A stretch of DNA of 64,000 nucleotides. Source: an uncultured Roseivirga sp. (lineage in GTDB: Bacteria; Bacteroidota; Bacteroidia; Cytophagales; Cyclobacteriaceae). Positions 1 to 64,000 of this stretch are shown here, piece after piece (positions within the stretch are counted from its first letter, which is position 1; the number at the start of each line of letters is the position of its first letter). The stretch covers positions 53,108-117,107 of the forward strand of contig NZ_CAXBBV010000009.1 in assembly GCF_963973945.1 (NCBI RefSeq), read 5' to 3'. The notes beneath the pieces are model-generated. The model worked only from the letters and a program-made list of their open reading frames with translations. It did not search any database and was not told the origin of the DNA. Position numbers and translations under genes: made by a program.

Positions 1-1379
1 TTGAATGCTCCTTTTTTATCTTGTGAAAAATAACCGTTGTGGGTTTCTTCAATGGAGAATTTATCTAATTCTTTGAAAGCAGGTTTTAAAATGTATTCTT
101 GATATATTTCTTCAAACCATTCTGCGAATTTTCCTTTGATTGGGTTTCCTGTGGCATCATACGAACGGTAATTAGCTACTTTATCAATAAAGAACAGTGA
201 CAAGACTTTAATGCCTAATTTGTTCAGTCGTTTTTCCTTTTTTAAATGTTCTTCAACCGTTTTACGGATTTGAAATTTCATTACTTCATCAGTCAGTCCA
301 CCTTGGCTGTCGCCTTTGTAAAGAAGATTTCCATTTGAAATAGAAATGCATTGGTTTGCAGCATCAATTTCCTCAATGATATAGCCATCTGCATAGATTT
401 CCCTTTCATTGGATAGTTTGTATAAATCGTCACCTACTTTAACTCTGAGTGTTTTCTTTTTTACTCCACCATTTTCATTACTATTGATAGAAACTTTGGC
501 GGTTACTTTGGTTTTGGTAGCGGTGATAGATTCCACCGAAACAAACGCATCGTTATATGCATTTTCTTCAATGATAGAATCAACCTCAATTTGTTTTACC
601 AAGCCCAAATCATAAGCCTTTACAGGATTTAAACTGTAAGTTAAGTTGTACTGATTTCTATGAGTTGCTGAATACCGGAGTGTACAAAGGGATTTTAAAT
701 TCTCTATAGCTGCAATACGCTTTTCAGTTTCCATATTTTGCGGCTCGTCCACTATAACAATCGGGTTGGTGGCCTGAATAAATTCCACTGGCTTTTGTCC
801 ATTCAGTCTGTCATTCGCTTTATTAATAATGTTTTCGTCTTTGGCGAAGGAATCAATGTTAATCACCAGCACTTCAATATTGTTAGTGGTTGCAAAACCT
901 CTCAAAGTAGAAACTTTGGTACTGTCGTACACTTGAAAATTGACTGGTACGTTGTCATACAGGGTTTGGAAATGCTCATGCGTGATTTCTAGGTTTTTCA
1001 AGACACCTTCTCGAATGGCTACTGAAGGCACTACAATCACAAACTTCTTGAAGCCATACAATGTATTCAGTTCGTAGATGCTTCTGAGATAGACGTATGT
1101 TTTTCCTGTTCCTGTTTCCATTTCCACAGAAAAGTGCATACCATCAAGCTCACTAGAAATCGTGATATCGTTATCTTCCTGAATGGATTGAAGATTGGAA
1201 AGGATTTGTTCTTCCGATAGTACAAGGTTGTTGCTCACGCCTTGTATTAAAGAGGCTTGCTTTTCTTTTAGGTTAAATTCCACGATGGAATCTTCTAAAG
1301 GCTGCCCTTCAAACAAATCGGTAATGGATTTGATGGCATCTTGCTGGTATTGCAGATTGGATTCAAAGGTTAACTTCAT
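1..1379 (-). CDS. res: Type III restriction enzyme Res subunit (DEAD-like helicase/endonuclease), 5' part; runs off the window start
   Basis: Not in the ORF track because it has no stop inside the window. ATG at 1379-1377 reads MKLTFESNLQYQQDAIKSITDLFEGQP, then EMETGTGKTYVYL (Walker A), KKFVIVVPSVAIREG and IVIVDEPQ (Walker B-like). It lies downstream of a mod gene. Confidence 0.93.
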   Translation of the reverse strand, partial: MKLTFESNLQYQQDAIKSITDLFEGQPLEDSIVEFNLKEKQASLIQGVSNNLVLSEEQILSNLQSIQEDNDITISSELDGMHFSVEMETGTGKTYVYLRSIYELNTLYGFKKFVIVVPSVAIREGVLKNLEITHEHFQTLYDNVPVNFQVYDSTKVSTLRGFATTNNIEVLVINIDSFAKDENIINKANDRLNGQKPVEFIQATNPIVIVDEPQNMETEKRIAAIENLKSLCTLRYSATHRNQYNLTYSLNPVKAYDLGLVKQIEVDSIIEENAYNDAFVSVESITATKTKVTAKVSINSNENGGVKKKTLRVKVGDDLYKLSNEREIYADGYIIEEIDAANQCISISNGNLLYKGDSQGGLTDEVMKFQIRKTVEEHLKKEKRLNKLGIKVLSLFFIDKVANYRSYDATGNPIKGKFAEWFEEIYQEYILKPAFKELDKFSIEETHNGYFSQDKKGAF

Positions 1380-2263
1380 TATTCGGGCAGTTCGTTTGAG
1401 TTAGCTGAATCTAAATAGATATCATCGGATGTTTTTTTGAGTGATTTCAAAAAATCTTGTTTGTCTAAAATCTCCTTTTGGTATCGGGCAATTTTATAGA
1501 GTTTTTCGAAGCGTTCTTTTTTACTCATTCCTTCACGAATCATATCTGCATTTGCTGATTCTAAATTAGATAAGATCGCTAATTCATTGATACTCGCTAT
1601 ATCTCGAAGATTTTTCCCCTCCAATGTCAATTGGGCATTTACTTCCCTCCATTGTTTGGCTGTGCAACCAAATAGGGCGACATTTAAAATATCAGCTTCC
1701 TCAGCATAAGCCAACCATTCGGTTTCTTTAGTGAAATTTGATTGGGGTAAAATGTAATCCTTAACAGCATCGGTCTGAATGGTGTAATTGACCTTGCTCA
1801 ATACTCGTTTTACATTCCACTCTAAGTTGTATTGATTGGTTTCAACCTCTTTTAGGCGTTGATATTCCTTAACAATGTAAAGTTGGAATACTGGACTAAT
1901 CCACATCCCGAAATTGAAGGCAATGTCTTTGTGTGCGTAAGTGCCACCATAGCGTCCGGCTTTAGCGATCACACACGTGGCATTGGTTTTTTCTATCAGC
2001 TCTTTTACACTTACTTTAAAAGCATTTGAACCTGCCGATTGTCTAATTGTGGCGAATTCGCCATAATTAAAATTGGGGTTGTGCATAGACTCCCAAGCCG
2101 AGATATAATCGAGGGTATTGGCGTTTCTTAGCCAATCGCTGATGTAGAAAGAGCCATCTTTGGCCTTTATCATATCAGTCAGGCTGATGAAATCATCCGA
2201 GTTGTGGTCAACGATGGTAATGACCTTACCCTCAACTTCTATTTTTTTGATTTTTCCTGCCAT
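1379..2263 (-). CDS. KilA-N domain DNA-binding protein
   Basis: FISLTDM...DWLRN...AKAGRYGGTYAHKDIAFNFGMWISP is the KilA-N signature. Its TAA overlaps the res ATG (TAATG). Confidence 0.88.
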   Translation of the reverse strand: MAGKIKKIEVEGKVITIVDHNSDDFISLTDMIKAKDGSFYISDWLRNANTLDYISAWESMHNPNFNYGEFATIRQSAGSNAFKVSVKELIEKTNATCVIAKAGRYGGTYAHKDIAFNFGMWISPVFQLYIVKEYQRLKEVETNQYNLEWNVKRVLSKVNYTIQTDAVKDYILPQSNFTKETEWLAYAEEADILNVALFGCTAKQWREVNAQLTLEGKNLRDIASINELAILSNLESANADMIREGMSKKERFEKLYKIARYQKEILDKQDFLKSLKKTSDDIYLDSANSNELPE

Positions 2264-2265
2264 GC

Positions 2266-4215
2266 TTATATCGTTTTAAATTCAATACCCGCATCTTTCA
2301 TTTGCAATACCGTATTCGTTTTGAGCTGGTCATTGCCTTTGAATAACTTATCTAAGGCAATTACTTTTTTGGGATATTCGCTCATCACTTCTGTAACGAT
2401 GGATTGATCGACTTTTTCTAAAACCAATGCCAGCTCATTGCTGTTGATTAAATAGTATCCGTCATTGAGTTCAATCTTGCTGTTCAAGTCTTTACCACTT
2501 TTTAGCAATAGTTCATACACCATATTTTCAGTAGTGGCTGATGCCGAAACAGGATCAATAAACAACTTCATTTGCTCTTCCAATGCTTTCGCATCTTTGC
2601 CTTCTATTTGTTGCCATTGTTTGAAGTTGCTGTCATCCAATTTTAAAACTTTGAAACCTAAATCCTGTGATTGCAGCTTTTCGATTTTGGTTTTCAGATT
2701 TTCTATTTCTGCTTTAGTGTCATCTGTTGGCAGTTCACCTTCAAGCTTCTTGATGACACTTTTTGTTTTTTTGATTTCTTCCTTGATTTCTTCTTGTATT
2801 TTTTTCCCTGCCCTGCGGATACGCTCTTTGGAGATGTCTGCTATGGTTTTGTAGCCAGCTTTGAAGGCCTCATTTTTTTCTTCAGTTAGTTCTGGGAGTT
2901 GGACACAGATGTATTTTCGTTTACCTCCGTCTTCTTTGTTTAAATCTAATACTGCATGCCCAAAAGAACCTGAGCCTGAGAAGAAATCTAAACAGAGGTC
3001 ATTTTCTTTTGTGCTTATTCTCAGAATTTTGGAAAGTAATCGAATTGGCTTTGGAGTACTGAATATCTTTTTCCCAATTAGTTCGGCAGTTTCCTTTTGC
3101 CCTTCATCATTGTGCCCAACATCTTTGAAATCCCACCAGGTACTGGGAACCAATCCATCCTGTATTTCCAATAAAAACCGCTTTAACCTTGGTTTCTTAT
3201 AAGAAAAATCTGGCCCCCAATACAGCCTATTTTCTTTTACCATTTGTTGATGCTTTTCTTTGGAATACCGCCAAACTGCGCTTTCATCAGGCCAAACCTC
3301 TTCATTCGTTTTAGGATGAACTATTGCATACCAAAGTGTCGGTCTTTCATCCTTAGTTTTACTGCTAACATATTCAGCCGAACTCCATGCCCCACGTTTA
3401 TCATTATCAGGATTTTTATACCTCGAGATTTGCTTTTCAGTTCTTGGCAACAAGACTCTTCTAAACAATTCTGTTTTCTGAAAGCAAATTATGTAATCGT
3501 GCATTGCAGCAATTCCTGGATCGTCATTTGAAACTGCATATTTCTTCTGCCATATCACACTCGCAACGAAATTCTCCTCCCCAAAAACCTCATTCATCAA
3601 CAAGCGAAGGTTATGAACTTCGTTATCGTCAATGGAAACGAAAATCACCCCGTCCTGTCGCAGTAGATTTTTAGCCAAATACAATCTCGGCATCATCATA
3701 TTAAGCCAGTTGCTGTGGTATTGGCCATTTTCCTTGCTGTTCTTTTTGAACATACCATCTTTGGTCATGTAACCTTCTTCGTCTTTGTCGCCTACACGTT
3801 TTTCATAGTCAGCTTTGCTTTCAGAGAATTTATCTGGGTATATAAAAGAGTCGTTACCTGTGTTGTAAGGCGGGTCTATGTATATCATTTTCACCTTCCC
3901 GAAGTAGCTTTTTTGCAGCACTTTTAGTACTTCCAGGTTTTCACCCTCGATGAAAATGTTCTCCGTTTCATCAAAGTTGATGCTTTCGTCTTTGGCTGGA
4001 GTTAAGGTTTTGGTAGTAGGAGTTTGCAGTACCTTAAAAGCCTCACTCTTTCCAGCCCAGTTGAGCACATAGCGTTCATTGGCAAAATTGATGTTCTCAC
4101 CAAGCGTAGCTTTTAGTTTTTCCCAATCAATTTTTCCTTCGCTAAATGCTTCTGGTAAAATTTGCTTTAACGCATTTAGTTTTTCTTGTTCAGGTGTTAG
4201 ACTTGCTCCGTCCAT
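2266..4215 (-). CDS. mod: Type III restriction-modification N6-adenine DNA methyltransferase (Mod)
   Basis: IFIEGENLEVLK, IYIDPPYNTG (DPPY motif IV), DFFSGSGS (motif I), STPKP and a C-terminal LKTN...FKTI, all typical of Type III Mod. It is upstream of res. Confidence 0.95.
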   Translation of the reverse strand: MDGASLTPEQEKLNALKQILPEAFSEGKIDWEKLKATLGENINFANERYVLNWAGKSEAFKVLQTPTTKTLTPAKDESINFDETENIFIEGENLEVLKVLQKSYFGKVKMIYIDPPYNTGNDSFIYPDKFSESKADYEKRVGDKDEEGYMTKDGMFKKNSKENGQYHSNWLNMMMPRLYLAKNLLRQDGVIFVSIDDNEVHNLRLLMNEVFGEENFVASVIWQKKYAVSNDDPGIAAMHDYIICFQKTELFRRVLLPRTEKQISRYKNPDNDKRGAWSSAEYVSSKTKDERPTLWYAIVHPKTNEEVWPDESAVWRYSKEKHQQMVKENRLYWGPDFSYKKPRLKRFLLEIQDGLVPSTWWDFKDVGHNDEGQKETAELIGKKIFSTPKPIRLLSKILRISTKENDLCLDFFSGSGSFGHAVLDLNKEDGGKRKYICVQLPELTEEKNEAFKAGYKTIADISKERIRRAGKKIQEEIKEEIKKTKSVIKKLEGELPTDDTKAEIENLKTKIEKLQSQDLGFKVLKLDDSNFKQWQQIEGKDAKALEEQMKLFIDPVSASATTENMVYELLLKSGKDLNSKIELNDGYYLINSNELALVLEKVDQSIVTEVMSEYPKKVIALDKLFKGNDQLKTNTVLQMKDAGIEFKTI

Positions 4216-4235
4216 ATTTTATAATGCTTTTCTTT

Positions 4236-4385
4236 CTATAGTAATGCTGCGACTTCTATATTTAAGATTTCTGCAATCTTGTATAAGTCTTCTAAGCTTG
4301 GTTGCCGTCTGTTTTGAGCATAAGAGTTTACTATATTGTAACTCTTTCCGAGCATTTTAGTCAATCTATACACGTCATTTGTCAA
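4236..4385 (-). pseudogene. N-terminally truncated XRE-family HTH regulator (controller-like)
   Basis: Manual translation from ATG 4355 gives MLGKSYNIVNSYAQNRRQPSLEDLYKIAEILNIEVAALL* (stop 4238-4236), the C-terminal two-thirds of an XRE HTH. An in-frame TGA lies ten codons upstream of the ATG, so helix 1 is missing. Confidence 0.7.
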
Positions 4386-4466
4386 TCACAAAAGTGACGT
4401 ATAGCCGTGAATATATTCATTTTTATGATGGATATGCATGATATGTTACATAGAAAGAACTCTATT

Positions 4467-4599
4467 AGTCTTGGCGTCTCACTAAGCCTAAAAGAATGAG
4501 TAGATTAGATTTTATTGGTAGAAGGACTTACAAAGATTGGAGAAGGAGAATTAGATATCTTTTTATGTTTGAGTGGGGTCGCAGCGAGACGCTACGACC
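4467..4599. repeat. REP-like palindrome doublet
   Basis: Hairpin GGTCG-C-AGCG-AGA-CGCT-A-CGACC at 4577-4599, with a degenerate inverted copy AGTCTTGGCGTCTCACTAAGCCT at 4467-4489. Confidence 0.45.
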
Positions 4600-4611
4600 A
4601 GTGCCAGATTT

Positions 4612-4986
4612 TTACTTGGTTTCTCTCTTTTGCAAATTAAATACGGTTCCTGCCGGATCTTGAATCCAATGCATGTTTTCTGGAAGTTCTTCAAGTTCAT
4701 CACAAGTTTCCACACCGTTTAACTGCAGGTAGTTTGTAGCTTCTTCTACATCAGGAACAGTCAGCTGTAACCAAGTTTCAGAATGCGTATAGTTGTCCAC
4801 GCAGTCCAGCCATATGATATTGTTTCCGAACTTTACTTCATGCGTTTTAGAAACGGTCGGATTGTCAATGGGCTTTTCTTCAACTTTCAACTTGAGAATA
4901 TCTCGGTAAAAGGCTACCGTTTGCTCATACTTACTTTTAGGAATTTTTATTGCAATGTTAATTCCTGCTTCAAATTTTGGATTCAT
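4612..4986 (-). CDS. VOC/glyoxalase-like family protein
   Basis: 124 aa with NIAIKIP...YEQTVAFYRDIL and WIQDPAGTVFNL, the VOC fold pattern. Confidence 0.8.
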   Translation of the reverse strand: MNPKFEAGINIAIKIPKSKYEQTVAFYRDILKLKVEEKPIDNPTVSKTHEVKFGNNIIWLDCVDNYTHSETWLQLTVPDVEEATNYLQLNGVETCDELEELPENMHWIQDPAGTVFNLQKRETK

Positions 4987-5144
4987 ATTTATTTAGTTTG
5001 CTCTTATATTATGCTGAGTTATATTGACTGCCAGCAGTTTTGTATCTGAAATTAACTGTGCAAAAAAGGTGCTCTGGTTTCGGGTTAACAGAGTTTTAAT
5101 TTTCAGCTATTATTTTATTCTTATCATAAATCAAATTTTAATCC

Positions 5145-5582
5145 TTAGTTTCTTTCTAAAACTTGAAAGGATGATTCTAGGTGTTTGACAATACTCATAA
5201 ATGTTTCTTCTGATGGGTTGACAACACAGACCCAGTTCATGGAGCCATAGGTTGGATGAGGTAACAGTGTATCCTCTTTTGTGAAGTCGATTCCTACATT
5301 TATAAATGCTTCAAGTCCTTTTTTCTCCGTTAGATACCCAAAATTTGATTTAAAGGTTTCCTTATCCATACAGAAGTTTAGACGAAAAAAACCATTACGA
5401 TCAAGGTTCGAAAAGGAATCATATTCATTATCCTTGGTGAGTATGGTTACAAAAGGAAGCTTGTCATTATTCGGATGCATAAAAAACATATCTTCTTCAG
5501 CCTTCACGATGTTTAAGCTCTTGAAATTTTCGAGGAGATATGATTTCACTTCTTCGGTTGTCATGATGTGTTTTTTTATCAA
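5145..5582 (-). CDS. DUF6194-like protein (start may be MTTEEV at 5564)
   Basis: LPFVTI...D..S.LDR.G.FRLN and DTLLPHPTYGSMNWVCVVNPSEETF resemble the DUF6194 family as I recall it. Confidence 0.65.
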   Translation of the reverse strand: MIKKHIMTTEEVKSYLLENFKSLNIVKAEEDMFFMHPNNDKLPFVTILTKDNEYDSFSNLDRNGFFRLNFCMDKETFKSNFGYLTEKKGLEAFINVGIDFTKEDTLLPHPTYGSMNWVCVVNPSEETFMSIVKHLESSFQVLERN

Positions 5583-5601
5583 ATTTCAGATGTGAAGTTT
5601 A

Positions 5602-5648
5602 CTTTTACAAGAGGTTACCAATATGTCTAATAGTAACCCAAAGTAAAG
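5602..5648. promoter_or_regulatory. Candidate operator between divergent genes
   Basis: Inverted repeat GGTTAC-N14-GTAACC at 5613-5638, flanked by CTTTTAC and GTAAAG, in the short divergent intergenic region upstream of the HxlR gene. Confidence 0.4.
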
Positions 5649-5660
5649 AAATGGGAGTAT

Positions 5661-5990
5661 ATGGGCTCTAAACGAGAAAATAATAAAATAAAATTTGAAG
5701 AATGTCCTTTTCAAGAAGCAATGGATTTGGTTTCGGGTAAATGGACAATGACCATCATTAATACCCTTATGTCTGGTAAATTGAGATTCAAGGAACTGGA
5801 AAGGGCAGTTGAAGGGATTAATACCAGAATGTTGGTAAAAACTCTTAAAGAACTTGAATCGAAGAAAATTGTGAAAAGAAAGGCATATGCGACTGTTCCC
5901 CCAACGGTGGAATATTCACTAGAAGAAAAAGGCATTGCATTACAGCCTGTTATCAAAGAAATTCAGAATTGGGCAATCAACAATATGTGA
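5661..5990 (+). CDS. HxlR-family winged-helix transcriptional regulator
   Basis: CPFQEAMDLVSGKW...LRFKELER...INTRMLVKTLKELE...VPPTVEYSL. Confidence 0.93.
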   Translation: MGSKRENNKIKFEECPFQEAMDLVSGKWTMTIINTLMSGKLRFKELERAVEGINTRMLVKTLKELESKKIVKRKAYATVPPTVEYSLEEKGIALQPVIKEIQNWAINNM

Positions 5991-6052
5991 GTTCTTTGAA
6001 ATATTCCCTAGAGAATGATCTCGTGTTTTGCTACAATTAAATTCACTTCCAT

Positions 6053-6946
6053 TTACTGAAACAGCGATTTCCACAAATCAACAATAGCGGCATTTGGTAA
6101 CCAAGAAGTAATGTCTGTAAATGAGTTGTTAAAGCCAGTAGCGGCTACTTTTCCAGTGCCTACTTCGCCAAGAAAAGCCTTTTCACTTAAGGCTTTTAAG
6201 TTGCCGTTTTCATCAAGTCGAATAGGAATGATTTCGTCAAAATACTTTAAGGTAAATGCTTCTGATTTAGCAAACTCATGTCCTTGGCCGGGTTCTTCGG
6301 CAAAAATCCATTTGGCGCCAAACCTTCGGTTGACAGAGTAAATGCCCTTTACAATATTGTTCCGATATGGGTTATCAATTTCTCCCGTAAGGAAAACCCC
6401 AGGCACTGCCCGTGTAGCCTCAGAAGCTAAGGCCGTATAGTAAACACCTCCTTTGTTCACGATAAACGTAATCACCCTTTCTGGTTTCCAGCAAGCAAAT
6501 TCATAGTTAAATTCGCCACCAGCAGACATGCCCCACAATGCAAATGGAACAGTATTCAGTTCAGGGTGACCACTTTTTGTCGCCAAGCGGCTCAGTACAT
6601 CTAGCATGGCCTGACCTGTTCCATTTTTCACATCGGCATATTGCTCAATGGCCATATTCGGGCTGCGCTTGTCTTTAATGTCAGCCGCTAAAATTGCCAT
6701 GCTGTGTTTATTGGCCAAGGCTTGCCATTCTGGTTGGTTTACCATATCACGGCCATTGCCATTCGAGCCAGGAACCATCACAATTATACCTTTCACTTTT
6801 TGAATGTCCTTTCCAATCCATAAGCGAAAAGCCGCTTTTTGGAAGTTGTTTCCATTCATTACACTGTCTTCAAGAATGGTTTGAGCGGAAGCTAACACTG
6901 GAAGAAATAGGAGCATTAAAACGATGAGGGCACTTGTCTTTTTCAT
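6053..6946 (-). CDS. Secreted alpha/beta-hydrolase-fold protein (putative esterase)
   Basis: Signal peptide (ends ASA-Q), nucleophile elbow WGMSAGG, GEID acid and late GQGHE histidine. Confidence 0.65.
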   Translation of the reverse strand: MKKTSALIVLMLLFLPVLASAQTILEDSVMNGNNFQKAAFRLWIGKDIQKVKGIIVMVPGSNGNGRDMVNQPEWQALANKHSMAILAADIKDKRSPNMAIEQYADVKNGTGQAMLDVLSRLATKSGHPELNTVPFALWGMSAGGEFNYEFACWKPERVITFIVNKGGVYYTALASEATRAVPGVFLTGEIDNPYRNNIVKGIYSVNRRFGAKWIFAEEPGQGHEFAKSEAFTLKYFDEIIPIRLDENGNLKALSEKAFLGEVGTGKVAATGFNNSFTDITSWLPNAAIVDLWKSLFQ

Positions 6947-6965
6947 ATCTAAGTTAAGTAGTGGG

Positions 6966-7925
6966 TCAAACTGAAACAGCTTTTTCGAAATTATAGGTCA
7001 CTTTAAAGTCTGGTTTTTCTGTTTCTTGATACTCAAACTCAATTGACTGAGGAAGTTTGCCTACAAATTTATTGAGAATTAAAGGAACGGTTAAACTAGA
7101 GTCATGGGCAGAAAGTCTGTGATTTTTATATACCTGTATTTCGGTGAACATTTCAAGATACTTAAACTCAGAGTCTGGAACGGTTAGTTTGGCCTTACTA
7201 TATGGTTTGGGAATGTTCCTAAAATCTAAATTGTAAACACTGCCTAAGTATAGAAGTTCTGATTCTTTTAGTTTGTATTTATTCTCTTTACCTGCCAAGT
7301 AAATATCAATAAGTACCTGCTCTGGTATAAATACGCCATTTGGCTTTAAGAATCTGATAACATTCCTAGTTAATGGTACCTGACATTCATTTTTCAATCC
7401 CATTTGCATGGTTTCTGATATTATGATGTCGAATTTTTGCGGCATTTCAAGGGAGGGGTCTGTGGCATCAGCTTCAATATATTGATCAACAAATTGACTT
7501 ATTCCCCATTCTTCATAAATTTTTTGAACAGCCAACAACGAACTCTTATTGATATCTAAAAAAGTAAAGGAGACCTCGTTTTCGTTGAAAACTTGAGTTA
7601 ATGGTGTGGCCAAAGTTGCGTAAGGGCCACACCCAGCATATAGTATTTTTACATTTTTGTTTTCTTTCAATTTGTCTTTAATGGCGCCATAAATTCCTCT
7701 CAAGAACTGCGTAGTTCGTGCTATATCTTTGAGGCAATGGGCAGCTACTTCTTGGCTCGCAGCAATTCCATAAGGTGTTTGTATTGCCTTATTGTTGGTT
7801 AAATCTTCAGCAACAATGTTGGTGATTTTGGAGTATTCTCGGTACATGTAATATATTCCGTTTCTGATTTTTTTAAAGTCGTTCTCAGAAAAAAGAATGT
7901 CGTTTACGGCATTTTTATAGCTCAT
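6966..7925 (-). CDS. Class I SAM-dependent methyltransferase
   Basis: ILYAGCGP motif I, FLDIN motif II, ADAT, FDIIISETM and LKPNG.FIP. Confidence 0.8.
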   Translation of the reverse strand: MSYKNAVNDILFSENDFKKIRNGIYYMYREYSKITNIVAEDLTNNKAIQTPYGIAASQEVAAHCLKDIARTTQFLRGIYGAIKDKLKENKNVKILYAGCGPYATLATPLTQVFNENEVSFTFLDINKSSLLAVQKIYEEWGISQFVDQYIEADATDPSLEMPQKFDIIISETMQMGLKNECQVPLTRNVIRFLKPNGVFIPEQVLIDIYLAGKENKYKLKESELLYLGSVYNLDFRNIPKPYSKAKLTVPDSEFKYLEMFTEIQVYKNHRLSAHDSSLTVPLILNKFVGKLPQSIEFEYQETEKPDFKVTYNFEKAVSV

Positions 7926-8263
7926 ATTAAGGTTTTAATTGATGATGGTTTTATGATTTAATATTAAGGATGTTTTTTAGATAATTATCAGATGAAATTA
8001 ATACTTGTTAATTCATGGAGACCTAATACGCTCATAGATTAGCATTCTACTTTCTCCAAATCATCTGAAACACAGTTTGTTGATACTAGTATAAATGCAG
8101 CAGGGTGGCCATTTTTCTAAACTAAAATTTGTTTGCTCTTAATTTCAGGTAGATGATATTTTTTAAGCCGCTTGAAATATATCTGTTTTCATCTGAACTC
8201 ACTGAGCATTATATTGTGGGTTATAAAGTATTTTTTATTTCATTTTTTATAAAAACTCAAACA

Positions 8264-10255
8264 ATGAATAAACGCCTGCTTACCTTTCTCATGCTGGTCA
8301 CTACCACAATGGTTATGGCTCAGAATCCACTTCCGCTTAGGAAGTCGGTGGAGACTACGAAACGTGCCATTCGCACGGACGTACCACTTCCTAACCCAAT
8401 TATGAATGCTCTCGAAGCAAAAACGAGAGATTTTTCTGGAAAACCAGGGCCAAACTATTGGCAGCTGGAAACTGACTACACCATCAAAGCCAGTTTAAAC
8501 CCGCAAACTCAAACCATATGGGGAAGTGAAACGATTACGATTCAGAACAATAGCAATCAGCCGATGGATCAAATCGTACTGAGGCTAGACCATAATATTT
8601 TCAGAGCTGATGTACCGCGTGGTTCTTCGGTTCCTGCCGAAACTACTGAAGGAATGGTCATTACTCGTATGGTGGTAAATGGCGATGAAGTAGATTTAGG
8701 CGCAAGATTTAGCTTTAGAAGAAGGGGTGATGCTCCAAAGCTACAAGTCTATGGCTTACAACAAACGGTAGCGAGTATTGTATTGGCAGAGCCAATTCCT
8801 GCCAAGAGTACTGGCACTTTAGAAATTGATTGGAATACGAAATTGCCTGGTGGCGAAAATGGAAGAGGCCATAGAATGACGCAGCGTTGGGATTCTAATG
8901 TTTTTCAGCCTACACAGTGGTTTCCGCGTTTGGCCAAGTTTGATGATATGCGAGGCTGGGAAACCAATGTTTATTTAGGCCCTGCGGAGTTCTTCAATAA
9001 CTTTGGCCGTTTTGATGTGAGCATTGATGTACCTGCAGGTTGGATTGTAAGTGGAACAGGGGTTTTACAAAACCCTGAAGAGGTGCTTTCGGCCCAAACA
9101 AGAGAGCGTTTAACTAAAGTACTGGATTCTGATGCTGAGATAACCATTGTAGGCGAAAATGAAAGAGGTGCTGGAAAAGCAACTGCCGAAGGAGAAAACC
9201 TTGTATGGCGATTTGTAGCAGATAAGGTGAATGACTTTGCTTGGGCTGCTTCGCCAGACTTTATGTGGACAGCCACGAGGGCTACCATTCCTGAAAAAGG
9301 GCCGATTCCTATTCATATGGTATACCTGCCAGAAAGAGCAAGATTGTTTGCAAGAGCAGGGGAGATTACAAGACATGCATTGGAGTTTTACTCAGATCTT
9401 TGGGCACCTTATCCTTTCCCCCAAATGACGATGCAAGATGGTCCAAGTGCTGGAATGGAATACCCAATGGTGGTGAACTCTAACCAAGGAGCGGCCGATC
9501 ATGAAGTGGCGCACCAATGGTGGCCAATGATGGTAGGTACAAATGAGACTCGCTTTGGTTGGATGGATGAAGGTTTTAATACCTATATGAATATTCTTTC
9601 CGCTGCCGATAGCAGGGGTGAACCAGTTAATTTAAATGGAAGAGGGGCGAGTTACGGTCGTAGAAGTGGTAGTGATGATGAAGCAACCATGATGTGGCTT
9701 TCAAATTACGCTGGTGATGGTTATGGTTTTCAGACGTACAGTAAAGCGCCTTTAATGTTGTCTATGCTAGGCGGTATCGTAGGAGATGAGGCCGTGATTA
9801 ATGCCATGAAGAAATACACCAAAACTTGGGCTTTTAAGCACCCTTCTCCTTGGGATTATGTGTTTTTTATGAATAATGAATTGGGGCAAAACCTTGAGTG
9901 GTTTTGGTACTATTGGCTATGGACAACTGAGTCGGTTGATGGTTCAATTCAGAAAGTAAATACTGGGTCAACTACTAATGTTACGGTACACCAAGCTGGT
10001 CAAATGCCTTCACCAGTGGTGCTTAAGGTTGAATTTGAAACCAGTGGTCCAGCAATTAAGTCGATGAATAATGCCAAAATGATTGACGCCAATACAGCAA
10101 TTGTTACTTGGCCAGCCAACGTTTGGTTCAATGGCGATCGTACTTTTAATGCTGAACTTAAGTTTGGAGGAAGAAAGATTAAGAAAATTACCCTTGATCC
10201 TGACGGCAGATTCCCAGATAACAATCCTGCGGATAACGTTTGGGAGAATAAATAG
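8264..10255 (+). CDS. M1-family zinc metallopeptidase, secreted
   Basis: GMEYP, HEVAHQWW (HExxH) and downstream WMDEGFNTY. The start is moved from 8153 to ATG 8264 (MNKRLLTFLML...), which gives a signal peptide. Confidence 0.9.
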   Translation: MNKRLLTFLMLVTTTMVMAQNPLPLRKSVETTKRAIRTDVPLPNPIMNALEAKTRDFSGKPGPNYWQLETDYTIKASLNPQTQTIWGSETITIQNNSNQPMDQIVLRLDHNIFRADVPRGSSVPAETTEGMVITRMVVNGDEVDLGARFSFRRRGDAPKLQVYGLQQTVASIVLAEPIPAKSTGTLEIDWNTKLPGGENGRGHRMTQRWDSNVFQPTQWFPRLAKFDDMRGWETNVYLGPAEFFNNFGRFDVSIDVPAGWIVSGTGVLQNPEEVLSAQTRERLTKVLDSDAEITIVGENERGAGKATAEGENLVWRFVADKVNDFAWAASPDFMWTATRATIPEKGPIPIHMVYLPERARLFARAGEITRHALEFYSDLWAPYPFPQMTMQDGPSAGMEYPMVVNSNQGAADHEVAHQWWPMMVGTNETRFGWMDEGFNTYMNILSAADSRGEPVNLNGRGASYGRRSGSDDEATMMWLSNYAGDGYGFQTYSKAPLMLSMLGGIVGDEAVINAMKKYTKTWAFKHPSPWDYVFFMNNELGQNLEWFWYYWLWTTESVDGSIQKVNTGSTTNVTVHQAGQMPSPVVLKVEFETSGPAIKSMNNAKMIDANTAIVTWPANVWFNGDRTFNAELKFGGRKIKKITLDPDGRFPDNNPADNVWENK

Positions 10256-10292
10256 GGGATAGTATTTAGTGCTCCGTGCGCAGGAGACAGTA

Positions 10293-10325
10293 AAAAGGCT
10301 TGCTAATTGATTTAGCAAGCCTTTT
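10293..10325. terminator. Bidirectional intrinsic terminator
   Basis: AAAAGGCTTGCTAA-ttgat-TTAGCAAGCCTTTT, a perfect 14-bp stem between convergent genes. Confidence 0.8.
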
Positions 10326-10328
10326 CTC

Positions 10329-10361
10329 AGACCTGTCAGGTTTCAAAAACCTGACAGGTCT
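10329..10361. repeat. REP-type palindrome
   Basis: AGACCTGTCAGGTTT-CAA-AAACCTGACAGGTCT, a perfect 15-bp stem. I recognise it as a dispersed palindrome family seen in Bacteroidota. Confidence 0.7.
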
Positions 10362-10387
10362 TTTTGTTTCTATTATCTAGTTTACTG

Positions 10388-10505
10388 AAGTTCCAAGGCT
10401 TCAGAACTTGCAGCATGACTTAGCTTAGAAATATTTGCGAATAGTTTTGCTTGGGTAGCAAAGCCTGCTACGAAGTCATCCCTGTAGGCTCCGAGTCTTC
10501 AGAGT
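10388..10505. repeat. Degenerate GTCAT-tagged REP doublet
   Basis: Reverse copy GTCATGCTGCAAGTTCTGAAGCCTTGGAACTT (10419-10388) and forward copy GTCATCCCTGTAGGCTCCGAGTCTTCAGAG (from 10475). A relative lies at 38594-38623. Confidence 0.4.
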
Positions 10506-10568
10506 TTTAACGAAGTACAACTAGTAAGTTTGTTGTTGACTGTATTCCTAACATCTAAATTCCAACAT

Positions 10569-12206
10569 CTACCCCTTCCTTTCCACTTCTCTCAAGTTTT
10601 CCAGCTTCTTGTTGCGTAAGAACCCTGTAACATCTTCAAAGTGTTCTTTAATACGTTGATTTCCAAACTCGAATACCTTATTGGCAAGTCCATCTAAGAA
10701 ATCACGGTCGTGAGAAACAAGGATTAATGTGCCTTCAAATGCTTTAAGCGCATCTTTTAGAATGTCTTTGGTGCGAATGTCCAAGTGGTTGGTAGGCTCA
10801 TCCAGAATCAAAACGTTTACGGGCTGAAGCAGTAATTTAATCATGGCCAAACGGGTACGTTCACCGCCCGAAAGCACTTTTACTTTCTTTTCAATGGCAT
10901 CACCAGAGAACATGAAGGCTCCTAGAAGGTCTTTAATCTTTGTACGCACATCGCCATGCGCAATTTCATCTATGGTTTGAAAAACGGTAAGATTTTCGTC
11001 TAAGAGCGAAGCCTGATTTTGCGCGAAGTAACCAATCATGGAATTGTGTCCCATTTGTAAGCTGCCATCAAAATCAATTTCACCCATCATGGCTTTTACA
11101 AAAGTGGACTTTCCTTCACCGTTTTTACCAATAAAGGCCACTTTTTCGCCACGAGCGATGGTAAGTGACACATCTTTAAAGACGGTATGGTCGCCATACT
11201 TCTTGGTCAATCCATCTGCAATTACTGGGTAATTACCAGAACGAGGAGCAGGAGGGAACTTCAAGTTTAAAGCAGAAGAATCAACTTCATCTACTTCTAC
11301 AATTTCCATTTTCTCAAGCATTTTTACCCTAGACTGAACTTGCAGGGTTTTAGAATAAGTGCCTTTAAATCGATCTATAAACTGCTGAATATCTGCAATT
11401 TGTTTGGCTTGATCATCAAATTGCTTTTGCTGCTGTTCACGCCTTTCTTTACGCAGTTCTAAGTAATGCGTATAGTTGGTTTTATAATCGTAAATACGAC
11501 CACGGGTAATTTCTATGGTTCGGTTGGTAAGGTTATCTACAAAGGTTTTATCGTGGCTGATAACGATAACCGCCTTGGCACTTGTTTTCAAGAAATCTTC
11601 TAGCCATTGTACCGACTCGATATCTAAGTGGTTGGTTGGCTCATCGAGAAGAATAAGATCAGGCTTCTGTAAAAGGATTTTGGCCAACTCAATACGCATT
11701 CTCCAACCTCCACTAAATTCGCTTGTCGAACGGTTTAAATCGGAACGAACAAAGCCCAAGCCCATTAAGGTTTTTTCTACTTCAGCATCAAAATTGATTT
11801 CTTCAATGCTGTAGTATTTTTCGCTGAGTTCAGAAACTTGCTCTATAATTTTACTGTAAGCATCAGATTCGTAATCGGTACGCGTTTCCAGCTGATGAGT
11901 TAAATCATCCATTTGCTTTTTCATGTCCATGATTTTTGAAAAGGCCTTTGAAGCTTCTTCAAAAACAGTACACTCGTCTTTGGTCAATAGATGTTGTGGT
12001 AAGTAGGCTACAATCGCATCTTTAGGAGCCGAAATTTTTCCTTGGGTAGGTTTACTTTCTCCAGCAATAATTTTTAGCAAAGTGGATTTTCCTGCACCGT
12101 TCTTCCCCATCAGGGCAATACGGTCATTGTCGTTCACATTAAAAGTAACATTGCTAAATAGGGTGGTGCTACTAAACTCAACACCAACAGCATCTACTGA
12201 AATCAT
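10569..12206 (-). CDS. ABC-F family ATP-binding protein (ribosome-associated, no TM domain)
   Basis: Two ABC domains (GKNGAGKS, FSGGW, LLLDEPTNHLD; GKNGEGKS, LSGGE, LILDEPTNHLD) joined by a linker helix. Confidence 0.95.
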   Translation of the reverse strand: MISVDAVGVEFSSTTLFSNVTFNVNDNDRIALMGKNGAGKSTLLKIIAGESKPTQGKISAPKDAIVAYLPQHLLTKDECTVFEEASKAFSKIMDMKKQMDDLTHQLETRTDYESDAYSKIIEQVSELSEKYYSIEEINFDAEVEKTLMGLGFVRSDLNRSTSEFSGGWRMRIELAKILLQKPDLILLDEPTNHLDIESVQWLEDFLKTSAKAVIVISHDKTFVDNLTNRTIEITRGRIYDYKTNYTHYLELRKERREQQQKQFDDQAKQIADIQQFIDRFKGTYSKTLQVQSRVKMLEKMEIVEVDEVDSSALNLKFPPAPRSGNYPVIADGLTKKYGDHTVFKDVSLTIARGEKVAFIGKNGEGKSTFVKAMMGEIDFDGSLQMGHNSMIGYFAQNQASLLDENLTVFQTIDEIAHGDVRTKIKDLLGAFMFSGDAIEKKVKVLSGGERTRLAMIKLLLQPVNVLILDEPTNHLDIRTKDILKDALKAFEGTLILVSHDRDFLDGLANKVFEFGNQRIKEHFEDVTGFLRNKKLENLREVERKG

Positions 12207-12224
12207 AGGGGATCAATTTGGCCG

Positions 12225-12232
12225 CAAATATA
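12225..12232 (-). promoter_or_regulatory. Bacteroidota sigma-70 -7 element
   Basis: TATATTTG (TAnnTTTG) about 20 bp upstream of the ABC-F start. Confidence 0.55.
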
Positions 12233-12284
12233 TAGATTTCAGACTATCCACTCATGTTTTGTTGGTCAAATACGCAGCTATCTT

Positions 12285-13439
12285 TTATGTACCGGGAACG
12301 CAGGTATTTTTGATAAACTGGTTCTTCAACACGTAGGTCTTGTTGTAGTCTACAGAAAAGCGACTGGTGGTCATTTGGCAGTCAAAGCTTATTTCGTCAC
12401 CTTCAGAAATCAGGTTAAAATCAGTTTTGGGTAAGGCCGCGAAATTACAAGAAATGGGTCTTGAGAAGTCTTCTAAACGATTTACAATAATTGCATTTAC
12501 TTGACTTAGGGCATCTTTCATTAAGCTTTCAGAACTGAATTCTTTCTTTAAAACATCTTCAGAAATAAACTCTACATCGCGCCCCACTACTTTTCCATTA
12601 CGGCTAATACCTTCCGACTCTAAGCTAAATTCGTTTCTGAAAAAAGTATGTATAACTGCCAGTTTAACAAAGGTATCTTCATCCTCAAAACTCAAGTCTT
12701 GATAAGACTGCTTAAGTTGACTTTGATTAGGTGCTACCATAAATGAGTCGATTGGTAATTCGCGCTTATCGTACCAAATTTCGTGACGTTGATACTCATA
12801 AGCTTCGAGAATATTTCCGGCTGAACTTTTCTCACTCATACTTCTGGCGTACATATTCACTTCAGTGGCTACATAGTGAAAGCCATTTCGCTCTCTAAAG
12901 AAAGGGATTTTATAAGGCTCTTTAAGCTCCCATTTACCTTGGTATTTGTATGATGGATAGGAACAGTCGGAGGGTAGGTCATCCAAGGACATGAAAGGGT
13001 TTACATAGGAGGTTTCAAAACTCCATTTTAACATTCCATCCCGTGACTCCTTATTAGAAAGAGGGGTTGTTTTTGGGAGTGTACTTTGATAAGCGAAATA
13101 AACCGACAAAGCCACTAGTAATAAAAGGAGTGCATAAAGCACTGCGAATTTCCTTTTGTAATTGGGGTTCTGATCAGTGACTTGACCACTCTTTAATTGA
13201 GTAAGTTCTTTTTCTAGCCCTAAGAGTTTTAGAATTCTGTCGGTATTCTGGATGGCACGTACATATTCTCCTTCTGTTGCACTTGAGTTAATAAGTCTTG
13301 AAAATTGAGCATCACTATAGCCCAGCTTTCTGGATATTTCAGAATTGCTGGCTTTTTCAAACCGCTTTAAATCAGGGTCAAACGGACCGTGAAGCTTAGT
13401 TAGTTTTGTTACAAATTCCTGATACTTATCTATTGCCAT
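12285..13439 (-). CDS. Hypothetical membrane-anchored protein with an N-terminal HTH-like domain (candidate one-component regulator)
   Basis: SNSEISRKLGYSDAQFSRLINS is HTH-like. It is followed by a coiled coil, one hydrophobic helix (FAVLYALLLLLVALSVYFAY) and a ~260-aa soluble C-terminal domain. Confidence 0.6.
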   Translation of the reverse strand: MAIDKYQEFVTKLTKLHGPFDPDLKRFEKASNSEISRKLGYSDAQFSRLINSSATEGEYVRAIQNTDRILKLLGLEKELTQLKSGQVTDQNPNYKRKFAVLYALLLLLVALSVYFAYQSTLPKTTPLSNKESRDGMLKWSFETSYVNPFMSLDDLPSDCSYPSYKYQGKWELKEPYKIPFFRERNGFHYVATEVNMYARSMSEKSSAGNILEAYEYQRHEIWYDKRELPIDSFMVAPNQSQLKQSYQDLSFEDEDTFVKLAVIHTFFRNEFSLESEGISRNGKVVGRDVEFISEDVLKKEFSSESLMKDALSQVNAIIVNRLEDFSRPISCNFAALPKTDFNLISEGDEISFDCQMTTSRFSVDYNKTYVLKNQFIKNTCVPGT

Positions 13440-13461
13440 CCACTGCGTTTCTTAGATTAAC

Positions 13462-13491
13462 ATTCGTTGAAATCCGTTAAAATTCGATAAA
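13462..13491. promoter_or_regulatory. Triple 10-bp direct repeat (candidate operator)
   Basis: ATTCGTTGAA ATCCGTTAAA ATTCGATAAA, one helical turn apart, in the divergent regulator/susC intergenic region. Confidence 0.45.
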
Positions 13492-13644
13492 ATAGAATAT
13501 AATTCCTTAAATATCACAAATGCCAAATTTTCTTTTGTAAGATGCGATACGGTTGGTAGAGTTAACTGCTCTATTTTAACTAATCGTTGTCCTTCCTTTG
13601 TCTCAAAGGATGAAGTAAAATTTTTAAGAAACAAATAATTCTAT

Positions 13645-16600
13645 ATGATCAAGTTTTCTAAAATAGCAATCTTTTGCCTTTTGTGTATCATTAGTCAGCA
13701 TGGCTTTGCACAAATTAAGGTAACTGGAAAAATTGTTGATGATACCGGTCTATTTATGACTGGTGTATCAATATTGGAGCAAGGTACCGGAAACGGAACC
13801 GCTTCAGGTGCAGATGGTACTTATACTATTACTGTAAAGGATGCCAGTTCTATTCTACAGTATTCATTTTTAGGTTTTAAAACTGTCACTCAAACTGTAG
13901 GCAATCAAACCTCCATTAATATTACTATGGAAGAGGTGGTCTCTGAACTAGAAGGTGTAGTTGTAACCGCAATTGGTTTAAAAGAGAACAAGGACAATTT
14001 GGGCTATGCCAACACAACAGTTCAAGGAGGAGTAGTTTCTAAGGCAGGAGAGCCCACTTTGCTCAACGGGCTTTCAGGAAAAGTGTCTGGGGTTCGTATT
14101 TCCAAAACTTCTGGCGACCCGGGTGCTGGTTCATTTATTCAAATTAGAGGACTTTCGAGTATTACGCGCGATAGCCAACCTTTAATTGTTGTAGATGGTG
14201 TTCCTATTAGCAATGATAACAGAGGTGATGGTGGCACTGGGGGCGTAAGCAATGAATCGCGACTCAACGATATTAATCCTAATGATATTGAGAATATTTC
14301 TGTACTAAAAGGCGCTTCAGCTGCTGCGCTTTGGGGAACAAAGGCTTTGGGTGGTGTTATATTCATTACCACTAAAAAAGGCGACTTCAACAAAAAGCTG
14401 AGTATTACTTACCGAGCGAGCTATTCGCTTGATAAGATTAGTCAGAAATATCCTTTGCAGACCGCATATGGTCAAGGAGATAATGGTGTCTATAACCAAG
14501 CCGCTAGAGATTCATGGGGAGATAAGATTTCTGATCGCTCGGGAGGATTGGATGAGTTTAATACCTCAGGAAGCTTTTTTGTTGGGCAAGATGGGGTGAC
14601 TTACTACCCAATTGTTTCAAAAAATTCTAAAACGATTTACGATGACCAGAACTTTAATCAAGCCTTTCAGAATGGTCAGTTTATAGAAAATAACCTAAGC
14701 CTTACTGCTGGCAACGACAATAGCCGAATTTATTTCAGCTTAAGTGATTTAGACCAACAAGGCATAATTAGAAAAAATTCTGACTATCGTAGAACTACCG
14801 CGAGAGTAAATGCAGAGTACCTACTTTCTCCAAACGTAAGTATCACGGCTAATACAACTTATTCCAGAACCACTTCAAACAGGATTTTAAAAGGAGCTAG
14901 TTCTTCGGGCTTTTACCTTGGTTTGTTAAGAACACCAGCCGATTTCGATCAGTCGGGTTATAGAGGAGATTATTATGCGAGCAGTACTTCAGCTCCAATT
15001 TCTAACAGACATCGCTCATACAGAGAACCGTTAGGTGCCGATAACACCGCAGTTTACAATAACACCCTTTGGACTTTGAATGAGCAGGAGAATCAGGCGA
15101 ATACCGATCGCTTTATGACCAACTTCACTTTGTCTGCCGACCCATTTGATTGGTTGAACTTGAAGGCTCGTGTTGGATTAGACCATTATACTGAAAAGAA
15201 AGAAGAGTTTTTCACCCCGGGTTCAGCCGCTGGAGCTTACAGCACAGGTCTGTTTGGTACTAATATAGCCTCTAATACCATTTTCAACATGGATTATATT
15301 GCTACAGCTACCAAAACTTTTAATGAAAATTTTAACGGTTCATTATTAGTAGGGCTGAATTACAATGCCAAGAAATTAGAAACTAGCGGAAACGAAATTA
15401 CCAACTTCACTTTGTTTACAGATGTACAAAGTCCTGTAAGAGATATTGACAACGCATTCCCTGAAAATAGAATTTCGACCAGTACTTTTGGCCAAGAAAA
15501 AACAGCTGCTATTTATACTTCAGCTAACTTCTCGGCTTATGACATGCTTTATTTTAGCGGTTCATTAAGGGCAGAAAAGGCTTCAACTTTCGGTGATGTT
15601 TCAAATAAGCCATTTTACTTTCCATCAGCTTCATTGGCTTGGCAGTTTTCGCAGCTTGACGCTTTACAGAATGATTTGATGTCATTTGGTAAACTCCGTG
15701 TTTCTTATGGAGAAGTGGGAGTACAGCCAGCACGCTACAATACTTCAAACGTATTTGTTTCACCAACTTATGGCGATAGCTACGGTGGTGGTTTAGGACT
15801 TGGTTTTTACGGTAACGGAGGTTTTGTACCGAGTACTAACCGTGGAAATTTCAGCCTAAAACCAGAAAGAAAGAAGGAGACAGAAATAGGAATGGACCTT
15901 AGGTTTTTAAAAGACCGACTGTCATTTAGTGGTACATATTATACCAACACCACAAGCGATGTACTATTGAACTTCCCGATAGCAAACTCAAGAGGTTTCG
16001 ATGAAATCTATGCCAACGGGGCTGAGATCAGTAATAAAGGATTAGAATTAGACCTTGGCTATACCATTATCAAAAAGCAAGATTTTACTTGGCAGGCCAA
16101 TGTGATCTTCAGTAAGAATAAGAATAATGTAGAAAACCTAGCTGGAGTTCAATCTATTGAGTTGGGTGGTCTTGCGGCCGTAAACTCTAGAGCAGTAGAA
16201 GGTAAGCCAATAGGTATACTTTGGGGATCTAGAACTTTAAGAGATGCTGAGGGTAATATTGTATTTGATGATTATGGTTTCCCTGAACAAGATCAAACTG
16301 AAGGTATTATTGGTGACCCTAACCCAGATTGGCAAGGAAGTTTAGTTACGCAAGTTTCTTATAAGAACTGGTCACTTTCAGCGCTTTTCGAAACTTACCA
16401 AGGTGCCGATATATATGCAGGAACAAAATCTGTATTGGCGGATTTAGGCCGCTGGATAAGCACAGGCGATGAAGTAACAACCGACCAAAACTTGCTAGAT
16501 AGCCAAGGTAACCTTATTCCTATAGGAACAACTTTCAGAGGCAATATCTACGATTTTGGCGCGGGACCAGTAGCCTTAACAGAATCATGGTATAATGGTG

Positions 16601-16890
16601 ACGGTGGTTATTTCAGTGGTGGTAATGACGAACTCTATATCGAAGATGGTTCATGGACGAGGTTAAGAGAATTGACTTTGTCGTACCGCATCAAACCAGA
16701 TTGGTTGAGCAAAATGGGAATCAATTCAGCTTCTCTTTCAGCAACTGGTAGAAACCTCTTTATATGGACAGAATTTGAGGGTAACGATCCTGATACCAAT
16801 TTAACGGGTGTAGGTTCTGCAAGAGGTATTGATTACTTCAACAATCCAGGCACTAAATCTTATGTGTTTACGCTCACTGCTACATTTTAA
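13645..16890 (+). CDS. susC: SusC/RagA-family TonB-dependent outer membrane receptor
   Basis: Signal peptide, CarboxypepD_reg-like N-terminus, plug motif (IQIRGLSS...PLIVVDGVP...DINPNDIENISVLKGASAAALWG) and C-terminal aromatic (...TATF). Confidence 0.96.
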   Translation: MIKFSKIAIFCLLCIISQHGFAQIKVTGKIVDDTGLFMTGVSILEQGTGNGTASGADGTYTITVKDASSILQYSFLGFKTVTQTVGNQTSINITMEEVVSELEGVVVTAIGLKENKDNLGYANTTVQGGVVSKAGEPTLLNGLSGKVSGVRISKTSGDPGAGSFIQIRGLSSITRDSQPLIVVDGVPISNDNRGDGGTGGVSNESRLNDINPNDIENISVLKGASAAALWGTKALGGVIFITTKKGDFNKKLSITYRASYSLDKISQKYPLQTAYGQGDNGVYNQAARDSWGDKISDRSGGLDEFNTSGSFFVGQDGVTYYPIVSKNSKTIYDDQNFNQAFQNGQFIENNLSLTAGNDNSRIYFSLSDLDQQGIIRKNSDYRRTTARVNAEYLLSPNVSITANTTYSRTTSNRILKGASSSGFYLGLLRTPADFDQSGYRGDYYASSTSAPISNRHRSYREPLGADNTAVYNNTLWTLNEQENQANTDRFMTNFTLSADPFDWLNLKARVGLDHYTEKKEEFFTPGSAAGAYSTGLFGTNIASNTIFNMDYIATATKTFNENFNGSLLVGLNYNAKKLETSGNEITNFTLFTDVQSPVRDIDNAFPENRISTSTFGQEKTAAIYTSANFSAYDMLYFSGSLRAEKASTFGDVSNKPFYFPSASLAWQFSQLDALQNDLMSFGKLRVSYGEVGVQPARYNTSNVFVSPTYGDSYGGGLGLGFYGNGGFVPSTNRGNFSLKPERKKETEIGMDLRFLKDRLSFSGTYYTNTTSDVLLNFPIANSRGFDEIYANGAEISNKGLELDLGYTIIKKQDFTWQANVIFSKNKNNVENLAGVQSIELGGLAAVNSRAVEGKPIGILWGSRTLRDAEGNIVFDDYGFPEQDQTEGIIGDPNPDWQGSLVTQVSYKNWSLSALFETYQGADIYAGTKSVLADLGRWISTGDEVTTDQNLLDSQGNLIPIGTTFRGNIYDFGAGPVALTESWYNGDGGYFSGGNDELYIEDGSWTRLRELTLSYRIKPDWLSKMGINSASLSATGRNLFIWTEFEGNDPDTNLTGVGSARGIDYFNNPGTKSYVFTLTATF

Positions 16891-16910
16891 TTCTCATAAA
16901 GAAGAAAACG

Positions 16911-18329
16911 ATGAAAAAGATATACTACATAATTTTGGTTTCCCTTCTCATAGTCTCATGCGAAGACCTATTTGAAGGCGTCAATAATGACCCCAATAAC
17001 CCTATAAGTGCTCCTTATGATAAAATTTTAACAGGTGCCGAAGTGGGAAACATTATCCTACAGACGGGAGAAACTGCTAGAAGAGCAGGCATATTTGCTG
17101 GTTATTATACAGGAATAGACAGGCAGCACTTAGGCTTTAGCCAGTATACAGTAACTACAAGTGATTTTGATGCCATATGGGATGATGCATTTGTAAACAC
17201 CCTTCGAAACGCTAAAGTAGCAAAGCAAAGTGCGATTGATGCGGGTATTACTGGTGTAACCATTGGAATAACCCAAACTTTAGAAGCTATGGCATTTGGA
17301 ACAGCCACTTCTTTATATGGTGACATTCCTTTCGATGAAGCAATTTTTGAAATAGAAAATCCAGTATTCGAAGACCAAACCGCTGTGTATGGTAAAATTC
17401 AAAATTTATTAGATGAGGCCATTACAAACCTACAATTAGGAACAGGAAGACCACCAAGTGGGTCTGATATTTACCTTGATGGTGATCCACAAAAATGGAT
17501 TCAGGTAGCAAATACCCTCAAAGCTCGATATTACATGCATACGCGTGAATATCCTCAGGCTTATGCTGCTGCTCAAAACGGAATTAATGCCAGCGCCAAT
17601 GGTCTTTATGGTCCACATGGCTCAGGATTAGACGAGTCTAATTTGAGCTACCAGTTCTTTGGCGTCTATTCTCGCGCTGCCGATTTAATTGTTTCCGACT
17701 TCATGACCAGTTTAGTTGCTCCTACAGCTGGTACAAACCCAGATTTCGCCAACTACCGTGGTAATGCTAAGACAGATGAAACTGGCCGTTATGGTTATTA
17801 TTTTCAGGTGCAAGGTGTAGGAGTACAACCGAACACAGTAGATGGACTTGCTGCTCAAACCGCATCGGCCGCTTTGGCTACTTATGAAGAGAACTTGTTG
17901 ATTTTAGCTGAAGCAGGTTTCAGGTCTAGTGGCTTTAATACTGGTTTGCAACACCTCAATGAATTTAGGGCTTATATGGATGCGGGTGGTTATTTAACCA
18001 ATGCCAATGCAAGCAATGTTCAATATGATCAATACACGGCTCTTGATTTTGCTAACGGAGGTATTGAAAACCCTGACAATCAATCTGCTGACAATGCCTT
18101 GTTAAGGGAAATTTTGCAAGAAAGGTATGTAACATTGTTTGGTCAGATAGAAGGCTTTAATGATACAAGACGTACAGAGAATGAATCCATCGTAAGAGTA
18201 CCAGTAGAGCCAAATGTAGGAGCGCAGTTGCCTCAACGATTTATTTATCCGCAGTCAGAAATCGATAGAAACAGCAACATTCCAAACCCGATACCTAACT
18301 TCTTTTCACCTACTAAGGTGAATCAATAA
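16911..18329 (+). CDS. susD: SusD/RagB-family lipoprotein
   Basis: Lipobox LLIVS-C, NNDPNNP, LYGDIPF and C-terminal P.RFIYP..E...N, directly after susC. Confidence 0.93.
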   Translation: MKKIYYIILVSLLIVSCEDLFEGVNNDPNNPISAPYDKILTGAEVGNIILQTGETARRAGIFAGYYTGIDRQHLGFSQYTVTTSDFDAIWDDAFVNTLRNAKVAKQSAIDAGITGVTIGITQTLEAMAFGTATSLYGDIPFDEAIFEIENPVFEDQTAVYGKIQNLLDEAITNLQLGTGRPPSGSDIYLDGDPQKWIQVANTLKARYYMHTREYPQAYAAAQNGINASANGLYGPHGSGLDESNLSYQFFGVYSRAADLIVSDFMTSLVAPTAGTNPDFANYRGNAKTDETGRYGYYFQVQGVGVQPNTVDGLAAQTASAALATYEENLLILAEAGFRSSGFNTGLQHLNEFRAYMDAGGYLTNANASNVQYDQYTALDFANGGIENPDNQSADNALLREILQERYVTLFGQIEGFNDTRRTENESIVRVPVEPNVGAQLPQRFIYPQSEIDRNSNIPNPIPNFFSPTKVNQ

Positions 18330-18352
18330 CCGAACAAAAAAATCTTTCATAG

Positions 18353-19129
18353 ATGAATTGTAATCATAGAAAACGGATATGCCAGTTGTTTTTGCTGGCT
18401 ATCCTTTTACTTCCAACCTCTCTTTTTGGTCAACAAGATACGCTTAGGGTGTTATTTGTGGGCAATAGTTATACCTACTTCTGGAATTTACCGCAACTGG
18501 TAACGGCCATGGCCGAATCGCAAGGTATTCCTATAATCACCCGTCAGTCTACTGTTGGCGGAAGTACTTTAGAAGAACATTGGAAAGAAGAGAAAGAAAC
18601 TAAAACTAGAGCATTATTAGAAAGTGGTGATTGGGATTATGTAGTAATGAATAATCACAGCATGAGCACTATTAATACACCAGCCGACTTTGATAAGTAC
18701 GGAAAACTGTTTGCAGAGCTTATCAAAGCTAAAGGAGCAAAGCCAGTTTTTTATATGACCTGGGCACGCAAAGCAGATCCTTCTATGCAGCCCACAATTA
18801 CAAAAGGCTACAACGAACTTGGTAAATCAACCCAATCTAATGTAGTGCCTGTTGGGGAAATATGGAAAAAGAGCATTGGGCTAAAGCCTGAAGTTGATTT
18901 GTATTTTCCAGATGGTAGTCATCCGTCTCCAGAAGGAACTTACTTGAATGCACTGGCTTTTTATAAGTTCTTAACTGGAAATGCTACGGCCGATATCCCA
19001 CATAGATTGACCAGAATTGATAAAGATGGCGAAACCATGTATTTGGCCATTATAATGGAAGATGTGGCTGACTACTTTCAAGACTTGGTAGATAGTTTCG
19101 AAATTAAAAACCTGCCATATGAGCGATAA
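18353..19129 (+). CDS. SGNH/GDSL-family hydrolase, secreted
   Basis: VLFVGNSYT (block I serine) and DGSHP (block V DxxH), with a signal peptide. Confidence 0.85.
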   Translation: MNCNHRKRICQLFLLAILLLPTSLFGQQDTLRVLFVGNSYTYFWNLPQLVTAMAESQGIPIITRQSTVGGSTLEEHWKEEKETKTRALLESGDWDYVVMNNHSMSTINTPADFDKYGKLFAELIKAKGAKPVFYMTWARKADPSMQPTITKGYNELGKSTQSNVVPVGEIWKKSIGLKPEVDLYFPDGSHPSPEGTYLNALAFYKFLTGNATADIPHRLTRIDKDGETMYLAIIMEDVADYFQDLVDSFEIKNLPYER

Positions 19130-20591
19130 ACGTAAATGGTTATCACTCTTATTAGGGCCTTTGGCTTTTGTGGTGCTCGAAATAATCGGTGGCCCTGAAA
19201 GCATGTCGGAGAGTGCATTTCACCTGTTGGCCATTACCATATGGATTGCCATTTGGTGGGTTACAGAAGCAATTCCTATTGCTGTAACCGCCCTTTTGCC
19301 TATTATTCTATTCCCAATTTTTAATGTGATGGACTTGTCCAGCACAACGGCTTCATTCGGTCATAAATATGTATTCCTTTATGTAGGTGGCTTTATTATA
19401 GCCATTGCTATTGAAAAATGGGGCTTACATAAACGTATTGCCTTGACTATTATCAATGCCATTGGTACCAATATGGTAAACATCATTTTGGGTTTTATGC
19501 TGGCTACGGCATTCCTTTCAATGTGGATTTCTAATACGGCTACTTCTGTAATGATGCTGCCAATTGGAATGGCCATTGTAAGCCAGCTTAACCAGAGTGA
19601 TTTGGCCGATAAGAAAGTATCGGGCATGTTTGGTAAGGCACTCATGTTGGCAATTGCCTATAGTGCATCTATAGGAGGAATGGCCACTTTAATTGGAACT
19701 CCACCCAATTTGGTTTTGGTAGGTGTGGTTGAAGAAACCTACGGGGTCGAAATATCATTCTTGCAATGGTTTAAGTTTGGCTTTCCTGTAGCAGTAGTAC
19801 TTCTCATTGTTTGCTGGAAATACCTTACCAAATATGCTTTTAAATTGAAGAAGGCTGAGTTTCCTGGTGGAAAACAAGAGATCAGTCGATTGTTGAAAGA
19901 GCTAGGCAAACTGAGTAGAGAAGAGAAATCCGTTCTGGCTGTATTCATTACCACGGCTTTCTGCTGGATTACACGATCGTTCATTTTACAAAAGTTTATT
20001 CCGGCTATTGACGATACCATTATTGCTATAATAGCAGGTGTGGTGCTCTTCATTCTTCCTTCGAGCAAAAAAGGAGAACGAATAATCAATTGGGAAGAAG
20101 CTGTAAAAATGCCTTGGGGCATCATCTTACTGTTTGGAGGTGGAATGGCCTTGGCCGAAGCATTTGGAACTACAGGGCTAGCTTTATGGATTGGTTCTCA
20201 AATCACTATTGTCGATGGAGTTTCAATGATTTTAATCATTCTTATTCTGGTAGCAGCCGTCAACTTCTTGACAGAACTTACTTCAAACTTAGCAACAACC
20301 GCCATGTTATTGCCTATTCTGGCACCTGTTGCTTTAGCCTTTGATATGAACCCATACATGTTGATGGTTTCGGCTACATTAGCCGCTTCTTGCGCATTTA
20401 TGCTTCCCGTAGCTACTCCACCCAATGCGGTGGTTTTCGGTTCGGGTTACTTAAGAATTCCTGACATGATGAAAGCGGGTGTTTGGATGAACCTCATCTC
20501 GATTTTCTTTATCACAGCAATGATTTATTTCCTGCTGCCCTCTCTTTGGGGCATTATTCCCGATGAGTACTCTAACCTAGTAGGAAACTAA
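19119..20591 (+). CDS. DASS/SLC13 family sodium:dicarboxylate or sulfate symporter
   Basis: Multi-TM protein with SMWISNTAT, GGMATLIGTPPN, TELTSNLATTAML and PVATPPNA motifs. It overlaps the SGNH stop. Confidence 0.92.
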   Translation: MSDKRKWLSLLLGPLAFVVLEIIGGPESMSESAFHLLAITIWIAIWWVTEAIPIAVTALLPIILFPIFNVMDLSSTTASFGHKYVFLYVGGFIIAIAIEKWGLHKRIALTIINAIGTNMVNIILGFMLATAFLSMWISNTATSVMMLPIGMAIVSQLNQSDLADKKVSGMFGKALMLAIAYSASIGGMATLIGTPPNLVLVGVVEETYGVEISFLQWFKFGFPVAVVLLIVCWKYLTKYAFKLKKAEFPGGKQEISRLLKELGKLSREEKSVLAVFITTAFCWITRSFILQKFIPAIDDTIIAIIAGVVLFILPSSKKGERIINWEEAVKMPWGIILLFGGGMALAEAFGTTGLALWIGSQITIVDGVSMILIILILVAAVNFLTELTSNLATTAMLLPILAPVALAFDMNPYMLMVSATLAASCAFMLPVATPPNAVVFGSGYLRIPDMMKAGVWMNLISIFFITAMIYFLLPSLWGIIPDEYSNLVGN

Positions 20592-20627
20592 AAATTAGAA
20601 TGACGAACAAATTTTAAAATTACTAAC

Positions 20628-22469
20628 ATGAAAAATAAACGACTGAAAATCACCATGCTCGTTCTTGCAACTCTTTTTGTTGTAAGCACTTGTAAGGACG
20701 ATGACACGCAGATTATTTCCGATTCGCTTCGCGTTCTAACAGCGAAAGTTAATGAGCAAAGCTTGAAAGATGAGCCATCGGGAGTTGATACCGAAATTAG
20801 CCTCGAACTAGTCCTTAGCCATTCACTGAATACTGCCGCTTTTGAAAGCGCTTTGTCAATTTCTTCGTCAACAGGCGAAGTGAGCAAAAGTTTTAGTTAC
20901 TCCAATTCCAATTCTATAGTAACCATTACCAATACAGAAGAACTAGACTTTGAAACAGAGTATACTATCTCTATTGTCGCAGGTGAGTATGGCGAAAATG
21001 GAAATACGTTAGATAAAACGATTTCTTACACTTTTACGGTAAGGGAGTTTGTTCCACCTAACGTTACTTTATCAAGAGATCTATCGAGTATTTCTGAGGC
21101 TGGGGGAGTAGCTACTATTACAGCTACAATGAGCGAAGCCGTAAATGAAGAAGTAACAGTTAACCTTACTTTTGCAGGAACCGCGGGCGCTACGGATTAC
21201 TTGGCCAGTGGTACTTCAATAGTAATTCCAAGCGGACAGCTTACAGGCAATATTACTGTAACCGCCATTGATGATGCAGAAACTGAAGGATTAGAAGATG
21301 TTATTGTTTCTATTGAAAGTGTAACCAATGCCATAGAGTCAACTCCCCAAGAGGTTTCTTTTAGAATAGAAGATAACGATGCGGGCGGAAGAGGTTTTAT
21401 TATCAACGAAGTACTTTTCGATCCGGCTTCTGGAGACGCTGGGGATGCGAATGGCGATGGCACAAGAAGCGCTTCTGAAGACGAATTTATTGAGTTTGTT
21501 AATGACAGTGATGTGGCGATTGACTTAAGTGGCTTTACAGTTTATGACACTGATAACTTTGCGACACTCACACCAAGACATACTTTTCCGAATGGAACAG
21601 TTGTGCCAGCACATGGCGTATATGTGCTTTTTGGTGGAGGAACGCCTTCAGGTAATTTTGGTGGAGCAGCTTTTGGTGTTTCAACTACAGGGAATCTAAA
21701 CCTGAATAATGCAGCAGATCAAATTATCATATTAGATGCTTCGGGTAACGAATTTTTGACTTTTGATGCGGCTGTTGAAGGAGCTGGAATCGATTTTGGT
21801 TCTGACCAGTCTGTAACACGTTCCCCAGATATTACAGGTGACTTTACTTTACATACAACCGCTAACGCAAGTCTGATTTACTCACCAGGAACCATGGCAG
21901 ACGGTACTGCTTTCGATATGAGTGGAGGTGGTAATGCAGGTTTAGGTTTGATCATTAATGAAGTATTATTCGATCCAGCTTCGGGAGATGCAGGAGACGC
22001 TAATGGAGATGGAACGAGAAGTGCTTCTGAGGATGAATTTATCGAATTTGTGAATGACAGCAACAGTCCAATAGACCTTAGCGGTTTTACATTATATGAT
22101 GATGGCAATTTTGCCACACTCATTCCTCGACACACATTTCCCAACGGGACAGTAATTCCTGCCCATGGAGTTTATGTATTGTTTGGTGGAGGAGCACCAG
22201 CAGGCGATTTTGGAAATGCTCAAGTAGGCGTTTCCACTACAGGAAACATGAATCTAAATAATGCAGCAGATAAGATTATTATTTTGGACGCATCTGGTAA
22301 TCCATACTTGTCATGGGATTCAGCTGTAGATGGAATAGGTCTTGATTTTGGCGCGGATCAGTCGATCACTAGATCGCCAGACATTACTGGTTCATATGTA
22401 TTGCATCAAACTGCCAATGGCGCATTGTCCTTCTCGCCTGGAAAAAAAGCAGATGGAACAGATTTTTAA
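20628..22469 (+). CDS. Lipoprotein with Ig-like (Big_5) and Calx-beta-like domains and two tandem lamin-tail domains
   Basis: Lipobox VVST-C, and two copies of IINEVLFDP...GDANGDG...EDEFIEFVN...IDLSGFT (about 21396-21911 and 21945-22466). Confidence 0.8.
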   Translation: MKNKRLKITMLVLATLFVVSTCKDDDTQIISDSLRVLTAKVNEQSLKDEPSGVDTEISLELVLSHSLNTAAFESALSISSSTGEVSKSFSYSNSNSIVTITNTEELDFETEYTISIVAGEYGENGNTLDKTISYTFTVREFVPPNVTLSRDLSSISEAGGVATITATMSEAVNEEVTVNLTFAGTAGATDYLASGTSIVIPSGQLTGNITVTAIDDAETEGLEDVIVSIESVTNAIESTPQEVSFRIEDNDAGGRGFIINEVLFDPASGDAGDANGDGTRSASEDEFIEFVNDSDVAIDLSGFTVYDTDNFATLTPRHTFPNGTVVPAHGVYVLFGGGTPSGNFGGAAFGVSTTGNLNLNNAADQIIILDASGNEFLTFDAAVEGAGIDFGSDQSVTRSPDITGDFTLHTTANASLIYSPGTMADGTAFDMSGGGNAGLGLIINEVLFDPASGDAGDANGDGTRSASEDEFIEFVNDSNSPIDLSGFTLYDDGNFATLIPRHTFPNGTVIPAHGVYVLFGGGAPAGDFGNAQVGVSTTGNMNLNNAADKIIILDASGNPYLSWDSAVDGIGLDFGADQSITRSPDITGSYVLHQTANGALSFSPGKKADGTDF

Positions 22470-22560
22470 TTTCAGACAAGTTAGTTCAATTAGTTAGTTC
22501 AAGTTCTGGGTTGTTTGGGTTTCATGTTGGCCTCGAGCAATTCCAGAACTTAATTATAAA

Positions 22561-23937
22561 ATGTATATGAGAAGAATAGGAAAGTGGTTTTATATAGTTT
22601 TATCTATGGTGGCTGTAGCGGCTTGCTCAGGTGGAGGAGACCCTGCACCTGAGAACCTGTCGCTGCTTGCAGTGAATGTAAACGGAGGGGCTTTGGCAAA
22701 CGGAGCCGAGAATTTACCAACAGAATTTCAATTGGAATTGGCTTTTTCAGCCGCCTTAAACACAGCTAAATTCGAGTCAGCTTTTAGTCTTATTGGAGGA
22801 ACTGGAAACCCATCTTACACTATTACTTATGCCAATGCTTCATCAAAAGCTATCGTTTCAATCAGCAACCTAGATTATAATACAGTGTACGATTTGGAGC
22901 TATCGGCTGGGGTTTTAGGAAACAACGGTCAGTCGTTGCAGAATGGACTTGCTCTATCTTTTACTACTCAGGAGGATGAAGTAATAAGAGACATGGCGCC
23001 ATGTACCTCTGCGTCCCAAGATTGTTACCGCTCCGTTTCTTTAGAAGATGCTTCTCAGAATACTGGTAATTTTAAATTTTACAGTACTCACCCAATTTAT
23101 CTGGAAAATGCTGAATGGGAAAAGTTGAAGTATGCTGTTATTGTAGTTCATGGAGCCAATCGTGATGCTGATAATTACTACAATTGGTTACTCAGTGCTT
23201 TAACCAATAATGGGTTGCTTGAAAACACCATTCTTATTTCTCCTGAATTTATAAGCAGTACTGGAGCAACCACCGATGACCTGTACTGGAACAGTGATTG
23301 GCGAGAAGGACAGAAGTCAACCAGTAATGCAAAGATTAGCTCCTTTGAGGCTATTGACGCTTTGTTGAATCGTTTGTCAGATAAAACTGTATTTCCAGTT
23401 TTGGAAAAAGTAATCGTTACTGGCCATTCATCGGGTGCTCTTTTCACTCAGGTATATGGAGCTACCAATGTGACTGAATCTAGTTCAAATCATTTGAGCT
23501 TCGATTATGTGGTGGCAAACAGTCAATATTTTTACTATCCAGATAATCAGCGTTATAACGAACAAAATAATCAATTCTACACACCAACGGGATGTGGTAC
23601 ATATAACCACTGGCCTTTGGGCTACGCAGGTGCTCCATCATATGTAACCACAAGAACTGAAACAGAAATTGATGCCAATTTATTGGGTAGAAACTTTACC
23701 TACTTTCTTGGTAATGGTACTGGAAGTGATTCAGCCTTAAATACTTCAGATTGTGGAGCCGTATTATTAGGTTCATCACGACTTAAAAGAGGAGAGCATA
23801 TTTACAATTGGTTGCAAACACAGTATAGTGGCCAAAATAGCTCCACCAAAGTAATTGTGAATGGCATTGGTCATGATGGCCAAGGAATGTATCAGTCAAA
23901 CAACTTTAAGAGTCTATTGGAAACGCTTTTGAAATGA
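22561..23937 (+). CDS. Lipoprotein with an Ig-like domain plus an alpha/beta hydrolase domain
   Basis: Lipobox VAA-C, VVHGANRDA, nucleophile elbow GHSSG and C-terminal GIGHDG. Confidence 0.75.
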   Translation: MYMRRIGKWFYIVLSMVAVAACSGGGDPAPENLSLLAVNVNGGALANGAENLPTEFQLELAFSAALNTAKFESAFSLIGGTGNPSYTITYANASSKAIVSISNLDYNTVYDLELSAGVLGNNGQSLQNGLALSFTTQEDEVIRDMAPCTSASQDCYRSVSLEDASQNTGNFKFYSTHPIYLENAEWEKLKYAVIVVHGANRDADNYYNWLLSALTNNGLLENTILISPEFISSTGATTDDLYWNSDWREGQKSTSNAKISSFEAIDALLNRLSDKTVFPVLEKVIVTGHSSGALFTQVYGATNVTESSSNHLSFDYVVANSQYFYYPDNQRYNEQNNQFYTPTGCGTYNHWPLGYAGAPSYVTTRTETEIDANLLGRNFTYFLGNGTGSDSALNTSDCGAVLLGSSRLKRGEHIYNWLQTQYSGQNSSTKVIVNGIGHDGQGMYQSNNFKSLLETLLK

Positions 23938-23975
23938 AGGGTTTTATTCTCCTTTCTAAAACTCGAAAGTCATAA

Positions 23976-24014
23976 AAAAGCCCCTTGTAAGAATTGAATT
24001 TACAAGGGGCTTTT
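23976..24014. terminator. Bidirectional intrinsic terminator
   Basis: AAAAGCCCCTTGTAA-N9-TTACAAGGGGCTTTT after the sus operon and facing the convergent gene. Confidence 0.85.
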
Positions 24015-24031
24015 CACAAAGTAGCATTCTT

Positions 24032-24553
24032 CTAGAAGTCGGAAAGCGTGTACTGTATCTGTAAATTGTACATGTCAGAAATCATACCGGCAGTATTTGC
24101 CCCTTGAATTCTATATGAAATACCCATTCCCGTACTTTTCAAAAACGAATCTTCATGACCAAAATCAGAAACAAGAGGAAATTCTTCACCCATTGTAAGG
24201 TTATCAAAAACGATTTCGTTAAACCCTAAATCATTTGAAATTTGATCAGCAAAAACGTGATTATATATTAAATGTAACTCTTGGGCCAATGGTAGAGCGC
24301 TACCAGATAGCATTTGCACTTCTACATTGCGTTCTTTTTTTATTGAACCTTCAGTATAAAGTGCACCAGAGTAGTTCATTAAAATATCTTGAGAAATCTC
24401 AGATCTAGAAGTTTCGAAATTATGGCTAATGCCTAAGCTGGCTAATTCAGGCATAATAAGAGTAATGCTATGCGATGCTGAATTTCCTTGTCCAAAAGCT
24501 GCTTGAGAAATAAATAAACAGATGATAGAGAGAAATTTTAATTTCTTTGTCAT
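24032..24553 (-). CDS. Hypothetical secreted beta-rich protein
   Basis: 173 aa with a signal peptide (AFG-Q), an SHSITLIMPELASL start and a QIQYTLSDF end. Confidence 0.6.
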   Translation of the reverse strand: MTKKLKFLSIICLFISQAAFGQGNSASHSITLIMPELASLGISHNFETSRSEISQDILMNYSGALYTEGSIKKERNVEVQMLSGSALPLAQELHLIYNHVFADQISNDLGFNEIVFDNLTMGEEFPLVSDFGHEDSFLKSTGMGISYRIQGANTAGMISDMYNLQIQYTLSDF

Positions 24554-24567
24554 GTTCTTTTTTTTTA

Positions 24568-24634
24568 CAAAGATAGGCCAGCTACGTTTAAAAGCCCATT
24601 AATGTCGATGAACAGCCAATAAGTACAGGTGAAC
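24568..24634 (-). promoter_or_regulatory. -7 box plus two direct repeats 21 bp apart (candidate activator site)
   Basis: On the minus strand, TATCTTTG at 24575-24568, with GTTCACC (24634-24628) and GTTCATC (24613-24607) upstream. Confidence 0.4.
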
Positions 24635-24764
24635 TGAGAATGAAACTCTTAATTCTCAGTTTAGCTTAATTCAATTTTAAATTATTCCTACTTTCATAGA
24701 ATTGATCAAATAAATTGAGAGGCAAATCACTGGCTTGTTGGTATTTTAAAATGATCATAAATGA

Positions 24765-24772
24765 TACCTTTG
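24765..24772 (+). promoter_or_regulatory. Bacteroidota -7 element for yhhQ
   Basis: TACCTTTG about 115 bp upstream of the ATG. Confidence 0.5.
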
Positions 24773-24886
24773 TGTTTTGCGTTGCCTAAAATATAAGGAG
24801 CTTTCTACAGTGCTAACAATTGTTTGAGCGTATATTTAGAAAGCCAATACTGACCAATATTCACTTTTATCGTAAAGGGTGTACTT

Positions 24887-25603
24887 ATGAGTTCTGATCA
24901 GATCAATCGAGAGTTGGAGCCTTCCAAAAAAGGTTTTAAGTACTTGCACATTGTGAGTATGGTTTTTATTACTATTCTTTTGATATCGAGTGTGCTCTCT
25001 ATTAAGATTATTACATTAGGGTTTTTAGATGCACCTGCGGGGATTATCACCTTTCCAATCACCTTTATTTCGGGCGATATTCTTGCGGAAGTATATGGCT
25101 TCAAAATTACACGCAAGGTTATTTGGACAGGCTTGTTTTGTCAGCTCCTTATGAGCTTTATGTTTTTAATTGGAGATGCGCTACCTCATCCAGATTATTG
25201 GAATTTACAAAGTGAATTTACAGCCATTGTCGGCTTTGTACCAAGAATTGTGGCTGGTTCAATGATGGCATATTTTGTTGGAGAATATGTAAATGCTGTG
25301 ATAATGTCGAAAATGAAAATTTGGGACAATGGGAAACGTTTTTGGCTTAGAGCACTGAGTTCATCCGTTGCAGGGCAAGGGCTAAATTCCATTATTTTTA
25401 CAGTCGTGGCTTTTTATGGAGTGTACTCTATCAATCAGTTACTAATTATGGTCGGTTCGGGAGTGGCAATAAAGCTAGTTTATGAGGCTTTGGCTTTACC
25501 TTTAACAACTTATATTATGAAATGGCTAAAGCGAAATGAAGGTGTCGATTCTTATGATTTTGATGTGAAATACAACATAATTGGGTCGAATGAGAACGAA
25601 TGA
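24887..25603 (+). CDS. yhhQ: Queuosine precursor transporter (VUT/YhhQ family)
   Basis: AGIITFPITFISGDILAEVYG, PRIVAGSMMAYFVGEYVNA.I.SKMK, WLRALSSSVAGQ. Confidence 0.92.
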   Translation: MSSDQINRELEPSKKGFKYLHIVSMVFITILLISSVLSIKIITLGFLDAPAGIITFPITFISGDILAEVYGFKITRKVIWTGLFCQLLMSFMFLIGDALPHPDYWNLQSEFTAIVGFVPRIVAGSMMAYFVGEYVNAVIMSKMKIWDNGKRFWLRALSSSVAGQGLNSIIFTVVAFYGVYSINQLLIMVGSGVAIKLVYEALALPLTTYIMKWLKRNEGVDSYDFDVKYNIIGSNENE

Positions 25604-25609
25604 CAATGG

Positions 25610-25972
25610 CTATACTAATAGTTCATTGATTCGGGGAATTACTTTTTCAATAAGTTGAGCTTTATCAAAAACCTCGATTTTTAAATCTGAACTCACATTA
25701 ATGTTTTCTATTTCTACCCCAGTAATAATAAGAAACTTGTCGGTTTTAAATTTTCCTGATTTGCTAAGAATAGAAGCCAATTCGGTACCAGATAGTGTCG
25801 GCATGTTTTGATCTGATATAATCAAATCATATTTTTTCTTTTCTATTAATAACAGGGCTTGGTCTCCATCCTCAGCCTCATCGATTTCAATATTATCTAC
25901 AAGTAAAGTTAAAAAATCCGCAGTCGTCTTGCGCATGTCTACATGGTCATCAATGATCAGTACATTCTTCAT
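25610..25972 (-). CDS. Single-domain response regulator (CheY-like receiver)
   Basis: MKNVLIIDDH...EAEDG...YDLIISDQNMP..SG.EL. The start is moved to ATG 25972. Confidence 0.85.
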   Translation of the reverse strand: MKNVLIIDDHVDMRKTTADFLTLLVDNIEIDEAEDGDQALLLIEKKKYDLIISDQNMPTLSGTELASILSKSGKFKTDKFLIITGVEIENINVSSDLKIEVFDKAQLIEKVIPRINELLV

Positions 25973-26806
25973 AGGTGTATAATAACAACTAGTAATAGGA
26001 AATTCGTTCGAGGAGAAAGGCCATGACACAGAATTTTGAGCAGCGAAATGGTATCCAAATGGTCAAAAGTGTAATGGTTGAGAATCAGAAATATACAATC
26101 AATTCGTGATAAATCAAGAAAGCTAACTTGAAACGTTCATTATTTTTTCTTTACAAATCCCATATTTCATGAGTTATTGATGGATTATCAGCTTTACGAC
26201 TCCCTTTTGATAGATGATTGCTTCTTGTTTAGTTTATATTTTTCACAATTTAAGTCTTTCTTATACATCGATTTTTCGTTGGGTTTTTTGCTTTTACTCA
26301 GTTATGCTTGACCTAGACGACACCCTTAAACAAAACATTTATAAAGTAGAAAGGTGGAATTAATCCACCTCTCCGAACTTCTCATTCTTACCACTTTGGA
26401 GGTGGGGCTTGTTACCATAAAATAGGCTTATGCCATTATGTAGTGTCTTTTTTAGTACTTGCTTGATAATCACTTCGTATATTCTTGTCCTGATTTAGGA
26501 CTACCTATATACTTCAACAAGTATGGAATTGGAAATAAAAGATACATCCCTATTTCGAACAATCTTCAAAGATATATTAGAACCTCTTCTTGTACTTGTT
26601 CTTTTCAATCGGTTTGAGAATTTCCCCATTTCTAGCGGGGAAAACATTCAATTCTTACTGTAGATGAGTATTTATTAACTGGTAAAGTTCTTTGAAGCTA
26701 TTTTAACATCATGTATACTGATTTTTTATAATTAGAAAGTCAGGTTTGTAGTATCTTATGATATTCATTTATTATATTTCAGCCAACTGATTTATTAACT
26801 CTAATA

Positions 26807-28060
26807 ATGAGAAATTATATTTTTGTTCTGCTATATTCTTCTGTCTTCATAAGTACTAGCTTATTTGCCCAAAACTCGTTTGATGAAGGGTTTATTATTA
26901 GCAATAGATCAGATACAACTTTTGGTTATATTCAATATAAGGCGTTTAAAAACAAGGACTCAGTTTTAGCTTTTAAAGATACAAATAAGGATGCCACACA
27001 AGAATTTACTCAATACCAAATTCAGGCATTTGGTTTTAAAGACGGAAGGTATTTTAAAGTATTAGACCTTTCTTCAATTGAGAAACTGAATGAAAAATTC
27101 TTTGCAGAGGTTTTAATAGATGGCGAAGTTTCTCTTTTCAAGCTTTCTTCGGGATTTGTTCTACTTAAAAATGATCAATTAACTTATCTTCCATTACAAG
27201 TTTCTGACTTTCGTAGATCCGATGTTAAGTTAGGAGAGCGTTTAAAATCTGAACTTAAAAGATCTAATATGTTAAGTGCAGCTGCAGTTCTAGCTGGAAG
27301 GTGTAATAGCTCACTTTTACAAGAATATGGCTTTAGTACTTCAGAAAAAAGCTTAACACGCCTTGTTAAGGCTTATAATGAATGTAGTGGCGTTAGATAT
27401 GTTGAATATAAGAATAGCTTGCCTTGGACGTCTGTCGGTTTTTCTTTGGCTACAGGGCTTGTTAGTTCTCGTATCAATTTCTTTGATAACGATCATTATA
27501 GGTTTATGGATTTAGCTGAATTTAAGAGTGTTATGTCTCTTAACGTTGGTGCTGAAATTAAAATTACCTCTCCACGTCTAAGCCAAAGAACAAACTTTAT
27601 TCTAGGGGCTTATTATCAAAAAACGGATTATTATGGTTTCTATAGTGATAATAGAGGAACGAGTTCCAACTCGAATAGTGACATATATATTAATACTACC
27701 CTGCTTAGAATGCCAGTTGGTTTTGGTTTTAAAGTGAGGCCGGGAAATTGGCTACTCAATCCAAGTTTGGGTATTAATATTAACCAGTACTTAGAGGTAG
27801 ATTATGTTAGAATAGAACAGAGGGTATATAGTAATCAAAATGGTATTACAGTGATTTCGGAATCTTATAAAAATGAATTAAGAAATGAACTCGCAACTAA
27901 TATTGGTATTTGGGTAGGTGTAGGAATTCATAAAAATATTTCCAAAAACCTTGATATTGGAATGGAATTACGCCTTGAAAACAATGCTGCTTCATTTTAT
28001 AGTATATCTTCTAATCTAAATAATTTTCAACTTATATTTAGTTTAAATTATAATAAATGA
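26807..28060 (+). CDS. Outer-membrane beta-barrel (PorT/OmpA-like) domain protein
   Basis: Signal peptide, N-terminal GFIISNRSDTTFGYI domain, alternating beta strands (LRMPVGFGF) and an aromatic C-terminus (FSLNYNK). Confidence 0.7.
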   Translation: MRNYIFVLLYSSVFISTSLFAQNSFDEGFIISNRSDTTFGYIQYKAFKNKDSVLAFKDTNKDATQEFTQYQIQAFGFKDGRYFKVLDLSSIEKLNEKFFAEVLIDGEVSLFKLSSGFVLLKNDQLTYLPLQVSDFRRSDVKLGERLKSELKRSNMLSAAAVLAGRCNSSLLQEYGFSTSEKSLTRLVKAYNECSGVRYVEYKNSLPWTSVGFSLATGLVSSRINFFDNDHYRFMDLAEFKSVMSLNVGAEIKITSPRLSQRTNFILGAYYQKTDYYGFYSDNRGTSSNSNSDIYINTTLLRMPVGFGFKVRPGNWLLNPSLGININQYLEVDYVRIEQRVYSNQNGITVISESYKNELRNELATNIGIWVGVGIHKNISKNLDIGMELRLENNAASFYSISSNLNNFQLIFSLNYNK

Positions 28061-30096
28061 AATGTAAATGTATAATACTGACTAGCTTGTTATTCTGGGC
28101 TTGTACGGAGAAAGTAGAAGTTGAGCCTAGGGATTATCCTATCATTCATACATTAGAAGTTTCTAATGTATCGGAGGCTGGAGCCACCTTCAATGCTAAA
28201 TTAGTTTTTAGCGGTGATTTAGAGATCAAGAACCATGGTTTTATTTGGTCTCTATCGGATCTCCCAGTGATAACAAATTCGGATATAGTTTCTTTAGGCG
28301 AGTTGAAAAATGGATCATCATTTTCTTCTGATGTTACAACTAGGCTATCGAAAGAGGCACAGTACTATGTTCGATCATTCCTGAAAACTGATAAGACTAC
28401 TGTATACGGTAGTGTGGTTAGTTTTCAAAGTGAAGGTAGTAACGGGCCTGAATTGATAAGCTTTGAACCAAATATTGGAGATTTAGGTGATACTATTACT
28501 GTAGTAGGAAAGGGGTTTAGTTCTTTAAAAACTGAAAATAAAGTTTTTTTTGAGGGTGAGGTTTCAGAAGTTATTGAAAGCAATGGTGATACAGTTTGGG
28601 TAAAAGTACCGGAAAGTATTGATTCGGATGCTAAAATTTCAGTTGCTGTATCCGGTGCTTCCTCTTCTTTCAGTAAAAAGTTTATTTTAAACATCCCCAA
28701 AATTAACAGTCTAGACGGCTCTACTAAAGTATCATTTCAAGAAGCTGTTTATATTAACACCCCACATATCCCAACGAATACTGATTTTATAAAAATCAAA
28801 TTAGTATCTGACTTGGGTGAGGAATTCACTATAAACAATTCGTATTTAGTTCAGAAGCCGTTTGGGTTTAAAATCCCAGTAGATATCGGGTTTTCAAGAT
28901 TTCGTGTAAAATTAATCTTTAACAATCAAGAATCCCTTTCACAGTCTTCCATCAATCTTTTACCTCCAGTTATCAATAGCCTTTCAAAGTCCGAAATTAA
29001 ATATGATGATGAAATAACGATTTTTGGAGAAAATTTCGGTGAGTTAATTGAGAAAATGACGGTGTGGTTCGGAGATACGGAAGTACCAATAATAGAAGCT
29101 AAGAATATTCTGAATGGTGATGATTACATTAAAGTTAAGGTGCCTAGTATTTTAGACAAAACTTACTCGCAACGGAATTTAAAACTAGGTCTCCAAGTAT
29201 TGGGTCAGACTCTCAATTCGAACAAAGAAATGCAAATTATAAATCAGTGGTTTCGTTTAAAAAAATTACCGTTTACTGAAAATAGCATAGGATGGACAAA
29301 TATTTCAGCAATTACAACCTCAGATGACAGAGCATATGTCATGGTAATCGATGAATTATGGATGTTTGATGGCACACAGTGGGCTTTTTTATCGAAATTC
29401 CCAATCAGTAGCGTGAGAGTTTTTCCTTCTATCAATTATCATAATGGCAGCATATATTATGGTTTAGGTAGACTTTATAGCAAAACACTAGATCAGAGCG
29501 ATTTTTGGGAATACTCCATTGAATCAAACTCTTGGAAGAGGTTGAATGATTTACCTGGTAGGAAACGTTCAGATGTTAGGTCTTTTGTTTATGACGATAA
29601 ATTGTATTTAGGTGGCGGGGATCAGGGAATCCCTGGTTTTTCTTATGGACATAAAAGGTTAGAAGATTTTTGGGTATTTGATAGCAATTTAAATTCATGG
29701 GCTCAACTGTCTGATCTACCTTTTTATTTTCATAGAAATAGATACACAGTTAAAGGCAATGAGTTGTATGGATTTAATACATCTAAAAGAGACTTTACTA
29801 AATATGAGTATGACATTTTTAATGATTCATGGCAACAGTCAAGTTTATCTTTCACTGGATTTTATACTCCTGATTTAAGTAAGTTATTATTTTATGATGA
29901 TAAGCTGATTACTTTTTCAGATCGAAAAGAATACGGGGTCTATTCTCTAGATTTGAATACGATGAAATCTGAGAGGATGGAAGATCCTCCATTTAACTCA
30001 CGTTCTTATTTTATTTTAAACAAAAAAATTTACATGCTAGTTAGCTCAGATTTTGTAGATGCTGGAGAGTTCTGGGAGTTTGATATTGGGAGATAA
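28057..30096 (+). CDS. Lipoprotein with IPT/TIG domains and C-terminal Kelch repeats
   Basis: Lipobox LFWA-C, IPT patterns (P.LISFEPNIG..GDTITVVG.GF; ITIFGENFG) and Kelch patterns (LYLGGG...DFWVFD...W..L.DLP). ATGA overlap with the upstream gene. Confidence 0.82.
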   Translation: MKCKCIILTSLLFWACTEKVEVEPRDYPIIHTLEVSNVSEAGATFNAKLVFSGDLEIKNHGFIWSLSDLPVITNSDIVSLGELKNGSSFSSDVTTRLSKEAQYYVRSFLKTDKTTVYGSVVSFQSEGSNGPELISFEPNIGDLGDTITVVGKGFSSLKTENKVFFEGEVSEVIESNGDTVWVKVPESIDSDAKISVAVSGASSSFSKKFILNIPKINSLDGSTKVSFQEAVYINTPHIPTNTDFIKIKLVSDLGEEFTINNSYLVQKPFGFKIPVDIGFSRFRVKLIFNNQESLSQSSINLLPPVINSLSKSEIKYDDEITIFGENFGELIEKMTVWFGDTEVPIIEAKNILNGDDYIKVKVPSILDKTYSQRNLKLGLQVLGQTLNSNKEMQIINQWFRLKKLPFTENSIGWTNISAITTSDDRAYVMVIDELWMFDGTQWAFLSKFPISSVRVFPSINYHNGSIYYGLGRLYSKTLDQSDFWEYSIESNSWKRLNDLPGRKRSDVRSFVYDDKLYLGGGDQGIPGFSYGHKRLEDFWVFDSNLNSWAQLSDLPFYFHRNRYTVKGNELYGFNTSKRDFTKYEYDIFNDSWQQSSLSFTGFYTPDLSKLLFYDDKLITFSDRKEYGVYSLDLNTMKSERMEDPPFNSRSYFILNKKIYMLVSSDFVDAGEFWEFDIGR

Positions 30097-30233
30097 TTGT
30101 GTTTTAGATTTTTAGAATCACTAATTAATATTTAATTTTACTATTTCTATTTAAGTTTTTAATATGAATTACAACGTTTTATAAACAAAAAAATATGTAT
30201 TTTTTTACTCTGTTTTTAGTCGATGCTGATAAC

Positions 30234-31211
30234 CTATTTACTCATGTTTAACAATACCTTTCCGCTTCTTCCTGGAGCTTCCATTTGCTCAATGGCTTTG
30301 GCGATTTCATCAATTACATAATAAGCTTCAACGTCTGCTTTTAATTCTTGCTTGGTCAGCATAGTCAATACTTCAGGAATAATGGTGGAACGCTGTTCTC
30401 TGGTCAAGCTGGCCATCCATGTACTTAGCCAAAAGCCTTTGATGGTTAAGTTTTTGAAAATTAAGAGTCCTGAATTCAATGGAATAGGTTGAAGGCTCAA
30501 TAGTCCGTAAACAAACATTTTTCCATTGGCTTGCATGGCATTCAACACCTTGTCGCCAAGTTCTCCACCCACGGCATCAAAAGCGGCTTTCACCATTACA
30601 CCATCGGTTGCAGTTTTTACAGCCTTATAGATGTTTTCTGTTTTTTCATTGATAATGGCTTTGGCACCCAAATCGAGTAATGCTTGCTTTTGCTCATCGC
30701 TACGTACTGTGCCTACTACATTGATTCCGCGTTGTGAAGCCAATTGGATGACAAACTTGCTGAAAGCTGAGTTGGACGCTGTTAACATTACCCAATCTCC
30801 TGCTTGTAAATCGGCTTCCATTAACATACCGTAGGCGGTAAACGGATTTACAAAAGCCTGACAAGCTACATCATCGCTCATGGCCTGAGGTTTTGGAATG
30901 GCAGTTTTCGCTGGAATGCAGACATATTCTGCCCAAACGCCTGAGCCTGTGAAAATCACGCCCATACCCAATGGCATTTCTATACCAGTACCACAAGCAT
31001 CTACCGTTCCGGTACCTTCAAAACCGCCAATTTGAGGTAATTCTGGTCTGATGCCATACTTGCCTTGAATAAACATAATGTCGGCAGGAATGATATTCGC
31101 CTTGGTAACTTTTACTCGAATCTCGCCTTCGGCTGGTTCTGGTTTTGGGAGTTCAACGACTTTAAGTACTTCGGTGGGAAGGCCTAGGGCGGTAAATTGG
31201 ACTGCTTTCAT
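30234..31211 (-). CDS. Zinc-independent medium-chain reductase (NADPH:quinone / 2-enoyl-thioester reductase-like)
   Basis: MKAVQF start at 31211, G.EG.G.V, AFVNPFTAYGML and GRSGKVLL. No zinc-cysteine cluster. Confidence 0.85.
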   Translation of the reverse strand: MKAVQFTALGLPTEVLKVVELPKPEPAEGEIRVKVTKANIIPADIMFIQGKYGIRPELPQIGGFEGTGTVDACGTGIEMPLGMGVIFTGSGVWAEYVCIPAKTAIPKPQAMSDDVACQAFVNPFTAYGMLMEADLQAGDWVMLTASNSAFSKFVIQLASQRGINVVGTVRSDEQKQALLDLGAKAIINEKTENIYKAVKTATDGVMVKAAFDAVGGELGDKVLNAMQANGKMFVYGLLSLQPIPLNSGLLIFKNLTIKGFWLSTWMASLTREQRSTIIPEVLTMLTKQELKADVEAYYVIDEIAKAIEQMEAPGRSGKVLLNMSK

Positions 31212-31332
31212 GATTTTTCTATTTATTTGAAAAGACTGCTTCGTTTCTCGCAGTGACGAAAGGTAAATACTCGTCATGCATAACAAATTAAATTATTTAT
31301 CTTGGCTATGCATAACAATAGCTGAAAAACCC

Positions 31333-32100
31333 ATGCAGATATCTGAGAAATTTGAATTAAAAGAAAAAGTAGCCATCATCACAGGTGCTAGTAAGGGCAT
31401 TGGAAAATACATTGCAATGGCTTTGGCACAACAAGGTGCAACGGTTGTGGTGTCTAGCAGAAAGTTAGGAGCCGTGGCCGAAGTGGCTGAAGAATTTAAA
31501 TCGAAAGGCTTGGAAGCGGTGGCTTTTCCTTGTCATATGGGCGATGATGAACAAATTAAAGCTTTGGTAGACAGCACAATCAAAAACCTAGGCGGTATAG
31601 ACATTATTGTGAACAATGCGGCTGCCAATCCAGTATTTGGGCCTGTGCAAGAAGCTGGTGATGAAGCTTTTGATAAAATCATGGACGTGAATGTAAAAGG
31701 CCCGCTCAATTTGGCCAAATACGCTTACGAAAGTATGAAGGGTCGCGGTGGCGGTTCTGTCATCAATATTTCTAGTATCGAAGGAATCACCCCTGGGCAT
31801 GGTTTGGGACTGTACTCTGTCAGTAAAGCAGCTTTGATTCAATTGACCAAGGTTTTGGCCAGGGAATGGGGGCGTGATAACATTCGTGCAAATGCGATTT
31901 GTCCTGGGCTTATTGACACCAAGTTCAGCGAAGCACTCACGAGTAATGAAAAGATTATGAAAGTGGTGATGATGAAACAAGCCTTGCCTATGCTCGCCCA
32001 ACCAGAAGATATCGCGGGACTGGCGCTATTCTTGGCTTCTGATGCCTCCAAGTTCGTTACTGGTGCTGTGATTTCAGCGGATGGTGGATATACGGTGTAG
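31333..32100 (+). CDS. SDR-family oxidoreductase
   Basis: TGASKGIG, NNAA and YSVSK. The start is moved to MQISEKF at 31333. Confidence 0.93.
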   Translation: MQISEKFELKEKVAIITGASKGIGKYIAMALAQQGATVVVSSRKLGAVAEVAEEFKSKGLEAVAFPCHMGDDEQIKALVDSTIKNLGGIDIIVNNAAANPVFGPVQEAGDEAFDKIMDVNVKGPLNLAKYAYESMKGRGGGSVINISSIEGITPGHGLGLYSVSKAALIQLTKVLAREWGRDNIRANAICPGLIDTKFSEALTSNEKIMKVVMMKQALPMLAQPEDIAGLALFLASDASKFVTGAVISADGGYTV

Positions 32101-32151
32101 TTAATTAGTATATTGGTTATTAGTTATAAGTGTTGAAAATCAATCAATTTC

Positions 32152-32343
32152 ATGGATACTTTTCTTGCTGAACTTGTACCTTTGATAGGTGGGATGGTTA
32201 GATTTTTATTCCTTTCTCCTTTTAAAAATCAGTCTTTTAAGGCGTTTAATAATTCTGAAAGGAAGTATCACAACTTATTCAATTGGGTTGCTGGGCTTTT
32301 TACAATAATGGCTGTCCTACTGGTGATCAAATGGATTGTATAG
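32152..32343 (+). CDS. Small hypothetical membrane protein
   Basis: 63 aa with two hydrophobic stretches, filling an intergenic gap without overlap. Confidence 0.5.
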   Translation: MDTFLAELVPLIGGMVRFLFLSPFKNQSFKAFNNSERKYHNLFNWVAGLFTIMAVLLVIKWIV

Positions 32344-32361
32344 TCTTGCCGTACTGGGTAT

Positions 32362-33552
32362 TTAGACCTCTTTCGTTAACTCAATTGCATTTTTAATGAT
32401 AGCGCAGCCTCGTTGGATATCTGCTTCTGAAATGGTGAGGGGTGGTGCTAAGCGGAAACTTTCTGGACAAGAGAGAAACCAAAAAGTGATCAACCCATCT
32501 TCTAAACATTGATTTACGATTCTGGCGACACGTTCTGCACTTTTAAACTCAACAGCGAACATCAAACCGATTCTTCTAATTTCGATAATATCTGGGTGTC
32601 CAATAAGTGATTCAATCAGTTGACCTTTCTTTTCAACGCCTTCAATTAGGTTTTCATTTTCAATCACTTCAAGGTTGGCCACTGCGGCCGCGCAATTGAC
32701 AGGGTGTCCGCCAAAAGTAGTGATATGACCCAATACTGGATTGAAGGTGAGTTGTTCCATATGGGACTTGGAAGAAATAAAAGCGCCCATCGGCATGCCT
32801 CCGCCCATGGCTTTGGCAATCGTCAATATATCGGGAATCACATCAAACTGCTGAAAAGCAAAGAGGGAACCCGTACGTCCGTAACCCGTTTGTATTTCGT
32901 CAAAAATTAAAAGCGCACCAGTTTCTGTGCACCTTTCGCGTAATGCTTTCAAATAAGCTTTGGAAGGAATGCGTACTCCCGCATCACCTTGAATAGGTTC
33001 TATAATAACACAGGCCGTTGCTTCTGTAATCTGTGCTAAATCGTCAATATTGTTGAACTCAATAAAGTACACATCGGGCAATAGAGGCCTGAAAGCGTAT
33101 TTTTTCATTTGGTTGCCTGAAACGCTCAGCGCACCATGTGTGCCACCATGATACGATTTCTTGCAGGAAATAATCTGCGTTCTGCCTGTAACTCGCTTGG
33201 CCAGTTTCAATGCGCCTTCATTGGCTTCGGCTCCAGAATTCACAAAATAACTAGTGCTAAGCTGTTCTGGAAGGAGTGAGGCAAGCTTTTCGGCCAATCG
33301 GTTTTGCGGACTTTGGATAAACTCACCATAGGCCATTACGTGCATGTATTTGTCCAGCTGATCTTTGATGGCTTTCACCACATGAGGATGACGGTGGCCA
33401 ATATTAGAGACCGCAATGCCTGAAATGAAATCGAGGTATTCCTTTCCATCCGTATCGAAAATGCTGGTGCCTTCCGCAAGCGCCACTTCCACCTTAAGTG
33501 GATAAGGGGTGGTTTGTGCTACGTGATTAAGGAATATGCGCTCAGAATTCAT
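32362..33552 (-). CDS. Class III PLP-dependent aminotransferase (acetylornithine aminotransferase-like)
   Basis: FDEIQTGYGRTG, DILTIAKAMGGG (PLP lysine) and TTFGGHP. Start likely MNSERIF at 33552. Confidence 0.9.
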   Translation of the reverse strand: MNSERIFLNHVAQTTPYPLKVEVALAEGTSIFDTDGKEYLDFISGIAVSNIGHRHPHVVKAIKDQLDKYMHVMAYGEFIQSPQNRLAEKLASLLPEQLSTSYFVNSGAEANEGALKLAKRVTGRTQIISCKKSYHGGTHGALSVSGNQMKKYAFRPLLPDVYFIEFNNIDDLAQITEATACVIIEPIQGDAGVRIPSKAYLKALRERCTETGALLIFDEIQTGYGRTGSLFAFQQFDVIPDILTIAKAMGGGMPMGAFISSKSHMEQLTFNPVLGHITTFGGHPVNCAAAVANLEVIENENLIEGVEKKGQLIESLIGHPDIIEIRRIGLMFAVEFKSAERVARIVNQCLEDGLITFWFLSCPESFRLAPPLTISEADIQRGCAIIKNAIELTKEV

Positions 33553-33683
33553 GTGCGAAAGTAAGCAGGAATCGCTTAAACTAAAACAGTGAACCAACGT
33601 ATCCGTGTACTCTGAAAGTAAATTGATTAGTTGATTCTACTTCCGTTTGAACGGATTATCACAGAAAGCACTAATTTTGAGCA

Positions 33684-35264
33684 ATGTTAATTAAGGAGGG
33701 CGATTTTAACCGTAATGAGCGATGGATGCTGGCTGGCATGCTGGTGTTATTGCTTTGTGCCCTGTTTGTTAACCTTGGTATTTACCCGCTTTATTTAGAA
33801 GAACCCAGACGCGGTTTGATTGCCTTGGAAATGATGTTCCAAGATAACCTTTGGGTGCCTACGCAAACGGGAGATTTATACTATCGGAAACCACCATTTT
33901 ACAATTGGCTGATCATCCTTTCTTATCAAATTTTTGGTGGCTATTCAGAGTTTGCCACTCGTCTTGTTTCTGTGCTGTCAGCCTTGGTTACGGGAGTAGT
34001 GATTTACAGATTCTTCAAATTTAGATTGGGGAAGAGACTGGCAGTTTATGCTGCTTTAAGCTATGTAACTTGCGTAGATATACTCTTCTATTTCAGTATG
34101 ATAGGAGAGATAGATTTATTTTATGCTTTAGTTACTTTTTTAGTTTTTGTTTCGATTTATCATTTTGGAAAACTAGAACAGTATTGGCCTTTGTTCTTAT
34201 TCGCATACCTCCTTACCGCTATTGGTTTCTTGACGAAGGGACTTACTTCTTTGCCATTTTTGGCAATTTCCCTGTTGGTCTTTTTTATTTATGAGAAGAA
34301 ATTTAAAGTGCTGTTTTCTATACAGCATATCGTATCAATTTTGGTCTTCTTTGTTGTATTAGCGGGTTATTTCTATGCGTACTCGCTTCATGAAGATCCA
34401 AGTGGTTGGTACACCACACTTTTCTCAGAGTCAGCAGATAAGGCAGTTGGAGGTGGTTTTTCAGCTTTATTAAAACACATTGCTCTTTTTCCGTTGACCA
34501 CAATGGCCAATCTTCTACCAGTTACCTTATTTATTCCAGTGCTCTTTATTAAGAAGGTAAGGGTAATACTGATGTCGAATCGACTGATGGTATTTTTGGT
34601 GTTATTGTTTGTGGCCAATTTTGTGGTGTATTGGTTTTCGGCCGAAGCAAAATCAAGGTATTTGTACCCTTTATTCCCCTTATTAATAGCAATTCTATTG
34701 TATGGCATTCAAAAAACAGATGCCATTTGGCTGCGAAAATATGCTAAAGTGATCACCGTATTTTTGGTTTCTGTGGCCACATTGACTTTCCCGACTATGC
34801 TTTTTGTAAAAGAACTCGAAGTAGTAGATCACTTACTCTTCATTGTTATAGGCTTGGAGTTGTTGGTGGTTCTACTGTGGTGGTTGTACCTTAAAAAGGG
34901 AATTGAAGCCTATATGATTATTTTAGGCGTACTGTTGGTACTGCGCTTGGGTTATTCGTTTACCGTGCCTGTAACGCGTCAAAAAACCACTGGAGCAGCC
35001 GAAGACAAAGCCTTAGGATTAAGAATTGCTGAAACCACCAAAGGAGAGCCATTGTACCGACTGGGCGATGTGCGAATGTCGCTTACGATTGTTTATTACT
35101 TGGAAGCAGAACGAGAAGCCATTTTATACCAAACCGATGAATTGAAAGACGGCTATTATTTCGTATATACTGATGATTTGCCTGAGACGGGCTATTCCCT
35201 AATTGAAGAGTTTCATTACCACAACGAACCGATTTACTTAATTAGAGTAAACACACAAGAATGA
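33684..35264 (+). CDS. ArnT/GT39-like polytopic glycosyltransferase
   Basis: EEPRRGLIALEM, YYRKPPFYNW, EFATRL, GEIDLF and LTKG motifs, with many TM helices. Confidence 0.85.
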   Translation: MLIKEGDFNRNERWMLAGMLVLLLCALFVNLGIYPLYLEEPRRGLIALEMMFQDNLWVPTQTGDLYYRKPPFYNWLIILSYQIFGGYSEFATRLVSVLSALVTGVVIYRFFKFRLGKRLAVYAALSYVTCVDILFYFSMIGEIDLFYALVTFLVFVSIYHFGKLEQYWPLFLFAYLLTAIGFLTKGLTSLPFLAISLLVFFIYEKKFKVLFSIQHIVSILVFFVVLAGYFYAYSLHEDPSGWYTTLFSESADKAVGGGFSALLKHIALFPLTTMANLLPVTLFIPVLFIKKVRVILMSNRLMVFLVLLFVANFVVYWFSAEAKSRYLYPLFPLLIAILLYGIQKTDAIWLRKYAKVITVFLVSVATLTFPTMLFVKELEVVDHLLFIVIGLELLVVLLWWLYLKKGIEAYMIILGVLLVLRLGYSFTVPVTRQKTTGAAEDKALGLRIAETTKGEPLYRLGDVRMSLTIVYYLEAEREAILYQTDELKDGYYFVYTDDLPETGYSLIEEFHYHNEPIYLIRVNTQE

Positions 35265-35379
35265 AGGAGAAATCATCTATTAATACGGGCAGTATTAATC
35301 ATAAAGAACATTAGAGTGGCGCGGCCTGAAATAGACTGACACAACCTACTTTAAGGAAGAGACAATTCTTAGGTTGTGC

Positions 35380-35835
35380 TTATTCTGTTATACCAATCGG
35401 AATAGTAATGTATGACCAACTAGAAGCTAGAGGAGAGTCTACTTTATTTTCATCAGAACTTGCTTTGATTTTACCTCCATTAAAATCCTTTGTAAATTTA
35501 ATCGTTGCTACCGAAAATGTGAATTCAGGCATAAGAGTAGTTTCAATATTTATGATTTCCATTTCTCCGGACAGTACAATCCAATTTACAACTTCATTTA
35601 TGTTTACTTTTCCCAATTTAGATACACTGAATAGATAGTTGTATGTTTTACCTGGTGTTACGGCTTTAGGCCCATCTAAACATACTCCAGTTTTTCCTGA
35701 TGGGAAAATACATGAAGAGACATCTACTAGTTCTGCATTCATTATAGTTGTATCATCATTAATTTGAGCTTCATCATCACATGAAAAAGTTAAAACTAGG
35801 GCTAAGGCAATTAGGGTTTTAAGTGAGGTTTTCAT
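35380..35835 (-). CDS. Hypothetical lipoprotein
   Basis: 151 aa with lipobox LTFS-C followed by DDE; visibly AT-rich. Confidence 0.65.
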   Translation of the reverse strand: MKTSLKTLIALALVLTFSCDDEAQINDDTTIMNAELVDVSSCIFPSGKTGVCLDGPKAVTPGKTYNYLFSVSKLGKVNINEVVNWIVLSGEMEIINIETTLMPEFTFSVATIKFTKDFNGGKIKASSDENKVDSPLASSWSYITIPIGITE

Positions 35836-36101
35836 CTTGAAGGTGTTTAGTTGTGTGTTTTCATTTGTAGTAATAACTAGATTTTTTATAGAGGTTACAC
35901 TTTATGAGATTCTTTTTAAACCTGTAAACTTTTTAGGACGAGTCAGCTTTCTTCACTGCCATTAGGGTAAAAAGGAGGCTGTAAATGGCTACCTTGTATG
36001 TGAAAAGCGAATTGAAAAAGGCTGTAGTAATTGGTTATGCTATAACTACATGAATGTTTTACAGTATTTCCAAGTTTTGATTATTACCTAATTAACAACC
36101 A

Positions 36102-37154
36102 ATGATTGATAAGGCAAAGGACATCAGGAAAGGAGAGGAGTTAGACTTAACAAAACTGACAGAATACTTGGGTGATCATTTAGCAGGGTTTTCTGGAAAT
36201 ATCGAAGTCTCTCAATTCCCAAGTGGTTTTTCGAACCTTACCTATTTGATCAAAACAGGCCAAAAGGAATATGTATTGAGGCGTCCGCCATTTGGGGCGA
36301 ATATCAAAGGCGGACATGATATGCACAGAGAGTTTAGAGTACTTTCAGCTTTAAAACCTGTGTATTCCAAAGTACCCAAGCCTGTATTGTTTTGCGACAA
36401 TCATTCCGTGATGGGAGCCGATTTCTACCTTATGGAGCGTGTAAAAGGCGTGATTCTACGCAGTCAAGCCCCGAAAGACATTGAGCTCAAACCTGAATTA
36501 ATGCGGTCCATTTCTGAAGCCTGCATTGATACCTTGGCAGATCTTCACACCATGGACTTAACTGCTGCTGGTTTGGCCGATTTCGGTAGACCTGAGGGCT
36601 ATACCCAACGACAGGTGGAAGGTTGGATTGGACGCTATTATAAATCCGAGACAGATAAGCTACCTCATATGGATGTGGTGGCCGAGTGGCTGCAAAAACA
36701 CATTCCAGAACAGAAATATGTCAGCTTTATTCACAACGACTATAAGTACAATAACCTCGTGTTGAACCCCGAAAAGCTAGACGAAATTATTGCGGTACTG
36801 GATTGGGAAATGTCGACTGTGGGCAATCCATTGATGGATTTAGGTACTTCCTTGGCCTATTGGGCGCAAGTAGATGATTCTGATGCACTAAAGCCTTTCA
36901 GCCTTACATGGTTGCCTGGCAATTATACGCGTAATGAATTGGTGGAGTGCTATGCAGAAAAAACAGGCTTCGACCTAAAAGACCAAGTGTTTTACTATGT
37001 TTTTGGAGCATTTAAAATCGGAGTGATTATTCAGCAGATTTACGCCCGCTATAAAAAAGGACTGACACAAGATCCACGTTTCGCCAATTTGATTTATGCC
37101 GTTAAAGCCTGTGGAGCCAATGCGGTAAAGGCTTTGGAAAAGGATAGAATATGA
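36102..37154 (+). CDS. Phosphotransferase (APH-like, ACAD10/11 N-terminal type)
   Basis: QFPSGFSNLTY, YVLRRPP, HDMHREFRVL, HNDYKYNN and VLDWEMSTVG.PL.DLG. Confidence 0.9.
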   Translation: MIDKAKDIRKGEELDLTKLTEYLGDHLAGFSGNIEVSQFPSGFSNLTYLIKTGQKEYVLRRPPFGANIKGGHDMHREFRVLSALKPVYSKVPKPVLFCDNHSVMGADFYLMERVKGVILRSQAPKDIELKPELMRSISEACIDTLADLHTMDLTAAGLADFGRPEGYTQRQVEGWIGRYYKSETDKLPHMDVVAEWLQKHIPEQKYVSFIHNDYKYNNLVLNPEKLDEIIAVLDWEMSTVGNPLMDLGTSLAYWAQVDDSDALKPFSLTWLPGNYTRNELVECYAEKTGFDLKDQVFYYVFGAFKIGVIIQQIYARYKKGLTQDPRFANLIYAVKACGANAVKALEKDRI

Positions 37155-37567
37155 ATTTAAATAGAACAATTTTAATCGCTCTGTTCTCTGTTTTATGTGC
37201 TCATATATCTCAGGCTCAGAAGCCAGAAGAGAATTTTGAATCTTTCTTAAAGCGATTTGATACAGACTCTTCATTTCAAATGTCGAGGATTCTTGATTCA
37301 GTAATAGTAGTTTACACATCAGATATAATAGTCGATGCTGACGGAAATGGATATACCGAAAATTATGAGGCACCATTAGCAAAAGCAGACTGGAGAGTCA
37401 AGAAACTTGAGAAGAAGCAGTTTAATAATTGGGAAATTAGACAGCTTGAAAACGATATTAAAGAACTAACGATGGCTGGTAAACAGAGCGGAGTGTATGT
37501 GGTGATAGAATTCGTTCTTCGTGATGGGCTTTGGTTTTTACGTAAATATGGAGATTACTCAACCTGA
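37151..37567 (+). CDS. Secreted DUF4348-like protein
   Basis: Signal peptide, ENFESFLKRF..DSSFQMSRI and a C-terminal F....G.WFL. Confidence 0.6.
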   Translation: MNLNRTILIALFSVLCAHISQAQKPEENFESFLKRFDTDSSFQMSRILDSVIVVYTSDIIVDADGNGYTENYEAPLAKADWRVKKLEKKQFNNWEIRQLENDIKELTMAGKQSGVYVVIEFVLRDGLWFLRKYGDYST

Positions 37568-37590
37568 ATTATTACTATAATAATCTAAAA

Positions 37591-38480
37591 ATGAAACTGA
37601 AAATAGAAGACATTGATAAAGTACTCATTCTGGGTGCTGGAACGCTTGGTTTAAGGGTAGGGCTGCAATGTGCCATCAGTGGTTTTGAAACTACCATTTA
37701 TGATATCTCCGAGAAAGCACTTGATACCGCCATTAAAACTCAAGCCAGCATTCTTAAAATGTTGATTCGCAATGAAAGGCTAACCGAGGCACAAGCTGAG
37801 GAAGCCAAAGGCCGTTTGACTTTCACGACAGACCCAGAAGCTGCAGCAGATGATGCCGACTTCCTGAGCGAATCTGTCACTGAAAATCTCGAATTGAAGC
37901 GTAAAGTTTGGGCGCAGTTTGGTGCGCTTTGCCCTGACAAGACGATTTTCACTACCAATACGTCCTATTTGCTTGGTTCACAAATCGCGGATGCTTCTGG
38001 CCGACCTGAGCGCTTCTGCAACTTCCATTTCCATGATGTATTTTATTCCAATGTGGTGGACGTAATGCCGCATGCGGGTACAGAGGCTTGGATCAATGAT
38101 TTATTGATGGAATTGGGAGAGAAGCTTTGGCAAACGCCTGTGTTCGTTCAAAAGGAAAACACGGGTTACATCTTCAATTACATGCTGATGGCGCTTTTGG
38201 GAGCCGCAGGTTCACTCAGAACACTTGACATTGGTTCTATTGAAGATATTGACAGAAGCTGGATGGGCAACTTTAAAATGGAAATGGGGCCATTCGAATT
38301 TTGGATACAGTTGGGCTTGATACGGCTTGGCATATCACCAGCAATCACCCAGACAAGAAAAGCCAGGCTTTTGCTGCCTTGCTGAAAAGCTATATTGACG
38401 AAGGTAAACTGGGCGTAAAAACAGGAGAGGGCTTTTATACTTATCCCAACCCAAGGTTTAAAGAAGAGGGGTTTGTTTGA
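37591..38480 (+). pseudogene. 3-hydroxyacyl-CoA dehydrogenase with a 1-bp frameshift near 38296
   Basis: GAGTLG Rossmann motif, ESVTENLELK and NFHF. After MGPF the frame shifts. Adding one base restores GILDTVGLDTAWHI...GKLGVKTGEGFYTYPNP...* ending at 38480. Confidence 0.85.
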
Positions 38481-38593
38481 TGGTGCTCCGTTTGCTTCAC
38501 AGCTCTAATAATTGATTAGAAGTCAACCGCCTATTTTCCTTTCCTGAGGTGCAAAGGATCTAATTTTATCGAGTTGTGATGTTGTTTCTAGTT

Positions 38594-38623
38594 CCTTCTT
38601 CCGAAGCCTCGGAGTCAGGATGA
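38594..38623. repeat. REP-like palindrome
   Basis: TCCGA-AGCC-TCGGA hairpin with a CAGGATGA tail, related to the copies at 10388-10505. Confidence 0.35.
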
Positions 38624-38694
38624 AAAGCGGTGTGCACACAATCACAGTTGATTCTAATTCTTGCAGTTTTTAATTCCTTAATGCCTCAGGAATT

Positions 38695-40059
38695 TTACTC
38701 CTGATGAAAAACCATCTTAAAAGTAGCGCCCTTACCAAGCTCAGTTTCAAGCTGAATATCTCCACCATGCAGCTGCATAATTTGCTTAGAAAGGCTGAGT
38801 CCAATACCCGAACCTCTGTTTTTGGTAGAGAAGAAAGGCATGAAAATCTTCTCAGTGGCTTCAGGAGTAATGCCCGCGCCATTGTCGCTAATTGATACAG
38901 TCACTAACTCTCCATGCACACTGGTTTCTAGTTTCACTTTAGCATTTTCTTTATTTTCAACCACTTCCAAGGCATTTTTCAGAATATTGATCAGTACCTG
39001 TTCAATCAATTGATAGTCAATGTTTAATTGAATTGGGGTTTCAGCGTGAATGACTTCCAACGCTACATTCGCTTTAAGGAAATCATTCTTGAGTAAGGCT
39101 GTTGTGTTTTGCACCAATGACTTGACATCCGTTGGACGTTTGTCGGGTTCTGGTAGGTTGGTGTAATCGCGATAGGCGTTTACAAAATTGATGAGCCCTT
39201 CACTACGGCTAGAAATGGTGCTCAAGCCTTCGGTAAGGTCTTCCAAGCTTTCATCTTCAATGGTATTGAGTCCGTTTTTCTTAATTACATCTTCTTTCAA
39301 CACTTCGCTTAGGGTAGAAGTGAGCGAAGAAATAGGGGCAATGGAATTCATGATTTCGTGCCGAAGTACTTTGGTAAGGTTCTGCCAAGCTTCCAATTCT
39401 TTGGCTTGTAATTCCGCCTTAATGTCCTGTAAGGCAATCAATCTGTAGAGCTCACCTCCCAGTTTATACATGGTTTCAAGAATCACCAATTCCTGTCCTT
39501 TTTCATTTTTGTAAGCTGCTCTTTTAGAGGAGTTAAGGTGAGTAATGGTAAAGTGAAAGTTAAGCGCTTTTTGTCTGAGGTCATCAAGACTCCTAAGACT
39601 TTCGAGCTGTAATAAATGAAGTGCAGAACGGTTGATCAATTTCACTTCCCCAGTCTCGTTGATGGCGATGATTCCCGTACCAATATTTTCAACGACTACG
39701 CGCAACTGCTGAAAAGACTGCTCGCTCTTTTTACGTTCCTCCAAAATGGCATCAATCACATCTTTAAAAGCTAGATTCAGTGCTTTAAAGGTTTTTCCCA
39801 ATTTATTATCATGAGTAAAACTCATGTTGAAGTCGTTGTATTTGATGGCATCGAAGAAGCGAGTGAGCTTCTTGTTGGTACTTTCGATGTAGTTGAAAAG
39901 CTCAAATACCTCGAAAATGATCAGGAAACCAGTGACCACGGTAGTTACATACTTCTGATCGAAGAAGAGCAAATACACGAAAACGGCTACCGTAACAAAC
40001 AATACGATAACGCGAATCAGTACGAATATTCTAAAGCGATTAAAGCCCATATTTCTCAA
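38695..40059 (-). CDS. Sensor histidine kinase (two TM helices, PAS-like, HisKA, HATPase)
   Basis: RHEIMNS (H box), NILKNA (N), DNGAGI (G1), FFSTK (F) and GSGIGL (G2). Confidence 0.93.
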   Translation of the reverse strand: MRNMGFNRFRIFVLIRVIVLFVTVAVFVYLLFFDQKYVTTVVTGFLIIFEVFELFNYIESTNKKLTRFFDAIKYNDFNMSFTHDNKLGKTFKALNLAFKDVIDAILEERKKSEQSFQQLRVVVENIGTGIIAINETGEVKLINRSALHLLQLESLRSLDDLRQKALNFHFTITHLNSSKRAAYKNEKGQELVILETMYKLGGELYRLIALQDIKAELQAKELEAWQNLTKVLRHEIMNSIAPISSLTSTLSEVLKEDVIKKNGLNTIEDESLEDLTEGLSTISSRSEGLINFVNAYRDYTNLPEPDKRPTDVKSLVQNTTALLKNDFLKANVALEVIHAETPIQLNIDYQLIEQVLINILKNALEVVENKENAKVKLETSVHGELVTVSISDNGAGITPEATEKIFMPFFSTKNRGSGIGLSLSKQIMQLHGGDIQLETELGKGATFKMVFHQE

Positions 40060-41416
40060 GTCTTCGGTACAAAGATGAACGGGTTAAACCTAATTCTTGT
40101 GCCGCATGGGTGATATTTCCGTTATGTTTGGCCAATACTTTTCTGATTAGGATTCGCTCGACATCTTCCAAGTTGAACTGTTCCAAATTGATGTCATCCT
40201 TATCGCGAACAGGCTGATTATTATTGAAAAAGAAGTCCTCGGGTTGAAGAATGTTATCACGACTCATGATTACCGCGCGCTCTATGGCATGTTGTAACTC
40301 ACGCACATTCCCGGGCCAGCTATATTTCTCCAAGCGCTTAAGGGTGGCTTCACTGAACTTGTAAATGTCTTTATTGTACTTTTTTGCGTAGTCTTTTAGG
40401 TAATGTTCAGCAAGTAGGGGGATGTCCTCAATTCGTTCCCTCAAAGCGGGCAACTTCAGTTCTATGGTGTTAATCCGATAGAGTAAATCTTGCCTAAATT
40501 CTCCTTTCTGCACCATTTCGTAAAGCGGCATATTGGTGGCGCAGATCAAGCGAATATCGACATCAATTGTCTTATTCGATCCGACACGATTCACTTTTCT
40601 GTTTTGTACTGCGGTTAAGAGTTTGGCTTGCAATGGAAGTGAAAGGTTGCCAATTTCATCCAAAAATAAGGTGCCTCCATTGGCGATTTCAAATCTACCT
40701 GCACGGTCTGTTTTAGCATCGGTGAAGGATCCGCGCACGTGACCAAAGAGTTCGCTTTCAAATAAGTTCTCAGAAATAGCCCCTAAGTCTACACTTATAA
40801 AGGGCTTTTCTGCTCTTTTTGAATTTCTGTGAATTGATCTGGCTATCAGCTCTTTACCTGTTCCGTTTTCACCCAATACTAAAACATTGGCATCTGTGCT
40901 TGCTACTCGCTCAATGGTATCGAAAACCTGAATCATCGATCCACTTTGTCCAATAATTTCCTTGAATTTATGATCGAGGTCTTGGGTCAAAGTATCTTCT
41001 CGGTCTTTCATTAATTTTAGCTCTTCTTTAGACGACCTTAAGCGGATGGACGAAAGGAGAGTGGCCAAGAGTTGCTCGTTTTCCCAAGGCTTCATTACAA
41101 AATCAGAAGCGCCTGCTTTAATGGCTTTTACGGCCAAATCCACTGAACCAAAGGCGGTAATGAGCACTACCACTGCGGATGGGTCGATCTCTAATATTTT
41201 ATCCAACCAATGAAAACCTTCTTGCCCAGAGTTTACATCTTGGGTGAAATTCATATCGAGCAGAATGACATCATATGCATCATTTTGGAGCAGGTCAGGA
41301 ATAAGTGTGGGGTCTTTCTCCAAATCAATTTGACCAAAATGCCGCTTCAGATAAATTCTGGCGGCTTTTAGTAAATCTTCATTGTCGTCTATGATGAGTA
41401 TTTTTCCTTGTTTCAC
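40040..41416 (-). CDS. Sigma-54-dependent response regulator (NtrC-type: REC-AAA+-Fis HTH)
   Basis: IIDDN...LLDMN, GENGTGKE, GHVRGSFTDA (GAFTGA-loop variant), LFLDEIG, WPGNVRELQH and a C-terminal HTH. GTG start; overlaps the kinase. Confidence 0.95.
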   Translation of the reverse strand: MKQGKILIIDDNEDLLKAARIYLKRHFGQIDLEKDPTLIPDLLQNDAYDVILLDMNFTQDVNSGQEGFHWLDKILEIDPSAVVVLITAFGSVDLAVKAIKAGASDFVMKPWENEQLLATLLSSIRLRSSKEELKLMKDREDTLTQDLDHKFKEIIGQSGSMIQVFDTIERVASTDANVLVLGENGTGKELIARSIHRNSKRAEKPFISVDLGAISENLFESELFGHVRGSFTDAKTDRAGRFEIANGGTLFLDEIGNLSLPLQAKLLTAVQNRKVNRVGSNKTIDVDIRLICATNMPLYEMVQKGEFRQDLLYRINTIELKLPALRERIEDIPLLAEHYLKDYAKKYNKDIYKFSEATLKRLEKYSWPGNVRELQHAIERAVIMSRDNILQPEDFFFNNNQPVRDKDDINLEQFNLEDVERILIRKVLAKHNGNITHAAQELGLTRSSLYRRLEKYGL

Positions 41417-41431
41417 GGTGTGTCTATTTTA

Positions 41432-41589
41432 CAATCCCCCAGCCCCCTTGGCCAAGGGGGAGGTGGTAACGATGTTGATTACTTTCAATACTACTTTCTC
41501 TTTTCTTTACCCTTATGGCTTCGGATTTTAACTAACCAATGCTGTCTATTCGAAGCCTTCCCCCTTTTTCAAAGGGGGCTAGGGGGATT
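41432..41589. repeat. ~158-bp REP-doublet unit, left copy
   Basis: CAATCCCCCAGCCCCCTTGGCCAAGGGGG...CCCCCTTTTTCAAAGGGGGCTAGGGGGATT, with internal hairpins and inverted termini. Confidence 0.9.
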
Positions 41590-41593
41590 ACGA

Positions 41594-41974
41594 TTACTCT
41601 ATCGCTTTATTCAATGTTTCTTCTGATAAATGGCCTTCAATCGTTCTAATTACATTTTTTAAGTCATATTTAACATCTACTTCCGCAATTCGAACAACTT
41701 TATATCCCAGCTCATTTAGTCTTAAGTCTCTTGTTCTATCCTGCTCTTGTTTGTCATCATGCGATCGGCCATCAAGTTCTATAATCAACCTTTCCTTTCT
41801 ACATATAAAATCAACAATGTAATTTTCGATTGCGAATTGTCTGTTAAACTGAAGTCCATAAAATCGTTTTGCCCTGAGCACATGAGCCCATAAGATGGCC
41901 TCACCGGGAGTTCCATGTTTTCGGAGCTCACGAGCCAATGGTTTTAGTTTCTTATTGTAACTGGACTTGTTCAT
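41594..41974 (-). CDS. DUF559-family (Vsr-like PD-(D/E)xK) endonuclease domain protein
   Basis: ARELRK..TPGEAILW...FNRQF.I..YIVDFIC....LIIELDGRSH...DR.RD..L..LGYKVVR. Confidence 0.93.
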   Translation of the reverse strand: MNKSSYNKKLKPLARELRKHGTPGEAILWAHVLRAKRFYGLQFNRQFAIENYIVDFICRKERLIIELDGRSHDDKQEQDRTRDLRLNELGYKVVRIAEVDVKYDLKNVIRTIEGHLSEETLNKAIE

Positions 41975-42017
41975 GTTATTTATTCAATCCTTAAACGCTT
42001 TTAAGTATTTATGAAAT

Positions 42018-42174
42018 CAATCCCCCAACCCCCTTGGCCAAGGGGGACGCGGTTACGATGCTGATTACTATCAATATTTCTTCACCTTTTCTTTATCCTT
42101 TTGGCTTCGGCTTTGATTAAACACGGCTGTCTATTCGGAACCTTCCCCCTTTCTTAAAGGGGGGCAGGGGGATT
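42018..42174. repeat. ~157-bp REP-doublet unit, right copy (direct repeat of 41432-41589)
   Basis: CAATCCCCCAACCCCCTTGGCCAAGGGGG...CCCCCTTTCTTAAAGGGGGGCAGGGGGATT. It aligns end to end with the left copy, roughly 80% identical by eye. Confidence 0.9.
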
Positions 42175-42263
42175 TTGTCTCGTCATGTCTCGCCTTAGTA
42201 TTGGTTTACATTTGCTTTTCAATCTTATGCAAATCAAAAGCTTGTCGAATATACAAACAAATG

Positions 42264-42369
42264 TTGCCGTCCGCTAGCGGACGGCAAAGTGCGATGGCGA
42301 CCAATTAGCAAGAGGTTGTTTGTGTTAATTTATTGATATATAGTTAATTAACTTTGGTATGACAGTTGG
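42264..42369 (+). promoter_or_regulatory. Candidate sigma-54 promoter: palindromic UAS, IHF-like site and -24/-12 box
   Basis: Perfect 24-bp palindrome TTGCCGTCCGCTAGCGGACGGCAA (42264-42287); TATCAATAAATTA on the minus strand (42338-42326) matches WATCAANNNNTTR; TGGTAT-N5-TTGG (42355-42369) has the -24/-12 spacing. Confidence 0.6.
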
Positions 42370-42432
42370 TTAACTGCTGACGTTATTTACCGATTAATTT
42401 TATCACTCTAGTTTTTAACCTAAATAGAATTC

Positions 42433-44805
42433 ATGTTATCATCCTTTTTTAGAATAGCTTTTCGATACCTGGTAAAGAACAAGCTTTACTCTGTTCTGAA
42501 TATATTCGGACTGACAGTGGGCTTGATCTGCTTTGTCATTCTAAGCCTATATGTAAGGGAGCAATTTGATAAGGATACGTATCACGCTCACTCAGAAGAG
42601 ATCTACAGGGTTCTAGTAGCCAGAGATGATACTACAGAAGTCGAACCCAATTGGGAAATAATGACGCAATTTCCCGTGGCCGAGTTGTTCAAAGAAGGTA
42701 TTCCAGAGGTGAAAAACACAGTGAGATTTGGCCAAACTTCTGAGTTACTTGTTGAAGCTGGTCAACGAAAATTTAAGATTCAGTCTCTTCATTTTGCTGA
42801 CCCTTCCTTATTCGATGTATTTGATTTTGATGTGCTAGCGCAGTCTAAACCACTAGATCAGCAAACTGTAAGTGAGCTCATAATAGTGAAGTCTGAGGCA
42901 GAAAAACTCTTCGACTCTCCATCAGGTGCCATTAGTCAAACCGTAAATTTGAACGGTTATGGAATGTTTAAGGTGATTGGGGTAATTGATGATCTTGGTC
43001 AAGAAACTCATATGGGTTTCAAGTACATTCTTCCCGTTGAGCAATCTGATAAGGCTTACGGAGAAGATGGGCGTTATCGAGACTGGGGGGTATTGTCTGG
43101 GTTTCCGCTCTATGTTCAGATTGAAGAAAACGCACAGGTTGAAGATATTGAGCATAAAGCTAAGACACTTCTTCAGCCTCATATTAAGAACATGAGTGTT
43201 CGTTTAGAGCCTGTGAGTGAAGTTTACTTCAGTAAACTATATTCATTTTTTAAGAAAACGGGCGATAAACAATTTATAAGGCTATACTTACTCGTTGGGC
43301 TTCTGATTCTATTTATTGCTTGTATTAACTACACCAACTTATCAACCGCCAGATACCTAAAAAGAGCCAAGGAGGTTGGTATAAGAAAGACAGTTGGCGG
43401 TTACAGAAGTCAGATTATCACCCAATTTTTTATTGAGTCCATTGCGCTTGCCTTTATAGCTGTGGTACTTTCAGTATGTTTTACTGAAATACTTCTGCCT
43501 TCATTTAATGCTTTTGCGGGGTCTTCCATATTTATTGATTACCAAAGCCCCTTTACCTACTTATTTATGGTATTGGCTGTTTTGGGCATTGGCGTTTTTG
43601 CAGGGCTTTATCCCGCTGTTTTCCTCAGCCGTTTTAGTGCTACCCAAATTTTATCGGGCAGTGTAACTAAAGGCAAATCAGGTCTGCTTTTCAGAAATAT
43701 ATTGGTGGTGGTTCAATTCTTTATTTGTATTGGTTTGTTTATTTCTACCAATGTTATCTATCAACAATTCAGGCATTTAAAGTCGTTAGACTTGGGATTT
43801 GATAAGGAACAAGTGATTATGATTCCATTGAATGACCAAGCGATCAAACAATCATACAAAGCTTTTAAAAGTGAACTGAGCTCAAATCCTTCTATTGAAT
43901 GGATGACAGGAGCAGGGCCAAAAGTGTTTGGCGGACAAGCTCAGTTTTATTTAGAAATTGATGGAAGTGAGGACGTTACGCCCATTTCCATCTTCCCTGT
44001 TGATGAGGACTTCTTTCAAAAATTTGACATAAAACTATTGGAAGGAAAGCTCTATCAGCCTGAATTAGGTAAGGAGGGGAATGATTTTCTAATCGTGAAT
44101 GAAGCCTTGGCGAAAGTGGGTGGATGGAAGATTGAAGATAAGATGGGTAAGAATGTGTTTAAACGTAATGTGGGCGTCCCAAATTTGGGTGGGGTAGTTG
44201 AAGACTTCGTGTTCTTTTCGGTGAAAGATGAAGTAACACCAGCGGCATATCTTTATAAACCCAACGATAATAATCTGGCCTATATAAAGGTAAAGCCTGA
44301 AAACATGGAAGCCACTATTGCTTCTATTCGAGCCACTTACGAAAAATTTGCCAACCTTTATCCTTTTGAATACTCCTTTTTGGATCAAGAGTATGCTGCC
44401 CAATATGCAAAGGAGCAGCGTTTGGCCAACATATTTACCACCTTTAGTGCCGTAGCCATTTTAATTGCATTGCTAGGTTTGTTTGGGCTTACAATATTCT
44501 TGGCTGAACAACGCTTGAAAGAATTCAGCATACGAAAAGTGCTTGGCGCTTCAAACATCCATTTGATTTGGTTAATGAACAGTGGCATCAGCCGCATGTT
44601 GCTGATCAGTACCGCATTTGTGATTCCTTTGGTCTATTATTTCCTTAAAGATTGGATCAACACATTTGCTTTTAGAATTAAGCTTGATTGGCCTCTTTTT
44701 GCATTGCCAGTGGTCTTGGTAATGCTTTTTGCTTGGCTTACTACACTTTATCAGTCGGTTAATTCGGCAAGAAAAAACCCAGTAGATTCATTACGCAACG
44801 AATAA
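42433..44805 (+). CDS. Duplicated FtsX/MacB-type ABC transporter permease (copy 1)
   Basis: Two MacB_PCD+FtsX halves, ACINYTNLSTARYLKRAKEVGIRK, RLKEFSIRKVLGA and a C-terminal NPVDSLRNE. Confidence 0.93.
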   Translation: MLSSFFRIAFRYLVKNKLYSVLNIFGLTVGLICFVILSLYVREQFDKDTYHAHSEEIYRVLVARDDTTEVEPNWEIMTQFPVAELFKEGIPEVKNTVRFGQTSELLVEAGQRKFKIQSLHFADPSLFDVFDFDVLAQSKPLDQQTVSELIIVKSEAEKLFDSPSGAISQTVNLNGYGMFKVIGVIDDLGQETHMGFKYILPVEQSDKAYGEDGRYRDWGVLSGFPLYVQIEENAQVEDIEHKAKTLLQPHIKNMSVRLEPVSEVYFSKLYSFFKKTGDKQFIRLYLLVGLLILFIACINYTNLSTARYLKRAKEVGIRKTVGGYRSQIITQFFIESIALAFIAVVLSVCFTEILLPSFNAFAGSSIFIDYQSPFTYLFMVLAVLGIGVFAGLYPAVFLSRFSATQILSGSVTKGKSGLLFRNILVVVQFFICIGLFISTNVIYQQFRHLKSLDLGFDKEQVIMIPLNDQAIKQSYKAFKSELSSNPSIEWMTGAGPKVFGGQAQFYLEIDGSEDVTPISIFPVDEDFFQKFDIKLLEGKLYQPELGKEGNDFLIVNEALAKVGGWKIEDKMGKNVFKRNVGVPNLGGVVEDFVFFSVKDEVTPAAYLYKPNDNNLAYIKVKPENMEATIASIRATYEKFANLYPFEYSFLDQEYAAQYAKEQRLANIFTTFSAVAILIALLGLFGLTIFLAEQRLKEFSIRKVLGASNIHLIWLMNSGISRMLLISTAFVIPLVYYFLKDWINTFAFRIKLDWPLFALPVVLVMLFAWLTTLYQSVNSARKNPVDSLRNE

Positions 44806-44830
44806 ACTCAATTATTAAAACAACAAGGTC

Positions 44831-47224
44831 ATGTTTAAAAACTATGTAAACATTGCAATAAGAAGCCTTAAAAGACAAAAGGCCTACTCACTGATCAACA
44901 TCTCAGGATTATCGGTGGGTATTATGGCATGTATTATCATTCTACTCTATGTAAGGAATGAGTCATCCTATGAGGGTTTTTACCCCGATTCTGATAAGAT
45001 TTATCGCGTTACCAGTAGTTATGAAACTTCTGGCAATGTTCAGAATATAGCAATTACCCCAACAAAGATCACTCAAGTTTCTTTGGAACATATTCCTGAA
45101 ACAGAAGAAGCAACTTTCATTTATGATTGGAGGGTAGGTAGAGAGTTTTTGATGAAGTACAAGGACAAAACCTTTACCGAAACTAAAATCTATTATGCCG
45201 ACACAAGCTACTTTAAGGTTTTTCAGTATGAATTTTTAGAAGGAGATGTTAAAACAGCTTTAAGAGAACCACAAACCTTAATAATGACCGAAGAGTCGGC
45301 CATTAAATATTTTGGAGGTGCCTCGGAAGCTTACGGTAAAATCATCAAAGCCAATAATTCTGATTTTAAAGTAACAGGAGTAGTAAAGAAACCAATAGGA
45401 AACACTTCGTTGGCTTTTGACATGATAATTTCAGTACAATCGATTTTTGGTCAAATTGATAATGAGCGATGGTTTCCTATGAACTATTACACCTATGTAA
45501 AGCTTGCAGATGAGGCTGCGGCAAAAAGTTATTTGACTAAACTGAATGATTATGTAACAAAGGATTTTGGTGATGCGATGGAGGCTGGAGGGTTTAAGCT
45601 TTCTTATGATATTCAGCCCCTAACCGAAATGCATTTTGATATAACAAAAGGAGCAGATTATCCTGAGAAAATATCAAGAGAGTTGCTGTATTCACTAGTG
45701 GCCATAGCTGTTTTCATTCTATTAATTGCCTGCATTAATTATATCAATTTGAGTACGGCAAAATCTGAAAAACGAGCCAAAGAAGTAGGCATTAGAAAGG
45801 TAATGGGAGCCCATAGAAGACAGCTAATTCTTCAATTTTATGGGGAGACGTTTATGGTTACTCTTCTATCTGTAGTAATTGGGGTGGTTTTAGCCGAACT
45901 GTCATTGCCATTCTTTAATCAAATGGCAGGTACTCAGCTTTCTATAAGTCTTCAAAACGATCCCAATTTGTTGCTCATCCTAGTAGCTTTTGTTTTGGTA
46001 GTAAGCTTTATTTCTGGCAGTTATCCAGCATCATTTCTTTCTTCATTTCAGCCAGTTAAGGTACTTAAAGGCACTTTTAGTGTTAAGGGTGGAAATATGT
46101 TTCGAAGAATATTGGTTACACTTCAATTTACGGTAAGCGTTTTCCTTATCACCGGTACTTTGGTGATTTTCTATCAACTAAGGTATGTTCAGAGTACAGA
46201 TATTGGTTATGATCAAGATCAGGTAGTTTATCTAAAACTTCCAGACCGTACAGCTAGAGACGCCTATAGATCACTGAAATCTCGATTTGAAACCATTACG
46301 GGAGTTGAGGAAGTAACAGGAAGTAATAATGAAATTTCTAATGTGCTTTCGGGCTGGGGCGCTATCATGGACGGACTTCCAGAAAACGTAACCATTTCGT
46401 TTAGAGGTATGTATGGCGATCAGGATTTTCTAGAAACTTTTGGTTTCAATCTATTGGCGGGTGAAGGCTTTAAAAATAAGTCTGATTGGGATTCAACAGT
46501 TTATTACCTGGTAAACAAAACTGGGGTTGAAAAGCTGGGAATAAGCCCTGAAGAAGCGGTGGGAAAACGCTTTGGAATAGATGAAGGTATGATGGGCTAT
46601 ATAGCAGGAGTAGTAGATGATTTTCATTTTACTAGTTTTCATACAGACATAGAGCCTTGGGCGGCTTACACTGGACCTCAAAACTTTAAGCAATTACTTT
46701 ATGCAAAGGTCAATATGTCTCGAATTGAATCAGTAAAAGCTGAAATGGGCAAGGTATGGACTGATCTTGTACCAGATAGACCATTTGAACTGAGGTATGT
46801 GGACGAAGCGGTAAAAGGATTGTATGAAAAGGATAAACAGCTTAGCCAGATCATTCTCACTTTCACAGTCCTCGCCATTGCAATAGGCTGTTTAGGTCTG
46901 TTTGGCTTGGCTTCTTACTTAGCTGAAAAACGCACCAAAGAGATTGGTATTAGAAAAGTGCTTGGGGCCGATGTTTCCAAAATCGTCATGATGCTCTCTA
47001 AAGAATATGTCCGAATTATTTTGATTTCTAACCTCATCGGTTGGCCGATTGCTTACATCGCTATGAGTCGTTGGTTGGAAGGCTTTGCCTATAGTATTGA
47101 CTTAAGTTGGTATTATTTCCTTGTTGCTGGTTTGATGACTGTTATGGTAGCGATGTTTACGGTGTCATATCAGTCTGTGAAGGCGGCATTTTCTAATCCA
47201 GTAGATTCTTTAAGGAATGAGTAA
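44831..47224 (+). CDS. Duplicated FtsX/MacB-type ABC transporter permease (copy 2)
   Basis: ACINYINLSTA..EKRAKEVGIRKVMGA, RTKEIGIRKVLGA and NPVDSLRNE. Confidence 0.94.
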   Translation: MFKNYVNIAIRSLKRQKAYSLINISGLSVGIMACIIILLYVRNESSYEGFYPDSDKIYRVTSSYETSGNVQNIAITPTKITQVSLEHIPETEEATFIYDWRVGREFLMKYKDKTFTETKIYYADTSYFKVFQYEFLEGDVKTALREPQTLIMTEESAIKYFGGASEAYGKIIKANNSDFKVTGVVKKPIGNTSLAFDMIISVQSIFGQIDNERWFPMNYYTYVKLADEAAAKSYLTKLNDYVTKDFGDAMEAGGFKLSYDIQPLTEMHFDITKGADYPEKISRELLYSLVAIAVFILLIACINYINLSTAKSEKRAKEVGIRKVMGAHRRQLILQFYGETFMVTLLSVVIGVVLAELSLPFFNQMAGTQLSISLQNDPNLLLILVAFVLVVSFISGSYPASFLSSFQPVKVLKGTFSVKGGNMFRRILVTLQFTVSVFLITGTLVIFYQLRYVQSTDIGYDQDQVVYLKLPDRTARDAYRSLKSRFETITGVEEVTGSNNEISNVLSGWGAIMDGLPENVTISFRGMYGDQDFLETFGFNLLAGEGFKNKSDWDSTVYYLVNKTGVEKLGISPEEAVGKRFGIDEGMMGYIAGVVDDFHFTSFHTDIEPWAAYTGPQNFKQLLYAKVNMSRIESVKAEMGKVWTDLVPDRPFELRYVDEAVKGLYEKDKQLSQIILTFTVLAIAIGCLGLFGLASYLAEKRTKEIGIRKVLGADVSKIVMMLSKEYVRIILISNLIGWPIAYIAMSRWLEGFAYSIDLSWYYFLVAGLMTVMVAMFTVSYQSVKAAFSNPVDSLRNE

Positions 47225-47387
47225 AGCAATGAGCTATTGAAGTAATGAATTAAGGAGAGAGGGGATTAATGAGATAGTGAAGGAATGAGACAAATAAATT
47301 AATGAAAGAAGGTGTGAAGAGGGAAGTGGATTTTCGTTTTCACCAATGACCAATGACCAATGACCAATGACCAATGAACTATAACTA
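47225..47387. repeat. Intergenic spacer: purine-rich ~8-mers, TTTCGTTTTCAC, then (CCAATGA)x5
   Basis: Five perfect CCAATGA units at 47343-47377. Confidence 0.85.
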
Positions 47388-49739
47388 TTGATGAGATATT
47401 TTAAAACCATATTCCGAAGCCTAAAGCGTGAAAAGGGCTTTACTCTAATTAACCTTTTGGGCCTAAGCATTGGAATGTTTTGTTTTTTGGTAACGGCTCT
47501 TTTTGTAAGAGATGAAGTGACTTATGATCGTTGGCATGAGAATGCTGATAATATCTACATGTCTACTTTGCAATTACAAAAGGAAGATGGTGAGCCTATT
47601 GACCTAAGAACCTCTCATGCCTTTATGAAAGCATTAGAAGCAGAAAGCCCTGGTGTATTAGAAACAGTGAATATTAGTGGTGCAACCTGGAGCGATTATC
47701 AAATTAATGATGAATGGATATCAGGTCGCAAGGTCTTTTATTCGTCTCCTGAATTCTTTAAGGTATTCGATTTTAGTTTGAAGTACGGCAATGAAGAATT
47801 GGCGTTGACAGACCCAAGTGAGGTAATTCTTTCTTCAGAAATGGCGGAATCCATTTTCCCTGGAGTAAACCCAGTGGGCGAAACGATCACTTTTATAAAC
47901 GCTGTGTATAAAGTAGCAGGAGTGCTCAACCCAATACCTAAAAATTCACATTTGCAATTTGATTTTGTAAAGGGAACAACTTACGATGGTTCTAGATATG
48001 AACCTACGGAACTAGATTGGTTAGCGGGATATGGCTATAGCTACTTTTTATTGAGAGAAGATTACAGTGCCGAAAAACTTTTAGCGGATGCCAAAGCAAT
48101 TCTGGCTAGAAATGGAATTACTAATGAAGCAAATGGTCTACAGTTTTTAAGGTTCTCAAATTTATACCTCGACAGTAAAACCGGACGCTATGATAATGAT
48201 AATCTTTTCGGGGGGCAGCGTAAGTATTTATACATCTTCTCCTTGGTAGGAGGGCTTATCCTTTTTGTTGCCTGCTTTAATTATATCAATCTTACTACGG
48301 CTCGTTCCATTTCAAAGGTAAAGCAAATGGGCATTAGAAAAATAATGGGCGCTAGTCGTAGCAAACTGGTGCTTTCCCAAATGGCTGAAACATTTTCTCT
48401 GGCCTTTTGTGCTTTAATCATTGCCCTAATTGGATTAGAATTATTACTGCCCTACACTCAGTCACTAATTGGTAAAACTTTGGAATTGAATTTTTCGGAA
48501 GCTCCTCAACTTTTATTCTTACCCATTTGCTTGCTTGTATTGGTGGTTTTGGTTTCAGGTATCTATCCAGCACTTACGCTTAGTTCTTTTAATATTTCAG
48601 GAGTATTAAGGGGGAACCTGCCTCAATCCAAAGTGGGAATGCTACGAAAATCATTGTTTGTTTTGCAGTTTACAATCTGCTCTGGTTTGCTCATGGCTGC
48701 TTTAAGTATACGAGGTCAGGCCAATTATTTAATAGAGTTGGATAAAGGATATAATGAAGAGAATATTATGTCCATACGCCTTAATCAAGAAGGGCAGAAA
48801 CTCGACTATCAGACTGTAAGGAATGCCCTTGAAGCAATTCCTCAAATTGAAAAAATAACATCGACACCCTTACCTGCTTTTCCTCCAGGACCACCCAGCA
48901 TGTTAAAACTCAACGGAATAATGGTGCCTTTAACTATTTATTCTGGAGCGGCCGACAGGGACTTTAACAACCTTTTCGAACTTGAGTTTTTAGAAGGGTC
49001 TGATTTCAGCGCTCTTCCAATATCTCAATTGGACAGCGTAGTAATCATCAATGAAACTGCAAAGAAGAAGTTAGGCTTGAATCCTGCCATCGGTTCAAAA
49101 ATGCCTAGCGGAAAAACTGTAGTTGGTGTAGTTAAAGATTTTCATTTTAGTTCTGCTAAGTATGTCATAGAGCCTGCGGAGCTTTACTATAAACCAAAGG
49201 ATTTTCGCAACATACAATTCAGTTATCGTGCAGGAGATAAAGATGCAGTTATAGCGCACGTAACCTTGGCACTCTCTAAACTAGGTGTAACGGGAACGCC
49301 CAGTATTCAAGAAATCAAAGGTTATTTTGAATCAAGCTATAAAAAGGAAGCACAATTGGTTACCATTTTCGATGTGCTCACCACAATGGTCATACTAGTG
49401 GCCTTCTTAGGGCTTTTTGCCTTATCATCTTTTGAGAATAAACTTAGAGAAAAGGAAATAGGAATTAGAAAGGTGCTGGGTGCTACATATCTCCATTTGA
49501 TACGCACCCTGAACAAGCGATTCACTTGGCTGATTGCTTTGGCCATGATGATTTCTATACCGCTTACCTATTATGGAATTCAAAAATGGATTATAGACTT
49601 TCCATATAGGTTGGAGAACCTAAGTCCATTCTTCTCTCAAGCGATAATCATGGTTGGAATTTTAGCAATGACAGTGCTTGGTTTACATAGCTATTTCAGC
49701 GCTCAAAAGAACCCTGTGGATGTGTTGAGGAATGAATGA
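47388..49739 (+). CDS. Duplicated FtsX/MacB-type ABC transporter permease (copy 3)
   Basis: ACFNYINLTTARS, REKEIGIRKVLGA and NPVDVLRNE. Start is TTG 47388 or ATG 47391. Confidence 0.92.
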   Translation: MMRYFKTIFRSLKREKGFTLINLLGLSIGMFCFLVTALFVRDEVTYDRWHENADNIYMSTLQLQKEDGEPIDLRTSHAFMKALEAESPGVLETVNISGATWSDYQINDEWISGRKVFYSSPEFFKVFDFSLKYGNEELALTDPSEVILSSEMAESIFPGVNPVGETITFINAVYKVAGVLNPIPKNSHLQFDFVKGTTYDGSRYEPTELDWLAGYGYSYFLLREDYSAEKLLADAKAILARNGITNEANGLQFLRFSNLYLDSKTGRYDNDNLFGGQRKYLYIFSLVGGLILFVACFNYINLTTARSISKVKQMGIRKIMGASRSKLVLSQMAETFSLAFCALIIALIGLELLLPYTQSLIGKTLELNFSEAPQLLFLPICLLVLVVLVSGIYPALTLSSFNISGVLRGNLPQSKVGMLRKSLFVLQFTICSGLLMAALSIRGQANYLIELDKGYNEENIMSIRLNQEGQKLDYQTVRNALEAIPQIEKITSTPLPAFPPGPPSMLKLNGIMVPLTIYSGAADRDFNNLFELEFLEGSDFSALPISQLDSVVIINETAKKKLGLNPAIGSKMPSGKTVVGVVKDFHFSSAKYVIEPAELYYKPKDFRNIQFSYRAGDKDAVIAHVTLALSKLGVTGTPSIQEIKGYFESSYKKEAQLVTIFDVLTTMVILVAFLGLFALSSFENKLREKEIGIRKVLGATYLHLIRTLNKRFTWLIALAMMISIPLTYYGIQKWIIDFPYRLENLSPFFSQAIIMVGILAMTVLGLHSYFSAQKNPVDVLRNE

Positions 49740-49865
49740 ATGAAAGAAGGAGTGAAGGGATTAATGAAATAATGAGGAAGTGAAACAAGGAGGAAGACCG
49801 AAGCGGGTTCTCGTTTTCACCAATGACAAATGACCAATGACTAATTAACTAATAACCAAAGGGCT
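49740..49865. repeat. Intergenic spacer related to 47225-47387
   Basis: TCGTTTTCACCAATGACAAATGACCAATGACTAATTAACTAATAACC at 49811-49857. Confidence 0.85.
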
Positions 49866-52235
49866 ATGTTAAAAAACTATATCATTACCACGCTAAGAGG
49901 AATAAAGAGAAACAAGGTCTTTACATTGATTAACCTGACAGGTCTTTCAGTGGCCATGGCCTGTTTTATTTTGGTAGGACTCTATGTGCGATATGAGCTT
50001 TCCTATGATCAGTTTCATGAGGATGTAGAAGATATACACATTGTAAAACTGAAGTACGTAAAGAGTTTTGGAGGGTCATATAACCAATTTTTACCAGCCG
50101 TTTTTGCAGACATAATTGAAGAGGGAACGTCTGGTTTAAAAGGGGTGACAACCACTTTGTCGGGAGCAGGAAATATGTATGTGGTAAAGAATGGTGATGA
50201 CTACATTCAAGAGAAATATTATACGCTTCAGAATTCATTTTTTGATCTCTTCTCATTCCCTTTTCTCTATGGAAATCAAGCGAATGCTTTAACCAGTCCT
50301 AAAGCGGTGGTTGTTTCGTCAGAAATGGCAATCAAATATTTCAATAAAGAAAATGCAATTGGTGAAACGCTTTCTGTAGATGGTAAAGGAGACTTTAAAG
50401 TGACAGGTGTCCTAAAAGACTTTCCTAAAAATTCTCAGTTCCAACCTCATTTTTCTTTCTCTTTGAACGATATGGAGAACTTAGATTCATGGGGATACAA
50501 CACTTTTTTCATTTACATAAAAACAGAACCTAATGCAGATTTAGGCCAGATCAGAAATAGAATAGGAAGCTTATATGATGCCAACAAGCCAGAAGATGTC
50601 ATATATGGAGGTTCAGGTGCGGAGTTAGGCTCTTTTGCAGACTCCTATTGGGCACAAACGGGGAGTGGGGCAGCGCTAAATAACCGTGATAGAGGATTGG
50701 GAGCCAATAAAGATATTATTTATCTGTGCTCAGGCTTGGCCATTCTTCTACTGTTTATTGCCTTGGCCAATTATGTAAATATGGCGACTGCTAAAGCCAT
50801 GGAAAGGGCCAAAGAAGTAGGGATTCGTAAAGTGAATGGGGCTACTCAAAATCAACTGATTAAACAGTTTTTGGGTGAAACGCTCTTTTTCGCCTTGCTC
50901 TGTTTGGTGGTGGCCGTTATTATGGTAGAAATCCTTTTGCCTTCGGTATCCCAAATTATGGGCATCAGCCTGAAGATGGACTATGAAGACCTAACCATTT
51001 TGGGCTACTTATTGGCCTATGCATTGTTTTGTGGTCTTTTGGCTGGAATTTATCCAGCGGTGTTATTGTCGCGCTTCAACCCAGTTAAAGCCCTAAAAGG
51101 TCAGAAACAGCAAGGTCATTCTCGTTTTTCTCATCGCAGTGTTTTGCTCTTTTTTCAGTTCACTATCTCTGCCTTTATGATCATCGTGCTTTTGGTGGCC
51201 AATAAGCAAATCAATCATTACATCAACTTCGACCTTGGCTTTAATAAAGAAAGGGTGGTCAGTATTCGTATGACGAAGGAAATGCTTGAAAGACCTCATG
51301 TGTTTATGCAGGAGGTAAAGAATATTAGCGGTGTAGAAGGAGTAACCGTGGGACCACTTCCTGAAGGAGCATTTGGTTTTAGTACTTTGGAATATGAAGG
51401 CAAGACAATGAAGTATGCGCCAAAGGTTGAAACCGATGAGAACTTTATTTCAATGCTTGAAATTCCCTTATTGGCAGGAAGGAATTTTGATCCAGAAATT
51501 CCATCAGATACTGAAAACTCGATCATCATTAATGAAATGCTAGCAAAAACGCTTGGATTGGAGAATCCAGTAGGGGCAACGGTGCTCTCTGATGGGAGTA
51601 CCAAGAGAATAATTGGTTTAATAAAGGATTTCCACATCACAAGTGCCAGGCATCAAGTAAGAGAGTTGATGCTAGCACCTATGCTCAGCAGCGGAAGAGT
51701 AAATAACCTACTGATCAAGGTGAACGCTCAGAACATGGCCAGCACCTTAGGGCAGATTGATGCCATTTGGGATCAGTTCGATTATAAGGATTCGTATCAA
51801 TACCAGTTTTTAGATGATGCCTATGAGGCCAAGTTAAGTAGGTTGCAAAATCTTACTTTAATCATTAACGGAGTTACCACCGCCATTGTGGTCATTTCCC
51901 TCTTTGGGCTATTCTCTTTGGTTGCCTTTCAAACTTCACAACGTATCAAGGAAATTAGCATTCGAAAAGTACTTGGCGCTACCGTGAATAACATCCTCTT
52001 TATTTTAGGAAAACCTTATGCTTGGTTGATTCTTTTATCATCTCTGGTGTCCATACCATTGGCCTATTACTTTATGGGCAACGCACTCAATGGATATCCT
52101 AACCGGATTGATTTGGATGCATCGTTTGGAGTCATCACAGTGATCAGTATTCTGAGTTTTTCAGCTCTGGTATTACTGAGTAGGGCGCTTTCAACTATTA
52201 GGACGAATCCAGTAGATATTTTGAGGAACGAATAG
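49866..52235 (+). CDS. Duplicated FtsX/MacB-type ABC transporter permease (copy 4)
   Basis: ALANYVNMATA..MERAKEVGIRK, RIKEISIRKVLGA and NPVDILRNE. Confidence 0.93.
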   Translation: MLKNYIITTLRGIKRNKVFTLINLTGLSVAMACFILVGLYVRYELSYDQFHEDVEDIHIVKLKYVKSFGGSYNQFLPAVFADIIEEGTSGLKGVTTTLSGAGNMYVVKNGDDYIQEKYYTLQNSFFDLFSFPFLYGNQANALTSPKAVVVSSEMAIKYFNKENAIGETLSVDGKGDFKVTGVLKDFPKNSQFQPHFSFSLNDMENLDSWGYNTFFIYIKTEPNADLGQIRNRIGSLYDANKPEDVIYGGSGAELGSFADSYWAQTGSGAALNNRDRGLGANKDIIYLCSGLAILLLFIALANYVNMATAKAMERAKEVGIRKVNGATQNQLIKQFLGETLFFALLCLVVAVIMVEILLPSVSQIMGISLKMDYEDLTILGYLLAYALFCGLLAGIYPAVLLSRFNPVKALKGQKQQGHSRFSHRSVLLFFQFTISAFMIIVLLVANKQINHYINFDLGFNKERVVSIRMTKEMLERPHVFMQEVKNISGVEGVTVGPLPEGAFGFSTLEYEGKTMKYAPKVETDENFISMLEIPLLAGRNFDPEIPSDTENSIIINEMLAKTLGLENPVGATVLSDGSTKRIIGLIKDFHITSARHQVRELMLAPMLSSGRVNNLLIKVNAQNMASTLGQIDAIWDQFDYKDSYQYQFLDDAYEAKLSRLQNLTLIINGVTTAIVVISLFGLFSLVAFQTSQRIKEISIRKVLGATVNNILFILGKPYAWLILLSSLVSIPLAYYFMGNALNGYPNRIDLDASFGVITVISILSFSALVLLSRALSTIRTNPVDILRNE

Positions 52236-52318
52236 GTCGGTCAATAGTCAATGGACATTGGTCAATAGTTTGAGTTGGCTGATTCCCAATGACCAATTAA
52301 CTAATAAACCAACAAGCT
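52236..52318. repeat. Intergenic spacer with inverted heptamers
   Basis: Left part GGTCAAT AGTCAAT GGACATT GGTCAAT (reverse-oriented heptamers); right part CCAATGACCAATTAACTAATAAACCAA. Confidence 0.75.
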
Positions 52319-54664
52319 ATGCTACGAAACTACATCAAAGTCGCTTTTAGAAACCTGAGAAGAAACAAGCTTTATGCAAGCCTAAACATATTAGGTTTGA
52401 GTATAGGTTTAGGTTCATTCTTTATCATCTACCTTTTTCTTCAGAATGAATTGGCATATGACCAGTTTCATGAAAAGAAGGACAGGATTTATAGGGTGGT
52501 AACAATTGCTGAAAGCGATTTTGGGGTAGAAAAGGAGGCAGGAATGAGCTATGCTTTTTCTCCTGCCCTTATAGGAAATATTCCTGGGATTGAGGCATTT
52601 AGTAGAGTTATACAAAAAAATATTCTTTTCTCATTTAATGAGGGGGATGAAAACATTGACGGTACGGAGACCTTGACAGTAGACCAAGGTTTTTTATATT
52701 TTTTCACCATATACTTTATTCACGGATCGGCTCAAACATCACTTCAATCACCTTATTCACTTATTATTGACGAGGCGACCGCATTAAAACATTACGGAAC
52801 AACGGATGTATTAGGCAAAATCGTAAAATATAATAAAGTCAATTATACCATTGATGCTGTATTTCGTGATCTTCCCAAAAGCTCATCAATCAAAGGCAAT
52901 ATCATAGTACTGAATGAAACTATAAATGCACGTTATGGTGAGGGCAATTGGAGCTGGAGATTAAATAATTTACAGAACTATATACTCTTAAATGATAATA
53001 CCACACTAAGCGAGTTGGAAAATAAGCTCACAGATCTTTACGTATCAAATAACAAGTGGGCTGCGGGTAAAAAGCTTAGTTTACAACCTATTGCTGATGT
53101 TCATTATTCATTAGATGTGAGGGATGAGGTGAAGGAAAAGACTGACCGTCAGTACGTTTCAATTTTTGCATTTGTAGCCATTTTCATTTTAGCTAGCTCC
53201 ATTTTTAACTACATCAGTTTATCAGTCTCCCAATCTATTGAAAGAGCAAAAGAGATCGGGGTTCGAAAAGTGGCAGGCGCAAGCAGCAAAGAATTGCGCA
53301 AACAATTTATAATCGAATCATTATTGCATGTCCTTATCAGCTTTGTGCTCTCCATGATTTTAGTGGAATTACTTATTCCTCAACTAGAGGATTTAGTAGA
53401 AAGGAATTTAGGTATCAGCGTTTTAACACAGCCTGTTTTGCTACTCAAAGGAATTGGGTTCTCTTTGGTTATTGCGTTGCTCTGTTCGCTTTACCCAACC
53501 TCTTTGAGTACCAGACTAAAAGTGGTGAATATCTTTAAAAAAGGCAAAGGTAGCTTTTCGTCTCAACGATTAATCAACTCCATAAGTGTTTTTCAAATTG
53601 TTGTATTCATAGTACTTATTTGTGTTTCTGTTACAGCCAACCGGCAAATGGGTTTTATGCGAAACGAAAACCTAGGTTTTGATAAAGATCATCAATTGGT
53701 ATTGGAAAACATGCCTTGGAGAACTAGAGAGGTTCACAAGAGTGAGTTGCTAAAACTGCCAGGTGTAATATCGGTCAGTAGTGGTAGCCAGCTCCCTAAT
53801 GACGTTAGATCTTCGATGGGATTTCCAGAGCTTGATTTTCAATTTAGTTTCTTCGAAATAGACCATGACTTTATTGAGACTATGGGTATGACTCTTTTGA
53901 GCGGTCGAGATTTTGTGCTCGAAGATACTGACTCGGCTAAATTGGTTTTGATAAATTCAACTGCCGCAAAGAATTTAGGTTATGATAAAGCAAGTGCTGT
54001 GGGTAAAACCATGGGGTCGGGCTCTTCTACGCATAGGATCATTGGCGTAGTGAGTGATTTTCACTTCGCCTCCAAAAAGCAAATCATTGAGCCAGTGATT
54101 TTCAAACAGGTGATTGAAGGCTCGCCAAGCAATCAAGTTTTAGTTAAACTAGATGGGGTTAATTGGGCAGCTACTACAAAAAATGTATTGAAATACTACG
54201 AAGACATACCTAATCTCTATAAGTACTCTTACTTCTTTTTAGAAGACCAAATCAACTCCCAATACAAACAAGAAAATGTGATGATTACCATGTTAAACAC
54301 TTTTACGGTAATTGCAGCTTTGGTGGCTTTTATTGGGCTCTTTGGCATTGCTGGTTATTCAGTGAAAAGGAGATTGAAGGAAATGGGGATTCGAAAAGTG
54401 CTGGGTGCTGGCTTCTTCAGTATTCAAAAGGTGTTGAATGTTTCAAGTGTATGGAAACTACTGGTTGCTGTGGCTATTGCTGTGCCTGTAGTGGTGTATT
54501 GGATGAACAATTGGCTGAGTTCTTTTGCTTATCGCATTGAAATGCCTGTCTTCCTAATCTTCGGAGCCATTGCCGTTGCCTCAATCGTAATTTTCATTAC
54601 TGTTTCCATTCACAGTATAAAAGCCTATTTGATTAACCCAGTGGAGATATTGAAAGACGAATGA
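52319..54664 (+). CDS. Duplicated FtsX/MacB-type ABC transporter permease (copy 5)
   Basis: IFNYISLSVSQSIERAKEIGVRK, RLKEMGIRKVLGA and NPVEILKDE. Confidence 0.93.
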   Translation: MLRNYIKVAFRNLRRNKLYASLNILGLSIGLGSFFIIYLFLQNELAYDQFHEKKDRIYRVVTIAESDFGVEKEAGMSYAFSPALIGNIPGIEAFSRVIQKNILFSFNEGDENIDGTETLTVDQGFLYFFTIYFIHGSAQTSLQSPYSLIIDEATALKHYGTTDVLGKIVKYNKVNYTIDAVFRDLPKSSSIKGNIIVLNETINARYGEGNWSWRLNNLQNYILLNDNTTLSELENKLTDLYVSNNKWAAGKKLSLQPIADVHYSLDVRDEVKEKTDRQYVSIFAFVAIFILASSIFNYISLSVSQSIERAKEIGVRKVAGASSKELRKQFIIESLLHVLISFVLSMILVELLIPQLEDLVERNLGISVLTQPVLLLKGIGFSLVIALLCSLYPTSLSTRLKVVNIFKKGKGSFSSQRLINSISVFQIVVFIVLICVSVTANRQMGFMRNENLGFDKDHQLVLENMPWRTREVHKSELLKLPGVISVSSGSQLPNDVRSSMGFPELDFQFSFFEIDHDFIETMGMTLLSGRDFVLEDTDSAKLVLINSTAAKNLGYDKASAVGKTMGSGSSTHRIIGVVSDFHFASKKQIIEPVIFKQVIEGSPSNQVLVKLDGVNWAATTKNVLKYYEDIPNLYKYSYFFLEDQINSQYKQENVMITMLNTFTVIAALVAFIGLFGIAGYSVKRRLKEMGIRKVLGAGFFSIQKVLNVSSVWKLLVAVAIAVPVVVYWMNNWLSSFAYRIEMPVFLIFGAIAVASIVIFITVSIHSIKAYLINPVEILKDE

Positions 54665-54779
54665 AGCAATGAATTAAGGGATTAATGAAGGAGTGAAAGA
54701 AGGTTGGCAGACCGAAGAAGGAAGTCAAAAGCTGGTTTCGTTTTCACTAATGACCAATTAACTAATAAACCAATACGCT
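54665..54779. repeat. Intergenic spacer related to the other permease spacers
   Basis: TTTCGTTTTCACTAATGACCAATTAACTAATAAACCAA at 54736-54773. Confidence 0.85.
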
Positions 54780-57133
54780 ATGTTACGGAATTATATAAAA
54801 TCAGCTTTTACTAACCTAAAACGAAATACGGGTTACACACTGCTTATGATCTTTTCATGGCTTTGGGCATGTATTGCTTTGTGATGGCTGGGCTCTATGT
54901 ACGCTATGAATATTCCAGAAATCTAAATCACGCCAATGCGGATAGGGTGTATAGGGTGATGCTAGATTATGAGCGATATCATCAATATATATTAGCGGAT
55001 ATGGTAGCAGAAATGCCGAATGTAAGTCCAGATATTGAGGCTGTTAACGTGATTAATTCCTATAACGGAGAAGTTTACTTAAGTAAGGATGATCAATCTT
55101 TCATTAGACAAGCAAAGGCTTTTTATACTGACCCCAATGTGTTCGATGTGTTTAGCTTTCCTTTGAAATACGGAAACCCTGAAAATGCTTTGGCTGGTAC
55201 AGGGAAAATAGTGATTTCAAGCTTTTTGTCAGAAAGTCTATTTCCAAATAAAAACCCAATTGGCAAGGAAATTTTGGTTCATGAAAAAGGAACATTCTTA
55301 ATTAGCGGAGTGCTTGAAGAAGTGTCTGAATTATCAATATTAAATCCTGGGATCTTCTTTTCAATGGATCAGTTTGTGGCGGACACTAAAGCCAGTGGTA
55401 ATACAGATGCAATGCTAACGCATGTTTTGTTAAAAGAAGGAGCTGACCTTAATCGTTTTAAAGTGAGCTTGCTTAGGATTGCCCAAACTATGGCGCCTAC
55501 GGAAGGATTGAAAGGCATATATACTGAAAAACTAGCAGACGCATACTGGGGTAATTCAATCTATGATTATGGTGCGCAGTACTACTCCCTTTTTGGGGCT
55601 TCCAAAAAAATGATAAAGACTGTACTGTACGTGAGCATTGGCGTATTGCTTTGTGCCTTTTTGGGTTATGTAGCCATTGCATTGAGTTTATCCTTAAAAA
55701 GGGCGAAAGAGGTAGGGATTAGAAAGGTAAACGGTGCAAATGTTAGCACCGTTCGAAGTCAATTCTTAGTTGAATCAGTGGTTTATGCGGCTATATCTTT
55801 ATTGCTAACGGTTGTGGCTTTGGAAATTTCTGGAAAGTGGGTTTCTGACTTGCTTCAAGTGCCTATTAGTTTGAGGATGGATCAACCTGAAGTGATTATA
55901 TTCTTAATCACTTTTACACTTATTACAGGTCTTATTGCTGGCCTATATCCTGCATTCATAGTTTCTAAATTGAACCCTGTAAAAGTACTTTCTGGTTTTT
56001 CAAGCCCAACGGGTTCTGGCTTTGTTATGAAACGGGTTTTGCTTACAGCGCAATTTGTAATTACCATCTGCTTGGTTTTCGGAGTGTATGTACTTAAGCT
56101 TCAGGTTTCCCAAATGGCTCACTTCGATAATGGCTATTCGATTGAAAATATCCTGTCTTTCGACAATACAAATCCAGAAATGAAGAAGAATAGCACAGTG
56201 CTTTTAGAGTCGTTGCGCTCAGTTTCTGGAGTTGTAGAAGTAGCCAAAGGGCCATTTCCTCTTAATTTCAATGGGTTTTCTAAAGTGAAGATACAAATGG
56301 GGGATAGCCTTATTCAAGATAATCCTTCTAGAATATTTGTATCGGAAAACTTCTTTGAAACTATGGGGATTAAGCTTCTAGAAGGAGGTTCTTTCAATGG
56401 AGTATCAGATGAAAACTCTTGCTTAATTAACGAGAGTTTTGCGGCTCAACATGGCTTAGTAAATCCATTAGGAATGACCTTGAATGTTGATGGGAAGCCA
56501 AGAACAGTGATTGGCGTAGTGAGTAATTATGCGGATTGGGGTGTAAGTAATCCAACTCCGATGAGCCATGTATTTCTGCCTGCTGTTGATACCAAGTTCC
56601 ATAGTTATTTATTGAAGATTTCTGACAATAATCAGGCTAGTGTAATGGCGCAGTTGGAAACGGTGTGGAAGAAGTTTGACCCAGTTAAAGACGCACGTAT
56701 TTTTACTTTAAGGGATAGAGTTAATAATTCCGTTCAGAAGGTATCTAAAATCTCAACGCTCTTTAGCATTTTGGCAGGAGTGGTGCTATTGCTTTCTTTT
56801 ATGAACCTATTCGGTATGGCCATTATGTTTGCTAATTCCAAGATGAAAGCAGTTAGTATTCGTAAAATTCTAGGGGCAAGTGTTCCTGAATTACTTGGAA
56901 GGTTGTCACTTCCTTTTCTTTATAGCCTTATTATCGCTTTACTGATTGCTTTACCTATTGGCTATTATTTGATGGAACAATACCTGCAAGACTATGCGGT
57001 AAGGATAAGCCTGAATGCGGGTCAAGGTCTTATCGCAGGAATCTTTATGATTGTACTACTATTTGTGGTTATCGGCTTTAAAATGCTCCAATTCAGTAAA
57101 ACCAATCCCATTGAAGTGTTGAGGAAGGAGTAG
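54780..57133 (+). pseudogene. Duplicated FtsX/MacB-type permease (copy 6) with a 1-bp frameshift near 54856
   Basis: ATG 54780 reads MLRNYIKSAFTNLKRNTGYTLLMIFS, homologous to the N-termini of copies 4 and 5, then goes out of frame. The rest continues from 54857 (MALG...NPIEVLRKE). Confidence 0.85.
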
Positions 57134-57202
57134 GGAAGCAGGAAGTCCGGTGACGGGAGCCCGCTCTTAACTAATAACCAGTACACCAATAACTCAATAG
57201 GG

Positions 57203-57240
57203 CATAAAAAAAGCGACTATCACTGGTCGCTTTTTTTATG
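57203..57240. terminator. Bidirectional intrinsic terminator
   Basis: CATAAAAAAAGCGAC-N8-GTCGCTTTTTTTATG, a perfect 15-bp stem between the permease array and the convergent amidohydrolase operon. Confidence 0.88.
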
Positions 57241-57255
57241 GTATTAGAAATAAGC

Positions 57256-58581
57256 TTACTTCTTAATGATTTTGATAGCAGGGTCGTTCTTCTTAACACC
57301 TGGAGTTCTATTTAAGAATTCATCATACAATCTGATTTGCTGAGAAGTCATTGGTACTTTGTAGCCGTCAATGAACAAGTCAGTAATCTTAGTAGCGGTT
57401 TCAAAAGGATCACCAGTAGAAATAAACACGTTTGCTTTCTTACCTACTTCAATAGATCCAATTTGATCAGAAACACCTAGGATCTGAGCTGCATTGATAG
57501 TGATTGCTTTTAATGCTTCTTCTTTACCCATTCCGTAAGAAGCCGCAAAGCCTGCATGGTAAGGTAAGTTTCTCACATTTTCAGTATCACCAGTACGCAA
57601 GGCTACTTTAACACCTGCCGCACTCATAATTCCTGGGTTTGCATAAGCTGCATCATATTTATCTGATCCACGAGTAGGGATAGCTTGAATAGGCCCAGCA
57701 ATTACAGGAAGCTTAGATTTAGCAATTTCTTCAGCAACTCTCCAGCCTTCAGAAACACCAGTTAAAACCACTTTCTTATAACCTCTAGTTTTCACCCAGT
57801 CAATAGCAGCAAGGATATCCTTTGCAGCGTTTGCTTCGATGAAAAGTTGCATTTCGCCTTTAACCACAGGTACTAATGCTTCGATTTCAGGGTAGTTTCT
57901 TACCTCACCTGAGTTTTCGATTTTAGCATAAAGCTCTGCTTTGTCCCAAGCATCGTTTACTGTTTTTAATGCTCTTTCAGTAGCCTTAGCTTGCTCTTCA
58001 GGAGATCTTCTTCTGAAACGTCCTCCACCAGCGGTAGAAGGGAAGTTCATAATGATCCCTTTTGCACCAGCAAACATTTGGTCTGGAGTGTAACCGAACA
58101 AGTTGATTGCAGCAGCCGTACCTGGTAAAAACCCTCCGCTAGGAGTAGTCCATACTGTAGTAACACCACTTACACGGGTTACAGGAATTACAGCCGAATT
58201 AGGGTTTACTGCTGTTAGTGCTTGCATTTGAGGTGTTAAAGCTCCGCTTTCGCTAAAATCTTGAGACACATCAATACTACCTATTTCAGATAAACCCACT
58301 TTAGTTCCTGAATCAATCATACCTGGGTAAATCTCTTTACCCTTACAGTCAATTACTTCCGCATCATCTGGAATATTAACATTGGCACCAACTGCTTCGA
58401 TAATACCGTTGTTGATGATCAAAGTACCGTTTTCAATAATACCGTTGGTTACAGTATAAATTTTGGCATTTGTTAGAGCAAATTTGCCCGCCCGTGCCTT
58501 CATTACTTGGTCGTCTTCTTGCCCGAAAGAAAGAAGTGGAACCATTAAAGCAATAATGAGTATTTGGAATATTCTTTTCAT
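57256..58581 (-). CDS. Amidohydrolase-superfamily protein, secreted; metal-binding HxH absent
   Basis: ALTNAKIYTV, NGIIEAVG, IYPGMIDSGT (in place of IDxHxH) and GSIEVGKKAN. Signal peptide. Confidence 0.85.
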   Translation of the reverse strand: MKRIFQILIIALMVPLLSFGQEDDQVMKARAGKFALTNAKIYTVTNGIIENGTLIINNGIIEAVGANVNIPDDAEVIDCKGKEIYPGMIDSGTKVGLSEIGSIDVSQDFSESGALTPQMQALTAVNPNSAVIPVTRVSGVTTVWTTPSGGFLPGTAAAINLFGYTPDQMFAGAKGIIMNFPSTAGGGRFRRRSPEEQAKATERALKTVNDAWDKAELYAKIENSGEVRNYPEIEALVPVVKGEMQLFIEANAAKDILAAIDWVKTRGYKKVVLTGVSEGWRVAEEIAKSKLPVIAGPIQAIPTRGSDKYDAAYANPGIMSAAGVKVALRTGDTENVRNLPYHAGFAASYGMGKEEALKAITINAAQILGVSDQIGSIEVGKKANVFISTGDPFETATKITDLFIDGYKVPMTSQQIRLYDEFLNRTPGVKKNDPAIKIIKK

Positions 58582-58590
58582 AGCTTCTTT

Positions 58591-59955
58591 CTATTTTTTG
58601 TTGGAGAATAATGCCTCGAAGCTTACTACGTTTTCTTCCATGCATCTGTCCTCGTCAAGACGGTTGAAAATGGTGATATTCTCAACAGCCTCTTCAGGGT
58701 TAATATAGATACGTTGGTCGGCAACATCAGTAGCTCTATCGAAGTACTTAATGCCATCTACAAAAGTCATTACTGGAATAGCGTAAACAGATAGGGGATG
58801 GCCTTCAAAAATCGCGATATCAGCATCTTTACCTACTTCGATTGAACCAACTCTATTGTCGATACCCAATTGTTTGGCAGGGTTTAATGTGATTAAAGAA
58901 AGGGCTTCTTCGTCAGTTAAGTCACCATATTTCTGCGTTTTAGCAGCTTCATGGAATAAGTGACGAATCAATTCACCTGAATCAGAGTTGATAGAAGTCA
59001 ATACACCATTTCTTGTAAGAATGGTAGCATTATATGCTGTAGACCAATATACTTCTAATTTGTATGCCCACCAGTCGGCAAAAACTGAAGCACCTGCTCC
59101 AAACGCTGCCAATTCAGAAGCTACTTTATAAGCTTCGTTAGCATGCTGGTAGGTTAGTTTTTTGATACCGAAATCGGAGAATACTTTCATTAACATATAA
59201 ATCTCATCTGCACGATAAGAATGGCAGTGTACTAAAATTCTACCTTCAAGAATATCCACTAGGGTTTCCATTCTTAAATCATATTCTGGTGCTACTTTTC
59301 TTGCATTTTTGTCGGCTTTGTAAGCATCCCATTTAGCTCTATAAGCAATTGCATCGTTAAATGAGTTTCTCAACATAGCTTCAACACCCATACGGCTTGA
59401 AGGCTGAATACCACGAGAACGACCACCTCTTGTTGGGTTTTCACCCAAAGCGAACTTAATTGTTCTTGGAGCATCTTCGAACTTCATTTCTTCAGGGTTG
59501 GTAGTTCCGTAACGAAGCTTTAGAGTCTCGCTTTCACCACCAATTACGTTAGCCGAACCATGAAGTGCGTGAGTAGAAGTTACACCACCCGCCAATGCTC
59601 TATAAATAGAAACATCAAAAGGATCGATAACATCACCCATGTTTACCTCAGCAGTTACCTGACTTGTGCCTTCGTTCACTGCACTAAGGGCAATATGAGA
59701 GTGGGCATCAATGATTCCAGGCATTACAAATTTACCTGTAGCATCAATCTCTTGAACTCCGTTTGGAGCTTTAAGATTTTTGCCGATTCTAGAGATCTTG
59801 CCATCACGAACCAAAACGTCTGTATTTTCCAAAGTTCCTTTGGTAATAGTCAAAACGGTTGCGTTTTTAATTAGCACATCTCCCTTCTTTACCTGAGCTT
59901 TTGAAATAAAGCCAGTAAAGAGAATAAGTGTTAGTATTAAAATATTCTTTTTCAT
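58591..59955 (-). CDS. Amidohydrolase-superfamily protein, secreted; metal ligands intact
   Basis: PGIIDAHSH, VHCHSY, YQHANE, INSD and GSIEVGKDADI. Confidence 0.9.
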   Translation of the reverse strand: MKKNILILTLILFTGFISKAQVKKGDVLIKNATVLTITKGTLENTDVLVRDGKISRIGKNLKAPNGVQEIDATGKFVMPGIIDAHSHIALSAVNEGTSQVTAEVNMGDVIDPFDVSIYRALAGGVTSTHALHGSANVIGGESETLKLRYGTTNPEEMKFEDAPRTIKFALGENPTRGGRSRGIQPSSRMGVEAMLRNSFNDAIAYRAKWDAYKADKNARKVAPEYDLRMETLVDILEGRILVHCHSYRADEIYMLMKVFSDFGIKKLTYQHANEAYKVASELAAFGAGASVFADWWAYKLEVYWSTAYNATILTRNGVLTSINSDSGELIRHLFHEAAKTQKYGDLTDEEALSLITLNPAKQLGIDNRVGSIEVGKDADIAIFEGHPLSVYAIPVMTFVDGIKYFDRATDVADQRIYINPEEAVENITIFNRLDEDRCMEENVVSFEALFSNKK

Positions 59956-59966
59956 GTTTTCAGATT

Positions 59967-61676
59967 TTATTGGCCGTCATCTTTAGTAGCAGTTAACGGA
60001 GTAGAGAAATTGAATGCTGAAACAGAAACCTCGGCATCGTATTGTTTGCCAGTAACAGTTCCAGTTACAACTAGTTCAACAGACTGACCTCCTGCATCAA
60101 TTGAGAAAGAAAAGCTAAGAGTACCATTAACAAAGCTCACTTCTTGCATATCGTTATCAGGGCCACCATCATTACTGGTTAGTTTTCCAGTATATTGAGT
60201 GCCATCTTTTCCGATGATCATTTTGCCTGTAGTTTCGCCTTGAGGTGTTTCAAAAGTATAAGTCCAAGAACCTACAATTGGGTCGTTTCCAGCAGTCGCT
60301 GATCTGTTGCCATTTCCAGCAGCAGTTTTTTCTTTGATTTCGAAGTCATACTTATCTCCATCCACAAACATGAATTTGATTTGTGAATCCTTAGTAAAGA
60401 AAGGGGCATTACTTACAATAACGTTTGCGATTTTTCCAGCTTCTACTGTTCCAGCAATTTTATCAATTCCTAAAATGCCAGCAGCATTTGTAGTAAGCGC
60501 AGCAAGAGCATCGTTTTCACTCAAACCATTTTCTATCATTGTCAATAGATTAGCCTTTACCTTAGAACTAGTTACATCAAGTGAAGAAAAGCCAAATTTA
60601 ACTCCCATAGTAGCAAGAGAACCTGCCTGACCTGCGTACTTTTTGTAGAAATCCATTTTTCTGGCTTCTAATCTTTTGGTCTCATCGGTCATCTCGTCTT
60701 TCTCTTTTCCTTTGGCTTCTTTCGGAGCATCAGGTAAATCAAGTGATAAGAATACGCCAGTACCATTATCTTTAAACATTTGGCCTAAATCCCATGCTTG
60801 CTTTACATTACCCACCATAAGCTTAAAGCCTAGTTCTTTTTGTAATCTCATAGCTCTTTGAACTTCAAGAACACCAGATACATCAAACATCACTGGCTGT
60901 TGCTTAGTAACTACAGGAAAGAAAGCCTCAGTTACTCTGTCTCTTTCTGGTCTTTCTATGCCACTTGGGTTTTGAGCATAAGAATCGTAGTGCTTTTTAT
61001 TGTTTTCAGCATTACGATAAAGGTTTCTGTACTTGGCCATAATGCCCAGTACGTTGCCTGGGTAGGCTCCAGGAGCTCCAGCAAACTGAGTGAACATAGA
61101 TACATCTTTTGACAAAATTAGGTCGTCAGCATGTTTCTTGTCTCCTAACTTGTCTCCTAAAAGGATGATAGAACCCGCACCAGGAAGCATTCTGCCAAAA
61201 GGCACAGAATGAGAGATGGCAAATCCTTCTTTTCTCATAGAACCAATAGTATTGCTTTCAATATCTAACTGGTCTAAAAGGCTATGCTCAGGCGTTATTC
61301 CTGCATAGTCGTTTGGAGGATCTGGGCTGAAGAGATTATTTGGGCGTGGCATGTTTTCAGGACGTTTTGCCCCTGTATTTGCCAAGCCATCAATAAAAGC
61401 GGCATAAACAAACATGTCTTTGCCATCGATTACTTGAGCATTTTTAGGTACCGTTACATTGGTTCCTACGGCTTCAATAAGGCCATTTTTTATCACTACG
61501 GTAGCTCCTTTCAACTCCTTACCTGGTGCTTGTATTACCGTAGCATTGGTAATAGCAAAGGTTCGAGTTACAGCCGACTCTCCAGTAGGGTCACTTTGGG
61601 CATTTAAGCCAATTGTGCATACTGTTAGCAGCATAAGGAAAACCGCGCGAATGGTTTTCGTAAGTAGTAGTTTCAT
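59967..61676 (-). CDS. Amidohydrolase-superfamily protein with a C-terminal beta domain; HxH absent
   Basis: AITNATVI, YAAFIDGLA (no HxH), GTVEAGKIAN, then DPIVGSWTYTFETPQG...GTLSF. Signal peptide. Confidence 0.82.
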   Translation of the reverse strand: MKLLLTKTIRAVFLMLLTVCTIGLNAQSDPTGESAVTRTFAITNATVIQAPGKELKGATVVIKNGLIEAVGTNVTVPKNAQVIDGKDMFVYAAFIDGLANTGAKRPENMPRPNNLFSPDPPNDYAGITPEHSLLDQLDIESNTIGSMRKEGFAISHSVPFGRMLPGAGSIILLGDKLGDKKHADDLILSKDVSMFTQFAGAPGAYPGNVLGIMAKYRNLYRNAENNKKHYDSYAQNPSGIERPERDRVTEAFFPVVTKQQPVMFDVSGVLEVQRAMRLQKELGFKLMVGNVKQAWDLGQMFKDNGTGVFLSLDLPDAPKEAKGKEKDEMTDETKRLEARKMDFYKKYAGQAGSLATMGVKFGFSSLDVTSSKVKANLLTMIENGLSENDALAALTTNAAGILGIDKIAGTVEAGKIANVIVSNAPFFTKDSQIKFMFVDGDKYDFEIKEKTAAGNGNRSATAGNDPIVGSWTYTFETPQGETTGKMIIGKDGTQYTGKLTSNDGGPDNDMQEVSFVNGTLSFSFSIDAGGQSVELVVTGTVTGKQYDAEVSVSAFNFSTPLTATKDDGQ

Positions 61677-61744
61677 TCTTAGCGCTTTGAATTGTTGAAA
61701 ATTAAAAAGTGTAATATATAAGAATGTATGGCTGTTTTCAAAGC

Positions 61745-61752
61745 CAAATATA
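61745..61752 (-). promoter_or_regulatory. Bacteroidota -7 element for the amidohydrolase operon
   Basis: TATATTTG on the minus strand, about 70 bp upstream of the start. Confidence 0.45.
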
Positions 61753-61900
61753 AGAGCGGTAAGAATCGGATTCGGGTAAGCTAAGAATTAGTAAAATTCA
61801 ATAATTTATTTGTTATTAGAGAAAGGTGTTAAAATCTTCACTCAGCGCTTTCGAATGGGAAAGAAGATAGCCAGAGCCATTTCATTTAAGATTTAGGAAA

Positions 61901-63871
61901 TTGATTAACAAACCATCGATAGGATTTTTGTCTAAGATATCGAGCCAGCTCTTGACGGGGCTGTTTTTTATATTAGGCTTTTTTCTGTCGGCTGCTAAAG
62001 GCTTTGGGCAATCTACCGCGCCAGAAGAATCATTATTAGATGAGTTAGACTCTTTATACAATTCTCTCTATGCTTTTGATTATGAGAAATTCTTACAAGA
62101 GCATGGAAGCTATGATGCTTTTAGAGATATTATTGGTAGGTACTCTCAAGAGGCAGAAGCCATCCAATCGGAGCAAGCTTACTTTAAAGCTAAAAACATT
62201 CTATACATCTTTTATAGATATCAAAGCGACCCTTTGATTCCATTCTCTATTTTAGATGAAACGATTGAAAAAGCTAGAATAATGGAGTTGCCTGAGTATG
62301 AGGCTGATTTTTTATACAAGATGGGGTCTCAGTATTCAAGGTATGGTCAATATGATTCTGCCTTAGCAAATTATGAAAGGGCTCTTGACATTGCTGAATT
62401 AAACAACTTCTATAATATTCGAGGAGCAACAATTAACGCTATTGCCATTCTTTATAGTAGAATTTTAGATTACCCTAAAGCGCTTATTTATTATCGTAAA
62501 TCCTTGGAGTACTTTAGTCAAAACGATGTAATTGATAGCTTGGAAATAGCAGGAGGGTTCGGAAATCTTGCAGATGTATATAGTCGATTGGGCGTTGGGG
62601 ACAGTACTTTGTATTATTCAAGAAAGGAATACGAAATAGCGATAAGGCTAGAGTTTCCTGGAGAACTTCGTCAGGCATTAAAAGGATTAACTGCAGGCAG
62701 TTATTTAACAGGTAGGTTTAAGGAAGCTATCAGCTATTCTGATTCTCTTTTAAGCATAACGGAAGGAACAAGTTCTGAGGGCTATATGAAAGACGCTTAC
62801 CTCTATAGATCGAAAAGTTGGTATGCTCTCGGAAATACTAAACAAGCTTTTGAAGATGCCGCAACTGCCATAGAAATGGCAGATAGATTTAAAAACCTGA
62901 AAAGTAAAATATACGCTTACGAATGGTTAATTGAATTAGAGAAAAAGAGCGATAGGTTTAAAGAAGCACTGGAACTACTAATGGTGAAAAATGACCTTGT
63001 AGATAGCTTAGAAATGGCCGAAAATGATCGCAAAATCGATGTTTTAGCCTTGAGTCATGAGTTAACAATACGTGAAAATAGTATTGCTGCTTTAAGAGAA
63101 ATTAAGCGATTGAACGAGCAAGAACTCTATTTTAAAAACATCATAATTGCGCTATCTACATTGGTGTTTCTGTTTTCATTCGGGTCCATTGTATTGTTTT
63201 ACAAACGCAGAGTGCAAACTCAAAAAATCTTAGCTCAAAATGCTGAAAGCAAGTTGTTATTAACTCAGTTAAACCCTCATTTTATATTTAATGCGCTTAC
63301 TTCAATTCAGTTTTATTTAATGAACGAAGCGTCTAAAGAGAAGGCGTTGGACTACCTAGCTTCATTTGCGCTGCTAATGCGAAAGGTTTTGGAAGGTAGT
63401 CGAAGAACATACATTAGCATTGAAGATGAAATATCTGCACTTACCTATTACTTGGAATTACAGAAGGTAAGGTTTGACAATAGTTTCGATTACACTATAT
63501 CGGTAGATGTTTCTGGTGAAGCTTCTGAAATTATGATTCCTCCAATGTTTGCTCAACCTTTTATTGAAAACTCTTTAGAACATGGAATATTTAAGATGGA
63601 CAATGGTCTCATAGAAGTATCATTTACCCAAAAAGGAGAAAAGATAATCATTGTTATTGATGACAATGGTGTTGGCGTAGGAGAGGCAATCCAAAGAAAA
63701 CGAGATCATCAGTCAATGGCATCGGATATTACCAATGAACGAATTATGCTTATTAAAAAACTTTATAAGCAAAGAGTAAGTTTTAGCATAAAAAATAGGC
63801 TCGACCCCAGTGGGAAAACACTAGGAACACGAGTGGTCTTAGAATTACCAATTACCCCAAATATTGTATGA
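61901..63871 (+). CDS. TPR-repeat sensor with a LytS/YehU-type histidine kinase domain
   Basis: TPR-like helices (YDSALANYERAL; YPKALIYYRKSL), one TM helix, QLNPHFIFNALTSI, QPFIENSLEHG and DDNGVG. Confidence 0.92.
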   Translation: MINKPSIGFLSKISSQLLTGLFFILGFFLSAAKGFGQSTAPEESLLDELDSLYNSLYAFDYEKFLQEHGSYDAFRDIIGRYSQEAEAIQSEQAYFKAKNILYIFYRYQSDPLIPFSILDETIEKARIMELPEYEADFLYKMGSQYSRYGQYDSALANYERALDIAELNNFYNIRGATINAIAILYSRILDYPKALIYYRKSLEYFSQNDVIDSLEIAGGFGNLADVYSRLGVGDSTLYYSRKEYEIAIRLEFPGELRQALKGLTAGSYLTGRFKEAISYSDSLLSITEGTSSEGYMKDAYLYRSKSWYALGNTKQAFEDAATAIEMADRFKNLKSKIYAYEWLIELEKKSDRFKEALELLMVKNDLVDSLEMAENDRKIDVLALSHELTIRENSIAALREIKRLNEQELYFKNIIIALSTLVFLFSFGSIVLFYKRRVQTQKILAQNAESKLLLTQLNPHFIFNALTSIQFYLMNEASKEKALDYLASFALLMRKVLEGSRRTYISIEDEISALTYYLELQKVRFDNSFDYTISVDVSGEASEIMIPPMFAQPFIENSLEHGIFKMDNGLIEVSFTQKGEKIIIVIDDNGVGVGEAIQRKRDHQSMASDITNERIMLIKKLYKQRVSFSIKNRLDPSGKTLGTRVVLELPITPNIV

Positions 63872-64000
63872 GATGCGTTATAATTGACGATGAGAAGAAT
63901 GTAATTGAGATAATCAAAAAACTACTGACAATTCATTGCCCTCATGTAGAAATCGTTGGAGAAGCTACAAGCTGTAGGCTAGGAGAACTATTGATTACAG
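63868..64000 (+). CDS. Response regulator, probably LytTR family; 5' fragment cut by the window end
   Basis: ATGA overlap with the kinase; reads MRCVIIDDEKNVIEIIKKLLTIHCPHVEIVGEATS. Confidence 0.85.
   Translation, partial: MRCVIIDDEKNVIEIIKKLLTIHCPHVEIVGEATSCRLGELLIT

Follow-up and report, generated by a model that had tools for sequence, protein, structure and literature searches.

The window analysed here is a 64,000-nucleotide stretch of DNA from a marine Roseivirga MAG. It carries a tandem array of six MacB_PCD/FtsX permease paralogues, sharing 23–32% protein identity, in a genome with roughly 58 permease paralogues. The features of the locus are listed below.

38695–40059, minus: histidine kinase, adjoining the promoter
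40040–41416, minus: sigma-54 activator response regulator, adjoining the promoter
42355–42369, +: promoter of sigma-54 type preceding permease 1; TGGTAT-N5-TTGG is evident in the sequence itself
42433–44805, +: permease 1, orthogroup A, MacB_PCD and FtsX
44806–44830, +: spacer 1/2, 25 nt, A-rich, without repeat words
44831–47224, +: permease 2, orthogroup B, MacB_PCD and FtsX
47225–47312, +: spacer 2/3, left module; purine-rich, C-poor, degenerate 8-nt words (nnnAATGA), beginning at the stop codon
47313–47343, +: spacer 2/3, middle module; purine words, then the array-specific core TCGTTTTCAC (47334–47343)
47343–47377, +: spacer 2/3, right module; five CCAATGA words
47391–49739, +: permease 3, orthogroup C, MacB_PCD and FtsX
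49740–49865, +: spacer 3/4, type I; purine-rich words, GGAAGACCGAAG words, core (49811–49820), three CCAATGA-type words, leader AATTAACTAATAACCAAAGGGCT
49866–52235, +: permease 4, orthogroup D, MacB_PCD and FtsX
52236–52318, +: spacer 4/5, type II, a gene-less word hairpin; arm GGTCAATAGTCAATGGACATTGGTCAATAG, 16-nt loop, arm CCAATGACCAATTAACTAATAAACCAA
52319–54664, +: permease 5, orthogroup E, MacB_PCD and FtsX
54665–54779, +: spacer 5/6, type I; purine-rich words, GACCGAAGAAGGAAGTC words, core (54738–54747), CTAATGA and CCAATTA words, leader AACTAATAAACCAATACGCT
54780–57133, +: permease 6, orthogroup F, MacB_PCD and FtsX; open frame from the ATG at 54857
57134–57202, +: trailer after gene 6, type III; GGAAGCAGGAAGTC words, then TTAACTAATAACCAGTACACCAATAACTCAATAG words, with no gene 3' of it
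57203–57240, strand (.): bidirectional terminator hairpin CATAAAAAAAGCGAC / GTCGCTTTTTTTATG, 3' of the trailer

No terminator-like site was found in any spacer of the array. As judged from the sequence, the six permeases probably form one long, sigma-54-dependent operon. The window sequence is present in DNA metagenome runs only. The frame of permease 6 is broken by a 1-nt deletion adjoining 54857, and the frame that opens with ATG-54857 is without the first 26 codons. Contigs of relatives from three metagenome runs (X4, X7 and X8) have one more T than the window after position 54857; the source sample matches the window at the break.

Composition of the spacers

The first-pass annotation had noted motifs shared between the spacers. 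They are indeed present at four junctions and in the trailer that follows gene 6, and spacer 1/2 has none. We favour a description of the spacers as intercistronic mosaics of 8-nt nnnAATGA words, 7-nt GGAAGAC-type words, and 7-nt CCAATGA and TAACTAA-type words that reach the start codon. Exact copies of CCAATGA number five in spacer 2/3, two in spacer 3/4 (with one further copy at 1 mismatch), one in spacer 4/5 and none in spacer 5/6, which has CTAATGA. Hence, the counts of 5, 3, 1 and 1 given earlier hold for the most part, with one copy in spacer 3/4 and the single copy in spacer 5/6 being 1-mismatch variants. Spacers 3/4, 4/5 and 5/6 end in AATTAACTAATAA(A)CCAA-NNN-GCTATG, and TTAACTAATAA is found again at 57167, after gene 6. 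Blocks common to the spacers are 25–31 nt long and 96–100% identical; set against the protein identities above, the spacers are more alike than the genes, as had been claimed.

The sequence TCGTTTTCACYAATGA occurs at 47334, 49811 and 54738, compared with 0.15 matches expected from shuffles, and these three copies are all that the 4.46-Mb genome contains. The core TTTTCGTTTTCAC is the sole array-specific element of the spacers. It is predicted to form only a weak hairpin (mean z = −0.9), and the local hairpin of the spacer 2/3 middle module is also weak. Words in type-I spacers are direct, not inverted, and full type-I spacers fold more weakly than shuffled sequences, with z mostly positive. 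Spacer 4/5 contains the inverted motif that had been reported: its arms (52252–52261 and 52286–52295) are 90% complementary and the hairpin has a folding z of −2.2. No covariation was found in the spacers, and Rfam gave no match.

TTGGTCA is present verbatim within spacer 4/5. The relationship proposed between CCAATGA and TTGGTCA is correct by sequence; one is a rotation of the reverse complement of the other. Following Mazel et al. in 1990, TTGGTCA is reportedly the STRR2 unit of the cyanobacterial STRR (short tandemly repeated repetitive sequences).

Word arrays across the genome

Heptamers of this kind are not peculiar to the permease array. Counting only perfect heptamer arrays of 20 nt or more, there are 24 in the genome, every one intergenic and 11 at contig ends; their words fall into the TAACTGA, TATTGAC, CCAATGA, AATGACA and CTGATCC families. 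Eight are TAACTGA arrays, several at contig ends. Several arrays stop 4 nt before a start codon, including that of the first gene in another, 8-permease array, and the words are found genome-wide in unrelated operons. The heptamer and purine-rich tracts are thus not permease-specific; they represent a type of intergenic word array that is distributed across the genome. Conversely, the core TTTTCGTTTTCACYAATGA was detected in 8 of 31 Roseivirga genomes. In all seven contiguous assemblies its copies map to one locus, on one strand, and mostly lie ~2.5 kb, or multiples of this, apart; the eighth assembly is too fragmented for its copies to be placed.

The heptamers are members of a known, unexplained class of intergenic heptamer direct repeats (STRR; TAACTGA of Beggiatoaceae, Cyanobacteria and Bacteroidetes) that is abundant across this genome. 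TAACTGA-type repeats, some in Bacteroidetes and some in long arrays, were described by MacGregor (2015; PMC4679880); Roseivirga is absent from the genomes described there. Like the words in the window, these are tandem, intergenic 7-nt units, mostly forward, that stop a few nt before a start codon and are mixed with other heptamers. Unlike them, the window joins several word families, among them a purine-rich one of 8 nt, into fixed composite spacers that also contain a non-repeat core confined to this array, and repeats the composite at successive junctions of one paralogue array. STRR, and the GGGAATC/GGGGATT repeats of Xanthomonas and Nostoc (Rehm et al., 2015; PMC4692102), are likewise heptamer tandems of variable copy number in non-coding DNA, and CCAATGA is the repeat TTGGTCA read on the other strand. 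However, those repeats belong to other phyla, and the arrays in the window are short (1–5 copies) and lie inside composite modules. The quadruplex model put forward for GGGAATC does not extend to the words in the window, which are not rich in G.

The same modules are found beside four-helix-bundle genes. In the one genome considered, and with lenient matching, array words occur in the flanks of five of the eight four-helix-bundle genes, compared with 67 of 400 controls. Inverted flanks reach about the 95th percentile or above, relative to 398 control genes, in six of the eight. One such gene is flanked by the genome's sole other CCAATGA array, which aligns over ~60 nt with the right half of type-I spacers; CGAAGAC-type words form both inverted arms of another, and AATGA octamer tracts flank a third. 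The suggestion that heptamer tracts flank four-helix-bundle genes is therefore borne out in this genome. Because these modules form inverted arms elsewhere, the simplest reading is that the permease spacers would be gene-less copies of four-helix-bundle arm modules.

Exchange at the array junctions

The permease orthogroups are well supported in a maximum-likelihood tree. Gene orders in the window and in related Roseivirga arrays are as follows.

Window and R. ehrenbergii: ABCDEF
R. seohaensis: ABGCDEF'
R. echinicomitans: HABE'CGDEE'
One MAG: BC'EE'CF
Another MAG: ABCF

The gain, loss and reordering of permeases anticipated by the first-pass annotation are evident. Species differ in gene content and order, and the joins lie in a zone made up of the spacer and conserved gene ends. 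The order differences could partly stem from differential loss out of a larger ancestral array. The left part of a spacer tracks the upstream gene and the last 15–30 nt track the downstream gene; partners switch inside the spacer at the common AAGGTTGGAAGnCCGAAGAC part. Whole spacer types are also exchanged between the same two genes. Thus, the D|E junction is of type II, III or I in three species, and these types are unrelated. In R. seohaensis, a stretch of ~90 nt is nearly the same in the D|E and E|F' spacers, and R. ehrenbergii has a type II spacer where the window has the trailer. Across the array, entire modules have been copied from one junction to another or replaced.

Word copy number shifts in 7- or 14-nt steps. 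Orthologous spacers have 1–5 copies, with a middle part that varies by 14-nt indels. Even close strains differ, in line with the first-pass annotation; there is a 14-nt deletion at 47343, leaving three CCAATGA copies compared with five in the window, and one extra CCAATGA at 52285 in spacer 4/5. The class of 7–8-base word repeats was already known; here, the words vary in number and are copied between gaps.

Long word spacers are lineage-specific, each lineage having its own word set. Spacers in distant Roseivirga arrays are mostly 3–60 nt, and G030 and R. spongicola have long spacers made from other words (GTTCAnA/TnTGAAC). Hence, long spacers arose within particular lineages.

Permease 5 orthologues are recombinant mosaics. 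Exchange tracts enter conserved gene ends and some start inside genes. Breakpoints are therefore not limited to spacers, which may be passengers, rather than the substrate, of junction-zone recombination. Of the proposal that recombination at spacers shuffles whole genes, the gain, loss, reordering and composite spacers stand, and the confinement to spacers does not. Some motifs are scattered genome-wide, which had been named in advance as counting against this proposal, but rearrangements do map to the junction zones. No integrase or recombinase gene was found among flanking ORFs scanned with Pfam (the sigma-54 regulator pair, a DUF559 gene, a dehydrogenase and a kinase on one flank, three amidohydrolases on the other; ORFs further out in the window lay outside the scan), and no attC-like site was found. 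The description of the array as cassette-like is not upheld. Since tracts enter gene ends, and neither a nearby recombinase nor an attC-like site was found, ordinary homologous exchange appears to account for the pattern better than a dedicated cassette system.

We put the probability of the overall account, comprising word-mosaic spacers, a single operon, shuffling by homologous exchange and an arm-module origin, at roughly 0.6. From the end states we infer that ordinary unequal homologous recombination and gene conversion would use spacer modules and conserved gene termini as patches of homology. Entire permease genes would thereby undergo birth-and-death and be reshuffled, with no site-specific cassette machinery involved. 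The modules may be kept as tolerated, or useful, unstructured A-rich leaders for non-Shine-Dalgarno starts. The words mark zones of whole-gene gain, loss and reordering. Paralogue arrays evolving by birth-and-death through unequal crossing-over similarly show whole-gene gain, loss, duplication and mosaics, with exchange in conserved ends or junctions. By contrast, the junctions in the window hold lineage-specific repeat modules that are far more similar than the genes and are themselves swapped.

Alternative explanations for the spacers

The spacers could instead be selected RNA elements. They would be either unstructured leaders that set the level at which each permease is translated, or platforms to which a protein specific for single-stranded RNA binds (such as S1, a cold-shock protein or an RRM protein). 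Spacer similarity would then reflect purifying selection, not recombination. Consistent with this, conservation of orthologous spacers equals or exceeds that of flanking genes. Spacer 4/5 (D|E) is 96% identical to its R. echinicomitans orthologue (flanking genes 85% and 80%), and the E|F spacer is 88% conserved (flanking genes 78% and 90%). Such conservation could signal a specific function outside our favoured account. Word polarity is fixed relative to the genes, the words abut the start codon, the spacers are less structured than shuffled sequences, and translational regulation was proposed for the same repeat class (MacGregor, 2015; PMC4679880). However, in most other Roseivirga arrays the same genes are separated by word-free spacers of 3–60 nt, the A|B spacer (1/2) is always about 25 nt (22–26 nt in all relatives) and the B|C spacer is 2 nt in one relative. 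Hence, long spacers are dispensable for expression. The three unrelated types at D|E, the lineage-dependent word sets and the freely varying copy number also argue against selected RNA elements, which we regard as a doubtful explanation.

Somewhat less probable again is that hairpin cassettes formerly holding a four-helix-bundle gene (PF05635, 23S rRNA intervening-sequence type) left the spacers behind as relics or empty sites, each junction having been occupied or being a preferred landing site. All three spacer word families serve as arms of four-helix-bundle genes in this genome, those genes with inverted flanks sit between same-strand genes, and spacer 4/5 has both arms of a complete hairpin but encloses no gene. 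Yet all permease–permease junctions in the 15 arrays examined are ≤263 nt, too short for a gene of ~110–130 aa. With no spacer in these 15 arrays able to accommodate a four-helix-bundle or GxxExxY gene, the earlier idea of scars or landing sites gained no support and stays an inference. Furthermore, type-I words are direct and the whole spacer does not fold into a hairpin, none of the eight four-helix-bundle genes adjoins any permease paralogue, and gene-less arrays outnumber four-helix-bundle genes by at least 3 to 1. The 23S rRNA intervening sequence of Coxiella burnetii bears an ORF of this S23p/four-helix-bundle type (PMC4990558). The four-helix-bundle genes here similarly lie between inverted arms in transcription units and share words with the permease spacers; unlike intervening sequences, these spacers are gene-less, lie in a protein-coding operon rather than in rRNA and include a sole two-armed hairpin, spacer 4/5.

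A true integron-like system, with spacers as sites of a site-specific recombinase, is already close to refuted: a spacer does follow every gene, including the last, as attC follows each integron cassette, and whole-gene presence and order vary between species, but no integrase was found in the scanned flanks, type-I spacers are without a conserved imperfect palindrome, spacers are of at least three unrelated types, breakpoints are diffuse and reach into genes, and the words occur in unrelated operons.

REP/BIME and REPIN-RAYT systems differ from the window in that type-I spacers are non-palindromic, consist of tandem words rather than a fixed palindrome and have no RAYT-like transposase. They resemble it as short repeats that colonise operon junctions, act as recombination substrates and may affect mRNA stability, with many gene-less copies beside few gene-bearing ones.

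The permease array and its spacers

The closest named relatives of the window genome are Roseivirga species (Cytophagales). The assembly is 4.46 Mb in 26 contigs, with a G+C content of 39%, and the runs matching the window sequence are of marine metagenome DNA only, so that it is a metagenome-assembled genome. Within it, the window covers positions 53108-117107 of contig C9. The array comprises six co-oriented open reading frames of 758-797 amino acids, each with a MacB_PCD domain and FtsX domains in Pfam. These permeases are old paralogues, and their protein sequences are 23-32% identical. In total, the genome has ~58 such permease genes, some of them in other tandem arrays whose spacers measure only 15-90 nt. 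The array and its immediate setting are as follows.

Upstream of the array, opposite strand: genes for a σ54 activator response regulator and a histidine kinase
42355-42369: σ54-type box, TGGTAT-N5-TTGG, ahead of permease 1
42433-57133, forward strand: six tandem permease genes
57203-57240: terminator-type hairpin, perfect over 15 bp, with A and T runs, downstream of the array

Because a σ54-type box lies ahead of the array, a hairpin follows it and no array spacer contains a terminator-like site, the sequence is best read as one operon with intercistronic spacers. This is the most likely arrangement. There was no excess of σ70-like sites in the spacers, and no Bacteroidota −33/−7 motif (TTTG / TAnnTTTG) was seen in them by eye. 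We rejected the spacers as coding sequence; by inspection, TGA and TAA return at 8-nt intervals and quickly close all frames.

Several features of the region are recorded here in their own right. A perfect palindrome, TTGCCGTCCGCTAGCGGACGGCAA, is found at 42264-42287, upstream of the σ54-type box and permease 1, and the same layout is repeated before the orthologous gene in R. echinicomitans (L002:2394-2571). Between the σ54 regulator gene and the permease promoter is a DUF559 (Vsr-like nuclease) gene (41594-41974, reverse strand). It is bracketed by two direct repeats of ~150 nt (region 41432-42174), each of which holds CCCCCTTGGCCAAGGGGG palindromes. The gene for permease 6 carries a frameshift: its reading frame starts from the ATG at 54780 (MLRNYIKSAF..) and is broken next to 54857. 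In relatives' contigs from three metagenome runs (X4, X7 and X8) there is an extra T after 54857, giving TCATTGG instead of TCATGG; the source sample agrees with the window. The ATG at 54857 was created by the deletion itself.

All of the spacer motifs listed in the first-pass annotation were recovered at the positions given there. The sequence TCGTTTTCACYAATGA occurs three times in the spacers, compared with 0.15 expected, and nowhere else in the genome. Five copies of CCAATGA form a perfect tandem array at 47343-47377 (100% matches). Three spacers are closed by the leader AATTAACTAATAA(A)CCAA-NNN-GCTATG, the first part of which appears again after the last gene, and spacer 4/5, between genes 4 and 5, does have an inverted arm. 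The spacers are also more alike than the genes, as had been claimed; they share blocks of 25-31 nt at 96-100% identity, against the 23-32% seen for the proteins. The array-spacer ends are 3-25 nt from the ATG.

Spacer types and gene order across Roseivirga

We took orthologous arrays from six relatives and read every spacer. Three long types and one short junction were found. The long types are built from repeat units of 7-8 nt, hereafter words.

Type I, left part: stop codon, then a purine-rich, C-poor tract of degenerate 8-nt words (nnnAATGA)
Type I, middle: 7-nt words GGAAGAC/CGAAGAC/GGAAGTC/AGAAGTG, with 14-nt indels between copies, then the core TTTTCGTTTTCAC
Type I, right part: 1-5 CCAATGA words, TAACTAA/TAAACCA-type words, a few nt, then ATG
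Type II (window spacer 4/5): two-armed hairpin of inverted TCAATGG/CCAATGA words (z = −2.2)
Type III: G+C-rich segment, then AACTAAT-type words, in place of the core and CCAATGA words; also present after the last gene of the window array
Short junction, between the first two orthogroups (A|B): always 22-26 nt, without words

The core was present in 8 of 31 Roseivirga genomes. In the seven contiguous assemblies its copies were confined to a single locus and a single strand, mostly ~2.5 kb or multiples of this apart; fragmentation of the eighth assembly prevents such a reading. Nine further Roseivirga arrays were found via gene B orthologues, and in most of them the spacers are 3-60 nt. The B|C gap is only 2 nt in one relative. 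Another Roseivirga genome (G030) and R. spongicola have long, hairpin-type spacers made from a different word (GTTCAnA words, a loop, then TnTGAAC words). Because most of the further arrays have short spacers, and others use another word, the long word spacers are derived, with each lineage using its own word set at most junctions of the array. Such lineage-specific sets suggest that words invaded an array and then spread through it, and they speak against a regulatory leader of ancient origin.

Hairpin spacers of GTTCAnA words and their complement TnTGAAC map to L010 (contig C4 of G030, 10386-15417) and L008 (2609-9991), from two other Roseivirga lineages. In G030, three successive junctions are almost identical, and the first bases shown of the downstream genes (ATGATTAAG) are the same too.

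Strain-level variation affects the words. Close-strain metagenome contigs have three CCAATGA copies instead of five at 47343 (14 nt), and one extra copy (7 nt) at 52285. Across orthologous spacers the number ranges from 1 to 5. Apparent whole-gene joints in metagenome contigs (e.g. 47293 to 49834) were not counted as deletions, since their short sides are on repeated motifs and the content between is undefined.

The first-pass annotation proposed a cassette-like array, in which recombination at the spacers shuffles whole permease genes. A maximum-likelihood tree of 43 permeases gave well-supported orthogroups, labelled with letters; window permeases 1-6 are A-F. The order is ABCDEF in the window and R. 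ehrenbergii, ABGCDEF' in R. seohaensis and HABE'CGDEE' in R. echinicomitans. Two metagenome-assembled genomes have BC'EE'CF and ABCF. These orders differ, so gain, loss and reordering of whole permease genes have taken place.

The spacers are composite. After gene B the left part is alike regardless of the downstream gene, and the last ~20 nt before gene C (..AACCATAACGACTG) are alike regardless of the upstream gene. The switch point of such composite spacers is the shared AAGGTTGGAAGnCCGAAGAC part. At the D|E junction, the window and R. echinicomitans share a type II spacer, whereas that of R. ehrenbergii is type III and that of R. seohaensis type I. Furthermore, the D|E and E|F' spacers of R. 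seohaensis are near-identical over ~90 nt, although D and E are distant paralogues. The variable D|E type and the near-identical R. seohaensis spacers indicate that spacer modules have been copied and replaced independently. The conservation of orthologous spacers equals or exceeds that of their flanking genes (for D|E, 96% compared with 85% and 80%). Therefore, some constraint or recent exchange must act on the spacers.

The spacers are not the only sites of exchange. Gene E of R. ehrenbergii is a mosaic: its preceding spacer and approximately its initial 150 nt most resemble the E' type, the following 1.2 kb matches R. echinicomitans E at 90-95% identity, and later windows are nearest to other E genes. 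Thus, whole-gene shuffling and spacer-module exchange both hold, but the breakpoints are not restricted to spacers as the cassette proposal would have it, since tracts enter gene E.

Nor are the spacers a dedicated cassette system. For an integron, a site-specific (tyrosine) recombinase would be expected beside the array. None was present among the flanking ORFs scanned with Pfam (the σ54 response regulator, histidine kinase, DUF559 gene, a dehydrogenase, a kinase and three amidohydrolases). No attC-like imperfect palindrome was found at the boundaries; type I spacers lack inverted repeats and covariation, and shuffled sequences fold better than they do. Because the scanned flanks lack a recombinase and type I spacers lack a palindrome, we favour ordinary homologous exchange. 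The junction zone, consisting of conserved gene ends and shared modules, would be the place of this exchange, and cycles of unequal crossing-over would generate the duplications, losses and order changes. Both steps are reconstructed from end states. Taken together, the spacers mark homologous reshuffling of the array and probably help it. The array is a case of repeat modules at junctions accompanying rapid turnover of a large transporter family.

We also considered RNA structure. RNAalifold gave −1.5 kcal/mol for 15 type I cores, with zero compensatory pairs, and full type I spacers are less structured than shuffled sequences. The middle part of types I and III can form a weak mini-hairpin, of mean z = −0.9, whose register shifts between copies. 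An Rfam scan of 41400-57400 (E ≤ 1) returned nothing relevant. With weak folding, no covariation and no Rfam match, the stable conserved stem-loop of REP/BIME elements is missing from the spacers. Bacteroidota start translation without Shine-Dalgarno pairing. Most economically, the modules can be read as unstructured A-rich leaders that are tolerated and may be of slight use. They would evolve as slippage-prone, copy-prone simple-sequence elements, and a specific protein partner is possible.

Heptamer arrays elsewhere in the genome

Tandem Repeats Finder and an exact scan identified 24 perfect heptamer arrays of at least 20 nt in the genome. By approximate, ORF-based gene calls, all 24 are intergenic. 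The word families are TAACTGA (eight arrays), TATTGAC (seven), CCAATGA, AATGACA and CTGATCC (two each) and a few others. Seven of the eight TAACTGA arrays are in the forward orientation, and on contigs C2, C3 and C18 they stop 4 nt before start codons. One array lies ahead of the leading gene in a set of eight tandem permeases on C3. Others are at junctions of genes that, by eye from translations, resemble tryptophan-synthesis genes.

The latter genes, in C3:428612-431708 and C18:1-673, resemble trpG, trpD, trpC and trpF by eye. A four-helix-bundle gene lies directly before the first; a TGACTAT x4.6 array separates the second from the third, and the last is preceded by a long TAACTGA array.

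Eleven contig ends fall inside perfect heptamer arrays of at least 54 nt (TAACTGA, TATTGAC, AATGACA and CTGATCC), so the longest word arrays break the assembly. The contigs concerned are C2, C3, C11, C12, C15, C16, C17, C18 and C22, and matching array-borne ends suggest which of them join. Ahead of the long arrays are a purine-rich tract, made of reverse-complement words, and a central motif that they have in common, GGGAACTCAATTTCCCGAAAAAAGTT. Units with GGGAACTCAATTTCCCGAAAAAAGTT look like a dispersed family of composite elements, different from the type I spacer of the permeases. At the ends of C3, C15, C16 and C17, GGGAACTCAATTTCCCGAAAAAAGTT is located between the purine-rich tract and the long heptamer array.

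For genome-wide mapping of purine-rich tracts, a strict regular expression, nhmmer and a composition scan each gave either too few hits or too much noise. A motif-cluster scan found 13 loci, compared with 4 in a reversed-sequence null. Such tracts are rare; several follow permease genes or flank a four-helix-bundle gene. An AATGA-word tract also comes after another permease, at C7:208947-209140; with a pyrimidine-rich inverted copy ~40 nt further on, it forms a long imperfect hairpin between convergent genes. Within the window, a degenerate TAGTTAT x4.6 array (32098-32131) is found between ORFs at 31276-32100 (forward strand) and 32362-33597 (reverse strand).

It is more than 30 years since heptamer direct repeats became known in Cyanobacteria, and both their function and their origin are unexplained. 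The CCAATGA word is TTGGTCA, which we take to be the STRR2 unit, read on the opposite strand. As in the STRR/TAACTGA class, the window spacers are non-coding 7-nt tandem direct repeats, mostly forward, near a start codon and variable in copy number. The spacers are a new composite variant of this known class. Heptamer direct repeats have been recognised in Beggiatoaceae and Bacteroidetes since 2015 (PMC4679880). The TAACTGA repeats of Beggiatoaceae, Cyanobacteria and five Bacteroidetes are forward, just upstream of start codons and mixed with other heptamers; their function is unknown and translational regulation was suggested (MacGregor, 2015; PMC4679880). The arrays in our genome share the same arrangement.

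The permease array offers a compact natural experiment on such repeats. Sister species have the same genes without word spacers, or with one or another word set, and there is strain-level copy-number variation and swapping of modules between identical gene pairs. Defined constructs could thus be used to ask if words affect translation, mRNA stability or recombination in Bacteroidota.

Four-helix-bundle genes and the spacer words

The statement in the first-pass annotation that 7-mer tracts flank four-helix-bundle genes is right for this genome. There are eight such genes (PF05635), each between same-strand genes. For six, the inverted flanks are at or above approximately the 95th percentile of 398 control genes. 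Array words occur in the flanks of five of the eight, compared with 67 of 400 controls. Moreover, the spacer words are the arm words of particular genes. Outside the permease spacers, the genome has a single CCAATGA array, in a flank of the gene at C12:39958-40323. This flank aligns over ~60 nt with the type I right half, including the T-rich stretch before the words and the TTACTGATTAAC words after, and the opposite flank is an inverted copy. The gene at C2:7698-8051 is bracketed by inverted CGAAGAC/CGAAGTC arrays, and that at C12:31127-31486 is surrounded by AATGA octamer tracts and their complement.

It had also been suggested that the spacers are scars or landing sites of such elements. 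The shared arm words support this, and spacer 4/5 has inverted arms of the same word. Conversely, type I words are direct rather than inverted, and types I and III have only their weak mini-hairpin. No occupied junction was found in 15 arrays, where the longest permease-permease junction is 263 nt, and none of the eight PF05635 genes is next to a permease. Given junctions of no more than 263 nt, no PF05635 gene next to a permease and direct type I words, a scar or landing site is at most a tentative reading.

By analogy, the whole could be a single REPIN-RAYT-like system, with a gene-bearing master per word family and gene-less satellites at operon junctions. Each word, as DNA or RNA, would be recognised by the four-helix-bundle protein of its family. 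We regard this as unlikely. The master copy would be a four-helix-bundle gene between inverted arms of its own word, and the permease spacers would be satellites of three masters.

C12:39958-40323: putative master for CCAATGA/TAACTnA words
C12:31127-31486: putative master for AATGA octamers
C2:7698-8051: putative master for CGAAGAC words

If true, the unexplained heptamer repeats (STRR and TAACTGA) would gain a partner, and the homogenised array junctions a reason. The words shared with four-helix-bundle arms are, in any case, a testable lead to a protein partner.

The genome also has a single GxxExxY/PDDEXK_3 gene (PF13366), at C4:167137-167520, between same-strand genes of 621 and 900 amino acids. 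The inverted repeats GATCAGAATTA and TAATTCTGATC lie on either side of it.
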